DNA of 64,000 bases from Pristiophorus japonicus. Its lineage: Eukaryota. The notes under the pieces were generated by a model. It was not told where the DNA came from. It did not search any database and saw only the letters and a list, made by a program, of their open reading frames with translations. Below, piece by piece: positions 1 to 64,000 of this stretch (its first letter is position 1; the number at the start of each line of letters is the position of its first letter). The stretch is from NCBI RefSeq assembly GCF_044704955.1, contig NC_091978.1, positions 349,556,001 to 349,620,000 of the forward strand, written 5' to 3'. A program made the translations under genes and the position numbers.

Positions 1-1487
1 CTTGTTTAACAATCAGCCACAAGTCAATGCTGGCTGCTTGGTGACAAAGGATATGGCCTCGCCACCTGGCTGACGATCCCCTGCTTGACACACACATCGA
101 TACCGAGAGGCGATTCAACGAGTGCCACAGAGCCACTCGTAATATCATGGTGAAAAGCACTGACGTGCTTAAGCAGCGCCTTAGATGCCTCGACCAGTCA
201 GGAGGCGAGCTCCAATATTACCCTTAGCAGGTAGCTCAATTCGTGGTGGTGTGCTCCATGCTGCACAACTTGGCTATCAGGAGGGGACAATAATTGCCTG
301 AAGAGTCTGACAGTCCACCTCATCAGAGAGAGGACAAGGAAGACGAGGAGGCGGACGCTGACATCGGCGCACACAATCAGGCTGACGCTGAAACCATGCC
401 CCCACCCCCCCTGTAAACCACATGAAAGGGTCCATGGTGGCATGATAGCTGCAAGAGCCTTAAATCAGGAGCTCATCAATGATCGCTTTGCCTGAAAGAA
501 CATTGGTGTTATTTACAAAGCTGCCACACTGCTCGGTGTGCAAGTCATACATCAATGGTGGCCATCACCTTGATGACAGTTAAAGTTTAATTTGATTGAA
601 GTTAAGTGTCATTATACACTTTGATGTTAAGGAATCACCAGCATGTAATGGTGCAGCTATCTGAGCCAATGCGCAACAAGGTTTTGTTAAATAAAAAACA
701 TTTAAACCGAACATTTGTCTGAAATCATCAATATTTCTGTAAAAACCAACCCTTACCCCCCGCTTCTACTCCCCACCTCTACCCCTTCCCCTTCTCCTCC
801 TGACTCCAAGCCGCCTGGCTGAGGAGCTCCTCAGGTGATGCTTCATTGGGGAGAGGGATGACGGTCCCGAGGTGGGAACGTGCTCTGAGCCAGAAGCAAG
901 ATGTTGCTGCTGGTTCTCATGTGTGGTTGGCAATGGGTGTGCGGCACCTTGGGATACAGTGCTGCACTCCGGGACCACTGGGAGCTCTCTGCCACCAGTG
1001 TTCCTGGCTACCAGCTCCAGGGCTTCCACCATCCCTTCCATGTTATATCTTATTTGTTGGACAAAAACTCGGTGCCAACTATGTTCTTGGTGCTTAGTCG
1101 GCTTTCTGCTGCTGCTAAATCTCTCTCGTGCCTCCCACAACAGCCAAACAAGCACACACCACAGCCACACATGCCTTCAGTCCCTCTGAGCTCCCTCTCT
1201 CTCTGTCTCCTCTTCTGCGCATGTCATGATGACAAATGATCTCCTGAATCGTGGGAATCGAACAATGCCATACCATTGCTAAGGATGGCGACACTTTACA
1301 ACAGAAGGTCATCAAGATTTAACGCTACTGCCCATTTCATATCGCTCGCGGTAACGCCCATTTTTAAAAATGGAGACTAGGGGGTTTGAGAATGGGTGAG
1401 AAGCCGGCAATCTGAAAATCATTACCACCCGTGCCGGAAATAACGCCCATTTTGGGGCGATAAGCACAAAAGTGTAAAATCTAGCCC
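1..1487 (+). mobile_element. Right part of a degenerate PIF/Harbinger DNA transposon (runs off the window start)
   Basis: Transposase relic at 1-~495. The element ends in AAAATCTAGCCC (1476-1487), a GGGC-type terminus like those of the MITEs in this window. Confidence 0.65.
31..494 (+). pseudogene. HARBI1-like (DDE_Tnp_4) transposase C-terminal fragment, frameshifted
   Basis: Manual translation across frames: WLLGDKGYGLATWL..ERRFNECHRATRNI..LKQRLRCLDQSGGELQY.P..VAQFVVVCSMLHNLAI, followed by an acidic tail. Confidence 0.85.
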
Positions 1488-1489
1488 TC

Positions 1490-1862
1490 AGTCTCTCCAC
1501 CACTGGCGCACCATGACTGCAGTGTGTTCCATCTACAAGATGCACTGCAGTAACTTGCCAAGACTTCTTCGGCAGCACATCCCAAACCCGCGACCTCTAC
1601 CACCTAAAAGGACAAGGTCAGCAGGTGCATGTTAACACCATCACTAGCAAGATTCCCTTCAAGTTACAACCATCCTGACGTGGAAATACATCGTCGCTGT
1701 GTCAAAATCCTGGAACTCCCTCCCTAACAGCACTGTGGGAGTATCTTCACCACACGGACTGCAGTGGTTCAATAAGGCGGCTCATCTCCACCTTCTCAAG
1801 TGCAATTAGGGATGGGCAATAAATGCTGGCCTTACCAGCAACACCCACATCCCATGAACACA
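1490..1862 (+). mobile_element. 3' end of a CR1/L2-group LINE
   Basis: Encodes IYKMHCSNLPRLLRQH..KSWNSLPNSTVG..AAH.HLLK. Tail GGGATGGGCAATAAATGCTGGCC. Second copy at 26250-26590. Confidence 0.7.
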
Positions 1863-1968
1863 TTTTTTAAAGCCCATAGTCAATTTGATCACAATCCTTG
1901 AATTGTCTTATAGGTTGAATGATCTGTAATATTTCCAAACTTTGTTGAGGTCAGTTAGCTGTTTCACA

Positions 1969-3985
1969 GGGGCCAAGTTTCGGCCCGAGTTGCTCCTGTT
2001 TTTTGGAGCAATTGGTTTAGAATGGAGTATCTTAGAAATTTGAATTCTCGGCATTTAGTTTGCTCCAGTTCTAGTCAGTTAGAACAGTTTCACTTTGGAA
2101 CAGAATTTTTTTTTCAAAAGGGTCGTGTCTGGCCACTTACGCCTGTTTTCAAAGTTTAGGCAGTGAAAACTTACTCCAAACTAACTTAGAATGGAGTAAG
2201 TGAAGATTTTTGTACGTTCAAAAAAACCTTGTCTATACTTTAGAAAATCAGGCATAGGTTACAAATTAGGCGTAGGGAATGGGGGGGGGGGTGTTTAAAG
2301 GGAAGTTTACAAACATTAAACACTTCAATTTTACAAATAAAGAGCCATCATCAATAATAAATGATCAATAAATCAACCAATAAATCAATCAAAAAAAATT
2401 AATACAATTTTGTAAAAAATGTAAAAATCAATAAATAAAACATTTTCTACTTACCAACTGCAGCGTGCTGGGACGCCCCCCCACCCCCCCAGTGTGTCTC
2501 TGTCAGTGTCTCTATCTCTCTGTCTGTCTGTGTGTGTGTCTCTCACTCTCTGTCTGTCAGTGTCTGTGTTTCTGACAGCGAGGGGAGGGGGTGGGAGGGG
2601 GAGAGGGAGAAGGGGGATGGGAGGGGGAGGGGAGAAGGGGGGTGGGGAGGGGGAGAAGGGGGGTGCAGGGGGAGGGGGAGAAGGGGGTGGGGAGGAGGGG
2701 GAGAAGGAGGGGGGTGAGGGGGGGAGGAGGATAGGGGTTGGGGGAGGGGGAGGAGGAGGGGGGGGGATGAGGAGGAGGAGGGGGGGCTGGGGTTGGAGGA
2801 GGAGGGGAGTGGGGAGGAGGAGGAGGGAGGTGTGGAGGAGGAGGAGGGGAGGTGAGAGGAGGAGGGGGGAGGAGGAGGGGGGGGAGAGGAAGGGGGGGAG
2901 GAGGAGGAGGGGTGGGCAGGGAGGAGGGGATGGGGGGGAGGAGGAGAGGAGGGGTGAGGAGAGGAGGGGTGAGGAGAAGGGGGGAAGGAGAAGGGGGAGA
3001 GGGAGAGAAGGGGGGAGAGGAGGAGGAGGGGGAGAAGGGGAGAAGGGGAGAAGGGGGAGAGAGGGGGAGAAGACAGAAAGGATGGAGGGGGGGAGAAGGG
3101 AGAGAGGNNNNNNNNNNNNNNNNNNNNNNNNNNNNNNNNNNNNNNNNNNNNNNNNNNNNNNNNNNNNNNNNNNNNNNNNNNNNNNNNNNNNNNNNNNNNN
3201 NNNNNNNNNNNNNNNNNNNNNNNNNNNNNNNNNNNNNNNNNNNNNNNNNNNNNNNNNNNNNNNNGAAGGAGAGAGGAGGGAGGGGGGAAGGAGAGAGGAG
3301 GGAGGGAGGGAAGGAGACGAGAGGGAAGGAGACGGGAGGGAAGGAGAGGGGAGGGAAGGAGGGAGGGAGAAGGGAGAGAAGGAGGCTGAACGGCTGGGCC
3401 CAAGACTTCGGGCTGGATTTACAGGTAGGTGGCGTCGGGTCTCAGGGGGGATCGTGGAGGTCCGGGGTGGGGGGGGAAGAGTCGCGGAGGTCCGGGGTGG
3501 GAGAGTCGCGGAGGCCGGGAGGGGGGGGGAGAGAGAGTGTCGCGGAGGTCCGGAGGGGTTGGGGGGGAGCGCAGAGGTCGAGTCAGGTCGGGTCGCCGGG
3601 GGGAGCGGAGGTTGGATCGCCGGGTGGGGGGGTGGAGAGCGGGGGACGGGTCGCCGAGGCGGGGGGGTGAGAGCAGGGGTCGGGTCCGGTCCGGTCGGGT
3701 GGGAGGAGCCTTATCCACGCAGCCCCAGTGAGGCCATTCGGCCAGGGCTAGGGGCTGCGTGCTTCGGGCCCCTCCCACAGTTTTGGGCGCCTGGAGCTAC
3801 TGCACATGCGCGCCCACTGTAGCACGCATGTGCAGAGGTCCCCGCACTGTTTTCAGCGCAGGGACCTGGCTCCGCCCCCCACAGCTCGTGCTGCGCCGCG
3901 CCCAGCTCCAGAGAGCCAGAGAATAGGTAAGTTTTTTTTAGGCGCACTTTGTGGCGCGAAAAGACGCGGCCCGAAACTTGGGTCC
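1969..3985. mobile_element. Non-autonomous Harbinger-like element (MITE) containing a purine-rich tract and an assembly gap
   Basis: Imperfect TIRs GGGGCCAAGTTTCGGCCCG and CGGCCCGAAACTTGGGTCC; flanks ACA/ATA; internal blocks shared with 57656-58564. Confidence 0.7.
2580..3385. repeat. G/A-rich low-complexity tract spanning a 157-N gap (3108-3264)
   Basis: Runs of GGA/GGG/GAG with almost no pyrimidines; N run seen directly. Confidence 0.95.
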
Positions 3986-4554
3986 ATAGTCTCATCAATG
4001 TTAGAGCAATTTCCATGACCAGTACTGTACTGCCACTGGCCACCAATCTACTGTTCAAGTTGGGCAAAATCTACTGAAATCAGCAAAAGTCGGAAAAACA
4101 AGGTAAGTGGCTAAACTATGATTGAAGAGCAATAACGAACTTTGCTTGAACTGTACTACTGAATTGAGGATGGCAGGCCAATTGATGGATGAATAACTTG
4201 CCTACACTTGATTCTACGTTATTATTTGAAGATAAGCAGCGGAGCTCAGTTGAACAGACATTAATGATGTGTTGTTAATTGTACTGGATTCAACTTCTGA
4301 TAATATGGGAGCTTGGCACAAATTCGAACTGCTCATTTTCATTTTACAATCTAAACATCTAAAGGAATGTAAATATTTAAAGCCATTAAACGATCTCTTG
4401 TGGCATTGCTTGTGGGTAGTCTAGGATCTGAAGTGTGGTTCTGATGTTTACCAAACGTCCTGCTGCAACCTAAATGCACCAGAGCGAGTACGATAAGTTT
4501 ACTGGTGCAATTATATTACATCACCAATGTGCACTTTACTGATAATGGTAAATA

Positions 4555-4645
4555 TAGGTCCCATATTGGACTGTACAGTCACCTGAGAACTCACTTTTAG
4601 AGTAGAAGCAAGTCTTCCTCGATTTCGAGGGACTGCCTCTGATGG
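4555..4645 (+). mobile_element. RTE LINE extreme 3' fragment
   Basis: ATTGGACTGT..CACCTGAGAACTCAC..GCAAGTCTTCCTCGATTTCGAGGGACTGCCT matches the reverse complement of the RTE end at 54027-54120. Confidence 0.75.
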
Positions 4646-4809
4646 AAGGACACCATGTTCAACCTTTGAGTGGACAAGTTTAAGGTGCATTTGTGGCACA
4701 TAAACTGAATTTTTGCGATATTTTACTATTGATGCTCATGCAGAATCATCTGTGCTTCGCCTTCGCGTGTATGTATACACAGCAACAGCGGCATTGATTC
4801 TTAGAGGCA

Positions 4810-4965
4810 AATAGGTAGCACGCTGAGTCACTGTTCAACGGGATTGGGACAATCATGGACACGCCTGCGGGATTCATCGAAAGCCTCGGCATGAATTATT
4901 CAGTTCTTACATTGAGCGGATGGAGGCCAATAACATTATTGAGACCGAAGGTGCAGATGAGAATG
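4810..4965 (+). pseudogene. Possible remnant of a Gypsy PBS and gag N-terminus
   Basis: (A)GGTAGCA PBS-like motif, then MDTPAGFIESLG and ELFSSYIERME.ANNIIE in two frames, resembling the gag start motif W..YIERL..YF.AN. Confidence 0.35.
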
Positions 4966-5842
4966 TTCATGCTCATACCAAATCATGTGACAAACCACGT
5001 ATTAATACAATACATTCTCCTATCCATATACACAGTCACCGCTCAACCTTGCCATCTCAGGTGGCCGCTCAATTCCCATCGTCTCAATCACAGACGAGGC
5101 CCATTTCCTTCTGCTTCTATGGGCTCTGCACATGATCTCAGAAGCATGGTCCTGGAAGGTGCGTATTATTTTTTGGTTCAGACTAGTTGGCTGTCCTTTC
5201 TGCAGTTGGTGATTCAAACTATTAAATTCAGTTTTCTGCCCTTATTTTACTGCTCAATTTTTGCACAGTTCAGACTGGAGTACTCCTTTCTGATGACCTT
5301 TTCTTGATCTGTATGAGATCTGATGAAGGAAAGCTGCTTTATTCTCTGCACACTGTTGGTTCCTTTTCTGCCCTGTCAAAAATCATTTATAGCTCTATTA
5401 TACACCAAAATAATTAATTACTAAAGATAGAAAATACTACTGACACAGGTCTGACAATTAAAACATTTTGGGCCCAAAATTGGTGGACATACCGTCGCAT
5501 ACCATGCGGACCGCCGACATACCGCCCAAAATCACAAAATTGATCAAAAAATACCTACATACCGCCCACATACTGCCCAGCGGGAAATTCATCAGCGACA
5601 TACCACCGGGCAGTATGCATACCATCCGCCCGTGTACACTACTGACATACCGCCCCAAATTATCAAATTGATCACTTACCAGCGACATAGCGCCAATCCT
5701 GCAGACCGCCCTGGAAAAGGTGGTTTTAAGTTGATCTTCAGTCGGCGGTATGCATCTTCACATGTGAAATTATCCTTTTATCTCTCACCCCCAGTCTCTC
5801 CCAACGCCCCCCCCATTCTCTTCCCCTCCCACCCCCACAGCG

Positions 5843-5948
5843 ATTCCCCCCAAGTAGCGATCTCCCTCCAAGTAGGCATCTCCCTCCAAGTAGGCATCTC
5901 CCTCCAAGAAGTCATTTCCCTCCAAGAAGTCATCTCCCTCCAAATAGC
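5843..5948. repeat. 18-bp minisatellite (ATCTCCCTCCAAGTAGGC-like), left part
   Basis: About 6 units seen directly; the array resumes at 6718-6840 after the CR1. Confidence 0.85.
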
Positions 5949-5957
5949 GGTATGCAT

Positions 5958-6717
5958 CAAAGAGCAAGTTATTATTTAAATGGAGAAAGATTGCAAAGTG
6001 CTGCAGTACAGCGGGACCTCGGGGTACTTGTGCATGAAACACAAAAGGTTAGTATGCAGGTATAGCAAGTGATCAGGAAGGCCAATGAAATCTTGGCCTT
6101 TATTGCAAAGGGGATGGAGTATAAAAGCAGGGAAGTCTTGTTACAGCTATACAGGGTATTGGTGAGGCCACACCTGGAATACTGCGTGCAGTTTTAGTTT
6201 CCATATTTACGAAAGGATATATTTGCTTTGGAGGCAGTTTAGAGAAGGTTCACTAGGTTGATTCCGGAGATGAGGGGATTGACTTATGAGGAAAGATTGA
6301 GTAGGTTGGGCCTCTACTCATTGGAATTCAGAAGAATGAGAGGTGATCTTATCGAATACGTATAAGATTATGAGGGGGCTTGACAAGATGAATGCAGAGA
6401 GGAGACTAGAACTAGAGGGCATGATCTTAGAATAAGGGGCCGCCCATTTAAAACTGAGATGAGGAGAAATTTCTTCTCACAAAAGGTTGTAACTCTGTGG
6501 AATTCACTGCCTCAGAGAGCTGTGGAAGCTGGAACATTGAATAAATTTAAGACAGAAATAGACAGTTTCTTAAACAGTAAGGGAATAAGGGGTCATGGGG
6601 AGCGGGCAGGGAAGTGGACCTGAGTCCATGATCGGATTAGCCATGATCGTATTAAATGGCGGAGGAGGCTCAAGGGGCCGTATGGCCTACTCCTGCTCCT
6701 ATTTCTTATGTTCTTAT
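5958..6717 (+). mobile_element. 5'-truncated CR1 LINE
   Basis: YYLNGE.L..QRDLGVLVH..LVRPHLEYCVQF..WNSLPQ; 3' tail CCTATTTCTTATGTTCTTAT. Confidence 0.92.
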
Positions 6718-6840
6718 AGTCATCTCCCTCCAAGTAACGATCTCCATCCAAATAGTCATCTCTCTCCAAATAGTCATCTCCCTCCAAATAGCCATCTTCC
6801 TCCAAGTAGTCATCTCCCTCCAAGTAGGCACCTCCCCCCC
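6718..6840. repeat. 18-bp minisatellite, right part
   Basis: About 6-7 units of AGTCATCTCCCTCCAAGT. Confidence 0.85.
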
Positions 6841-8029
6841 AGCAGTGATTCCCGCCCCCCCCCCCCCACATACCTGTACAGCGCTCTCAGGTCGACAATT
6901 GCTGTCGATTCTGGTCGGTGTCTCTCGGGGGGGGTGGAGCTTTGCGCAGAACTCGGGACCCGAAGATTCTCGAGTGCAAAGGACTCACCGCCCGCATACC
7001 GCTGGCTGCACTCTGCTCCGCCCGCTGCATTCCACTTGGCATACCGCCAAGAAAAAAGTGATGATAATTGCACACACTCCGCCCAGTAGTACCCAGCGGT
7101 ATGAAACGACATACCACCAGCATACTGCCGAGAAATGGGCGGACCGTCGGTTTTCACCAATTTCGGCCCTTTATGTTTTGATTTGGCACTAATAGTTTAA
7201 CACAAGCTGTAGACTAAATGGTTGTGGTAATATATGTTACATTAAACCCCTTATGCAGAATATTCAGACAATACAGATCGTGTCCACAGCCTCCAGTAAA
7301 TATGATGATTGATAATGTGCCTTTTCGGCACATTTCAAAGGGGACAATTGGCAAACTACCAGCCATAATAAGTAATGTCTGTATGCCATGTGTCTTAATG
7401 CGGAGATGTGCAAGTGTTTAACTGCACAAGCACATATGTTATTCTACTTGTCTATACAGGTACTGAGTGGATCTTAAGAGATTTTGGTCATGTGTAACTT
7501 TTAGTAGATATTTCCTCTAGAATTACATTCAAAACTTGTCCGTAAATCCATTGAAATATAGCAATAAACCAAATCAGTTTGATTTTTAAACTAATTTTGA
7601 ACCATATTTTACTACCGCTCCAACTGGTCAGCTAATAATGACAATACTTCTTATATGTTTATTCCAGAAAAAAGATTCCAGTAGAAAATGTGAGCAACTG
7701 GCCTGAAATTTATTTCACGCTAAAACTTAGTGAGCAATGCAGACACCGTTCTGCCTACTTTGAGTGATCCATTCAGTTAAAGCAGACCTGCGATCACAGT
7801 AGGTTGCAAAGTATCCCAGCTTGTTATCCTTTACGAGCTTCAGTCCTTGGTCTGAGATGAGTTGACTGATCTCAGTTGGAGTGATAATAAAAGTGCTAAA
7901 ATCGCCTTAGCCTTAGGAAGGGGAAACCATTCAGAGGGCATCTAATTGCTTTCCAGTGGCATGCGTGCAGATGAGGGCAGGATTGGGGTTGGCTATGATA
8001 CCCCAGTCTAGCTAGCAGCACTCTCGTTT

Positions 8030-8213
8030 GGAATTTTCAACTTCGGCAGGGGGGGGGAGGGGGGCGCGGGGTGAGGGGAGGAGGGGGAGGGTGTGGAGGG
8101 GGGGTATACAATGGGTCGTCCGCCAGTTAATGGAAAGGAATATCAGGCAGGGCGTATAATGGGTGGCCGGAACGACATCGTCCAATTTACACCCCCGCCT
8201 AAGTTGAAAGTGC
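8030..8213. mobile_element. Short palindromic MITE
   Basis: Ends TTTCAACTTCGGC and GCCTAAGTTGAAA are inverted; similar to 56206-56340 and 39030-39200. Confidence 0.5.
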
Positions 8214-8911
8214 TGGCATCACTGTGTGTGGACACCCATGCTAAGAATGGGAGATGAAACAAAGTGGTATAATGGAATCCGCTTGTAGCAATCCTGCGGA
8301 TGGGCTGATCAAACCCTGCTTGCCACAGTTCATTTCAGCTAAAGCTGTGTGCTTTCTCTTGGTGGGTTTGTGCTGGAAAACCAGCTCAGAAACTGCCAGT
8401 TCTGTGAAAGAATGTGATCATCCAAAGATCCCTTGCAGGCAGTTGTCAAATGAAAGCCACCCTTTGAGCTAAGTGATGCTAAGCTGTTTAAATTGCCAGT
8501 AACAAGCATTGTTTAGCAGCGGAGGAGAGCAGGACTCACGTTAAACTGTAAATGAACGTTTAGAGCCTCAAGGTGTCACCAGCACAGAAAAGGTTCAAAC
8601 TCGTTCCATTTATACTTGCCATTCGATCCATACTTTTCTGTCTGTGTTCTCTTTAACAGGCTGGTAGAGTAAAACAGGGGAGATCAGCAAACATCACATC
8701 TACAATGAAATGCTCAACCTCTCCTACCCCTCAGTATTTTAGAACATGAGCACTTTTCCTAAAAAGCAGTGTTGTAATGTATTTGCTTCATGGGTTCTTT
8801 GCTTAAGAATTCATAGCAACACATTGCTATTAAGAACGAACTGGTTTATTAACAAAGGTTTAACAATCACACTACACATTACCAGTTCATCCACTAGGCT
8901 AACAACTGCAT

Positions 8912-9012
8912 CATCATCATCATCATCATCATCATAGGCGGTCCCTCGAACGAGGATGACTTGCTTCCACGAGTTCACAGGTGTTTCGATGAAGGACCCG
9001 ATGTTCAGGTCC
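8912..9012 (-). mobile_element. Short RTE-type 3' fragment with (GAT)n tail
   Basis: (TCA)n tail; TSD CAACTGCAT at 8903-8911 and 9013-9021; same family as 48826-49222. Confidence 0.85.
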
Positions 9013-12000
9013 CAACTGCATAACTCATCGTGGATGACCTAGACCCAACTGACTGGGGTTTTAATGAGTCTGTGAACATCATGTGACTGGCTAAGCCACC
9101 CAAAATGCAACAGCTCTACAACTATTTTAAGTAAAAACATTAATACAAATGCCCCCTTATTAAATGGACACTAAAACCGACACATTAAACAAATTAAACT
9201 TTGGACATTAAAATAAATCAAATTAAAATTTGGTTGCCGGGGGTGATGATGCACTCCAGTCCCTCCGGTGCCCACCTCTCACGGAAGGCTGCGAGCGTAC
9301 CGGTGGACACCGCATATGCTCCATCTCCAGGGACACCCTGGCTCGGATGTAAGCGTGGAAGAGAGGAAGGCAGTCAGGCTGAATGATCCCCCCGACCGCC
9401 CACTGCCTGGACCGGTTAATGGCCACCTTAGCCATGGCCAGGAGCAGTCCTACGAGGAGGCCTTCCGACCTGCCTGCTCCCCTCCTGTTATGTATTGATG
9501 TTTGGGGTCACCAGACACCAGGGGACGCCACTGTCGGAGGTCATCAGGCTGTACACGCGTGTGCGCGGTCACTATAAAGGCGGGTACCATGTCACGCTTG
9601 TACTTTGAGCGCGAATAAAGTTGGATCAGGTTTACACATGAAGTCGTTTACAGTAACAAGACTCTTGAGTCATTACATTTGGTGACGAGGTAACTTAAGA
9701 ACCTTCGCATGTACAATGGGCACTAGTGAAATTCTGAAGAGATTCGCAAATGGAGAGGATTAGGCGTATTTTATCGACCACCTGGATCAGTATTTTGTGG
9801 CTTACAAAATGGAGGGAGAGGCTGACGCAGTTCGCCGCAGGGCAGTTTTCCTCACCGTTTGTGGTCCGAAAATTTACGGCCTTATGAAGAACCTTCTCTC
9901 GCTTTACGTCCAACAGACAAAGAGTACGAGGATTTGTGTGCTTTGGTGTGTGACCTTCTTAAGCCAAAAGAGGGGATCATCATTTCAAGCTATCACTTCT
10001 ATACGGATGTTCGTGCTGAGGGCCAGGATGTATCGGGATTCGTCGCTGACCTGCGACGTCTTGCTGAGCCGTGTAAGTTCGGGAACATGTTGGAAGACAT
10101 GTTGCGAGATTTCTTCGTGATAGGCATCAACCATGATGTGATTCTTCGGAAGTTATTGGCCGAAGAGAAGCTGGACTTGAGAAAGGCCATCGCAACTGCC
10201 CAGGCATGCATGACGACTGATGATAATTTGAGGCAGATATGATCGAAGAGTCAGAGCTCCACAGCAGGTACTGTAAACAAGATTGTGTCGTCTTCTGGCA
10301 GAGCTGCTTATGGCAGGGCCTACTCGACTGCTTATGTGAAACCTGTAGCTGCTCAGAGTCTGCCAACTGTTACGAATCTGATTTCACTCTGTTGGCGTTG
10401 TGGGGGCAATCATCGGCCTCATCAGTGTCGGTTAAACAATATGCCTGTAATGGTTGTTCGAAAGTGAGGCATCTTCAGAGAATGTGCCCATAACTGAGCA
10501 AGCGTGCTGCCGCTCATCACATTGTTGATGATGACCAATCCAGTGCTGGCCCAGATACCCAACCCGGGGAGGAAGTGTATGGTCTGTATTTGTTCTTAGG
10601 AAAGAGCCAGCCGATAATCGTTAATGTGAAGCTGAGTCAGTCGATAATGAGCCAAAGGACATTCGACAAGCTGTGAGACACTGAGGCTGTGAAGCCTAAG
10701 CTGAGTCCAATCAATACCAAGTTGTGTACTTACACTAAGGAACTCATACCGGTGATTGGCAATGCAGTAGTCAAGGTGTCATATGACGGTGTGGTTCATG
10801 CTCTAACATTTTGGATTGTCCCAGGTAATGGTCCAAAGCTGTTCGGCAGGAATTGGCTCGGGAAAATCAAGTGGAACTGGAATGATGGCAAAGCGTTGTC
10901 CTCGGTGGATGACACTTCATATGCTCAAGTGTTGAAGAAGTTTCCTTCTTTGTTTGAACCGGGCATTGGTAATTTTACTGGAGCCAAGGTGCAGATTCAC
11001 TTGGATTCTGATGCAAAGCCTGTCTATCATAAAGCTCAGTCTGTTCCTTACATGATGAGGGCGAAGGTTGAAATTGAGCTTGAAAGACTCCAACGTGAAG
11101 GGATCATATCACCGGTCAAGTTTAACGAGTGGGCCATTCCAATTTTCCTGTATTGAAGAGTGATGGCACTGTCAGGATTTGTGGAGACTACAATTCTCAA
11201 AACAGAATCAGTATCCGTTACCGAAGGCTGATGACCTGTTCGCCATGCTAGCTGGTGGAAAGTTGTTCACTAAACTAGATCTGACGTCAGCCTATATGTC
11301 ACAGGAGCTTGTCGGCACTTCGAAGAAACTCTCCTGCAACAACACCCATAAAGGACTGTTTGACTACAACAGGTGTCCTTTTGGAATTCGTTCGGCTGCA
11401 GCCATATTTCAGACGAATATGGAGAGTCTACTGAAGTCCGAGCCCAGAACTGTCATGTTTCAAGATGACATTCTGGTCAAGGTCACGCCACTTCTGAACA
11501 TCTGAACAATCTTGAAGAAGTCCTACGTCATCTGGATAAAGTGCGGCTCAGGCTGAAATATTCGAAGTGTGTCTTCATGGCACCTGAAGTTGAATTCCTG
11601 GGGAGGAAGATTGCTGCTGATGGCATCAGGCCTACCGATTCAAAAACCAAGGCCATCAAAAATGCACCCAGGCCTCTGAATGTGACGGAGCTGCATTCCT
11701 TGGGCTGCTCAACTACTTCGGTAATTTCTTACCCAGATTGAGCACTTTATTAGAGCCACTGCACATGCTACTCACAAAAGGTGACAACTGGGTCTGGGGC
11801 ATGTCTCAAGATAGAGCCTTTGAGAAAGCTAAGAATCTGCTCTGTTCAAACAAGTTGCTTGTTCATGATGATCCGTGTAAGCATCTTGTATTGGCCTGTG
11901 ATGCTTCATCATATGTACTCCAACAAGCAAATGAGTCGGGTAAGCTGCAACCAGAAGTGTATGCTTCAAGAAGTATGTTAAAGGTGGAAAGAGCTTACAG

Positions 12001-12640
12001 CATGGTAGAAAAAGAAGCATTGGCCTATTTTTATGGGGTTAAAAAGATGCATCAGTACCTGTTTGGTCTTCATTTTGAGTTCGAAAAGGATCACAAGCCA
12101 CTCATTTCATTGTTTTCGGAAAACAAAGGTATTAATACCAATGCAACGTTCCGTATCCAGAGGTGGGTGTTGACATTGTCTGCCTATGATTATTCGTCAT
12201 AGACCGGGTACTGAGAATTGTGCCGATGCACTGAGTTGTCTGCCTTTGCCCATACCTGATATGGAGATGCCTCAACCTGCAGATCTACTGTTAGTAATGG
12301 ATGCTTTTGAGAGTGAAGGAACTCCTGTCACTGATCAACAAGTTAGGATCTGGACCAGCCATGACCCTATTTTATCGGTTGTGAAACGTTGTGTCCTCAG
12401 TGATGATTAGTCTACAATACCTATGGAGATGTGTGATGAGACCAAACCTTACAACAGTCGCAAAGGTGAGCTGTCCATTCAGTCAGATTGTTTACTGTGG
12501 GGTAATCGTGACATTATGCCTAAGAAAGGTAGAGAATAATTCACGGGGTACGTGAACTACATAGTACTCATCCCGGTATTGTCACGATGAAAGCCATTGC
12601 TAGGTCTTATGTACGGTGGCCTGGAATTGACTCTGATATG

Positions 12641-12980
12641 TGTTCGATCTCTTAATTTTCAATGAGATGCGAACTCCGGTTGTAGATTTAAAGTAATTTT
12701 ATTCCAGCAGCCGCAACAGAACCTTGGCAGGGTTCCAGCTCTTTGTTCTTCTGAGAACACATGGCAAAAATGGCTGTTCTTATCCTGGATCAATTTACAG
12801 AAATGAACTCGCCTCCTTTGACCTTATTGGCTCAATTGACATATTGTTAACCCCTAATTGGCTCGCTGCCAAAAGTCCTAAAATGTCAAGTTGATTGATG
12901 ACTTAATGCAATGTGCTTATTCTCACGTAGACATAGGTCTGTGTTTTCTCAACTTTGCAGCCTGCTTGAATTCTCTATCA
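12641..12980 (-). mobile_element. 340-bp solo LTR, possibly ERV-type, inserted in the Gypsy A integrase region
   Basis: TG..CA ends; interrupts WPGIDSD/LESCV; 4-bp flanks TATG/TCTG; two CCAAT boxes and AATAAA on the minus strand. Confidence 0.65.
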
Positions 12981-13310
12981 TCTGGAATCATGTGTGCATC
13001 AGTGCAATGTTTGCATGCAGCTAAGTAAAGTACAAGCGGAATCTCCGCTGAGTCTTTGGTCGTGGCCAACTAAACTATGGTCGAGGATCCACATCGATTT
13101 TGCGGGCCCTTTCATGGGAAGATGTTTTTTGTTGTGGTGGATGCATGTTCAAAGTGGATAGAATGTATTATTATGTCATCCAGTACATCTACAGATACTA
13201 TTGAGAGACTTCGTGTCATGTTTGCTACTCATGGTTGGCCTAATATTGTTGTGAGCGACAACGGATTTTGCTTCACAAGTCTTGAGCTTCAGGAGTTCAT
13301 GAAACTCAAT

Positions 13311-15370
13311 GTCTGGTGTAAAAATAAAAAAGGGAAGGTGGCTCAACTGTGGCTATCAAGGGAAATCAGGGATAGTATTAAAGCCAAGGAAGTGGCATAC
13401 AAATTGGCCAGAAATAGCAGTGAACCCGGGGACTGGGAGAAATTTAGAACTCAGCAGAGGAGGGTTTGATTAGGGCAGGCAAAATGGAGTACGAGAAGAA
13501 GCTTGCAGGGAACATTAAGGCGGATTGCAAAAGTTTCTACAGATATGTAAAGAGAAAAAGGTTAGTAAAGACAAACGTAGGTCCCCTGCAGTCAGAATCA
13601 GGGGAAGTCATAACTGGGAACAAAGAAATGGCGGACCAATTGAACAAGTACTTCGGTATTCACTAAGGAGGACACCAACAACCTTCCGGATATAAAAGGG
13701 GTCAGAGGGTCTAGTAAGGGGGAGGAACTGAGGGAAATCTTTATTAGTCGGGAAATTGTGTTGGGGAAATTGATGAGATTGAAGGCCGATAAATCCCCAG
13801 GGCCTGATGGACTGCATCCCAGAGTACTTAAGGAGGTGGCCTTGGAAATAGCGGATGCATTGACAGTCATTTTCCAACATTCCATTGACTCTGGATCAGT
13901 TCCTATTGAGTGGAGGGTAGCCAATGTAACCCCACTTTTTAAAAAAGGAGGGAGAGAGAAAACAGGGAATTATAGACCGGTCAGCCTGACCTCAGTAGTG
14001 GGTAAAATGATGGAATCAATTATTAAGGATGTCATAGCAGTGTATTTGGAAAATGGTGACATGATAGGTCCAAGTCAGCATGGATTTGTGAAAGGGAAAT
14101 CATGCTTGACAAACCTTCTGGAATTTTTTGAGGATGTTTCCAGTAAAGTGGACAAGGGAGAACCAGTTGATGTGGTATATTTGGACTTTCAGAAGGCTTT
14201 CGACAAGGTCCCACACAAGAGATTAATGTGCAAAGTTAAAGCACATGGGATTGGGGGTAGTGTGCTGACGTGGATTGAAAACTGGTTGTCAGACAGGAAG
14301 CAAAGAGTAGGAGTAAATGGGTACTTTTCAGAATGACAGGCAGTGACTAGTGGGGTACCGCAATGTTCTGTGCTGGGGGCCCAGCTGCTTACATTGTACA
14401 TTAATGATTTAGACGAGGGGATTAAATGTAGTATCTCAAAATTTGCGGTTGGGTGGCAGTGTGAGCTGCGAGGAGGATGCTATGAGGCTGCAGAGTGACT
14501 TGGATAGGTTAGGTGAGTGGGCAAATGCATGGCAGATGAAGTATAATGTGGATAATTGTGAGGTTATCCACTTTGGTGGTAAAAACAGAGAGACAGACTA
14601 TTATCTGAATGGTGACAGATTATGAAAAGTGGAGGTGCAACGAGACCTGGGTGTCATGGTACATCAGTGATTGAAGGTTGGCATGCAGGTACAGCAGGTG
14701 GTTAAGAAAGCGAATGGCATGTTGGCCTTCATAGCGAGGGGATTTGAGTACAGGGGCAGGGAGGTGTTGCTACAGTTGTACAGGGCCTTGGTGAGGCCAC
14801 ACCTGGAGTATTGTGTACAGTTTTGGTCTCCTAACTTGAGGAAGGACATTCTTGCTATTGAGGGAGTGCAGCGAAGATTCACCAGACTGATTCCTGGGAT
14901 GGTGAGACTGACCTATCAAGAAAGACTGGATCAACTGGGCTTGTATTCACTGGAGTTCAGAAGAATGAGAGGGGACCTCATAGAAACGTTTAAAATTCTG
15001 ACGGGTTTAGACAGGTTAGATGCAGGAAGAATGTTCCCAATGTTGGGGAAGTCCAGAACCAGGGGTCACAGTCTAAGGATAAGGGGTAAGCCATTTAGGA
15101 CCGAGATGAGGAGAAACTTCTTCACCCAGAGAGTGGTGAACGTGTGGAATTCTCTACCACAGAAAGTAGTTGAGGCCAATTCACTAAATATATTCAAAAG
15201 GGAGTTAGATGAAGTCCTTACTACTCGGGAGATCAAGGGGTATGGCGAGAAAGCAGGAAGGGGGTACTGAAGTGCAAGTTCAGCCATGAACTCATTGAAT
15301 GGCGGTGCAGGCTAGAAGGGCTGAATGGCCTACTCCTGCACCTATTTTCTATGTTTCTATGTTTTCTATG
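13311..15370 (+). mobile_element. 5'-truncated CR1 LINE inserted in Gypsy A
   Basis: RT pieces KSPGPDGLHPRVLKE, YRPVSLTSVVGK, DVVYLDFQKAFDKVPH; (TTTCTATG)n tail; splits the host motif MKLN/GIRHV. Confidence 0.97.
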
Positions 15371-16014
15371 TATTAGACATGTGAGGCCAACTCCATTCAA
15401 ACCTGCTTCTAATGGTCAAGCAGAGCATGCTGTTCAAACGATTAAGCAGAGTATGAAACATGTAACTCAGGGTTCACTGCAGACTCGTTTGTCATGTATA
15501 TTGCTCAGTTACAGGTCAAGACCTCATACGCTTACTGGGGTTGCGCCTGCAGAACTACTGATGAAGAGAAATCTCAAGACCAAGCTTTCTCTTGTTCATC
15601 CTGATCTGAATGATTGTGTTGAAAACAGACGTCAAAGTCAGCAATGGTATCATGAGCGTGCTGCTGTGTCATGTGATATCTCGGTCAACGATCTGGTTTA
15701 TGTACTGAACCATGGTCAAGGTCCAAAGTGGATTGCCAGTACTGTTACAGCCAAGGAGGCTAACAGAGTTGTTATTGGCGTGCTTAAGAATGGACAAACA
15801 TGCAGGAAACATGTTGATCAGATAAAACTGCGGCACATAGATGAACTGGAACCGTTTGAGGAAGGTGCAGTCAGTGACCAACCAACCAATGTTCATTCAT
15901 CAGAGGACATGGGTGTCATGACTGAATCTGGACCTTCAGTCACTGATATAGTCATTACCATTCCCATCAGATCGGTTACTCAGCCTCCGGTCACAACTGA
16001 CTCAGAACACTCGC

Positions 16015-19000
16015 TGTCATGTATTCAACTATCAATGTAACCCATGTATAAGCTGACCTAAGTTGTACACCTTGAGAACATTGACCACAAGGGGGTGAAC
16101 TTGTGGGAGACACTCCTAACCTGGACTTTCAGGTATAAAAGGGGAAGCTCCACCCACCTTCATCACTTGAGGTCTTGGTAATCAAGGTAACTGGTCACAG
16201 AGTGACCTTTTCTCAAGTATGGGCCTCGTGTGCATTTATACTGTATAGTAAGGAGATATCATTGGCGACGAGAAACTGGGATTTAAACCAGGCGAGCATG
16301 GCCACTAGCAGCACAGAAGAGAAGTACTGTGTTGATGATGATTTGGACGACTTTATTGAGAGACTACAACAAAGTTTTGTCACGATGGAATAGTTGGGAC
16401 AGGATTCAGGCTGACAAACGCAGGGCTCATCTCCTGACGGTTTGTGGATCCAGAACGTACTCCCTGATGAAGGACCTTCTAGTGCCAGAGAAGCCGGCGG
16501 ACAAGACGTTCGAAAAGCTCAGTAAGTTGATCGGGGAACACCTTAAACCGGCGAGCAGCATTCACATGGCGCGACACCGGTTTTACACGCACCGGTGGCG
16601 AGAAGGGCAAAGTGTTCCAGACTTCGTGGCAGATCTCCGACGACTGGCGAGCCTATGTAAGTTCACAGATGCATGCAGAGCGGGGATGCTGCGAGACTTT
16701 TTTATTGAGGGCATTGGGCACGCTGGGGTTTTCAGGAAACTGATTGAGCCCAAAGACTTGACCTTGGAAGCGACGGCTCTGATAGCCCAGACATTTATCT
16801 CAGGGGAGGAAGAGACCAGAATGATGTATGACAAAAATCTTGGCTCAAATGCGGCAAACAACCAGGGAGTCAACATTGTTAACGCGGCACGCAGTTCTCT
16901 AGGCAGACAAGGGCAATCGGACATGCCCCAGCATGCAGTCGAATCCAAAGGGGGAATTCAACAGAGACGATGGCTAACTGAACGGCGATTCATGCCATTG
17001 TAATCGACAATGCGGCCAGTAATGGGGCCAGCAACACCTGTTAATGGTACACTAAAGGACAGTTACAGAGACAGTCAGAGATGATCGACTGGTAATGGAC
17101 CTTTTGTTTCCAACAACGGGGCCTCCAGCTCATGCTGGAGGTGTGGAGGCAAACAGCCAGCCAGAGCTTGCAGGTATCAGCAATATACCTGCAGAAACTG
17201 CAACGTCAGTGGTCACTTGGCGCGTATGTGCAGGAAGCCTGCAGCCAGGTTGATGTACGAGGAGGATGGGCCCGATGTAAGCCCTACGGGCCAAATGAAT
17301 ACTGGGGGAATTCGCTGGAAGCTGAAGTTCAGCGAGTTCATCTGGAGCACATATACAGTTCATATACCAGGACGCCACCGATAATGATGAAAGTGCTCTT
17401 CAATGGCATCCCAGTATTAATGGAGCTGGACACGGGGGCCAGCCATTCCCTGATGAATATCAAACAGTTCGAAAGGTTGTGGGTGCCCAAGGCCAGGAGG
17501 CCAAAATTATTGCCGATTGACGCACAGCTACGGACATATACAAAGGAGATTATTCCGATGCTAGGCAGCGCCACGGTAGTCGTGACCCACAAAGATTCGG
17601 AGAACAGGTTGCCACTCTGGATTGAACCGGGGGATGGTCCCGCACTACTGGGGAGGAGTTGGCTTGCTGTCATGAACTGGAAATGGGGCGATGTCAATGC
17701 AATTTCTTCGGTGGAGCGAGTATCATGCTCACAGGTCCTGGACAAATTTGACTCATTATTTCAACCCGGCATCGGCACTTTCATGAGGGCCAAGATAGTG
17801 ATTCACATAAACCCGGTCGCCAGGCCAGTATACCACAAGGCCAGAGCGGTGCCGTACATGATGCAGGAAAAGATAGAAGGCGAATTGGACTGCCTGCTGA
17901 GGGAAGGCATCATCTCGCCAGTCAAATTCAGTGACTGGGAGAACCCGATCGTGCCGGTGCTCAAGGCGAATGGGTCGGTCAGGATATATGGTGATTACAA
18001 GGCCACCATCAATCGGGTGTCACTCCAAGACCAGTACCTGCTACCGAGAGCGGAGGACCTTTTTGCGACGCTATCCGGTGGCAAACTTTTTCAAAAATGG
18101 ACCTGACCTCAGCTTACATGACCCAGGAGCTGGCGAGTGAGTCAAAGAAGCTGACCACCATCACGACACACAAGGGGTTGTTTGAGTATAACAGATGTCC
18201 GTTTGGGATTCATTCGGCCGCCGCGAACTTCAGCAAAATATGGAAAGCCTCCTCAAGTCGATTCCAAGGATGGTGGTTTTTCAAGACGACATCCTCATCA
18301 CGGCTCGCGATACTGAAGAACACCTCCACAACCTGGAGGAGGTGCTACCCAGACTGAACCGGGTAGGGCTGCAACTGAAAAAGGCGAAGTGCGTCTTCTT
18401 AGCTCCAGAGGTAGAATTCCTGGGGAGGAGGGTAGCAGCAGACGGGATCAGTCCCACTGTGTCCAAAACGGAAGCGATCCAGAGAGCACCCAGACCCCGT
18501 AACACGACGAAGCTGTGTTCGTTCCTGGGGTTCCTGGAACTATTTTGGTAACTTTCTTCCCAAATTGAGCACGCTGTTAGAGCCGCTACACATGCTCCTA
18601 CGCAAAGGTCGCGATTGGGTCTGGTGGGGACAGACAGGAAAGGGCTTTTGATAGAGCACGCAACTTGTTCTGCTCCAACAAACTGTTAACATTATATGAC
18701 CCGAGTAAGAAACTTGTTCTCATGTGCGGTGCGTCGTCCTGTGGGGTTGGGTGTGTGTTGCAGCATGTGAATGCCAATGGTCAGTTACAGCTGGTAGCTT
18801 ATGCCTCCAGAAGTCTGTCCCAGGCAGAAAAGGGTTACGGGATGGTAGAAAAGGAAGTGCTAGCATGTGTATATGCAGTAAAAAAAATGCACCAGTACCT
18901 GTTTGGCAGGAAATTTGAGCTGGAGACAGATCACAAACCCCTAACGTCCCTTTTGGCGGACAACAAGGCCATAAATGTGACTGCATCAGCCCGCATACAG

Positions 19001-20707
19001 AGGTGGGCACTGACATTAGCCACCTATGACTACACAATTCGGCACAGACCGGGCACTGAAAACTGTGCTGATGCACTCAGCAGGCTCCCACTAGCCACCA
19101 CTGAGGGGGCAACTGAACATGATGCTGAGATGGTCATGGCTGTTGAAGCTTTCGAAAGCGAAGGCTCACCTGTGACAGCCCGTCAGATTAAAGTCTGGAC
19201 AAATAAAGACCCGTTACTGTCTTTAGTTAAGAAATGTGTCCTGAATGGGGACTGGGCAGCCACGTATGGGGCATGCCCTGAGGAGTTTAAACCATTTCAT
19301 AGGTGCAAGGATGAACTCTCGATTCAGGCTGATTGCCTAATGTGGGGAAACCGAATAGTCATGCCCCAGATGGGCAGAGAGGTGTTTATCAGAGAACTTC
19401 ACAATGAGCACCCGGGCATTGTCATGATGAAGGCAATTGCCAGGTCACATGTTTGGTGGCCAGGGATAGATGCAGACCTGGAACACGTGTGCTCAGCTGG
19501 GCAACGCACCCAGGGAAGCACCCCTTAGCCCCTGGTCCTGGCCCGCCAAGCCATGGTCACGCATCCATGTGGACTACGCAGGTCCTTTCATGGGAAAAAT
19601 GTTTTTGGTTGTAGTAGACGCCTACTCCAAATGGATTGAGTGTGCCATTTTAAATTCAAGCACATCCTCTGCCACGGTAGAAAGTCTACGGGCAATGTTC
19701 GCCGCCCATGGTCTACCAGATGTCTTGGGCAGCGACAATGGCCCGTGCTTCACAAGCACTGAAATCCAGGACTTCATGGCAGGCAATTGAATCAACCATG
19801 TCAGAATGGCACCGTTCAAGCCAGCCTCAAACGGCCAGGCGGAATGAGCAGTGCAGATAATCAAACAGGGGATGCTCAGAATCCAATGATGTTCCCTACA
19901 AAGCCGCTTATCACGCCTCCTGTTGGCCAATAGATCCCGACCACACTCGCTCACAGGGGTTCCACCCACAAAGCTGCTAATGAAAAGGACGCTCAAAACC
20001 AGGTTATCCCTAATACACCCCACTATGAAAGAAATTGTTGAGAGCAGGCGTCAGTCACAATGTGACTACCATGACAGGAATTACGCTGCAGGGCCCAAAT
20101 GGCTTGCAGGCACTGTGATTGCCAAAGAGGGGAATAGAGTTTTGGTAGTTAAACATACCAATGGACAAATCTGCCACAAACACGTGGATCAAACTAAAAG
20201 GAGGTTCAGCAACCCCATAAAAGAAGAAGAGGAAGAACACGATGTAGAGTTCACTCCACCACAGGTGACCGAACACAGGAACCAAAGGGAGGAGAGCCCA
20301 ATCACTGTGGGCAGTCCGGACAGGCCTGAGGCACCGCAAACAGCAGACACTCAGGCCAGCGCCCAACAACCGGAGCCCCAACTCAGGCGCTCTACAAGGG
20401 AGCGTAAACCACCAGAGAGACTTAACCTGTGATTCCAATAAGGCTTTGCGGGGGAGGTGATGTCATGTATTCAACTGTCATTGTAACCCATGTATAAGCT
20501 GACCTAAGTTGTACACCTTGAGAACATTGACCACAAAGGGGTGAACTTGTGGGAGACACTCCTAACCTGGACTTTCAGGTATAAAAGGGGAAGCTCCACT
20601 CACCTTCATCACTTGAGGTCTTGGTAATAAAGGTAACTGGTCACAGAATGACCTTCTCTCAAGTATGGGCCTCGTGTGCATTTATACTGTACAGTAAGGA
20701 CATATCA
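16015..20707 (+). mobile_element. Ty3/Gypsy (Mag-like) element B, full length, nested in A
   Basis: LTRs 16015-16261 and 20461-20707; PBS TGGCGACGAG; PPT GGGGGAGGTGA; TSD CTCGC/CTCGC. Confidence 0.97.
16298..20432 (+). pseudogene. gag-pol of Gypsy B (disrupted)
   Basis: Gag RRAHLLTVCG; two zinc knuckles; protease MELDTGAS; RT FQDDIL; RNase H ETDHKPL; integrase HVDYAGPF and SDNGPCF. Confidence 0.93.
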
Positions 20708-21289
20708 CTCGCCGAGAACTAAAGTTGAATTGAGACGATCAAATCATGAGAGGAAAGTCCCAGACTGTCTTAATTTGTAAAGAGAGTGATATTAAGATTT
20801 TGAAAGAGGATGTTGTTATGTATTGATGTTTGGGGTCACCAGACATCAGGGGGCGCCATTGTCGGAGGTCATCGGGCTGTACGTGCGTGTGCGTGGTCAC
20901 TGGTATATAAATGTGGGTACCATGTCACGCGGGTGCTTTGAGTGCGAATAAAGTTGGATCAGGTTTACACCTGAAGCCGTTTACAGGAACAAGACTCTTG
21001 AATCATTACACCTCCGCACAGGGTGCCCAAAGATCAGGAGCGTGGGACTGAAGTCCAACCACAATTTGAGAAGCAGCCCATTCAAATATTGGAATGGGGT
21101 TGCAACCTCACACATTGCACATACACATGGAACACGGACTCAACCAGACCGCAGAAATTGCAGGCGGCCTGGGAATCTGTGAACCGACTTAAAAACCTAT
21201 TAAATGGGACTGTTCCGTGCAACACCCTCCAGGCCAAGTCCCCAATAAATACAGGGAGAACTCCCACATCGAGAGCAACAGCTCTACAA

Positions 21290-21975
21290 CTATTTTAAGT
21301 TGTGATCAGTAATCAATTGCTCCCTGATTAAAGGGGGAGGGACACTCCAAAATCTTTTCAAGTGCCCCCTTGTTTTTTTTTGAGGGCACTAAAACAAATT
21401 ATACAAGTGCCACCTGGCTAAAAGCTGGGGGGGGGGGCACTAAAACCAGCACAATAAACAAATTAAGCTTTAGACAAAAAATATCAAATTAAAATTTGGT
21501 TGCCGGGGCTGATGCCGGGGCTGATGATGTACTTCAGTCCCTCCGGTGTCCACCTCTCATGGAAGGTCGCGAGCGTATCGGTGGACACCGCGTGCTCCAT
21601 CTCTAAGGGCACCCTCGCTCGGATGTAACCACGGAAGAGAGGCAGGCAGTCGGGCTGAACGACCCCCTCGACCGCCCGCTGCCTGGACCGGGTGATGGCC
21701 CCCTTGGCCGTGCCCAGGAGCAGTCCTACGAGGAGGTCTTCCGACCTGCCCGCTCCCCTCCACACAGAGTGCACAAAGATCAGGAGTGTGGGACTGAAGT
21801 GCAACCAGAATTGGAGGAGCAGCCCCTTTAAATATTGGAACGGGGGTTGCAACCTCGTACATTCAATAAAAAGATGGAACACGGACTCTTCCAGACCGCA
21901 GAAATTGCAGGCAGCCTGGGAGCCCGTGAACCGACTTAAAAACTTATTGCAAAGGGAGAACTCCCACATAGAGAG
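21290..21975 (-). mobile_element. Tx1-clade LINE 3' fragment, copy 2
   Basis: CNKFLSRFTGSQAACNFCGLEESVFHLFIEC...GNQILI* plus 3' UTR; flanked by the target 14-mer at 21276-21289 and 21976-21989. Confidence 0.9.
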
Positions 21976-21989
21976 CAACAGCTCTACAA

Positions 21990-22128
21990 CTCTTTTGTTG
22001 CAAACTAATAAATAAACAATTAAATCAAGTGCCCCCTTATTAAAGGGGGGGACACTCCAAACATTTTTCAAGTGCCCTTTTTTTTGTTTTTTTTTTGTGT
22101 GTTTTTTTCTGGGTTTTTTTGTGGGTTT
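21990..22128 (-). mobile_element. Tx1-clade LINE, 3' UTR only, copy 3
   Basis: Shares ATTAAAGGGGG..GACACTCCAAA..TTTTCAAGTGCCC with the copy 2 UTR; flanked by the target 14-mer. Confidence 0.75.
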
Positions 22129-22223
22129 CAACAGCTCTACAAACCTGTGAGCATACATTACACTGGGAAAAGATGACCACTCAAGTTACTTCAATGTTGG
22201 GTAAACCTTTCAGACATTGATGA

Positions 22224-24717
22224 TGTTGTGTATGGAGAAAGAGTCAGACTGAACAATGTGAGCTCAAAGTAAAGTGTGACCTTAGTCTTTTATTGCAGGT
22301 CTCCAAAGTGCCTCTCCAACCTGTGAAGCCTCCTTAAATAACTGTGCTCCCAAGGGATTATGGAATCCCTTGGGACTCCAGGGGATGAGCCCTCTGGTGG
22401 CTGTTCAGAGTGAATACAAGTGTATATATATAAAACAACACTCGCCCGCAAAGTCAATAGTGTGACTATTTACAATGTGAGTCGATCTGGGGCCCTTCTT
22501 GCCCTGGTTGATCGTCTCGGTGTGAAAGCTGGTGTTGTTGAATCATTTGTTGGGCCCTTGCAGGGCTGCTGTGCAGCTGGCCTTGCTGGGCTGCCTGGTG
22601 TGTTGGGCCCTGCTAGGCTGCTGTGGATGATGGCTTCTGCTTCGTGGTCAACCGTGGTGTCGGTTGCCACTGGTGTGTATGTTGGGGAATCAAAAAAGTT
22701 AGGGTCCAAGGTGAGTTGCTCAGGATAGTCCGTGAATCTGAGTTTGATTTGGTCCAAGTGTTTCCGGTGAATGAGTCCATTTGAAAGTTTGACCCAAAAC
22801 ACCCTGCTCCCCTCCTTAGCCACAACAGTGCCAGGAAGCCATTTGAGGCCTTGTCCATAATTTAATACAAATACAGGATCATTGATTTCAATCTCGCGTG
22901 ACACATTTGCGCTATCATGGTATGCACTTTGTTGAAGCCACCTGCTCTCTACCTATTCATGTAGATCAGGGTGAACTAATGAGAGCCTTGTCTTAAGTGC
23001 TCTTTTCATAAGTGCTCTTTTCATGAGCAGTTCAGCAGGTGGGATCCCAGTGAGTGAGTGGGGTCTCGTGCGGTAGCTTAGCAGGACTTGGGATAGGCGA
23101 GTCTGCAGTGAGCCTTCAGTTACCCTCTTCAAACCTTGCTTGAAGGTTTGCACTGCTCTCTCTGCCTGACCATTGAACGCTGCTTTAAACGGGGCAGATG
23201 TGACATGTTTGATCCCGTTGCGGGCCATGAATTCTTCGAACTCAGCACTGGTAAAACATGGCCCGTTGTCGTTCACCAGGACATAGGGTAGGCCATATGT
23301 GGCAAACGTGGCCCGCAGGCTTTCAGTAGTGGCAGCGGACGTGCTAGCCGACATTATTTCATATTCAATTGGAGTACGCGTCTACAACCACAAGGAACAT
23401 TTTACCCAAGAACGGGCCTGTATAGTCGACGTGTACCCGAGACCACGGTTTGGAGGGCCAAGACCATAAACTTAGCGGTGCCTCACTGGGTACATTGCTT
23501 AATTGCAAGCATGTATTACATTTGTGAACGCAGGACTCTAAGTCCGCATCGATACCGAGCCACCACACGTGGGATCTGGCTATCGCTTTCATCATTACGA
23601 TGCCTGGGTGGGTACAGTGGAGGTCATTGATGAAGGTGTCTCTGCCCTTCTTGGGGACCACTACTCGATTGTCCCACAGAAGGCAGTCTGCCTGTATAGA
23701 CATTTCATCTTTGTGCCACTGGAACGGCTTTATCTCTTCCTGCATTTCCACCGGGCACTGGACCAGCTCCCATGAAGCACACAGCTTTTGACTAGAGATA
23801 ATAAGGGGTCCTGGCTTGTCCAGGTTTTGATCTGCCGGACAGTGACGGGTGATTGCTCACTCTCAAATGCTTCCATAACCAAGGCTAGATCTGCGGGCTG
23901 CGCCATTTCGACCTCCGTGATGGGCAATGGCAGCCTACTGAGAGCATCGGCGCAGTTTTCTATGCCTGGCCTGTGGCGGATGGCATAGTTGTATGCGGAC
24001 AACGTGAGCGCCCATCTCTGGATGCGAGCCGATGCGTTGTTATTTATCCCTTTACTCTCGGAGAACAGGGATACAAGTGTCTTATGGTCAGTTTCCAATT
24101 CGAATTTTAGCCCAAACAGGTATTGATGCATTTTCTTTACCCCATAGCTAACGCTTCTTTCTCAATCATGCCGTAGGCTCCCTCAGCCTTAAACAGACTC
24201 CTGGATGCATAAGCAACCAGTTGCAGTTTCCCGAAATCATCAGCTTGTTGCAATACACACCCGATGCCATATGACGACACATCACATGCAAGTACCAAAC
24301 GCTTACATGGATCATACAACACAAGCAATTTGTTTGAGCATAACAATTTTCTCGCTTTTATAAAGGTATTTTCTTGGCTTTTGCCCCAAACCCATTCGTC
24401 CCCTTTTCGTAGTAAGACATGCAGTGGTTCTAACAGTGTGCTGAGACCCGGTAAGATGTTACCAAAGTAGTTCAGGAGTCCTAGAATCGACCGCAGCTCC
24501 GTCACGTTCTGCGGCCTCGGTGTGTTCTCGATTACCTCCGTCTTCATGTTGGTGGGCCTGATGCCGTCCGCCGCAATCCTCCTTCCCAGGAACTCCACTT
24601 CAGGTGCCAGGAAAACGCACTTCGAGCATTTTAACCTGAGCCCCATGCGGTTGAGTCGACTAAGAGCCTCCTCCAGGTTCTGCAGATGCTCGACTGTGTC
24701 CCGACCTGTGACCAAGA
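22224..24717 (-). mobile_element. Ty3/Gypsy element C, 3' half only (RT end, RH, IN, 3' LTR 22224-~22437)
   Basis: Minus-strand ORFs EHLQNLEE, ETDHK, HVDYTGPF, NGPCF; LTR related to the element D LTR. Confidence 0.92.
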
Positions 24718-24740
24718 AGGTATTTGAAACTGTCCTACAT

Positions 24741-26150
24741 AACAACAACAACATGGACTTATATAACACCTTTAACATAGTAAAATGGCCAATGCACTTC
24801 TCAGAAGCGTAATCAGATAAAAATCAACACCAAACTGAAGAATTGATGACTATTATGTTATGAAATATTAGCAACTAAAAGCTTGGTCAAAGAAGTGGGT
24901 TTTAAGGATGGTCCAAAGGAGGAGAGGAAGGTGGCGAGGTAGAGTGGTATAGGGAAGGAATTCCAGAGCTCAGCGTCTAGATGACTGAAGGGTTGGCCAG
25001 CAATGGTAGGCAAAGTGATTTTTGGAATGCACAAGAGGCCAGAGTTGGAGCAATGAAGAGCACGTGGAGTTTTCTAGGGCTGGAGAATCTTGCAGAGAGA
25101 GGGGTGAGGACATGAAGCGATTTGAATATGAGGATGAGAATTTTAAACTATCCTTAGACTGGGAACCAGTGTACAGGCAAGTATAAGGATGAAGCGTGAT
25201 CAGGACTTGATGCAGCATAGGATATGGACAGCAGAGTTTTTGGATGAGCTTACGTTTATGGATGGTAGAAGGATGGGAGGCTGGCCAGGAGAGCAGTGAA
25301 ATACTTGAGTTGAAGTTGAGGTGAAAAAAGCATGTATAAGTGTTTCAGCAGAAGATGGGTTGAGGCAGGACGGAGATGGATAATGTTGCAGAAGTGGAAG
25401 TAGGCGGTCTTTGTGATGGAGAGGATTATGGGGTCGGAAGCTCAGCTCAGGACTGAATAAGACACCAAGACTGCGATCTGAGGCATTGGTCAGGGTGGAT
25501 GATGGAATGAGTGTCAAAGGTACAATGTTTGTAGTGGGGGCCGAAGGCAATGGCTTCGGACTTCTAAATATTGGAGGAAATTGTGACTCATCCAAGACTG
25601 AAGGCGGGCAAACAGGCTGATAGCACAGAGGTAGTGGAGGATTCGAGAGAGATAGTCTAATGGTAGAGCTGGGTGTCATCGCTGTAAATTTGGTTCCTGT
25701 CCTCATGTATTCAGATAATGTTGCCAAACATATAGATGAGGAACAGGATGGTCTTTGGATAGATCTTTGGAGGACTCCAGAGATAATGGTACAGGGGCAG
25801 GAAGTGAAGCCAATACAGGACATGTTCTGGCCAGGGTGGCTAGGCAAGAATGGAACCAAGCAAAGGCAATAGAGGAGAGGCATCAGAGGAAGATAGTGTG
25901 GTCAAACATGTCAAAGGTTGCAAATGTGTCAAGAAAGACGAGGAGGGATTGTGTACCATGGTCACAGTCACGAATGATGTCATTTGCGACTTTGATTTGG
26001 GCAGTTTTAGTTCTGTGGCAGGGGTGGAAAAATCTTGGAGAGATTCAAGCATAGAGTTGCGGGAAAGATGGGCATGGATTTGGGAGGCAATAAAACTCTT
26101 CAAGGACTTCAGACAGGAAAAAGTGGTTGGAGATCGGTGGTAGTTTGGAC
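24741..26150 (-). mobile_element. Degenerate L2 LINE 3' part
   Basis: Minus-strand ASQIHAHLSRNSMLES, LGVLFSPELSFRPH, SAETLIHAF; (GTT)n tail. Confidence 0.85.
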
Positions 26151-26249
26151 ATTCAACAAAGCAAACAGCTGCTGAGTCTGTTTGACTACACTTCAGAAAT
26201 GCTTCATTGACTGTAAAGGGCTTTGGGATGTCCTGAGGACATGAAGGCA

Positions 26250-26590
26250 CCACCTACAAGATGCATTACAGCAACTCGCCCAGGCTTCTTCAGCAGCAGT
26301 TCCCAAACCTGCGACCTCTACCACCTAGAAGGACGAGGGTAGCAGGCACATGGGAACACCAAGTTCCCCTCCAAGTTACACACCATCCTGACTTGGAAAT
26401 ATATTGACGTTTCATCATCATTGCTGTATCAAATCCTGGAACTCACTCCCTAACAGCACTGTGGGAGTACCTTCACCTCACTGACTGCAGCGGTTCACGA
26501 AGGCGGCTCGCCGCCACCTTCTCAAGGGCAGTTAGGGATGGGCAATAAATGCTGGCATTGCCAGTGATGCCCACATCCCGGAATGAATTT
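26250..26590 (+). mobile_element. 3' end of a CR1/L2-group LINE (same family as 1490-1862)
   Basis: Directly similar to 1530-1862, including the tail GGGATGGGCAATAAATGCTGGC. Confidence 0.75.
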
Positions 26591-27366
26591 TTAAAAATAT
26601 ATAAATGCAAATCTTGCTTTTTACATCTGGAATGGTGTTCTGGATAGGGTACTGGAGACAAAATCTCTGGAGTCACTTAAGAAGTAGATAGATGCTGTGA
26701 CAGTGGTACTATAGGTTTTTAGAGGATGAGTTATATGGTTTGAATGGACTTGCCCCTCTCTACTTATCTATGTGATGTTTATGAAGAAAAGCATTCTATT
26801 CTTTTCTTCTTTTACATTAGTCTTTCACAGAGGAAGAGTTTGAAAACGGAGTTCAGTCCTCCTTAGTTTCCACTCCAATAAACTGCTACAATTTTGAGGG
26901 CCTGCCTTAGATAATTCCTTGGGTACAGCAAGTGGTGGTCACTCCTGTAAGCACTTTACGTTTAGGGGTATGCCTGTACTACCCAATATCTAACTATATG
27001 ACAATGTAATCCAAGACTACCTTGTGTTCTGAACTGGATATAATGGGGCCGATTTTAATTTCCATCGACATCGGGCGGGCAGTGAGCGGAATGATTGTGC
27101 CACCTCTCCAGTGTCACCAGTGAGAGTGTTGGGGAATACTAGAAAGAAAAGCTTAGAGTTGTGCTCGCTGTGCCAGCAATGAGAATTCTAGATGCAGAAT
27201 CTTAAGCTTATAGATTTATTAGCAGAAATAATACTCACCGACAATACACGCAATGATTCAAAGGGTGTGGGAGACCACACGTTGCACTTGCTGACTCAGT
27301 AGCAGGATGATCAGCACTGGTCTTCCTAACTTTGCATTGTAGTGTCTCACCTTTATCCCTCAGCAT

Positions 27367-27837
27367 GTCAGCTGTGACTCAGTGAGTAGCACACTCAGTT
27401 CTGAGTCAGAAGGTTGTGGGTTCAAGTCCCACTCCAGGGACCTGAGCACATAAATCTAGGTTGACACTCCAGTGCCGTGCTGAGGGAGTGCTGCACTGTC
27501 GGAGGTGCCGTCTTTCGGATGAGATGTTAAACCAAAGCCCTGTCTGCTCTCTCAGGTGGACATAAAAGATCCCATGACACTATTTCGAAGAAGTGCAGGG
27601 GAGTTATCCCCAGTATCCTGGTCAATATTTATCCCTCAATCAACATCACCAAAATAGATTATTTGGTCATTATCACATTGCTGTTTGTGGGAGCTTGCTG
27701 TTGCAAATTGGCTGCCACATTTCCTACATTACAATAGTGACTACACTTTAAAAGTGCTTCATTGGCTGTAAAGTGCTTTGAGACATCCGGTGGTCCTGAA
27801 AGACGCTGTAGAAATTCAAGTCTTTCTTTCTTTCTTT
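27367..27837 (+). mobile_element. tRNA-derived Deu-domain SINE (SacSINE1-like), full length
   Basis: A-box/B-box head (GGTTCAAGTCC); Deu core GGATGAGATGTTAAACC..AAAAGATCCCATG..TATTTATCCCTCAA; (CTTT)n tail. Confidence 0.85.
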
Positions 27838-29745
27838 CTCAGCTGCACCATCACTCATGTCCTACATTCTGTAAACTTTACCCCCATTTACATTAACTTA
27901 CTTCAGCTCAGCAGTCCAAAGGCTCGCTGTCTCAGTGGTATCTGTAGTGTATGAATAAAGAATCTGACCAGATACTGTGAGCTCAAAGTAAAGTGCGATC
28001 TTAGTCTTTTATTTCAGGTCCCCAGAGTGCCTCTCCAGCCTGTGAGGCCTCCTTAAGTACAGGTGCTCCCAAGGGATTGTGGAATCCCTTGGGACTCCAG
28101 GGGATGTGCCCTCTGGTGGTTAAACAAGGTATATACAGGTTTACAATACTTTCCCTCCCCCCCAAAGTTAATAATAGTGTAACTATTTACAAGGTGAGTC
28201 GATCTGGGGCCTTCCTTTCCCTGGTTGATCATCTCGGTGCAAATGCTGGTTTTGGTGAGTCGTTTGTTGGGCCCTCACTGGGCTGCTGTGCAGCTGGCCT
28301 TGCTGGGCTGCCTGGTGTGGTGAGTCCTGCCAGGCTGCTGCGGGTGATGGGTTCTGCTTCGTGGTCAACTGCTGTGTTGGTTCCCACTCGTGTGTGTGTT
28401 GGGGGGGTCAAAAAAGGTAGGGTTTAATGTGGGTTGCTCTGGATAGTTCATGAATTTTGAGTTTGGTTTGGTCCAAGTGATTCCTGTAGATGAGTCCATT
28501 TGAAAGATCGACCCGAAACACCCTACTCTCCTCTTTGGCCATGACACTGCCGGGAAGCCACTAGGGACCTTGTCCATAGTTCAACACAAATATAGGATCA
28601 TTAATTTCAATTTCACATGACACATTTGCACTATCATGATATGTACTTTATTGAAGCCACCTGCTCTCTACCTGTTCGTGTAGATCAGGGTGGACTAACA
28701 AAAGCCTTGTGTTAAGTGCCCTTTTCATTAGCACTTCAGCGGGTGGAATCCCAGTGAGCGAGTGGGGTCTCATGCGGTAACTAAGCAGGACTCGGGATAG
28801 GCGAGTCTGCAGTGAGCCTTCAGTTACCCTCTTCAAGCTCTGCTTGATTGTTTGCACTGCTCTCTCTGCCTGACCATTGGATGCTGGTTTGAACGGGGCA
28901 GATGTGACATGTTGATCCCATTGCGGGTCATGAACTCTTTGAACTCGGCACTGGTGAAACACGGCCCGTTGTCACTTACAAGGACGTCAGGCAGGCCGTG
29001 CGTGGCAAACATGGCCCGCAGGCTTTCAGTGGTGGCAGCGGACGTGCTTGCCAACATTATCTCACATTCAATCCATTTGGAGTACGCATCTACAACCACG
29101 AGGAACATTTTTCCCAAGAATGGGCCTGCATAGTCAACATGGACCCTAGGCCACGGTTTGGAGGGCCAAGACCATAAACTTAGTGGCACCTCCTGGGTGC
29201 ATTGCTTAACTGTGAACATGTGTTACATTTGTGCACGCAGGACTCTAAATCCGCATCGATACTGGGCTACCACACGTGGGATCTGGCTATCGCTTTCATC
29301 ATTACAATGCCTGGGTGGGTATTGGAGATCACCAATGAAAGTGTCCCTGCTCTTTTTTGGTACCACGACCCAATTACCCCACATAAGGCAGTCTGCCTGT
29401 AAAGACATTTCATCTTTGCGCCGCTGGCTTTATTTCTTCCTGCATTTCTAACGGGACACTGGACCAGCTCTCGTGAAGCACACAATTTTTTACTAAGGAC
29501 AGTAAGGGGTCCTGGTTCGTCCAGGTTCTAATCTGTCGGGCGGTAACAGGTGATTGCTCACTCTCAAATGCTTCCATTACCATAGCTAAATCTGTGGCCT
29601 GTGCCATTTCCACCCCCGTGGTGGGCAATGGCAGCCTACTGAGAACATCGGCACAGTTTTCTGTTCCTGGCCTGTGGCAGATGGCGTAGTTGTATGCGGA
29701 CAATGTGAGCACCCATCTCTGGATGCGGGCCGATGCATTCGTATT

Positions 29746-32700
29746 TGTCATGTATCTTACATTATTATATATAACTGTATCCTAACATGCTATACATGAC
29801 TGTAATAAGATATGACCTGTAACCACCAGCATACCTCACCACCAGGGGTGCACTTGCAAGAGACAGGTATATAAGCACAGGTCTCAGGCAAGTGCAGCAC
29901 TCCAGAGCTGTGAAATAAAGGTGCAGGTCCAGAGTGACCTTGACTTCACTACATGCCTCGTGTGAATCTGTACTGAGGGGACAGGACTTTACAGTGGCGA
30001 CAAGTTACGGGATTACAGAATCCACAGAATGGCGAACAACGGATCAGATGAAAAGTACAATGCGGGAGACAATTGGGAGGACTTTATAGAAAGGCTCCAG
30101 CAAAGCTTTGTAACCAAAGACTGGTTAGGCAATGATAAGGCAGACAAGAGAAGAGCCCATCTCTTGACCAGCTGTGGCTCGAAAACATACGCTTTAATGA
30201 AGGATCTGTTGGCACCCGAGAAACCAGCAAGCAAGTCGTTTGAAGAATTAAGCAAACTGGTAAGAGACCACCTGAAGCCAGCGAGCAGCCTACACATGGC
30301 CAGACACAAGTTCTACAACTACAGACGCTGTGTGGGCCAGAGCATACCCGACTTCGTGGCGGAACTTTGGAGGTTGGTTAGTTTATGTGAGTTCTCCGAT
30401 GAACTGAGGAGAGAAATGCTGAGAGACTTTTTCATTGAAGGAATAGGCCACGCAGGAATATTCTGAAAGCTCATGGAGTCCAAGAACCTGACCTTAGAGG
30501 CAGCAGCACTGGTTGCACAAACTTTCTTGGTAGGGGAAGAAGAAACGAGGTTGATTTACAATGCAGGTATGACAACTAACGAAATATCGGAACAAGAAGT
30601 CCACAGCACTAAACAAGCTGCTACCACCACACACAGACAAAACCGGGAGAACAGGCTCTTGACAGCAGGCAGAAGCCATCAAGGGCCATAGGAACGGCCA
30701 TTCACACCTCATCAACCCACAATGCGAGCAATCAACTACAAACTGAGAGAAGCTCAAGAGAGATCAGCCAGACGCAGCTCGTTCTTTGGGAACACATTGC
30801 GCCATGCTCTCTGTCACACACAAAGGGACAGTGAACCGACTTCCCCTGTGGATTGTCCCCGGAAACCCCCCAGCACTGCTGGGGAGAAGCTGGCTGGCAA
30901 AACTAAACTGGAAATGGGATGATGTCCATGCCATGTCATTAGAGGAACGGACCTCCTGCTCAACAGTGATAAAGCGATTTGAACATCTCTTTCAGCCATG
31001 TGTGGGCACTTCCAAAGAGGCCAAAGTCAAAATCTACATCACACAGGATGCTAGACCGGTCCATCACAAGGCCAGAGCTGTACCCTATGTGATGAGGCAA
31101 AAGATTGAACACGAACTAGACAGGCTCCTGCGGGAAGGCATTATATCACCTGTGGAATTTAGCGACTGGGCAAGTCCCATCGTTCCAGTCATGAAGCCTG
31201 ATGGATCCGTACGAATCTGTGGGGACTACAAATCTACCATAAACAGAATCTCCCTACAGGACCAGTACCCGCTGCCCAGAGCGGAGGACTTATTTGCCAC
31301 ATTGGCTGGAGGTAAATTTTTCTCAAAATTAGACCTCACATCTGCGTATATGACACAAGAATTGACCGAGGAATCCAAGCTACTCACCACCATCAACACA
31401 CATCGAGGCCTTTTCATGTACAATCGATGCCCATTCGGCATTAGGTCAGCAGCTGCCATATTCCAGCGCAACATGGAGAGTCTGCTCAAGTCCATCCCGG
31501 GGACGATTGTATTTCAAGACGACATACTTATCACAGGCAGGGACACCGACTCCCATCTCCGTAATTTGGAGGAAGTACTAAAGCGGTTGGATCGGGTAGG
31601 CCTACGAGTCAAGAAATCCAAGTGCCTGTTTCTCGCACCCGAGGTTGAATTTTTGGGCAGAAGGATTGCCGCTGATGGAATCCGCCCAACAGAGTCCAAA
31701 ACAGAAGCAATTCGCCTGGCACCCAGGCCCCGGAATGTCTCAGAACTGTGCGCCTTTCTCAGGCTACTCAATTACTTTGGGAACTTTATGCAGAACTTAA
31801 GCACGCTGCTGGAGCCTCTCCACGTGTTACTCAGGAAGGGGTGCGAATGGTTTTCGGGGGATGCCCAGGAACGCGCCTTCAATAAGGCACGCAACCTTCT
31901 GTGTTCCAACAGTGTTTTGACTTTCTTTGACCCAGGTAAAAAGTTAGTTCTCACATGCAATGCATCAGCGTATGGGGTCGGGTGCGTTTTGCAACATGTC
32001 AATAGTGCGGGCAAATTACAACCCATAGCTTATGCTTCCAGGTCACTTTCGCGGGCGGAGCGCGGGTACGGAATGGTAGAGAAGGAGGCGCTCGCGTGCG
32101 TGTACTGTGTCAAAAAGATGCACCAATACCGTTTCGGGGCCAAGTTCGCGTTAGAAACCGACCACAAGCCCCTCACGTCCCTCCTACCCAAGAGCAAGGC
32201 AATAAACGCCAACGCCTCGGCGCGAATTCAACGGTGGGCACTCATGCTGGTATCTTACGACTATACCATAAGGCACAGACCAGGCACAGACAACTGTGCC
32301 GACGCGCTCAGCAGGCTACCCCTGGCGACCACGGAAGGGTCTGACGAACAGGACTGTGAGATAGTCATGGCAATCAATGCCTTTGAGTCCACAGTTTCGC
32401 CCATGACGGCTCACCAAATCAGAGCCTGGATGGCCAGCGACCCCACGTTATCCTTAGTAAAAAGATGTGTCCTAACCGGTGACTGGACAGAGGCTCGCAA
32501 TGCCTGCCCCGAGGAATTAAAACCCTTTCACAGGCGCATGCATGAGCTATCACTACAAGAAGACTGCCTGATGTGGGGCAGCTGAGTAGTCATGCCTCTG
32601 CGAGGCAGAGAGGCATTTGTCCGGGAGCTCCACTGCGAGCACCCGGGGATCGTTCTCATGAAGGCCATAGCCAGATCCCACGTCTGGTGGCCTGGTATTG

Positions 32701-34047
32701 ACGCGGACTTGGAGCTCTGCGTCCGAATGTGCACCATTTGTGCCCAACTCAGCAATGCCCCCAGGGAGGCTCCACTGAGCCGCTGGCCCTGGCCTACCAA
32801 ACCGTGGTCGCGGGTGCACATAGACTATGTGGGCCCATTCATGGGCAAAATGTTCCTTGTAGTTGTAGATGCATTTTCAAAGTGGATCGAATGTACCTTT
32901 TTAAACTCGAGCGCAACCTCCACCACTGTGGAGAGCCTCGCAACCATGTTTGCAACGCACGGAATCCCTGACATATTGGTCAGTGACAATGGTCCGTGCT
33001 TCACCAGCGCAGAATTCGAAGACTTTATAATTGACCACGGCATAAATCATGTCAAGACGGCACCGTTCAAGCCGGCCTCCAACAGCCAGGTGGAGAGAGC
33101 AGTGCAAATCATTAAACAAGGCATGCTTAAAATCCAAGGTCCCACGCTGCAGTGTCACCTGTCGCAACTGCTGCTGGCATACAGATCTCGTCCGCACTCA
33201 CTGATTGGGATCCCCCCCGCGCAACTGTTGATGAAAAGAACTTTAAAAACAAGGCTCTCATTAATCCTCCCAGACACGCACTAAATCGTTGAGGCAAAGC
33301 GCCGTAAGCTGACTGAGTACCATGACAGAAATTCAAGGGGGAGATGGAATGAGATAGGGGACAAAGTGTTTGTACTAAACTATGGCAGGGGTCCCAAATG
33401 GCTTGCAGGGACAGTAACGGGCAAAGAAGGAAACAGGCTACTGGTAGTACAAATGGACAATGGCAAAACCTGCCGGAGGCATGTAGACCAAGTCAAAAGC
33501 AGATTTACCAACAACACTGCGGAACCAGAGGCAGACTATAATGTGGAACTCGCACCACACCTGGTGGATAGACAGAGGGAACAACCTGAGGAAAAGGCAA
33601 TCCCAACAGACAGCCCAGGCGAGTCAACAACAATCACACCAATCGAAACAGACAGCCCAGGCGAGATACAAGCAACCACACCCAAAGAAAAACAGACACC
33701 AAGGCAAACAACTGAACCACAACTCAGACGCTCCACGCGAGAGCGTAGACCACCTGAGAGACTGAACCTATAAAGACAATAAGACCTTGGGGGAGGGTGA
33801 TGTCATGTATCTTACATTATTACATATAACTGTATCCTAACATGCTATAATGACTGTAATAAGATATGGCCTGTAACCACCAGCATACCTCACCACCAGG
33901 AGTGCACTTGCAAGAGACAGGTATATAAGGACAGGTCTCAGGTAAGTGCAGCATTCCAGAGCTGTGAAATAAAGGTGCAGGTCCAGAGTGACCTTGACTT
34001 CACTACATGCCTCGTGTGAATCTGTACTGAGGTGACAGGACTTTACA
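29746..34047 (+). mobile_element. Ty3/Gypsy (Mag-like) element E, nested antisense in the RNase H of D
   Basis: LTRs 29746-29993 and 33801-34047; PBS TGGCGACAAG; PPT GGGGGAGGGTGA; TSD GTATT/GTATT. Confidence 0.97.
30029..33773 (+). pseudogene. gag-pol of Gypsy E; RT-RH open over 30786-32585, with stops elsewhere and a gag-PR deletion
   Basis: ORF track: gag 30029-30466, 599-aa RT/RH, IN 32592-33284, C-terminus 33366-33773. Confidence 0.93.
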
Positions 34048-37000
34048 GTATTTATCCCCTTACTTTTCAAAAAGAGGGAAATCAGGGGCTTATGGTCAGT
34101 TTCCAATTCAAATTTGAGCCCAAACAGATATTGATGCATTTTCTTTACCCCATAAACACACGCTAAAGCTTCTTTTTCAATCATGTTGTAGGCTCTCTCA
34201 GCCTTAGACAGACTTCTGGATGTATAAGCATTCACAAGATTCATTAGCTTGTTGCAATACACACCCGACACCGTATGACGACGCATCACATGCTAGTACC
34301 AAACACTTACATCGATCATACAACACAAGCAATTTGTTTGAGCATAACAGTTTTCTAGCTTTTACAAAGGCACTTTCTTGGCTTTTATCCCATACCCATT
34401 CATCTCCTTTACGCAGTAAAGCGTGCAGTGGTTCGAACAGTGTGCTAAGACCCGGTAAGAAGTTACCAAAATAGCTTAGGAGTCCTAGAAACGAACACAG
34501 CTCCGCCACGTTCTGTGGCCTCGTTGCATTCTTGATTGCCTCCATCTTCGAATCGGTGGGCCTGATGCCGTCCGCTGCGATTCTTCTCCCCAGGAACTCC
34601 ACTTTAGGCGCCAGGAAAACGCACTTTGAGTATTTTAACCTGAGCCCCACACGATTAAGCCAACTAAGAACCTCCTCCAGGTTCTGCAGATGCTCGACTG
34701 TGTCCCGACCTGTAATTAAGATGTCGTCCTGGAAGACCACGGTGCGCAGGAACGACTTCAGTAAACTTTCCATGTTTCTCTGGAATAATGCCACGGCTGA
34801 TCGAATCCCAAACAGGCATCTGTTGTAGATGAAGAGGCCTTTGTGCGTTTTGATGCAGATGAGGCCTTCGATGATTCCTCCAGGTCCAGCGTCATGTAGG
34901 CCGAGGTCAAGTCCAGCTTCCTGAATGTCTTTCCTCCCGCCAGCGTCGCAAAAAGGTCGTCTGCCTTTGGTAGTGGGTATTGATCCTGCAGGGAAAAATG
35001 ATTGATAGTTACTTTGTTGAGGACTGGAACAATTGGACTGGCCCACTCGTTGAATTCGATCGGCGAAATGATGCCCTCTCGTTGCAGCCTGTCCAGCTCA
35101 ATCTCCAGCCTCTCTCTCATCATGTATGGCACTGCTCTCACCTTGTGGTGGATGGGTCGTGTCCCCGGAATTAGGTGGGACTGCACTTTTGCTCCTTGGA
35201 ACTTCCCGATGCCTGGTTCGAACAGCGAGGGGAACTTGTTTAGGACCTGGGCACACGAAGTCTCGTCGACGGGTGAGAGCGCTCGGACATCGTCCCAGTT
35301 CCAGCGTATCTTCCCCAGCCAGCTCCTGCTGAGCGGCGTGGGGCCATCGCCCGGTACCACCCAGAGTGGTAACTTGTGCACCGCTCCATCGTAGGAGACC
35401 TTTACAGTAGCACTGCTGATTACGGGAATTAGTTCCTTTGTGTAAGTTCTCAGTTTAGTGTGAATGGGAGTCAGGACTGGCCTTAAGGCCTTGCTGCACC
35501 ACAATTTATTGAAAGTCTTTTTTCTCATAATGGACTGGCTCGCGCCTGTGTCCAGCTCCATTGACACCGGGAGTCCATTTAATGCAACCTTCAGCATTAT
35601 CGGGGGACATTTTGTGGCAAATGTGTGCACCCCATATACCTCTGCTTCCTCGGTCTGAGGCTCTGGTTCGTCGTGATCCGCCGTGGATCTGTCCTCCTCT
35701 GCAACATGGTGGTTTGCAGGGTTAGCAGGGTTTGCCTGCACATACGTTGAAGATGTCCCATTGTTCCACAGCCCTTGTAAACGTATCCTTTGAAGCGGCA
35801 TGAATGGAAACAATGATCAACCCCGCAGCGCCAACAAGGTGTTAATGGCCTAGCATTCATCACCCTTAATGGTGGACTCTGAGACATCTGCGGACGTGCA
35901 GCTGCAGGCATATGAGGCCTGCCCTGTACGTTACAATTCAAAAACAATGTTACTTTGTTCCCAGTACTTGTAGCAGCGCTCGTGTGCTGAGAGATTTGTT
36001 TGGTATTGTCACTGGTGGTGATGAACACCTGGGCTATTGCTATGGCTTTACTCAAGGTTGGGGTCTCTACAGTCAAAAGTTTGCGAAGTATTACTTCATG
36101 GCCAATGCCGAGTACAAAGAAGTCCCTGAGCATGTTTTCCAAATGTTCTTCAAATTTGCAAAGTCCTGCAAGGCGTCTTAGCTCAGCGACATAGCTCGCC
36201 GCTTCCTACCTTCAGACCTCTTGCATGGTACCTCACCATCAGAACGCTTTCCTTCAGGTTAAGATGCTCCCGGACCACTGTGCACAAATCATCGTATGAT
36301 TTCTCTGTGGGTTTCGCTGGAGCAAGCAGATTTTTCATGGTGCCCCGCAAACGGTGAGGAGAATCGCCATTTGTTTGGCAGCGTTCATTTCTCCTTCCAG
36401 CTCGTTGGCCACGAAGTATTGGTCAAGCCGCTCCACAAAGGTTTCCCAATCATCTCCCTCTGAAAATTTCTCCAGGATGCCCACTATTCTCTGCATCGTT
36501 GCGGTGGGGTTCGATATCGTCGCCAGTTGTAGTGTATGAATAAAGAGTCTGACCAGATACTGTGAGCTCAAAGTAAAGTGTGACCTTAGTCTTTTATTGC
36601 AGGTCTCCAGAGTGCCTCTCCAGCCTGTGAGGCCTCCTTAAGTACGGGTGCTCCCAAGAGATTATGGGATCCCTTGGGACTCCAGGGGATGTGCCCTCTG
36701 GTGGTTAAACAAGGTATTTACAGGTTTACATATATAACAGTATAATTGGGTGAAAGCTCCATGACCTCAATTCATCTACCTTGATGGGTGGTCTTAAGAC
36801 AGTAAGACAGATAAGCTTATCCACAAGAATATTGAGACTATCCAAAGAACAGGTAGCTATCATTATGACACCAGCTGTACCAGCCACAGGATATGGGAGA
36901 GAACCCACAACCTTGAAGGTCTAGCCTTACTGGACCTGTTCCAAGTACTACCTGTTTCAGCAGATTTCTGCAGACACTGTCCTTTGTTGCAAAAAGGAGT

Positions 37001-38489
37001 TTTTAATATAAAATGGATTATTTAACACAGCCTTTCCTGCTAGCATTTCTAACAGCTCCCCATCTTGTGGAATTGAGAGCAACTCCCTGGCCCTCGCGCA
37101 CTATCTTGTTAACATTACATAAAAATGATCTTCATCCATCCATTCCTGCAGCTTTTGCTTCATCACGTGTGTTCTCCGTTAGAATAATTTCCCCTAATAA
37201 ATCTATAAACATAAGATTCTGGCATCTAGAATGCTCATTCCTGGCATATTCCTGGTTTCTCGAGTAGTCTCCAACAGAGAGGTCCAGACCACTGTGATGG
37301 CCAGGCTTCATTTGCACAATGCTAGCGCTCACTTGTGGCTGGTCTGGGATCATCAAATCCAGCAGCTCCTCTGTGAAGCCGAGCCAGAGGGTTAACTGTT
37401 TCCAGCGCAGCCTGCAGCGGCCCCTTTAAGGACTCCCGGCTTGACCGCTCAATGCTGACTAGCAATGGGTGAAGTGTGCGCAGTGGATGCTCAGCCCGTT
37501 GATGCCTCAGAATTGCACCGAGGTCTGAAGCTGGTGTAGGAGCCTGATTTGCACCTTGTAAGTAGGCTCCTGCATGTTTCACCTGGGAGAGCTACATGCC
37601 TCTTTGCTGTCCCGCTGCGAGATCACAGCGGGTTAGATGGTGGCGGGGATGGGGCAGTAAGTGGTGCACTGCCATTTGTGGACTGCTGCTTGTTGTGTAC
37701 GCGTAAATAACTGACAAACTGAGACAGGAGAAATGTAATTTAACTTAACTGTGCTTTTATACAACCCAAAATGGAGTCTCAAACCAGCATGAATCAGAAT
37801 GAATACAGCAACTATGAATAGCTCCCGCAGGGTCCTAATGCCCATCCAGTGAGCTGTAACAAATAAAAAGAATATGAACACAACACTGCTGCCTCATTCC
37901 CACCAGGCAGAGCAATGAAAATCAGGTCCTATGTATTTTGCATGTGTCCTTATGTGCCCTTCTCCAATCTTTTTAAAGGTGGACTGAGAAACATTTGGTA
38001 AGACAAGGCTGGATACAAATCATTGCGCTGGTTTATTTCACAATCAGCACATGAACATACAAAGGACAAAGCAAATTCCACTTAGTTAACTCAATCTCAC
38101 CTCACCCTGAAACCATGGGAAAAATGAATAAACCACATGCCCTATCCCTTTCATGGCCAAATTATTTGTTTTATGTAAATTATCTTTCTTTCAGACTGCG
38201 TTCAATTGTAAAACTGACCTCTTGCATGGTTTAGCTTCCAGCTCTGGGCCATGAGCTGTATCCCATAGACAGTTGTTTAAAACATTTTTGGACATGTGTC
38301 TTTTGTGTCTTTGTGTGTCTCCACTTTGGGGATGTGGGGGCGCGGCGGGCAGGGGGAGGTGCTCTGAGGCACCAACTTCCTTTTTCTCATGATCCGCCAG
38401 TAGGCTTGTCAATATAAAGAAAGAAAGAAAGAAAGAAAGACTTTCACGACCACCGGACGTCTCATAGCGATTTACAACCAATGAAGTAC

Positions 38490-38735
38490 ACTTTCCTTAC
38501 CCAGAGGGTGGTGGGGGTCTGGAACTCACTGCCTGAAAGGGTGGTAGAGGCAGAAAGCCTCACCACATTTAAAAAATACTTGGATGTGCACTTAAAGTGC
38601 CGTAACCTACAGGGTATGGGCCAAGAGCTGGAAAGTGGGATTAGACTGGATAGCTCTTGTTGGCCGGTGCAGACACGATGGGCCGAAATGGCCTCCTTCC
38701 GTGCTGTAAATTTCTATGATTCTATGATTCTATGA
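38490..38735 (+). mobile_element. CR1 3' fragment
   Basis: TQRVVGVWNSLPERVVEA; (TTCTATGA)n tail. Confidence 0.85.
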
Positions 38736-39026
38736 GCTCTGTGTTCCTCCAACTCTGGTTTCTTGTGCACCCCCCACTATTGGTAGCTGTGCCTTCAGCC
38801 GTCTAGGCCCAAACCTCTGGAATTCCCTCCATAAACCTCTTTGCCTGTATGCTTCTCTCTCCTCCTTTAAGATGTTGCTTAAAACGTACCTCTTAGAGCA
38901 AGCATTTGACAATCTGTCTTAATATCCCCTCTCGATCTCAGTTTTTTCCTGATTATACCCCTGTGAAGCGCCTTGGGATGTTTTACTACGTTAAAGGCGC
39001 TATATAAATGCAAGTTGTTGTTGTTG
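38736..39026 (+). mobile_element. L2 3' fragment
   Basis: CTCTGGAATTCCCTCC..GTGAAGCGCCTTGGGATG..GCGCTATATAAATGCAAG(TTG)n. Confidence 0.75.
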
Positions 39027-39468
39027 ACAAAATCGGCAAGAGTGCAAAACGGGAACTAACGAATCAGCAGCCCGTTGTACACTCCAACCGATTTGCCCTT
39101 TCCATTGAGTCAACAAAAAGCGAAATCAGGCACATTGTATAACGGGCGACAATCCCTAATCGTCTGTTTTGCATCCCGTCGAAGTTGAATTTCACTCCCT
39201 TCCCTTTGTCTCCCTTTTTCTCTGTCTCGCTCAGAGCTACGAGTCATTAAGTTACACCTCAGTGAATAACTCTGATTTGTTTCACTAATTCGCTTAACTA
39301 GAATTATGTAATTCCATTCAGCAGAACAGCAACATTAAAATTTATTGGAAAGGACTGGGTTTTTGCTTTGATTGTTTTAATCCCCTTTAGTAGACTCTCT
39401 TGTACTTGCAGTAACATGTAAAATTTGCTGACACCATGCTACGTGACAGGATGAGTACAAGATTGAAA

Positions 39469-39609
39469 GGGGTAGATCTTGACTTTGAGTGATAATGTAA
39501 ACCGGGCCGGTATCTCTTCTATTGAAGTCAATGGAAATAAAAATCAGGAGAGATGTTAAAACGGGCTGCCAACTCGCTGTATACTGTCACACAAAGTCAA
39601 GATCTAACC
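39469..39609. mobile_element. Short MITE
   Basis: TIRs GGTAGATCTTGACTTTG and CAAAGTCAAGATCTAACC; internal palindrome ATTGAAGTCAAT. Confidence 0.7.
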
Positions 39610-41818
39610 TATAATATTCAACGGATTTGGACTTGTTGGGGTGGAAATTCCTTTAGGATGATTTTTGGGCCTGAAATGGGCCCCAACTGGGATTACCCGA
39701 GGCCGGACTGAAATTTGGCTTTGGAACTCCTTAATATTATTTAGCTCAGCTGCCGGTGTCTGTTGGGCCTCCACAGGTAAATGGCCCATTTTTCAAGGAT
39801 CAACATCAGGCCACTGGGCTCAATGGCAGTAATCCAAAGGTAACCGGAGGTTTTGGCGGGCGGTTAGTGGAACCACAATGGGGGAATGGTTCTCCAACAT
39901 ATTTTGAGCCAGATCCCATCAACCAAAAAACACAACCAGTGCTAGAGTCACCTTTTCTTTGTTTTTAACCAGAGATACCAGGGCGGTACTAGTATTGACA
40001 TTGAGGACAGGCAGCACATAGCGATGATTCCAAAAATTGTTTTCAGCAAAACTGAATTTTGCAGGGCAGGTACAAAAAGCCATTGGATTAAGCTCAACAG
40101 ATTGTTGGCAGGGCCTGGGGGACAGTGCAAGAAACCAGACATCAACAGAAAGAAGAGGGTTACTAATGTGCATGGGAGGTGATGAGTGGATTCTGGATCC
40201 TGTTACAGAAGACAAATTGATCAGCAGTAAAAACATTTACAATTATCCAGGATTCCTTCCCACCCTGATGGCTATTCAGCACTATAGTGGAAGTGAGCAT
40301 ATGTGGACTATGGGTGTGGCGCATGATTGCACTCACTGTAATGCTCCCCACCCCCCCAAGTGATCGAATTATCAACCGACCACTCACTGCCAAGACTGGC
40401 ACATGATTAATTAATTAGGCTGGGCAAGGTGACCGGCGACGGGCGCTTATGGAAGCATAAGTGGGCAGCCTATGTGGAACTGTACCCCAGCAGAGCTAGA
40501 AAGAGTGAGGAACAATTGGCAGGAAGAGAAGATTCATTTCCCCACCAATCTGTGAATAAATAGAATAGATTGCAAGGATAAAAAGTTTAACCTGTAACAA
40601 CAGCAACTTTTATTTATATAGCGTCTTTAACGTCGTAAAACATCCCAAGGTGCTTCACAGGAGCATTATGAGACAAAACAAATAAATTTGACACCGAGCC
40701 ACATAATCTATTTTTAAAAAGTGTTAATACATATCTGTTTAAATATGAGATTAGAGGTTATAAGGTTAAGGAAGGGACCTAACTTTCTTTGGAACAAGAC
40801 TGTTGAAACTGTGCAGGAACTATTGGAACATAGAAACTATAGCATTCAGGAACAGGAGCAGGCCCTTCAGCCCTTCAAGCCTCTTCCGCCATTTAATTAG
40901 ATGATGGCTGATACTGACGCGTCATCTGTGGAATGTAACTGGTCAAACCTGTAAGTGTGGACTTAAGCGTCAATTAATATTCTGGGAGTTTGCTTAATTG
41001 TTTTTGAGGGAAATGTTATGGGAGATTATTTTCTTGAAGGTTTACTTTTGGTTAGCTGCCACCATCATGAGATTGATTAGGTTAGTTTAAGTGACAGAGC
41101 CATTATGCCATGTACATTAAATGTGGAAGAAATGGGCTTGCTGAGCTGACTGGGCGATTCTCTTTCCTTGTGTTTCTCTTTCTTTCATGAGGCTTATAGA
41201 AGCAAAAGAGTTAACAATTATTGTACTGTTTTTGCTGACTTTAAGCGGACTGACAGATTTGACAGAAAATTTCTCTGATCATGTACTACCATCATTATCG
41301 AGTGAAAATTAGTTTTCCATTCACTTTGTTGCACTTGTGGTTTATATCACCAAAATATTTACTGTCAAAGAGGTATGCAGACCATATTGACACAATTATG
41401 TGCCTCCAATTTTCATAGTTCGTCACTAAAAGTAATGCTGACCTTTTTGGGATGAATCATGCTCTAAGTGTGTTTTTGGTTTGTGTGCTTCTGATGGGTA
41501 TTTGATGTGAGACAGATCTGTGTGAAGAGAGGTTGCTGTAATGTCTAGACTTATCATTACAATGGGAAAATTTCACACAGCCGCTTCATTGATCCCAAAA
41601 TTACTAATATCTACCTTCCACTGAGCATTTGGATAAAGTTCAAAATAATTAAATGATTATAAGTTACTTCACAAAGCTAATAGGAAAAAAAACTTGCTGC
41701 ACATGTAATTGCTGTACCTGAATACTAGATCAAAAGTAAATTGCTCAGTTACCCCTATGACTCAGTGGTAAATGCACAAAGTGGTTTCTCACTGTGTGGT
41801 GTGTTACTGTGTGATGTA

Positions 41819-42023
41819 TCATCATCATAGGAAGTCCCTCGGAATCGAGGAAGACTTGCTTCCACTCTTAAAATGAGTCCTTAGGTGGCTGAACAGTCCA
41901 ATATGAGAACCAAAGTCCCTGTCACAGGTGGGACAGATAGTCGTTGAAGGAAAGGGTGGGTGGGGCAGGTTTGCCGCATGCTCCTTCCGCTGCCTGCACT
42001 TGATTTCTGCATGCTCTCGATGA
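41819..42023 (-). mobile_element. 5'-truncated RTE LINE
   Basis: Matches 54027-54235; TSD TGATGTA at 41812-41818 and 42051-42057. Confidence 0.9.
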
Positions 42024-42166
42024 TTGGTTTGTGTGCTTCTGATGGGTATTTGATGTAATTAGTAATTAAAAAATTGGCACACAGGTCTGGAGCAGGAAGA
42101 GAGACAGAATTGTATACGGCACTAAATCACTCATGATGCTGAGAGAGACTGAATTACTATTTGGAA

Positions 42167-42512
42167 TGGTAGCATAGTGGTAATGTTACTAGACTAGTAA
42201 TCCAAAGACCTGGATTAATGATCCAGAGACGTGAGTTTCACAACCCACCACGGCTGGTATATCAAGCCAGTATCAGTAATAGTGACAATGAAACTAGTGG
42301 TTTGTCATAAAACCCATCTGGTTCACTAATGTCCTGTAAGGAAAGAAATCTGCCATTTTTACCCGTTCTGGCCTATATGTGACTCCACACCCACAGCAAT
42401 ATGGTAGACTTGTAACTGCCCTCTGAAATGGCCTAGCAAGCCATTCAAGGGCAATTAGGGATGGGCAATACATGCTGGCCTTGCCAGCGACACCCACATC
42501 CTGTGAATGAAT
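42167..42512 (+). mobile_element. tRNA-derived SINE sharing its 3' tail with the LINE at 1490-1862 and 26250-26590
   Basis: A-box-like TAGCATAGTGG head; tail TCAAGGGCAATTAGGGATGGGCAATA.ATGCTGGCCTTGCCAGC..CCCACATCC. Confidence 0.7.
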
Positions 42513-43698
42513 TTTTAAAATCCTATGCTTTCTCATTTTACACTTACACAAATCAAATCTTAAGAGGCGAAATGAAAGTACAGCCAGAAAGTGAATAGCA
42601 AACATGGGTGAAAGATATACGTAAGAGAGAACAAACTGATTATTTTCCACATCTTTCACCAGTTTGGAAATTATAAAAAAGGTTTTCATCAATCTTATTC
42701 TGCTGCGACCTACAAACTGCGCTACTTCTGATTCAAAATTTCCATGATTTATTCAGTAATGAAGACCACAGAAATAAAATACAATGTTTACAAAAGTGTA
42801 CTAATGAGCTCCCCTCGATAAAAGGAATATATTTTCAAAGAGAATTATAGTTCACATTGCTGAAATGTGAATGTGAACTATGGCATTTATGAGACAAGAA
42901 ATATGTTTCTCATCACTGATAGCTGCCTATGAAATCCATAGCCACAAAGAGTCTTTTCTAAACAGTTAATGCAAAATTGATACATTTTGGCTCCATTTAA
43001 ACCACAAGTCCGTATTTTATTGCTTCCAAAATCCACATATGAAACTATCATTTTAAATCATTTGCTTTTAAGAAATGCATATTGAGCAAAAGATTGCAAA
43101 TTATGTGGATTCTGTAAGGATATTCATTTATCACGTTTGCATTAACAAAGCAATTTTAGCCAACATTCCAGGAATGTTGGTTAGAAGGATTGTCAAGACA
43201 GATAAAGCTGGGAGACGTTGATGTGTGTTTCTGTTGGCCATCCACTTGCATATTAATAGATGAGCTACATTCGAAAATAAACCAGCCAGTTCCACTGACT
43301 AATTTCACACCCATTTTCCTTCTAAAATGTCTAACTTTTGCAACTGTGACTCCAGAAAAACTTGGAGAATGAACACGTTTGTTGTGAAAGAACCATATTA
43401 GTAAATACACCACAAAAATGAGTCCATCAGAGAGTAATTCTAGCACATTGTTTTTAGTTGGCCAAACTGATAGATTTGAATTTCACTTGTTTTGGTGTTA
43501 TTGGATAAGAAATGGAAAAAGGGGTTCCATTTAAAATCTAATTGTTTTTAGAAGGATTAGTTCAATTAACAAATGAAGCAAAGTTCAAATCTGGCATGCT
43601 TTGGAGGAATTCATTGGGTGTTTTTTGAATGATGTATATTGAGAATATGCTGAATATCTTTTCTGAATGTGTCCTTCTATTTATATTACGAATTGTTA

Positions 43699-44230
43699 AC
43701 AACAACTTGCATTTATATAGCACCTTTAATGTAACTTTTGGTCACCTGCCCTGATTTCTCCTTTTGTGGTTCAGTGTCAAATATTTTATCTCACAATACT
43801 CCTGTGAAGCGCCTTGGGACGTTTCACTATGTTAAGGGCGCTATATAAAAACAAGCTGTTGTTGTTGTTGTTAAAACATCCCAAGATGCTTCACAAGAGC
43901 GTAATCAGACAAAAATTGACACCGGGCCACAGGCGATATTATGACAGGAACTTGGTCAAAGAGGTAGGTTTTATGGAGCATCTTAAAGGAAAAGAGAGAG
44001 GTAGAGAGGCAGAGGGATTTATGGAATCACAGAATCATAGAAATTTACAGCATGGAAGGAGGCCATTTCGGCCCATCATGTCTGTGCTATCCAACAAAGA
44101 GTTATGCAGACTTATAAAGTTTAGGGAAGGAATTCCAGAGCTTAGGGTCTAGGCAGCTGAAGGCACAACCGCCAATGGTGGAGCAAAGAAAATCGGGGAT
44201 GCGGAAGAGGCCAGGATTGGAGGAGTGCAG
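43699..44230. mobile_element. Cluster of L2 3' fragments in both orientations plus a short CR1 tail
   Basis: (AAC)n/(GTT)n L2 tails at 43699 and 43860; CR1-type GAATCATAGAAAT..GGCCATTTCGGCCC near 44025-44100. Confidence 0.6.
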
Positions 44231-45044
44231 TGATCTCGAAGGATTGCAACTCCTCATTAATACTCAGTTGATTTTTTTTTGTCGTGGATTTTCAGGTATC
44301 ATGTGCTCTTCATCTACAGGACAGCACAGATTATGACATTTCAAAGATTATACCATCGTGAAACACAGGTTAGTTCCATTCAAGAGACATCAGGCCTGAG
44401 TTTGCTTGCAGGTTGTGGGGCATAATGTTGGTGGGGGGACCTCCGGTTTGGAGCATATATTGGGCCGGAACCAGTTTTAAGCAGGCCTCCGCCCTATTTT
44501 CAGGCTGACAACATTTCTGGCTCAGGTGGGGGAAGGGCACACCCTCCACTTACCCACAGATATTTAAATCGGATGGGTCCACGTCATGGGGTGAATCCGA
44601 CAGAGCAGATCATGTGACTTTGACAATGGGTGGGTGAACCACTCCAACAGACGGTGAAGCTAAAAACCCACCATCATAACTTTCTAGTGCCTGTCATTTT
44701 CACCGCCTTTGAACTCAATGGGGACATCGTGCACTGGGCTCTATTGGAGTAAACGGGGCGGCAAGAGTCTAAAAATGGAATCGATAGTGTTACCGCCCGG
44801 TAACCCCAATGATCGGCCTCCTGCAGCCATCATAGGGGCCTACCGCTGGGCAGCTCAAGAATCTGCCTGAAAAATGTGGTAGACCTCTCTCCGAGGCAAT
44901 TCGAGGTTCTAATGAGGTAGTTAATTATAAGGGACACATGGTTGAAGCTTGCAACACAAATATTCAGGACCATGTGTACTGATGTTCTATACAGGAAACG
45001 GCCAGAAAAAAATTAAACATTTTTAATTCTTAACATTTTTTAGG

Positions 45045-45450
45045 ACTTCAGTTATGTGGAGAAACTAGAGAAGGTGGGAAGATTAAGGGGAGATTTAGTC
45101 GAGGTGTTCAACATTATGAGGGGTTTGATAGAACAGATAAGGAGAAACTATTTGCACTGGCAAAAGGTTTGGTAACCAGAAGACACAGATTTAAGGTATT
45201 TGGCCAAGAACCAGAGGGGAGAAGAAAAGACATTTGTTTACGCAGCAAATTGTTATGATCTAGAATGCACTGTCTGAAAGAGTGGTGGATGCAGATTCAA
45301 TAATAACTTTCAAAAAGGAACTGTATATCTGCTTGAAAAGGAATAATTTACAGGGTTATGGGGAAAGAGCGGGGAAATTGAACTAATTGGCTTTCAAAGA
45401 GCCAGCACAGGCATGATGGGCCAAATGGCCACTTTCTGTGCTGTATGATT
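45045..45450 (+). mobile_element. Degenerate CR1 3' fragment
   Basis: RLRGDLVEVFNIMRG..TRRHRFKV..NALSERVVDA; ATGGGCCAAATGGCC tail. Confidence 0.75.
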
Positions 45451-46609
45451 GGATGCATATGTAAGCTGGTTCTTTGTGGAGCCAGATGAAGCAGGAATGC
45501 TCCTTCTGGCTCCACAAAAATAGCACTGGCCACTATCGGCCTAGATTCACCCCGCCTCATCATTGCCTTCCCCACCCCCCAGAAAACCTACCTGCTGGAG
45601 TCCAACTAGCAACATTCATGAGGCACAAGAGCGGCGGACTATATCGGTACGCTCGTTGGCCATCCGCAACTCGCCTGCCAAATTCAAAAGAGGAACTGGG
45701 CCTGAAAACTACGGCCGCCTCTCTGTCACTAGAACGGCGGCCAGCCAGTCTGCCCGATGTACGTCACACATGAAAATCAACTCCAAAGAGTCAGAACTTG
45801 TGGAGATACTTATCATGGGTCAATTGCTGGTCATGACATGTCCTCTATTTCTATAACCTTTAGATAGCTTACACTTAAAGTATGAGTTGGTAAGATGTAA
45901 GTAAGTCATGGGAGCATTGATGGAACTATCAGGCGAGTAAAACTACTGTTTAACGCAGTTACTGGCATAATCCTAATTACAGAGTCAGAGGCCCAACTCA
46001 ATCAGTAAGAATTCTGCTTCCCACCACACAGTGCAGGGGAGGGTAGTAGGTGGAGTGTCTATTAAAAAAGCAACTTAAACTGAAAGACAGGAACACACTA
46101 GTCCTTATTTACCATTCTTAGATGCTTCCAGTCTCTGAATCACAACCAATTAATTACAACTCACAGGCACCATGCTTGGCAATGTTTATTTAACCCTCTA
46201 ATTACTAAAGAATGACAAACAATAAACATAGCAAGATTATAGGCTTTGAAAGTTTACTCTACGAATACTAAAATACGCTTTATAATTCTGTGCCGGTCTC
46301 TATATTGCGATTTTACTCCATAATATTCACCAAAAAAAAATGGACTGCACCGGTCAATTCTGAGGCATTTGTATTGTAGAACCATTCAAGAAAAAGCAAT
46401 TGTGTATTATTCTAGGCTCCCAATATTGCAGAATGTGTCCCTTTTATATTGTGGGGTGAATTCCACAGCACTGGAGTAGAACCACAAAAAAGAACTGTGT
46501 TTGTAAACGTGTACAAGCACAAAGGTTTTTGAAAGTCGTGATTCACAACTTTCAGTGTCACTGCGAAAGGTCGGTACAGGCTGACAATAGGAATATCATA
46601 TTGCTTGAC

Positions 46610-47312
46610 TAAACCAGACTGTTCGCAACATAGGCATCATATCCGCGGTATAACTAAAACTGCCTGTTTCTACCTCCTTAACATTGCCCACATTCCGCCC
46701 CTGCGTCAACTCTTCTGCTGCTAAAATCCTCATCCATGCCTTTGTTACCTCTAGACTTGACTACTCCAATGCACTCCTGTCTGGCCTCCCACATTCTACA
46801 CTACGTAAACTTGAGGTGATCCAAAACTCGGCAGCCCGTGTCCTAACTCGCACCAAGTTCCGTTCACTCATCACCCCTGTGCTCGCTGACCTACATTGGC
46901 TCCCGGTTAAGCAATGCCACGATTACAACATTTTCATCCTGGTTTACAAATCCCTCCATGGCCTTATGTCTCCCTATCTCTGTAACCTCTTTCAGCCTGT
47001 CTGCGATCCTCAAATTCTGCCCTCTTGAGCATCCCTGATTATCACTGCTCAATCATCGATGGCCGTGCCTTCAGCTGTTTGGGCCCTAAGCTCTGGAACG
47101 CCCTGCCTAAACCTCTCCACCTCTCTTTCCTCCTTTAAGACGCTCCTTAAAACCCACCTCTTTATACCACGCTTTTGGTCACCTGCCATCATTTCTTCTT
47201 GTGTGGCTCGGTGTCAAATTTATCTGCTTTGTCTTACAACACTACTGTGAAGCACCTTGGGATGTTTTACTACATTAAAGGCACTATATAAATAAAAGTT
47301 GTTGTTGCTGTT
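46610..47312 (+). mobile_element. L2 LINE 3' part
   Basis: LIHAFVTSRLDYSNALLSGLP..LEVIQNSAARVL..ITPVLADLHWLPV; (GTT)n tail. Confidence 0.92.
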
Positions 47313-47702
47313 GGCTGCCCAAGCCGGCTCTGAGTGCTGACACTGGTAAAAGCTGCCTTCTGAGGTGCTGAGTGGATCTTGGTGCTTCCAGAGATAACTG
47401 TACTGCAACCAAAGTTGAAGCTTCTGATGGCAGCAAGCACTGTAAGGTAGACTTGAAGAATGGCCCTTGGATGACGTGCAGTGGAATTTGCTTTAAGTAA
47501 CGGATGATACTAAACTGGGGAAGAATGGTGAGTGAAGAGTAAGCAGCCAGGGACCTACGAAAGGAGTTGGATAAAATCTGGAAAAATACTACTCAGTAGC
47601 AGATCAAATTCAATGCAGACATATGCAAGATCTACACATTCGAAGGAAAAATCTATCACAAGTAAATAATTGATGATGTAGAAATGATTAATGGTGAAGT
47701 GG

Positions 47703-47870
47703 AAAGAAAGACTTGCATTTATATAGTGCCTTTCACGATCACTCGAAGTCCCAACGCGCTTTACAGCCAATGAAGTACTTTTTGAAGTGTAGTCACTGTT
47801 GTAATGTAGGAAACACAGCAGCCAATTTGCACACAGCAAGCTCCCACAAACAGCAATGTGATAATGACCA
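47703..47870 (-). mobile_element. Deu-SINE 3' fragment
   Basis: Reverse complement of the 27670-27837 tail. Confidence 0.8.
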
Positions 47871-48239
47871 TGATAATGGGGAAGAAATTCGTGAGTGCCC
47901 CATTTGGGGTGCTAACTTTTCAAAGTTGGAAAAATTAGCACCAGAAGCTAATGTTTTCTAACTTAAAAAAATTCGGCATTAGCGCTCCGGGGAGGAAGTG
48001 GAGCGCTAAATCAAGCAATGACCATTAGCTGAAATGGTTTTCCAAGCAGAGTAATGGAAGAAAAAATCTTATTTTTATTTAAGATGCTAGTATGGTACTT
48101 GTATAGTGTTAACTAAAAACTGGATGGTCCCCTGATGAGAGTAAGCACACTGTAAGGAATTACGTTTGTATTTCTTTTGTTATTCTGTAAGGAAATATTC
48201 TCGAGGGGAAAATAAAAGCAGCTAGTTATTACCACACCA

Positions 48240-48410
48240 CACGAGGCTCCCAAAGCAAACGCTCGACTCGGAACTCATTCATGGCAAGCGAGCCAAAGAT
48301 GGGCAGAGGAAACGTTACAAGAACACCCTCAAAGCCTCCCTGATAAAGTGCAACATCCCCGCTGACACCTGGGAGTCCCTGGCCAAAGACCGCCCAAAGT
48401 AGAGGAAGGA
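48240..48410 (+). mobile_element. RTE ORF fragment
   Basis: TRLPKQ..ELIHGKRAKDGQRKRYKNTLKASLIKCNIPADTWESLAKDRPK. Confidence 0.85.
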
Positions 48411-48825
48411 CCTTGATGCCTGGTGCTAGTGGCAGGTACTATAAGCAGCAAGCTAACGATCTCAGTCAAGCAGGTCGGGCGAGACACTTCCCCAGAGGGA
48501 AAATGGTCCAAATAAATAAGAGAAACAGCATGTAAAGTGGGTTCGATATTTTTTGAAACTCTTACAGCCTGAGATCTTACCTCATGAAATTCATGTGTTT
48601 GCAGAAACCTGATTGTCCTTGATTTCTTCTGGATTTCAAGCACCTGAAATTGATGCTATTTCATGTAGTTAACAAATTGAACTCTTTATATTGTACACAT
48701 AGTTGCTTGCTCTCGGTTTCTACAGGCTGCGCTGTACTTTCGCTCTCTTTTCTACTTAAAACATGCAGTTTTTCTTTGTTTACTTGTCACTTGTCATTTT
48801 ACTCGATATCCTATTTGTTTACCTG

Positions 48826-49222
48826 TCCCTCGAACGAGGATGACTTGCCTCGAATGAGGATGACTTGCTTCCACAAGAGTTTGCAGATGTTTCGATAAAG
48901 GACCTGATGTTGCAGTCCTGATCTCCAATTCAGGGGGTGGAAGATGCCTGTGCCTGGATTTTTTTAACGTGTGGTGACCGTTGCACATCAGCCACCACAT
49001 GGGCTTGACAGAGCTAGGTCTTTATCCAGTGGCAAAGGTTAACCAAGATGACTGGAGACCTGCTCTGCTACACAGACCTAGTGCGCGCACATATCGCAGT
49101 GTGGGCTGGGCCCGTGCTGCCCCTGGGCCCTCGGCTCCTTTGAGCCCCCGTACCCTCATTCGCCGCACCTCTGCCCACGATGTTCCAGGGCCCGGCGCTC
49201 CAGCTCCATTTATAGCCCCGAC
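48826..49222 (-). mobile_element. Short non-coding RTE-related element
   Basis: 3' end GGAAGCAAGTCATCCTCG resembles the RTE 3' end; no ORF; same 3' end as 8912-9012. Confidence 0.6.
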
Positions 49223-50328
49223 GTATTAAGTGATAACGTTTCATTAGTCTTCGGTTTGGAAGTAGCAGTGGTTCATTTTCCAAACTGTAGATTGATGGTC
49301 AGGAGCAACTCCCGTGTGAACAATTTTAAAAGCATGCTGAACTAAAAATTGCTTCTCGAAAGCTAAGGTACAATTATAAAGATAATCTTAAACTTTTGCA
49401 CATTTGCATTGTCTGAACCACAGGAGTGGGAATTTGTAGACGTCTCCACCCAGTTTTAGGTTTGGTTGAACCAGCGGAAATGGTTTTGAATGTTACAAGG
49501 TAATGTGACTGATGCAGTCTCACCCTGTTCCTTCACTTACCCCTGGATGTCTTATGACGCACTGACTAGTCGCTTCATGTAATTCTTATGGCTTCTGTTC
49601 ATTCCTGCCAACTCCAAACACCCAGTCAGACTCATCATTTAATGCTTTTCCAGTATAAAAATTGCTAATTTTATACATTTAACTTCATTCTGACTGCTAC
49701 CTTGTCGGAACTAATTATAGTGACTATTGGCTTCTCGGCCACAGGGGGACTAACCTTTTACCTAGTTCTCAAGCTTCAAGGTGACTAACTATCTTATGCC
49801 TCTATATGCATCAGGATCTTCCACTTTCCAACTCTCTTATTTTTTGTTTCCCAATTATTGTACCTTTATCTACTCCAATCTCATTGCTTGCGCCCAGATC
49901 AGATCTCAACACAGCTTTTCTCACAGATATCAAAGCTTTTCTCATCTTTTAAATTTTAAACCTCAAACATTTAATTGTATTTCCAGCCCCAGCCTCTGGC
50001 TCCACAGTAATCCTATTGCAAAGACATGTTGAACACCTTAAATGCTGTGCAGCATTCTCAAGATCAATTTTTATTCTCCAGGGGGAAAAAAAATGTAATC
50101 ATACAGAAGACTTCACGTTTGATCTTTGCAGCTCTCCATTGTTTGTTTTTTTGGTGTAATAATGAGGCTAAAGAAAACTGCAGCAGAATTTATTTTCTGC
50201 TCCAACATGCAGTTGGTTCACATGTGGGTCCTAGTGACTTCTATTGACACTTCAAGGATGCTATATCCTTGTCGAAATCAACACCACAATTCCCGCTCCC
50301 ACCCGCCAGCCCTGATGTCATTCCCAAC

Positions 50329-50913
50329 TGTAATGTATTTGCTTCATGGGTTCTTTGCTTAAGAATTCATAGCAACACATTGCTATTAAGAACTGGTTGG
50401 TTTATTAACAAAGATTTAACAATCACACCACACATTACCAGTTCATGCACTAGGCTCACAACTGCATACCTCATCGTGGACCTAGACCAACTGACTGGGG
50501 TTTTATTGAGTCTTGTGAACATTATGTGACTGGCTAAGCCACTCACAATGCAACAGCTCTACAACTATTTTAAAATAAACAGATAAAGCTGCGACCTTAT
50601 TGAAGGGGGACTAAAACCCACAAAATATCAAATAAAACTTTAAAGGGAACTTAAAAGATCAAATTAAAATTTGGTTGCCGGGGGTGCAACAGCTCTACAA
50701 TTTTAAAGTAACATTCAATCAAGTGCCCCCTTTTAGTAAGGGCACGAGAACTCACAAATTTCCAAGTAAAACTTTAAAAGAAACTTAAATCAAATTAAAA
50801 TTTGGTTGCTGGAGTAATGATGCACTCCAGTCCCTCTGGTGCCCACCTCTCGCGGAAGGCTGCGAGAGTACCGGTGGACACCGCGGCAACAGCTCTACAA
50901 ACCTGTGAGCACA
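50329..50913 (-). mobile_element. Second solo-LTR-like copy carrying two tandem Tx1 3' fragments (50565-50686 and 50701-50886)
   Basis: Aligns to 8773-9121 and 22143-22154; target 14-mer at 50551, 50687 and 50887; both fragments contain TCAAATTAAAATTTGGTTGC (stop plus NQILI on the minus strand). Confidence 0.88.
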
Positions 50914-51951
50914 GTTGTTTTTAACTTCATGATTTTTGGGTGCGTCAGTTGCTTCAGGCCTCCCCACGCACCAATCCTCCCCAAAGTTATAATCGGCCCC
51001 CAAGTCACTGTGTGAATAGAGTGTTACTGGACAGATGTTAAGATACTGACTTACAAAACATTTTCCCCAACTCAAATGCATTTTGCAGTTTTTTTACTGG
51101 TGTATTCCAGAGTGATCCGTTTTTGCACTGTTGTATAAACTTGTGAAAACATACCTGTGTACTCGTTTTGGCTAAGGTGATTTGAAGTGAAAGAAATTCT
51201 CTTCACTTCTTATTAGTGTTGCCAGCCTATTTTCAAACTGGTTATGGGCCATTTTTATTAATTGGATCACCAACAAGTATTTAAAAGGGACTACAGATTC
51301 GTTCTGTAAATGGGATTTTTCTTTAGAAAATGATTGAATGATAGACTGACCAATGATTAAGTAATGACCATTCATTGAATTTACCTGTATGCCAATGATA
51401 AATATGAGCACTTCCTTTTGACTTTTGATTTAGTTTGATTATCCCTCTGCTTAACTCACGTTTTCTCATTTTTTTCAGTCTCCTTCTTTCTGTTTTTCTT
51501 TAACTCTTTCTGCTCACCTCTTTTATCATCCCCTGTATGCTTCACAATGTTCTCTCGGTTGTTGACTACATCACTCCATTTTGGCTTTTTCTTTTGTACA
51601 CTTCCCAATCTCCATGTATGCCTATGATTCATGTTACTTCAGTGATTTACTCAACTATGTCTCTTTTATCCTGTTGATGAGTTGGTACTGGACAGGGCTT
51701 GAAAACAGGAAGTCCTTGCATGGCTGATGAATGGCCAACCTTGCAGTCAATTTTAAACAAACCTAGGAACTGAAATTCTGCTGGGGTTCTGCCGGTCTCC
51801 TGCCAGAATTATTTCATAATATTTGATATCCTTCCTTCAAAATGTATTGCATTCCTCCAAAAAAATACTTTTTCGATCGACAACAAAAATGGCCATTCAC
51901 ACAACGCTGGTGCAGCGTGGGAGTTGTACTCTGCTAACTAGTTGAACCTTC

Positions 51952-52590
51952 AATAGAAACAGAAAATGCTGGAAATACTCAATAGGTCAGACAGCATCTG
52001 TGAAGAGAGAAACAGAGTTAACATTTCAGGTCGATGACTTTTCATCTGACGTCATTGACAAAAGGTCATTGTGTCAGCTGTGGCTCAGTGAGTAGCACAC
52101 TTGCCTCTGAGTCAGAAGGTTGTGGGTTCAAGTCCCACGTCAGGAACTTGAGCACTTACATCTAGGCTGCCACTCCGGTACAGTGCTGAAGGAGTGCCCC
52201 ATCTGCCCTCTCGGCTGGATGTAAAAGATCCCATGGCACGATTTCGAAGAAGAGCAGGGAAGTTATCCCCGATGTCTTGGACAATATTTATCCTTCAATC
52301 AACATAACAAAAACAGACTATCTGGTCATCATCACATTGCCGTTTGTGGAAGATTGCTGTGCGCAAATTGGCTGCCGTGTGTCCCACATTGCAACAGTAA
52401 AAATACTTCAAAAGTGTGGATGCAAAGTGCTTTGAGATGCCCGGTGATCATGAAAGGCACTATATAAATGCAATCATTCTTTCTTTCATTCATTGTCTCC
52501 ACAGATGTTGCCTGACCTGCTGAGTATTTCCAATATTTTCTGTTTCTATTTCAGATTTACAGCATCCGCAGTATTTTGCTTTTGTATTCG
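51952..52590. mobile_element. Palindromic Penelope-related repeat interrupted by a Deu-SINE
   Basis: Arms AATAGAAACAGAAAATGCTGGAAATACTCA and TGAGTATTTCCAATATTTTCTGTTTCTATT are inverted complements. Confidence 0.6.
52073..52489 (+). mobile_element. Deu-domain SINE (SacSINE1-like) with an internal deletion
   Basis: Aligns to 27367-27837; possible TSD TCATTGT. Confidence 0.85.
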
Positions 52591-54026
52591 TAGTTGAACT
52601 TTCATATCAGCCGGAGAGATGATGGCAGCTATAGGAACTCAACAAAACTCAATGATAAGATTCCAGTTAAAGAGGAGGCCACTGCAGGGAAAGTTATGAG
52701 AAATATTTCTAAGATAAGGCCAGGGGACAAAATATACATTCTACAAAATAAATTTGGGAGTTCAACCACAGAGAGTGCCATTTGAAACACTGGCAACCCA
52801 AATTTCCGAGTTCTGCTGGCTGAGTGGGAATTTAGGGGTCTGGGATTTTTACCTCAACACTCAACAATTGGACTCACTACTAAGTGAAGTGATCAGGAGG
52901 AAGCCTGATTTCTACCTGGGGAGAGTCAAGAATTTGGAGTTTTAATTTCCAGTGGAAAAGACCACGGGCGAATCTTTAACCCCTCTGCCCCTCCCCTCTC
53001 CCAACGTTACATCCATCAAAAGAGTATGTTTTCAAGAGTTCCCAGACTTCCCAGAGAATTTCAATGATCTCTGGAGTCCACCTGATGCTTCTACAAAAAT
53101 GGCAGAGGCTTTCAAAATAAATTGACAGAACTGCTACTGAAGACCATTGAACTGATAGTACTCACAGAAACAGCACTCTTTTAAAAAAAAAAAATCTGGA
53201 CCAATAAAATGGCACACCCAATGGCACTAGAATAAACGGCAGGGTCTCAAGGATTGGTCAGAATTTAACTTGAATAGGTAAACATTGTTTAGGAAAGATT
53301 GTTGGAAGAGGAGACACTGTATTGGATTTAATGTTTAATAATGAGCCAGAGAGAAGGGAGAGCATCTTGCAGATTTGGACTACTGTCAATAGGTTTAAAA
53401 TATGTAGCTGGTGTAAGTTTGGAGACAATAGTATGTTGGTGCCTCATTTTAAAAAGGCTCAGTTTGTGGAAATCAAAAGGGACTGAACAATAGTTAAATG
53501 AGAGAGTGACTGGGTGCAGATAACTACAATGCTCAAAAAGGTAAGCTTTGAAGAAAATCTTGAAAGAAAATGATTTATATATCCCTATGAAAAGGAAACA
53601 AGTATATAATGGAAGAAAACCACAATGACGCCATGGGGAGTCAATTTGGCAACCTGTACTCAAGAAGAGGTATTTTAGGCGTTATGAACAGAGTAATAGC
53701 CCTTCAGATAAACAAAGGTATATAAAGCAGTTAGAATGGACTTTTAAAGAGTATTAGGAGAACTAGAAAGATCTGAAAGATTGTAGAACAATGGACAATA
53801 GGAAAGTATGTTTGCTTATGTTAGAAGTCAACGGTTAGTTAAAGCCACTGCAAGATGATTTTGATAGTTAAAAATGATAATGAGGGCATTGCAGAAAAGT
53901 TGAATAGATGCTGTTACCTGTATTTAATTATGAGAAGGTTGGATCTGTTCCTTGCCGAGCAATTAGGACTAAAGCCAGATCACAAGAGGAAAGGTGCTGG
54001 ATAAATTAAAAGGGCTGAAGGTAGAA

Positions 54027-54893
54027 TCATCATCATCATAGGCAGTCCCTCAAAATCGAGGAAGACTTGCTTCCATTCTTAAAATGAGTCCTTAGGTGGC
54101 TGAACAGTCCAATACAAGAGCCACAGTCCCTGTCACAGGTGGGACACATTAGCTGAGGGTAGGGGAGGGTGGGACTGGTTTGCCGCACGCTCTTTCTGTT
54201 GCCTGCGCTTGATTTCTGCATGCTCTCGGCGATGAGACTTGAGGTGCTCAGCGCCCTCCCGGATGCACTTCCTCCACTTAGGGCAGTCTTTGGCCAGGGA
54301 CTCCCAGGTGTCGGTGAGAATGTTGCACTTTATCAAGGAGGCTTTGAGAGTGTCCTTGTAACGTTTCCTCTGTCCACCTTTGGCTCGTTTGCCGTGAAGG
54401 AGTGCCGAATAAAGCGCTTGCTTTGGGAGTCTCGGGTCAGACATGCAGACAAAGTGGCCTGCCCAGCAGAGCTGGTCCTCCACCAGCCTGTGCTTGCCAC
54501 ACAGCACTGCCCCCCAGTCACCAAGATCCACGGAGCAGCCCTGGACAACGAGGACCATTTCCCATACCTCGGGAGCCTCTTAACAACAAGAGCAGACATT
54601 GATGACAAGATTCAACACCACCTCCAGTATGCCAGTGCAGCCTTCGGCCGCCTGAGGAAATGAGTGTTCGAAGACCAGGCCCTCAAATCTACCACCAAGC
54701 TCGGGTCTACAGGGCTGTAGTAATACCCACCCTCCTGTATGGCTCAGAGACATGGACCATGTACAGTAGACACCCCAAGTCACTGGAGAAATACCACCAA
54801 TGATGTCTCCGCAAGATCCTACAAATCCCCTGGGAGGACAGGCGCACAAACATTAGCGTCCTTGATCAGGCCAACATCCCCAGCATTAAAGCA
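54027..54893 (-). mobile_element. RTE LINE with an inverted 5' segment
   Basis: Minus-strand 3' part 54027-~54477 (DQLCWAGH..HLRTH, (GAT)n tail); plus-strand part ~54475-54893 (FPYLGSLL..AFGRLRK..ANIPSIKAL); TSD CTGAAGGTAGAA. Confidence 0.92.
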
Positions 54894-54934
54894 CTGAAGG
54901 TAGAACAATATTTTTTACTGAAGGAAATAGTTAG

Positions 54935-55083
54935 CGGTCAGGGGATCAGGGGGTATGGAGAAAAGGCGGGTGTGGGGTACTGAAGTTGCATGATCAGCCA
55001 TGATCATATTGAATGGCAGTGCAGGCTCGAAGGGCCGAATGGCCTGCTCCTGCACCTATTTTCTATGTTTCTATGTTTCTATG
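54935..55083 (+). mobile_element. Young CR1 3' tail fragment
   Basis: GIRGYGEKAG.GY* followed by a (TTTCTATG)n tail. Confidence 0.88.
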
Positions 55084-56205
55084 TGAGATGCCCTAATAAA
55101 TATTTTCAATAGCTCACTGAAATTTGAGATCCAGAAGACTGGAGATTGGAGAAAAGCATATATTGTCCTCTTATTCAAAAAGATTGTTCTAGAGAACTAC
55201 AGGCTTATGGTTGAAAAGACAATGGAAAAATCAAAGAAATATTATGAATGAGTATTTGGAACTTACAGGGTTTATAGCAAATACCCAACATAGCTTAAGA
55301 AAACGGAGGTCATTTTTAATAAACCTGATCTATTTTTTTGAAGCGGTTACTAGAACAGTTGATCAAGAAGACCTGGTAGACATCATCTTTTTGGATTTCC
55401 AAAAGGCCGTTGAGAATATGTCACATGAGAGATTGCGTGGCAAATTAGGTCCCACAGAGTGGGAGGGGGAAATTAAAGACAGATAACAAATTGGCTAAGG
55501 GATCATAAACAAAATGTTGGTTTTAAATAGTATAGTGTCCCAGTGATGTCATGAGTGGATGCCCAAGGGTTTGGAGTTGGTCCCTTTCTGTTCATTATAC
55601 TCACTGATGATCTGTAGCAAAGCATTAGCAGCACAGTAATTAAATTTGCCAATGACAGCAATTTATGTAGGACTTTAGAAGGGGAAAATAGATTACAAAT
55701 GGATTTAAATAGATTGAGGAATTAGATTGAAGTCTGGTAAATAGCCTTCGTGATAAACAAGTATGTAGTTATGCATTTGGGCATACTTAATAAGAACATG
55801 AAATATAACAATAGTAGGTGTTGGTTAAAGAGAGGAAGCAAGATTGAGGAGCAATCATTGGCCATTCCCTCAAAACACCATATCAGGAACCTATGGCCAA
55901 TGCAAACTGGTCTGGGCAATGCAGCCCAGGACCCTTACATTCCAAAACTTGGACCACAAAAAAGGGTTATATATTGCTTTGGTAAGACTGCATTGTCTAG
56001 TTTTGGTTGCCTACTTCAGGAAGGAAATTGTGACTCTGGAGAAGGCGCAGAGAAGAGTAATAAGGATGATCCCAGCCAAAGTGCATCAACTTATGTAGAG
56101 TGACTTGGGCCTGTAATTGTTGAAGAAGTGCAGACTAACAAAGGATCTGATTCTGATAATTAAGATTATTAATGAGAAGGACAACATAAAAGTAGATAAT
56201 GAATG

Positions 56206-56340
56206 GAACTTTCAACTTTGGCGGGGGCGTAAGACGGGCGGTAGCGAATGAGTTGTTGTTATACACCCTGTCCAATTTTTCTCTCCATGGCAGCCGATCC
56301 ACTACCACCCAATTTACGTCCCGCCAAAGCTGAAAGCTCC
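56206..56340. mobile_element. Short palindromic MITE
   Basis: Ends GGAACTTTCAACTTTGGCGGG and CCCGCCAAAGCTGAAAGCTCC are inverted. Confidence 0.7.
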
Positions 56341-57164
56341 GCTTAATATGTTTGAGGTATGGGTAAATAGGTAGAACTAATGGCCACCCATATCTTTTAC
56401 TTCCCAGAAGGTGATCAATCTGTGGACCATAATTCCAGAGGAAAGAGTGAAGATTGATTCTTCACAGTCCTTCAAGAAGCTGATGAATGTATTTTGAGAA
56501 AAATGGTCGATCACAGTATATGAACCGTAAGAATAAATTATTCTGGATAATAATTTACAAGTCTGAGCCCTCCCGGGCTTGATTGATCACTCACTAGGGA
56601 CCTGAGGGGAACTTTTGACGGAAGGTTCCTGAATTAGCTACAGGCTTCTGGGTTTTTTTTCCTTTTGAAGGAACTGAGGGAAATGGAAGGCGGATATATG
56701 GGATGAAATTAGCTGAAGGATTGGGGTGAACATAAATGTGTGGGCCTACAATCCAGGAATTACATCAGGATCGTGCCCCATGGCAATTTCTGCCACTGAC
56801 CCCAGTGGACTTTCCAGGGTCAGTGGGTGGTTCCCTACTTACCATTTAGTCACCCCCTTTGTGAATCAAGTCAAAACAGATCTTGTGTAAGTTCCTATAT
56901 ATCGAATAATGGGTGCCTGCACATATACTAGGCTAAAGCACAATTTAGTGATTCAGAAGTCACAGCAAACCATAAGAGTGAAATTTGAGGTTGTGTTACA
57001 TCTTTGTAACAGGCCCATTTGGTGCTTTGTGTTATACATTCGACTGTAGTCTCTTTGGGATAATTCAAAGATGTTACATTGCCACGGTAACACACTGGCT
57101 TGATTACGCATGTATAGCTGTGTTTCACCTGTCAAAAAGGTCACCAGCTGCCACTGGTCATTAA

Positions 57165-58875
57165 AGGAGTTATATCGGAGTGGGGATTGCTGAGTGGGAT
57201 GCCTCAGGGCTCAGTACTGGGAGCACTACTGCTTTTAATTTATAGAAATGACCTGGGCTCAATGCAAAGTGGTCAAATTTGCAGAACATACCAAACTAAG
57301 AGGGGCAGTGGAATCAGAAGAGGCAACTCGGAAATTACAAAATGAGTTGGACAAAATATGTAAATAGGCAGAAAAACGGCAGAAGAAATTTAACACGGAC
57401 ACGTGCAAAGTAGTGGACATATGAATTAAGAATATGTGACATGACTACCCTCCACGTTGATATGGCTAAAGATAAAGCTGAACAAGATCTAGCAGTCTTA
57501 GTAAGCTTGACGTTAAATATATCCAATCAATGCAGAGTAGCAATTAACAAAGCCAATAGGTCGTTGAACGACTGAGCTAAAACAGTAGAATACAAGAAAT
57601 AGGAGGAGTTGATCAATCTGCACGGTGTTCTGGTCAGACTGCAGCTTGAATCATTGGCCTAAAATTTACCAGGAGTTGCTCCGTTTTTTTTGGAGCAACT
57701 TGACTTTTCTGGGCTATCTTAAAAATCCCCATTTTGCACATTCAATTTGCGCCAGTGTAAGTGAGTTAGTTTGGATTTTTTTAGTTTAGTTTAGTCTTTT
57801 TCAAAAGAGGGCGTTACCAGCCACCTACGCCAGTTTTAGCCATTTAAGCCACTTTGTACAGATAATAGTTGCTCCAAACTAACTTAGGCCAATGTATGTG
57901 ACCACGTGGCTGCACAGAAAACCCTTGCGGGGAATTAAGAAATCAGCGCAGGTAACCAGAGATGGGGGGGGGAAGGGAAGCAGAGAGGACCTTGCAAAAC
58001 ACTAAACACCTTCACAACAACATTCAAAAAGCATAAAAACCATCAATAATAAATAAAAAATAAAACTTAAGTCCTACCTTCCTAACTGGGTCCGGGGAAG
58101 TCAGCGGGCCGGCCAGTGGAAGAGGCCACTCGGCCGGTGTGAGAGGCCACTCGGCGGGCGGGATGACCGGGCGGGAGAGCACAGGGAACTGACTCTCTCT
58201 CTGACTATTCCAGCGATCTGACTCTCTCTGACTATTCCAGCAGCCAGCCCGGCGCGTGTCGTGAGGCCGCTTGGCCAGGGATAGGGGCGGGACGCATCGG
58301 GTCCCACGCTGCAGCACGGCTGGGGGCAGGAGCTACTGCGCATGTGTGAAACCTCCAGAGCGCATGCGTTGAGCTGCCGGCACTGTTTTTCGCGCAGGGC
58401 CCTAGCTCCGCCCCCTAATGGACAGACCACACCGTGCCAAACCATGGGAGAGGCCACAGAGTGGCCAGAATCAAGGGAGATCTTTTCAGCGCCGTTTTCA
58501 CCCTCGGAAGTCGGCGCATCTCCGGTGAATGCGCCGAAAAAATGGCTGAGCCAAATTTGGGTCCATTATGTCCAGTTCTGATCATCGAGAACAGAAGAAA
58601 CATTGAAACAGCAGAAAGAGTGCAGAGAAGAGCCACAAGGCTGATTCCCAGTGTCAGGGTTCTGAGTTATGAAGAAAAGTTGGGTAGACTTGGTCTTTTC
58701 AGTCTGACAGCTGACCTTATAGAGGTATATATGATTGTTCATGGCATCGGAAAAGTTAACCCAGAATATGTCTTTAATTAAACTGCGGGGAGGTGGCGGG
58801 GGGGACAGAACTAGGGGAGACAGGTTGAAACTACTAAAATTTTATTTAAGAATTGATATCAGAAAATTCCCTTTC
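57165..58875 (+). mobile_element. Old CR1 RT fragment split by a MITE
   Basis: SGMPQGSVLG.LLLLIY.NDL..KFAEHTKL; resumes after 58564 with VQF..ERVQRRATRLIP. Confidence 0.8.
57656..58564. mobile_element. Harbinger-like MITE related to 1969-3985
   Basis: TIRs GGCCTAAAATTT and AAATTTGGGTCC; 3-bp TSD ATT/ATT; shared GAGTTGCTCC..GGAGCAA block and GC-rich block. Confidence 0.8.
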
Positions 58876-59639
58876 TGGTGGGGCCCCAGGAAAGTGAGTC
58901 AGGGTGGCAGACGGAAGTCCTGTGTAATCTTTCCCAGTGGTAGAACGGCCCCGGAGGTGGCTTCAGCCCCAGGAGTTCACAAGTAATTTTCTGAAGATAT
59001 TGTTCAATATTTGCTTAACAGCATAGTATTTCATTCTGGCAGCGGGCGGAGGAGCCTCTGCACAGTAATCACAGATTCCATCCACTTTGCTGTTTGAAGT
59101 TTGTTTTTCTGTAAAGTTATCCATTTACACAAAAATATTTTTTACATGTGCTATCCGTTTGCAGCTCTTGTAACTCAACCACAAGTGGTTTATAAAAGCT
59201 GTATTGAAGACACATACTTAAAACAAATAATACCAGCAAATATCTCTGCTAAAAGCGACAGATTCACACTAGCCTAATTAGTCCTGGTGCCATGGCTACT
59301 GTAAGATTGATTGGTTCCTTTGGGATTCCAAAGTGTCACAGTCCCTCAAGCCACTTATAGCTTCATTTAGAGAATCTGAAAAATCCTGTCCTTGCCAATT
59401 AGAATTCCTTATGTTGAGCCATTAGCAATGACTCATAAGGCTTGACATTTCTGTCCAATTACTACTAAAGTTTGTAGGCCAAAGTTTTTTTTCCATTGAC
59501 AGTAAAATAAAAATGAAAAACTGCAAATGCTAGACATTTTCTGGTTCATACCTGTGTGATATTCAGCTTCTTATGTTTTCATGGACCTCATCTGCATCTT
59601 TTCACCACCCAGCCCCCATTCCTACACCACTCCCACCCC

Positions 59640-59935
59640 CTGGTCCACTATTTGCATATTCTTTCTACATTATTTCATTGATGATCATTCATATCACCAA
59701 ACTGGTTTCTATTAAACATTTGCACATCATTTGACACATAAACTCCCTTTCTGGAGTATCTGGTCTCCTCCCCTCCCTGCCCCCTTATTTCTTTCCATTT
59801 TCTATCCTTACTAAAATGTCTGCTTATCTCTCAACCTTCAGTTCTGAAGAAGGGAATACACCCAAGATGTCACCACTTCTTCACGGATGCTGGTTGAGCT
59901 GCTGTGTATTGCCAGAAATCTTTGTTTTCATTTTT
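59640..59935 (+). mobile_element. Degenerate Penelope-like terminal repeat
   Basis: TTCTGAAGAAGGG..ACCC..GTCACC..GATGCTG..GCTGCTG.GTATT.CCAG resembles the 52495-52540 arm. Confidence 0.4.
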
Positions 59936-60237
59936 TATCTTTTGACTGACTATAGTACAGCATTAACAATCACATTTATATTTTTTGATTCTGTGGTTAT
60001 ATTTCCCTTACTGTCTCTCTTTCCCTTTCCCTCTTGTTCCTCCTCTTTCTCTCGCTCTCTCCCCTTTCATAGTTCTTGTCCTTACCTCATCTCTAACCAT
60101 TCCTCGTTCTTCATCTTCTCCAACCATATATCCATGTCTTTATAACAGAAACTGTCTCGTGTCGAAGAGATACATCTGACATTTTTCAGTTGTTTTCATT
60201 GCGGCAAAGTCACAGCACAATTCAAAATGGTTAGATT

Positions 60238-60350
60238 TAGATGAGAAAAGATGGGAGGAGGCTCGAGTGGAGCAGAGCATAAACTCCGGCATGGACTGGT
60301 TGGGCCGAATGGCCTGTTTCTGTGCCGTATGTCCTATGTAATCCTATGTT
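60238..60350 (+). mobile_element. CR1 3' tail
   Basis: TTGGGCCGAATGGCCTGTTTCTGTG..CCTATGTAATCCTATG. Confidence 0.7.
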
Positions 60351-61417
60351 GGGACTGCTTGTGATGATGATGACATCACGTACCATTTCAAGCTCTCCTA
60401 TTGGGCTAGTGGATAAAACAGCACTCTCCTCACTTTCTGGATAAGAGAAAATAATTGCTGCTGTTTAACTAAGATACTTCTTCTGTAAATACACAGTATT
60501 TACTAACATTATAATGCAAACAAATCGGGTGTTTAAGTGCACTTCACTACTCACAGTGAGGCAAAAAACATGGTTATGATGCATGTCCAGTTAGTCCCTG
60601 AGTCTGAGTTTCCCTGTCTAGCAAATAGAATGATCATCCCCTCCGTTCTGATCTGTCAACTCCACGGTGACCTACTACTCCAATAATGATCCCTTCCCAC
60701 ACCCTAACAGCTTCAGGTATCACTCATGATAGTCTTGGCCTCACACTTGGCATCGAGTCATTGAAACAGGTCATTCAGCCCTTCAAGTCATATTCAGCAT
60801 GATAATTATGATATCTCAAAACTTGCTGATTTCAACAGGAAACACCGGCAGTAGAAGAATAAGCACTCCCTGAAGGGCTATGCAGTAGTAAATAAAGAGT
60901 ACTGTGGTATGTTGCAATGTGATTAACACCCAAATATTTTAACACCCCACACTAATAAAACTGCTACAACTGGTTAGCTTTCACACCTATAGATAGTAAT
61001 GTTTTGGACATTTGCAAGTATGTAAACCACTCTAGTGACAAGTATTATTTATTGTTACCATGTGCACCATTACAAATTACTCTGTCAACATTGGCGTTTC
61101 TTGCACACCAAGGTTAAGAAACCAAGGTAAACTCATATTTGATGTTATTCTTAAATGTCCTTAACAGGTCAGTAAGTGATTAAACACTTCCATGAAATAG
61201 GTAATTAGGCTACATGCCTAGCTTCCCAGCCTTTTACTGTCTAGCGCCTACTGGAATGGTAAGTCATACAAAACATTCCAGTTGCTTTGGAGTGCAGTAC
61301 ATGTAATCAGCAGGGTTCAACAATGAGAATTTTTTTTTAAATGTGTTTATTTTTCCTGTCTTTCTCTGTTTTAAGCCTCACAGAACAATGGGTACAGGTG
61401 AACATAAATGATCCTAT

Positions 61418-61690
61418 GACATTATTTTGAAGAAGAGCAGGAGAGTTCTCCCCACTGTCCTGGCCAATATTTATCCCTCAACCAACATGACTTAAAATAA
61501 AACAGATTATCTGGTAATTATCACATTGTTGTTTGTGGGACATTGCTGTGCACAAATTGGCTGCCGCATTTCCTACCTCACAACAGTGACTACACTTCAA
61601 AAGTACTTCATTGGCTGTAATGCGGATTAGGACATACTGAGGTCATGAAAGGCGCTATATAAATGCAAGTTCTTTCTTTCTTCCTTTCTA
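61418..61690 (+). mobile_element. Deu-SINE 3' half
   Basis: GAAGAGCAGG..GTCCTGGCCAATATTTATCCCTCAACC..GGCGCTATATAAATGCAAG(TTTC)n. Confidence 0.85.
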
Positions 61691-61696
61691 TTTCCC

Positions 61697-63925
61697 ATGT
61701 GTCTGCCCTCAACCCTTCTCCTAGCTGTCAGAACTATGATAGGGTCCCTGTTATCCTCATTTTCCACACCACCAGTTTCCGCATTCGACAGATCATCTGC
61801 GGTTTCCACCATCTCTGATGCAATCCCACAAGCAAACAAATCTCCTCCTCCCCTCGTCTTTCAGCATTCTGAAGGGACCAACACCTCCATGACACCTAAG
61901 TTCACTGTTCGTTCACCCTGCCCAGCCAGCTGTTCTTCTTCCCCTGGCTCCTTCCCATGCAAGTGCAGGACATGAAACACCTGCCCATTTACCACTTCCA
62001 CAACACTATCCAAGGCACCAAACACTCCTTCCGGCTGAGACAGCAAGTTATATGTACTTCCTTCATCATACTGTATTCACTGCTCACAGTGTCATTTTCT
62101 CTAGACTGTGGATAATCGTGCTCCTCCTCCCCTAGCTCTTAGAAGAATCCTGCCTTCTCTAAATTACTTTGGCCCTTCCCTTTACACAGAAACATAGAAA
62201 CATAGAAAATAGGTGCAGGAGTAGGCCATTCGGCCCTTCGAGCCTGCACCACCATTCAATAAGATCATGGCTGATCATTCACCTCAGTACCCCTTTCCTG
62301 CTTTCTCTCCATACCCCTTGATCCCTTTAGCCATCAGGGCCATATCTAACTCCCTCTTGAATATATCTAACGAACTTGCATCAACAACTCTCTGCGGTAA
62401 AGAATTCCAGAGGTTAACAACTCTCTGAGTGAAGAAGTTTCTCCTTATCTCGGTCCTAAATGGCTTACCCCTTATCCTTAGACTGTGACCCCTACTTCTG
62501 GACTTCCCCAACATCGGGAACATTCTTCCTGCATCTAACCTGTCCAGTCCCATCAGAATTTTATATGTTTCTATGAGATCCCCTCTCATTCTTCTAAACT
62601 CCAGTGAATACAGGCCCAGTCGATCCAGTCTCTCCTCATATGTTAGCTCCGCCATCCCGGGAATCAGTCTGGTGAACCTTCACTGCAACCCTTCAATAGC
62701 AAGAATGTCCTTCCTCAGGTAAGGTGACCAAAACTGAACACAATATTCCAGGTGAGGCCTCATCAAGGCCCTGTACAACTGCATTAAGACCTTCCTGCTC
62801 CTATACTCAAATTCCCTAGCTATGAAGGCCAACATGCCATTGGCCTTCTTCACCGCCTGCTGTACCTGCATGCCAACTTTCAATGACTGATGTACCATGA
62901 CACCCAGGTCTCGTTGCACCTCCCCTTTTCCTAATCTGCCACCATTCAGATAATATTCTGCCTTCATGTTTTTGCCACCAAAGTGGATAACCTCACATTT
63001 ATCTACATTATACTGCATCTGCCAGGCATTTGCCCACTCACCTAACCTGTCCAAGTCACCCTGCAGCCTCTTAACATCCTCTTCACAGTTCATACCACTT
63101 CCCAGCTTAGTGTCATCTGCAAACTTGGAGATATTACACTCAATTCCATCATCTAAATCATTGATGTATATTGTAAATAGCTGGGATCCCAGCACTGAGC
63201 CCTGCGGCACCCCACTAGTCACTGCCTGCCATTGTGAAAAGGATCCGTTTATCCCTACTCTCTGCTTCCTGTCTGCCAACCAGTTCTCTATCCACATCAG
63301 TACATTACCCCCAATACCATGTACTTTAATTTTGCACACTAATCTCTTGTGTGGGACCTTGTCAAAAGCCTTTTGAAAGTCCAAATACACCACATCCACT
63401 GGTTCTCTCTTGTCCACTCTACTAGTTACATCCTCAAAAAATTCTAGAAGATTTGTCAAGCATGATTTCCCTTTCATAAATCCATGCTGATTTGGACCGA
63501 TCCTGTCACTGCTTTCCAAATGAGCTGCTATTTCATCTTTAATAATTGATTCCCACATTTTCCCCACTACTGATGTCAGGCTAACCGGTCTATAATTCCC
63601 TGTTTTCTCTCTCCTCCTTTTTCTACTTTCTCAATTAAGTTATGTGAATCGATCGAAAAAAGTGTTTCTTCTCCCCCGCCCCTAAGAGCTGATGGAGAGA
63701 TTGCTTTCTTGTACCCCTGCCTCATGGGCACCCCAATGGGGAGACTGAACACCTCTGTTCTATCAGCAAGTGTGGTCTGAACTCCCTGTCACTTCCCATG
63801 TCAATTCTCTGCCCCACTCCCAGTCTGACCTTTCTGTCTTTGGCCTTCTAAACTATTCCAATGAAGCTCAACAGAAGTTCTTCTTTCCACAAGGCATTTT
63901 GCAGCCCTCTAGCCTTAATATAGGA
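61697..63925 (+). mobile_element. Degenerate Penelope-like element (RT thumb to GIY-YIG region), split by a CR1
   Basis: DRVPVILIFHTTS.RIRQII..GSFPC...CPFT..IQGTKHSF..CIHCSQC at 61697-62110; GET.EHL..LPV..H.NS.PHS.SDLSVFGLL at 63735-63925. Confidence 0.7.
62188..63621 (-). mobile_element. Young 5'-truncated CR1 LINE
   Basis: ORFs 62680-63567 and 62284-62655 (LDFQKAFDKVPH, GVPQGSVLG, FADDTKL); (CATAGAAA)n tail. Confidence 0.97.
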
Positions 63926-64000
63926 TTGGCTAGAAATTCGTTGAAGAATTTTTTTAAGGCATTAAAAATGTTGGGTGGTGGCTAAATTTAGTGCCAGGAA

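Follow-up and report, generated by a model that had tools for sequence, protein, structure and literature searches.

The locus at 8773–22162 of the window (the whole stretch of 64,000 nucleotides of Pristiophorus japonicus DNA that was analysed) raises the question of what brings a non-LTR retrotransposon repeatedly to one short site inside another mobile element. The 14-mer CAACAGCTCTACAA is found there exactly at positions 9108, 21276, 21976 and 22129, the four places given in the original prediction, and three exact copies that were not listed in it lie at 50551, 50687 and 50887; the number expected by chance within the window is 0.0008. The four copies are spaced by three minus-strand Tx1 3' fragments whose UTRs are unlike each other, and TGTAATGTA and TACATTACA sit at 8773 and 22154, respectively. 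About 11.5 of the 13.4 kb of this span result from later nesting. The features of the two arrays are the following:

8773–9120, minus strand: part of the host Gypsy LTR that lies downstream in the orientation of the LTR, with the AATAAA poly(A) signal, terminating in the target (90–92% identity to a natural empty LTR, positions 1–150 and 129–241)
8919–9009, no strand assigned: insertion of ~90 bp with a (CAT)n tail in this left part of the LTR, a repeat that interrupts the alignment to the LTR, boundaries approximate (homologous copies at 48848 and 54026)
9108–9121, minus strand: target/TSD copy 1, exact 14-mer, whose final A is common to the Tx1 3' end
9121–9485, minus strand: Tx1 copy 1, 3' part, with a short A-type UTR and the end of ORF2 (85% identity to a natural full-length copy, positions 146–505)
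9486–21010, plus strand: Gypsy element A, nested later in Tx1 copy 1 and outside the system (LTRs 9486–9677 and 20814–21010, TSD CCTCC)
13313–15370, plus strand: LINE fragment nested in Gypsy A, presumably of CR1 type, recognised by its translated RT, with approximate boundaries
16015–20707, plus strand: Gypsy element B, nested in A (LTR starts 16015 and 20461, TSD CTCGC)
21011–21275, minus strand: Tx1 copy 1, 5' part, collinear with 9121–9485 (positions 501–768 of the natural full-length copy)
21276–21289, minus strand: target/TSD copy 2, exact 14-mer
21289–21975, minus strand: Tx1 copy 2, with a longer A-type UTR and the ORF2 C-terminus (from the ORF and alignment)
21976–21989, minus strand: target/TSD copy 3, exact 14-mer
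21989–22128, minus strand: Tx1 copy 3, a C-type 3' UTR alone
22129–22142, minus strand: target/TSD copy 4, exact 14-mer
22142–22162, minus strand: start of the host LTR in LTR orientation, lacking 14 bp relative to most copies
50329–50911, minus strand: another array, independent of the first but in a member of the same LTR family (50329–50563, part of the LTR; Tx1 fragments 50564–50686 and 50700–50886, 14-mers at 50551, 50687 and 50887)

The order of UTR types suggests that Tx1 copy 1 is the oldest unit of the first array, and copy 3 is probably the youngest. The last 23 nt of copy 2 repeat the 5' junction of copy 1 past a skip of ~50 bp, and region 21953–21990 is identical to copy 1 at 37 of 38 positions against 84–86% elsewhere. 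The host LTR of the window is flanked by AGTGT and CTGGG, without a 5-bp duplication, and given this absence its two halves or its flanks may have been rearranged. A Pfam search with the ORF2 fragment of the window gave no match.

The element was defined from copies elsewhere in the genome. The natural intact copy L127 has an ORF1 of 702 codons and an ORF2 of 1306 codons, both counted stop to stop, with domain matches to PF03372, PF00078 and, weakly, PF13966. ORF2 codes for an amino-terminal APE endonuclease, followed by RT and a carboxyl-terminal zinc motif, while the zinc knuckle match of ORF1 (PF00098, E 0.0044) is below the curated cut-off. The closest characterised relative of ORF2p is YTX2 of Xenopus laevis, with 49% identity at 99% cover, which agrees with the earlier assignment of the element, by sequence, to the Tx1 clade (L1 group) of non-LTR retrotransposons. 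The output of this search contained no sequences labelled Keno, Mutsu, Dewa, Kibi/Koshi or Tx1-Mar. Its endonuclease is 46% identical to that of Tx1L, has a hairpin loop of 8 residues that is three shorter than the 11-residue loop of Tx1L, and finds its best PDB matches in L1-EN and in the chimera of L1-EN with the Tx1L loop. The hallmarks of target-primed reverse transcription (TPRT) are present, namely variable 5' ends and off-target TSDs mostly of 13–15 bp. The off-target copies place the nick after ...TACA, the last A of the 14-mer being the end of the element, and many 5' junctions retain the preceding TG, which implies a duplication of 13–15 bp. The family has ~29,000 exact matches of its 3'-end motif. 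In its full-length copies, those of lineages that target CR1 elements included, a near-copy of the 14-mer is present at the 5' end of the element.

The insertions are hosted by an LTR retrotransposon of the Gypsy type. Its LTR ends in TG...CA, and a 5-bp TSD matching at 4–5 of 5 positions flanks 16 of 19 complete empty copies (control, 6/342); of the three copies without such a match, two border on internal sequence. Loci L061 and L062 feature gag, RT, RNase H and integrase in this order between two LTRs, the integrase match being below cut-off and the label gag, for a region without Pfam match, being our assumption. The 5-bp TSDs and the internal Gypsy region rule out a MITE or a Helitron-like host, and the purine tract and AATAAA on the minus strand rule out a host sense on the plus strand. 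Exact target sites in this LTR are occupied in 1186 cases and empty in 596, and among 30 loci anchored at the target, 23 are empty LTRs. The original prediction of a host LTR whose 14-mer is both target and TSD, regenerated at each insertion, is supported, as is its expectation that Tx1 3' ends of the window type mostly abut the 14-mer (24–25/30). Judged from sequence, Tx1 copies are stacked head-to-tail at one short LTR site, 5'-truncated and with a TSD of 13–15 bp.

The original prediction also took the family as a whole to be specific for one LTR site, and this does not hold. Sister lineages occupy four targets: the LTR site, a further site in that LTR (site 2), and the CR1-a and CR1-b sites, which lie in the CR1 ORF2. 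In a family-wide sample, 20/30 3' ends are at the CR1-a site and 4/30 at the LTR site. Both this CR1-a fraction and the LTR fraction of window-type ends exceed the published criterion of >20% flanks in a single repeat (PMC4494074); in the junction sample, L040 was scored through a neighbour. The lineage at the second LTR site has 217 exact junctions, with true 14-bp TSDs in 4/30 loci plus one further case. Full-length copies of the LTR, CR1-a and CR1-b lineages are 87–90% identical. In an ORF1 tree, three targets require two changes, the minimum, against a mean of 14.8 after shuffling, the trees being midpoint-rooted with mostly weak support. In a tree of the endonuclease alone the LTR and CR1-b lineages are intermingled (7–8 changes), and a tree of 430 nt of the 3' end does not resolve the site-2 copies.

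Off-target insertions with a TSD follow the lineage. Their final triplet is ACA in 17/20 sites of the LTR lineage, GAA in 10/19 of CR1-a and AGA in 4/4 of CR1-b, and none ends in the triplet of another lineage (background ~6% each), although these matches span only 3–4 bases, partly through the design of the search patterns. In one CR1-b subfamily, 0/95 copies follow an LTR-type end. Among the CR1-a off-targets listed, about a fifth have TTA as their last bases (22 in the first 100, counted by eye); these do not form a lineage of their own (7 changes against a shuffled mean of 9). One LTR-type array (L263) is at an AGA end.

Insertions that carry LTR sequence behind a poly(T) stretch bear on what specifies these sites. 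Fifteen of 16 distinct loci of this kind begin at LTR position 57–59, ~14–16 nt beyond AATAAA, and 13 of the 15 continue into a Tx1 3' end. These poly(A)-tailed 3' transductions are fossil transcripts that run through the target to the poly(A) signal of the LTR. The Tx1 RNA therefore read through its target. The units are enclosed by a TSD in 7/15 cases; all seven of these finish with at least three T, followed directly by an A in just 2/7. The poly(A)-tailed RNA of the family thus uses T-ending primers; these copies could have been mobilised by the protein of another LINE.

On balance, the reading that we favour is that the target is set by pairing of the read-through RNA with the nicked strand. 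The Tx1 RNA would extend through its own 3' flank and pair with the nicked DNA, the flank being the target. A probably weakly specific endonuclease would make staggered nicks, and extension would be confined to nicks with a 3' end that can pair to the tail of the RNA. Each lineage would take over the flank of its parent as its target, and rare off-target entry into another abundant repeat would found a new specificity. Full-length RNA would also bear a target copy at its 5' end, and second-strand synthesis would be primed by this copy; the decayed state of this copy in the CR1-targeting lineages suggests, from sequence comparison, that the order of targets was from LTR to CR1. In its full form, of an RNA-programmed integrator with a nearly unspecific endonuclease whose read-through tail chooses the site, and whose target, inherited from its own flank, moved among at least four sites without protein change, the proposal falls just short of what we would call probable. 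The TTA-ending CR1-a off-targets fit a choice by the RNA tail only if early polyadenylation is assumed in addition.

The main competitor is target choice by the protein, on the pattern of Tx1L: a few ORF2p substitutions (in endonuclease loops in some lineages, in the linker, RT or carboxyl-terminal zinc-finger region in others) would have switched recognition, and the read-through RNA would do no more than sharpen the 3' junction. This is the known rule of the clade, in which the Tx1L endonuclease alone nicks almost solely its own target (PMC1950540). Endonuclease-only specificity, implied by the original prediction, is made doubtful here by ORF2 columns 1–240: with about 12 LTR and about 18 CR1-b copies per column, and with no endonuclease of the window's older A-type subfamilies among those recovered, the commonest residue is the same in both lineages at every endonuclease column, hairpin included, while their targets differ at 10/13 bases. 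Of the 1299 ORF2 columns, 18 differ between these lineages, all outside the endonuclease and including a cluster near the carboxyl-terminal zinc finger. The CR1-b and CR1-a lineages differ at 44 columns, 8 of them in the endonuclease, and the site-2 lineage has more endonuclease differences than CR1-a, among them the hairpin tip, which is R in 5/12 LTR copies. Such lineage-linked residues favour switching by the protein, and together with Tx1L and with L263 they count against the RNA tail as determinant; cis-preference would likewise hold a target with its lineage, and the TTA class could be a second preference of the protein. In contrast, a T65I/C67S variant is common to LTR copies (4/12) and CR1-a copies, and the hairpin loop, shorter than that of Tx1L, counts in favour of the RNA tail. 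The entry of the family's poly(A)-tailed RNAs into T-ending sites with the same TSD length, and the presence of four targets among such close lineages, also speak against control by the protein, which we regard as rather unlikely.

Known systems were compared with pairing of the RNA tail, for which R2Ol, SART1/R1Bm and L1 offer precedents. Tx1L also occupies a fixed site in another mobile element, the Tx1D transposon of Xenopus laevis, but the present family has four targets, in a Gypsy LTR and in CR1 ORF2, and the Tx1L endonuclease is specific alone, which is doubtful here. Crocodilian Tx1 families, compared by their description in the available part of PMC4494074, are related families with different targets: Tx1-8_Crp and Tx1-4_AMi prefer LTR retrotransposons, Tx1-Mar prefers Mariner-N4_AMi and Tx1-9_AMi Harbinger. 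The original prediction did not recognise its target as described; the LTR site itself aside, preference of Tx1 families for LTR elements had thus already been published. The same part of that source notes tandem insertion for SINEU, ascribes target choice mainly to the endonuclease with co-transcription merely strengthening it, and names no CR1 target. For L1, the snap-velcro model, as far as the available text of PMC4014453 presents it, combines endonuclease and RNA-primer pairing in target choice; the L1 tail is poly(A) and leads to dispersed insertion, whereas the tail proposed for the present family, a unique flank, would lead to a heritable multi-copy target. In R1Bm, R2 (R2Ol and avian R2) and SART1, the primer is matched by target sequence at the downstream end of the RNA, which raises accuracy and efficiency, and upstream co-transcribed target primes the second strand. 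The R2 endonuclease is carboxyl-terminal. In these elements the site is given by the protein, with the tail as an aid, while here the tail appears to change the site used. A literature search found no paper on target switching without endonuclease change.

Arrays likely grow stepwise by repeat insertion at the 5' junction of the previous copy, because neighbours differ in 3' UTR, with older types first, and often have a common 5' breakpoint. Mixed UTR types adjoin in the window and in other loci, in line with the separate events originally proposed; the A-to-C order among adjacent pairs alone (6 versus 1, p 0.125) is not significant. Neighbour pairs share their 5' end in 10/21 cases against 1/1037 pairs between loci. 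Insertion would regenerate the site for the next copy, and the new cDNA would anneal to the junction, copying the breakpoint of its neighbour. Shared breakpoints are also expected if arrays arose mainly by tandem duplication or unequal exchange, or if Tx1 fragments were carried along with Gypsy copying, without repeated targeting. Near-identical units in L127/L128 (99%) and L047–L049, alternating unit ends in L057, a 33-bp tandem in L031 and a slightly closer identity of neighbours than of random pairs (0.92 versus 0.89) point the same way. As a general cause this is excluded by the arrays of mixed subfamilies and is very improbable, since neighbours differ in UTR type, window copies 1 and 2 are only 86–89% identical, breakpoints hardly ever match between loci, and in a provirus enclosed by a single outer GTATC duplication one LTR is empty and the other occupied; it may still explain some young homogeneous arrays. 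That the 14-mer is part of Tx1 and the apparent TSDs are element ends, as the near-copy at the 5' end of full-length elements might suggest, is refuted by the empty LTR sites and has next to no likelihood, copies truncated at unrelated points being flanked by the 14-mer and off-target and CR1 copies lacking it at their 3' end.

Read conservatively, the system is a large case of a transposon parasitising others, with two thirds of the exact LTR sites occupied. Change of target in site-specific LINEs is usually ascribed to evolution of the endonuclease. In this genome, four targets are distributed over close sister lineages, of which two have the same endonuclease, and young intact copies are present as well; a swap of tails could separate control by the protein from control by the RNA. 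If the tail decides, the element would provide a compact insertion enzyme of the APE class that can be retargeted through its RNA, a new tail redirecting insertion with no need for Cas9; current R2-based tools gain retargeting only by adding Cas9. Decision by the tail would also explain the varied targets of Tx1 families.

The array of Tx1 copies at a single site of one LTR is real. The 14-bp target occurs seven times in exact form in the window (9108, 21276, 21976, 22129, 50551, 50687 and 50887), against a chance expectation of 0.0008; the original prediction had placed the first four and the other three are additional. Host LTR and Tx1 both read on the minus strand, and the target lies ~35 bp from the start of the LTR. 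Apart from the split copy 1, the array region contains:

9486-21010, later Gypsy insertion splitting Tx1 copy 1, target site duplication (TSD) CCTCC
21289-21975, minus strand, Tx1 copy 2
21989-22128, minus strand, Tx1 copy 3, a UTR fragment

Against a natural full-length copy, both parts of copy 1 align collinearly, and the Gypsy that separates them itself contains a CR1 and another Gypsy. A second Tx1 array (window 50329-50911) holds two fragments in a different copy of this LTR, whose last ~25 bp are missing. More minus-strand Gypsy elements with a common LTR (at about 22224, 27943 and 36528) are found at 22220-36730, an 18-bp tandem repeat in two blocks (5809-5983 and 6689-6881), and a long G/A-rich simple repeat at 2562-3300.

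The claim that the host is an LTR whose empty copies carry the 14-mer was supported genome-wide. The right half of the target gave 1132 exact matches in the 5.9-Gb genome, and 23 of the first 30 were empty LTRs of about 250-280 bp. With one 25-base anchor for both states, 1186 exact target sites were filled versus 596 empty. A 5-bp flanking duplication is present in 16 of 19 complete LTR copies versus 6 of 342 in the control, and is absent from the window's own host LTR. Two LTR copies run on into a Gypsy internal region (order RT, RNase H, integrase). In one provirus within a GTATC duplication, Tx1 occupies the LTR on one side and the opposite LTR is empty, so Tx1 came after integration. This LTR family also received three separate insertions of a (CAT)n-tailed repeat, one at window 8919-9009 and the others immediately within the LTR at loci L271 and L283. 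All three lie at CATCA-like positions, and the repeat may be a second parasite that prefers certain sites. A 295-codon open frame at L063:3-887 (minus strand) resembles an envelope gene fragment, in that a basic, cleavage-like motif precedes a stretch of hydrophobic and coiled-coil-like character.

Full-length natural Tx1 copies measure 7.1-7.2 kb, and in some of them both ORFs are open. ORF2p contains an APE endonuclease and an RT domain, shares 49% identity with Xenopus Tx1 ORF2 across 99%, and matches ORF2 fragments among shark and ray proteins at 69-71%, which together with the repeats points to a cartilaginous fish. At G000:C1:9710120-9760558 (loci L127, L128, L134), eight CR1-site junctions are spaced ~7.2 kb apart; the units read there are full-length and two, 99% identical, have both ORFs open, the family being therefore young. 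One extra C is frequent at the 5' junction of full-length LTR-site copies (L098, L099, L117), as would be expected from copying of the cap G. The L133 5' junction is inverted, a short 3' piece lying opposite the 5' end of another copy in a local palindrome.

Four targets were defined. In a flank-independent sample (ORF2 stop region, 7187 matches, 30 scored), 25 ends were assigned to the LTR site, one of them scored via its neighbour and three from one array; of the other five, one was assigned to a CR1 site and 4 to neither kind of site. The expectation that most 3' ends abut the LTR target holds for this window-type sample but not family-wide: among the first 30 of 29,056 matches to the 3'-end motif, 20 belong to CR1-a, a lineage targeting CR1 ORF2, only 4 to the LTR and 6 to other sites. 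Exact LTR-type 3' junctions number 9018. Copies 93-95% identical to an LTR-site copy lie mostly at the CR1 ORF2 site (15,691 exact junctions, some as a row of eight 7.2-kb units), while other copies use the corresponding site of a second CR1 subfamily. The fourth lineage inserts at position 118 of the same LTR (site 2; 217 junctions), with 14-bp TSDs at 4 of 30 loci and at one more elsewhere. The ORF1 tree (34 rows) requires two target changes, the minimum possible, and target therefore follows lineage. Full-length LTR and CR1-b copies (the other CR1-site lineage) were chosen by a common 5'-end motif and are thus close relatives by selection. In a further tree, midpoint-rooted and weakly supported, the CR1 lineages are surrounded by LTR copies, whose end branches are longer. 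A near-copy of the LTR target persists at the 5' end of CR1-targeting copies; the CR1-b version is intact and the CR1-a version more degraded. Sequence comparison without an outgroup suggests that the LTR target preceded CR1. In site-2 full-length copies (L317, L325-L329) the 5' end seems to include 43 nt taken from the LTR (positions 76-118), which makes the captured target longer than that of site-1 copies. Loci L288, L308, L311 and L313 combine a 3' junction at site 2 with a right-hand junction at site 1, LTR 119-225 missing between them, through either target deletion or mixed arrays. A more diverged subfamily with a different UTR (L199:1400-1930) has a flank ending in GCACT, possibly a fifth target.

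We consider it probable that a weakly specific endonuclease makes staggered nicks and that those used are selected by base pairing between the RNA tail and the nicked strand. The enzyme would cut with a 13-15-bp stagger and few sequence requirements, leaving the pairing to decide between nicks; each lineage would inherit its target from the flank of its parent, and a chance insertion into some other abundant repeat would found a new specificity. The LTR and CR1-b targets are unlike at 10 of 13 bases, and no endonuclease column compared between these lineages (14 and 19 copies supplied) has a different commonest residue; outside the endonuclease they differ at 18 of 1299 ORF2 columns. For CR1-a, 8 endonuclease columns differ, and the number is higher in the site-2 lineage (6 degraded copies). 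Recognition of the target by the protein is a less likely alternative, backed by the Xenopus endonuclease Tx1L-EN, which is target-specific by itself (PMC1950540). The Tx1L hairpin loop is three residues longer than that of the shark endonuclease.

Off-target copies, searched with patterns that forced three mismatches at -9 to -7, have clean TSDs, of 13-15 bp in most. Distinct off-target sites with a TSD end in ACA for LTR (17/20), GAA for CR1-a (10/19) and AGA for CR1-b (4/4), and none has another lineage's triplet. Two LTR-lineage exceptions end in GCA, which a G:U pair would permit. No LTR-type end precedes the 95 copies of one CR1-b subfamily; a counter-example is one LTR-type array located at AGA. 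One LTR subfamily has 24 forced-mismatch versus 34 exact sites, its specificity being therefore far from absolute. CR1-a off-targets ending in TTA (22 among the first 100, counted by eye) form no separate clade and are explicable only if some RNAs were polyadenylated one base beyond the element's end. Two LTR-lineage off-target copies (L244, L246) have as their site CAAGCTCCCACA, which nearly matches the target in shifted register; the motif also occurs in a repeat at window 47830-47850 and is a possible secondary target.

Junctions of poly(T) with the LTR immediately beyond its poly(A) signal were matched 25 times; the 20 loci taken represent 16 distinct places, one of them a whole LTR. The remaining 15 start at LTR position 57-59 and 13 continue into a Tx1 3' end, with unrelated flanks; Tx1 RNAs therefore ran through their target. 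A TSD surrounds the unit in 7 of the 15 (6 with Tx1 sequence), all 7 ending in at least three T and 2 having A as next base. As read from these junctions, poly(A)-primed Tx1 RNAs appear to have used T-ending sites with TSD length unchanged, though another LINE's protein could have moved the poly(A)-tailed copies.

Window copies 1 and 2 share 86-89% identity and have unlike UTRs, in agreement with the different 3' UTRs originally noted, and copy 2's junction repeats the 5' junction of copy 1 at 37 of 38 bases. A common 5' end is shared by 10 of 21 neighbour pairs in arrays, runs mixing UTR types included, versus 1 of 1037 pairs between loci. We infer that arrays are built by repeated entry: a new copy would enter at the previous copy's 5' junction, where its cDNA would anneal. 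Duplication may lie behind some young homogeneous arrays. The 3' UTRs in the window follow the order A-type, A-type, C-type; the short A-type is older by pair identity (0.88 vs 0.92) and stands first in arrays. It is found at 18/24 LTR-adjacent versus 21/62 other junctions, the latter over-representing C-type owing to how searches were made, and in 86/100 LTR-adjacent and 71/100 of all junctions among the genome matches listed (counted by eye). The A-before-C order in adjacent pairs taken alone is not significant (6 vs 1, p 0.125).

Among titles and abstract openings of the open literature, no description was found of shark Tx1 elements inserted in CR1 or a Gypsy LTR, nor of target switching without endonuclease change. 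The crocodilian Tx1-8_Crp and Tx1-4_AMi are reported to prefer LTR retrotransposons (PMC4494074), and Tx1 targeting of LTR elements was therefore already known. The weight of the finding rests on the testable question of RNA versus protein, not on the LTR target as such.

Follow-up and report, generated by a model that had tools for sequence, protein, structure and literature searches.

The window analysed here, a stretch of DNA of 64 kb in all, holds five fragments of a Tx1-type LINE in two copies of one LTR-like repeat, every fragment enclosed by copies of the same 14-mer. The question that this arrangement raises is whether the fragments arrived one by one at a preferred site, or were copied together with the repeat that contains them. 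An earlier note on this DNA argued for recurrent targeting as opposed to segmental duplication, and our results favor that view. The flanks of the two loci, the junctions of the inserts, the number of filled sites in the genome and the unequal occupancy of sister LTRs all support it, and judging from these sequence comparisons the phenomenon is very probably real: a Gypsy LTR that a Tx1 LINE has entered recurrently, at a specific site.

The two loci and their elements

Self-comparison of the window delimits the common repeat at 8773/50329 and 22153/50911. Beyond these boundaries there is no similarity, and the outer flanks are indeed unrelated, as the earlier note had claimed. The 14-mer is present in exact form at the three places first reported for locus 2 and at four further places in locus 1 (Table 1); allowing up to two mismatches, the 64-kb window has 7 matches, against a mean of 0.55 in shuffled sequence. 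The Tx1 copies (A to E) number five, as counted before, all lie on the minus strand, and they are the sole matches of long Tx1 references in the window. The insert lengths previously given for locus 2 are correct, and so is the statement that the two loci have different 5' truncation points and UTRs. Within locus 1, copies A and B have one 5' truncation point in common. Copy E is without the last three bases usual at the Tx1 3' end, and the 5' end of the LTR is incomplete at both window loci. The LTR arms, whose alignment had been proposed as a check, are 93% identical between 8773-8918 and 50329-50475, and 222/235 aligned bases match (94%) when the insertion at 8919-9009 is excluded. Contig sequence supports the unique flanks and a junction piece at 50659-50726; joints inside the repeat are indistinguishable from those of other loci. 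Copies outside the window are referred to by L numbers.

Table 1. Features of the two loci, in window coordinates.
Feature	Position	Strand	Remarks
Locus 1 LTR arm	8773-9121	-	unrelated 91-bp repeat inserted at 8919-9009; 14-mer at 9108-9121
Tx1 copy A, 3' part	9122-9485	-	96-nt UTR
Gypsy of another family, interrupting copy A	9486-21010	+	LTRs 9486-9677 and 20814-21010; 5-bp TSD; further insertions within
Tx1 copy A, 5' part	21011-21275	-	5' junction is that of copy B
14-bp target/TSD	21276-21289	-	exact 14-mer
Tx1 copy B, 686 bp	21290-21975	-	ORF2 C-terminus (43% to Xenopus Tx1 ORF2 aa 1150-1306); 194-nt UTR
14-bp target/TSD	21976-21989	-	exact 14-mer
Tx1 copy C, 139 bp	21990-22128	-	UTR only; different subfamily
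Upstream 14-bp target copy and shortened LTR 5' end	22129-22162	-	target copy 22129-22142; LTR 5' end 22143-22162
Gypsy LTR positions 274 to 35 (3' arm, ending in downstream target copy)	50329-50564	-	95% to genomic copies
14-bp target/TSD, downstream copy	50551-50564	-	exact 14-mer
Tx1 copy D, 122 bp	50565-50686	-	5'-truncated 28 nt before ORF2 stop; 94-nt 3' UTR
14-bp target/TSD separating D from E	50687-50700	-	exact 14-mer
Tx1 copy E, 186 bp	50701-50886	-	97 nt of ORF2 end and 89-nt UTR; tree sister L007
14-bp target/TSD, upstream copy	50887-50900	-	exact 14-mer
LTR 5' end remnant (LTR 1-34, partly deleted)	50901-50913	-	loose ends at 50911 continue as intact LTR end

Other repeats have entered the same region. 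The insertion at 8919-9009 is a short repeat end, tailed by (CAT)n and accompanied by a 9-bp duplication within the locus-1 LTR; it recurs at window positions 41818, 48848 and 54026 and in L023 and L026, and related tails adjoin other LTR copies. Window positions 9486-36737 form a deep nest in which at least five Gypsy-type families and CR1 copies are inserted in each other and in copy A, and 2425-3822 is a low-complexity tract rich in purines/pyrimidines, of which 3108-3264 is masked.

By the similarity ranking of its reverse transcriptase (RT) the insert is a Tx1 LINE. The RT of the 4-kb copy L102 shows 56% identity to Xenopus Tx1 ORF2 (YTX2_XENLA), its best named match; turtle proteins are about equally close, and most teleost Tx1 matches lie at 39-45%. 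In tblastn, residues 1-1301 of the Xenopus Tx1 protein are spanned on L102, and the same protein aligns in the window at 21945-21472 and 21264-21097. Pfam matches to RVT_1 and zf-RVT were obtained in Tx1 copies, along with a decayed endonuclease fragment that has no Pfam score, and candidate frames upstream of ORF2 in L106, where ORF1 was sought, gave no Pfam match. The copies share the orientation of the LTR; they are truncated on the 5' side and have, in place of poly(A), a short conserved 3' terminus. Truncation combined with target site duplication (TSD) was followed through 83 units between 14-mers and 78 mapped junctions. Three 5'-complete copies gave no match to a U1/U2 snRNA head up to E 1. 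Minimal inserts of 11-13 bases, consisting of the bare Tx1 3' terminus between two target copies, occur at L110, L160, L099 and L202, and at L067/L086, L124 and L136 Tx1 lies a short distance beyond the primer-binding site, within the internal part of Gypsy, two of these in reverse orientation.

The host repeat is, from its hallmarks, the 274-bp LTR of an old, decayed Gypsy element on the minus strand of the window. Empty copies measure 270-277 bp with 10-bp inverted ends, and the features expected of a Gypsy LTR are present: TG...CA ends, a 5-bp TSD, a primer-binding site (PBS) and a polypurine tract (PPT). The TSD was found, within one mismatch, in 8/15 host copies whose far LTR end could be located. 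An LTR end followed by the primer-binding motif has 83 matches in the genome and a polypurine tract followed by an LTR start has 63, against 0 for controls. Moreover, the approximately 4.5 kb between paired LTRs contain a gag zinc knuckle, protease, RT, RNase H and integrase, in Gypsy order. It is because of the PBS and PPT junctions and these internal domains that we read the repeat as a decayed Gypsy LTR; a DNA transposon with 10-bp inverted ends was also considered, and is ruled out by PBS, PPT and internal pol. The pol of the host shows only 26-45% similarity to the other Gypsy pol pieces in the window, and we take the Mag clade as a lead for its affiliation. The 14-mer corresponds to LTR positions 35-48 and should, from this position, lie in U3, which is what we take the target region to be. 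All copies are old by the measure of sequence divergence, sister LTRs being 84-94% identical (12 pairs) and TSD pairs 9.8% mismatched.

Shared 5' junctions between tandem neighbours

The 5' junction common to copies A and B is not an isolated case. At least 12 of the first 14 bases are common to adjacent copies in 10/24 pairs, as compared to 2/3358 between-locus pairs, and more such cases lie outside the 24 parsed pairs (L131, L122, L076, L099, L002). A is no more than 83.9% identical to B, which ranks the pair 46 of 66. In 8/10 same-junction pairs both UTRs are clearly nearer to other loci than to the neighbour, and simple duplication fails in 8/10 because the neighbouring UTRs represent different subfamilies. 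In a tree of 57 copies, same-junction neighbours belong to different supported clades. The UTRs of the two other pairs (L097, L202) are as close as any. A shared 5' junction within a locus thus does not imply duplication.

Tx1 has targeted one fixed site, 35 bases in from the U3 end of the LTR, in LTR orientation, and known LINE biology suggests how the shared junctions could form. The APE endonuclease of ORF2 would nick the bottom strand (at LTR 34/35 or 35/36) and reverse transcription would begin at the nick, with the top strand opened about 14 bases downstream. The duplication would restore a target fit for use, native upstream flank included, so that later copies would be expected to stack at the upstream duplicate. 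Nested common TSD mutations at L105, the sole informative array, place new arrivals at that duplicate. When a resident copy is present, the upstream top strand would often extend into the resident and pair with the new cDNA, and consequently the newcomer would take over the 5' junction of the resident. This entry of the top strand into the resident is the simplest reading of the shared junctions, although repair from a sister chromatid or homolog would look identical. Same-junction pairs are 92% identical over the first 50 nt, like TSD pairs (9.8% mismatch), and 86% identical over 50-400 nt, like unrelated copies (median 86%). Beyond 400 nt identity is 92% again (916/993), chiefly at L105 and L048, which counts against junction capture.

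The shared junctions could instead have originated after insertion, either by tandem duplication or by allelic conversion or repair from a sister or homologous chromosome with a single resident copy. Long tracts of high identity at L105 and L131 point in this direction, and sequence alone cannot distinguish sister-chromatid repair from pairing in cis. However, the upstream copy of L097 contains 13 nt of its neighbour's junction followed by a 5-nt microhomology jump to its own truncation, and a capture of 13 nt is too short for homologous recombination. We regard such a later origin as less probable than not.

A second line of evidence on how the cDNA is joined comes from copies that are 5'-complete or nearly so (L085, L128, L164, L167), in which the upstream duplicate has a G at LTR 35. 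Genome-wide, this G is found at 4/6 strict full-length junctions compared to 15/1229 empty sites (p 6e-7); in L085 and L128 the sister LTR is without it. We infer that the Tx1 RNA starts with target sequence, the G deriving from the start site or the cap, and that in full-length insertions this RNA would pair with the overhang and import the G. Taken together, capture of the junction through the resident copy and G-importing pairing of RNA and overhang form an account towards which the junction patterns incline us, if narrowly.

Target specificity and occupancy

The Tx1 family has repeatedly inserted at one fixed site and strand of the LTR, and it fills most such sites in the genome. In the 5.9-Gb assembly exact 30-mers identified 3158 filled junctions and 1214 empty sites, i.e. 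72% filled among intact sites, with the reservation that exact 30-base matching undercounts filled and empty sites alike. Among the best 29 non-self LTR matches, scored by eye, 14/29 were filled; for 3' LTRs (60 taken of 63 found, scored by rule) the result was 22 filled, 27 empty and 11 unclear. Viewed from the insert, 20/29 non-self Tx1 copies sampled were at the target (12 by rule and 8 by eye), or 16/29 on a strict reading, and both figures exceed the level of 20% of flanks in one target above which Kojima (2015) recognizes specificity. These values should be interpreted with some caution since the LTR and Tx1 samples are best-hit or exact-pattern samples, and as such non-random.

Several Tx1 subfamilies have inserted in this way. 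A minority of copies, 9/29 of those sampled, is off target, a point against the targeting reading, but with the first four target bases kept: 7/9 begin with TTGT, and at L042, L051, L056 and L059 the flank is duplicated over approximately 14-15 bases. LTR position 157 serves a single UTR subfamily (L076, L127, L128, L133) as a second site, represented by 223 exact junctions; the off-target copy L056, of the same subfamily, has the local context found at LTR 157. Junctions at this second site display T in place of the LTR's A. Consequently one further base or more would come from the Tx1 RNA, and the nick could lie at 34/35 or at 35/36.

It could be hypothesized that Tx1 recognizes no sequence at all, but prefers the open chromatin of LTRs, with priming by a short RNA-DNA match setting the position. 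That off-target copies keep only about four bases is compatible with such a process, as is an RNA end that supplies the T at the second site. However, mutated targets are enriched among empty LTRs. The upstream target copy was perfect in 10/19 filled but only 4/27 empty 3' LTRs (p 0.009; this leaves out four filled and three empty LTRs with deleted or misaligned targets and includes four added by eye), and the per-base mutation level at LTR positions 35-41 was 6.0% in filled and 12.7% in empty LTRs, a difference of borderline significance (p 0.058). In addition, Tx1 has a single orientation, and at off-target sites the motif predates the insertion, because it is present in both TSD copies. Nor are 5' LTRs, which hold the promoter, significantly more filled than 3' LTRs (22/36 and 22/49, respectively; p 0.19). 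An initial 6:0 preference for the 5' LTR in sister pairs became 6:2 with L085 and L128, in which the 5' LTR is empty and the 3' LTR filled. Placement by chromatin and priming is for these reasons improbable, and recognition of the site itself remains our preferred reading.

The target is flanked by two hairpins at LTR positions 13-34 and 53-73 (L020:1467-1540), the first of which stops exactly before the target (fold z -5.6). We considered the hairpin as a recognition signal and rejected this, its conservation being alike in filled and empty LTRs (7.2% vs 7.6%).

Independence of the insertions

The order of events can be read from the two LTRs of single Gypsy elements. Among 59 PBS-anchored elements, 18 were scorable by eye at both LTRs: 6 were filled/empty, 2 empty/filled, 5 filled at both and 5 empty at both. 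A passenger in U3 would reach both LTRs, yet occupancy is discordant in 8/18, and Tx1 therefore arrived after Gypsy integration. Neither duplication nor hitch-hiking explains such differences between sisters. Hitch-hiking here means that a Gypsy master with Tx1 in its LTR gave rise to a composite that was amplified by Gypsy transposition, a scenario that would account for the high occupancy, for the similar age of LTR pairs and TSD pairs, and for the 5/18 elements with both LTRs filled. However, a composite with the same insert in both LTRs and across copies is not what the 18 pairs reveal, since, besides the discordant ones, double-filled pairs carry different inserts wherever these are visible. 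Moreover, 63 of the 78 mapped 5' junctions are distinct, and many UTR subfamilies are represented. We consider hitch-hiking very improbable, with the qualification that it may apply to a few loci.

The earlier note had also expected that a Tx1 tree would fail to follow the loci. This holds insofar that no cross-locus sister pair appears among 57 copies, but the test proved ambiguous and is weak when taken alone: the bootstrap is not settled, a locus-1 clade is rejected (p-AU 0.029) while a locus-2 clade is retained (p-AU 0.39), and the two locus-2 copies, D and E, fall in one subfamily. Junctions shared across loci, named at the outset as the sign of joint copying, were looked for and none was found between the two window loci. 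That a segmental duplication transferred LTR and Tx1 between them can be practically dismissed, given that the 94% likeness of the window LTR arms, the point in its favor, is matched by LTR copies on other contigs (93-95%), and that the flanks are unrelated, the inserts differ, and neither a common junction nor a cross-locus sister pair exists.

Comparison with known systems

Targeting of other transposons by Tx1, LTR elements included, is already known. In the portion of his report used here, Kojima (2015; PMC4494074) describes Tx1L in Tx1D, Tx1-Mar in Mariner-N4 at two positions, and Tx1-8_Crp and Tx1-4_AMi in LTR retrotransposons. As far as the sections drawn on extend, Xenopus Tx1L in Tx1D resembles the present case in its clade (context in PMC3747384, in part), in its single site within another transposon and in a specificity that comes from the endonuclease, as characterized for Tx1L by Repanas (2007) (PMC1950540, PMC4494074). 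The host, however, is a Gypsy LTR here and a piggyBac-type DNA transposon in Tx1D; the bases after the putative nick differ from the AGTT of Tx1L, and we found no composite transposition. The crocodilian families Tx1-Mar, Tx1-8_Crp and Tx1-4_AMi likewise prefer other transposons, two of them targeting LTR retrotransposons, and the same portion of text records two sites in one host, tandem insertion and similar decay (PMC4494074). Some crocodilian families have a U1/U2-derived head, whereas none was found here, and the occupancy and shared junctions that we found are unreported in those sections (PMC4494074).

The R1 element of Drosophila 28S rDNA is, in the parts of the paper by Stage and Eickbush (2009; PMC2718515) that we draw on, an APE-type LINE with tandems at 14-bp TSD spacing, formed by insertion at the 5' TSD, and target sequence on its RNA pairs at the junctions, all of which is similar to the Tx1 arrays. 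R1 belongs to another clade, however, and its target is a conserved gene array as opposed to dispersed LTRs; 5' truncations common to neighbours of different subfamilies, as seen here, are absent from those parts. For R2, the passages of Eickbush (2013; PMC3774820) consulted describe a heteroduplex of cDNA and target that propagates junction variants; the G at LTR 35 suggests that here, too, the RNA carries upstream target sequence, by which it pairs with the target and passes variants on. In contrast to Tx1, R2 has a restriction-like endonuclease and a ribozyme, whereas the start of the Tx1 RNA is one that we infer. The double-insertion tandems of McGurk and Barbash (2018; PMC5932611), in the part considered, also arise by repeated insertion with a TSD at the junction. 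Distinct 5' truncations indicate independent events there, whereas here independent events often share one.

The literature that we covered (Repbase reports and most subscription papers lay outside its scope) contained nothing on this Tx1 family or on Tx1 targets in cartilaginous fish, and nothing on shared 5' junctions of tandem neighbours from different subfamilies. The signature of junction capture may be new, a point on which we are evenly divided.

Significance

With one site filled thousands of times, the genome would record the last step of LINE integration. In the fullest form of our reading, about four in ten tandem pairs had the cDNA joined via the 5' end of the resident, giving target duplications that range from 14 bases to tens or hundreds; full-length RNAs would have their start at the nick and form a duplex with the overhang; and Tx1 would saturate a co-active Gypsy LTR, recombining its subfamilies at each re-entry. 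Our confidence in this reading as a whole is evenly balanced between acceptance and doubt. If it is true, Tx1 parasitizes an element that is itself a parasite, and LINE tandems whose 5' truncations are identical need not be products of duplication, a caution against interpreting them in that way.

The system is a large and clean example of a LINE that uses another transposon as a safe haven, with approximately 70% of intact sites filled, and endonuclease specificity could be mapped with the internal controls that its empty sites, sister LTRs, off-target copies and second site provide. How the top strand is opened and the second strand primed is poorly understood, and on this step the common 5' junctions and the imported G offer genomic evidence. 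The same data could also address whether the presence of Tx1 in U3 helped to silence the Gypsy family.
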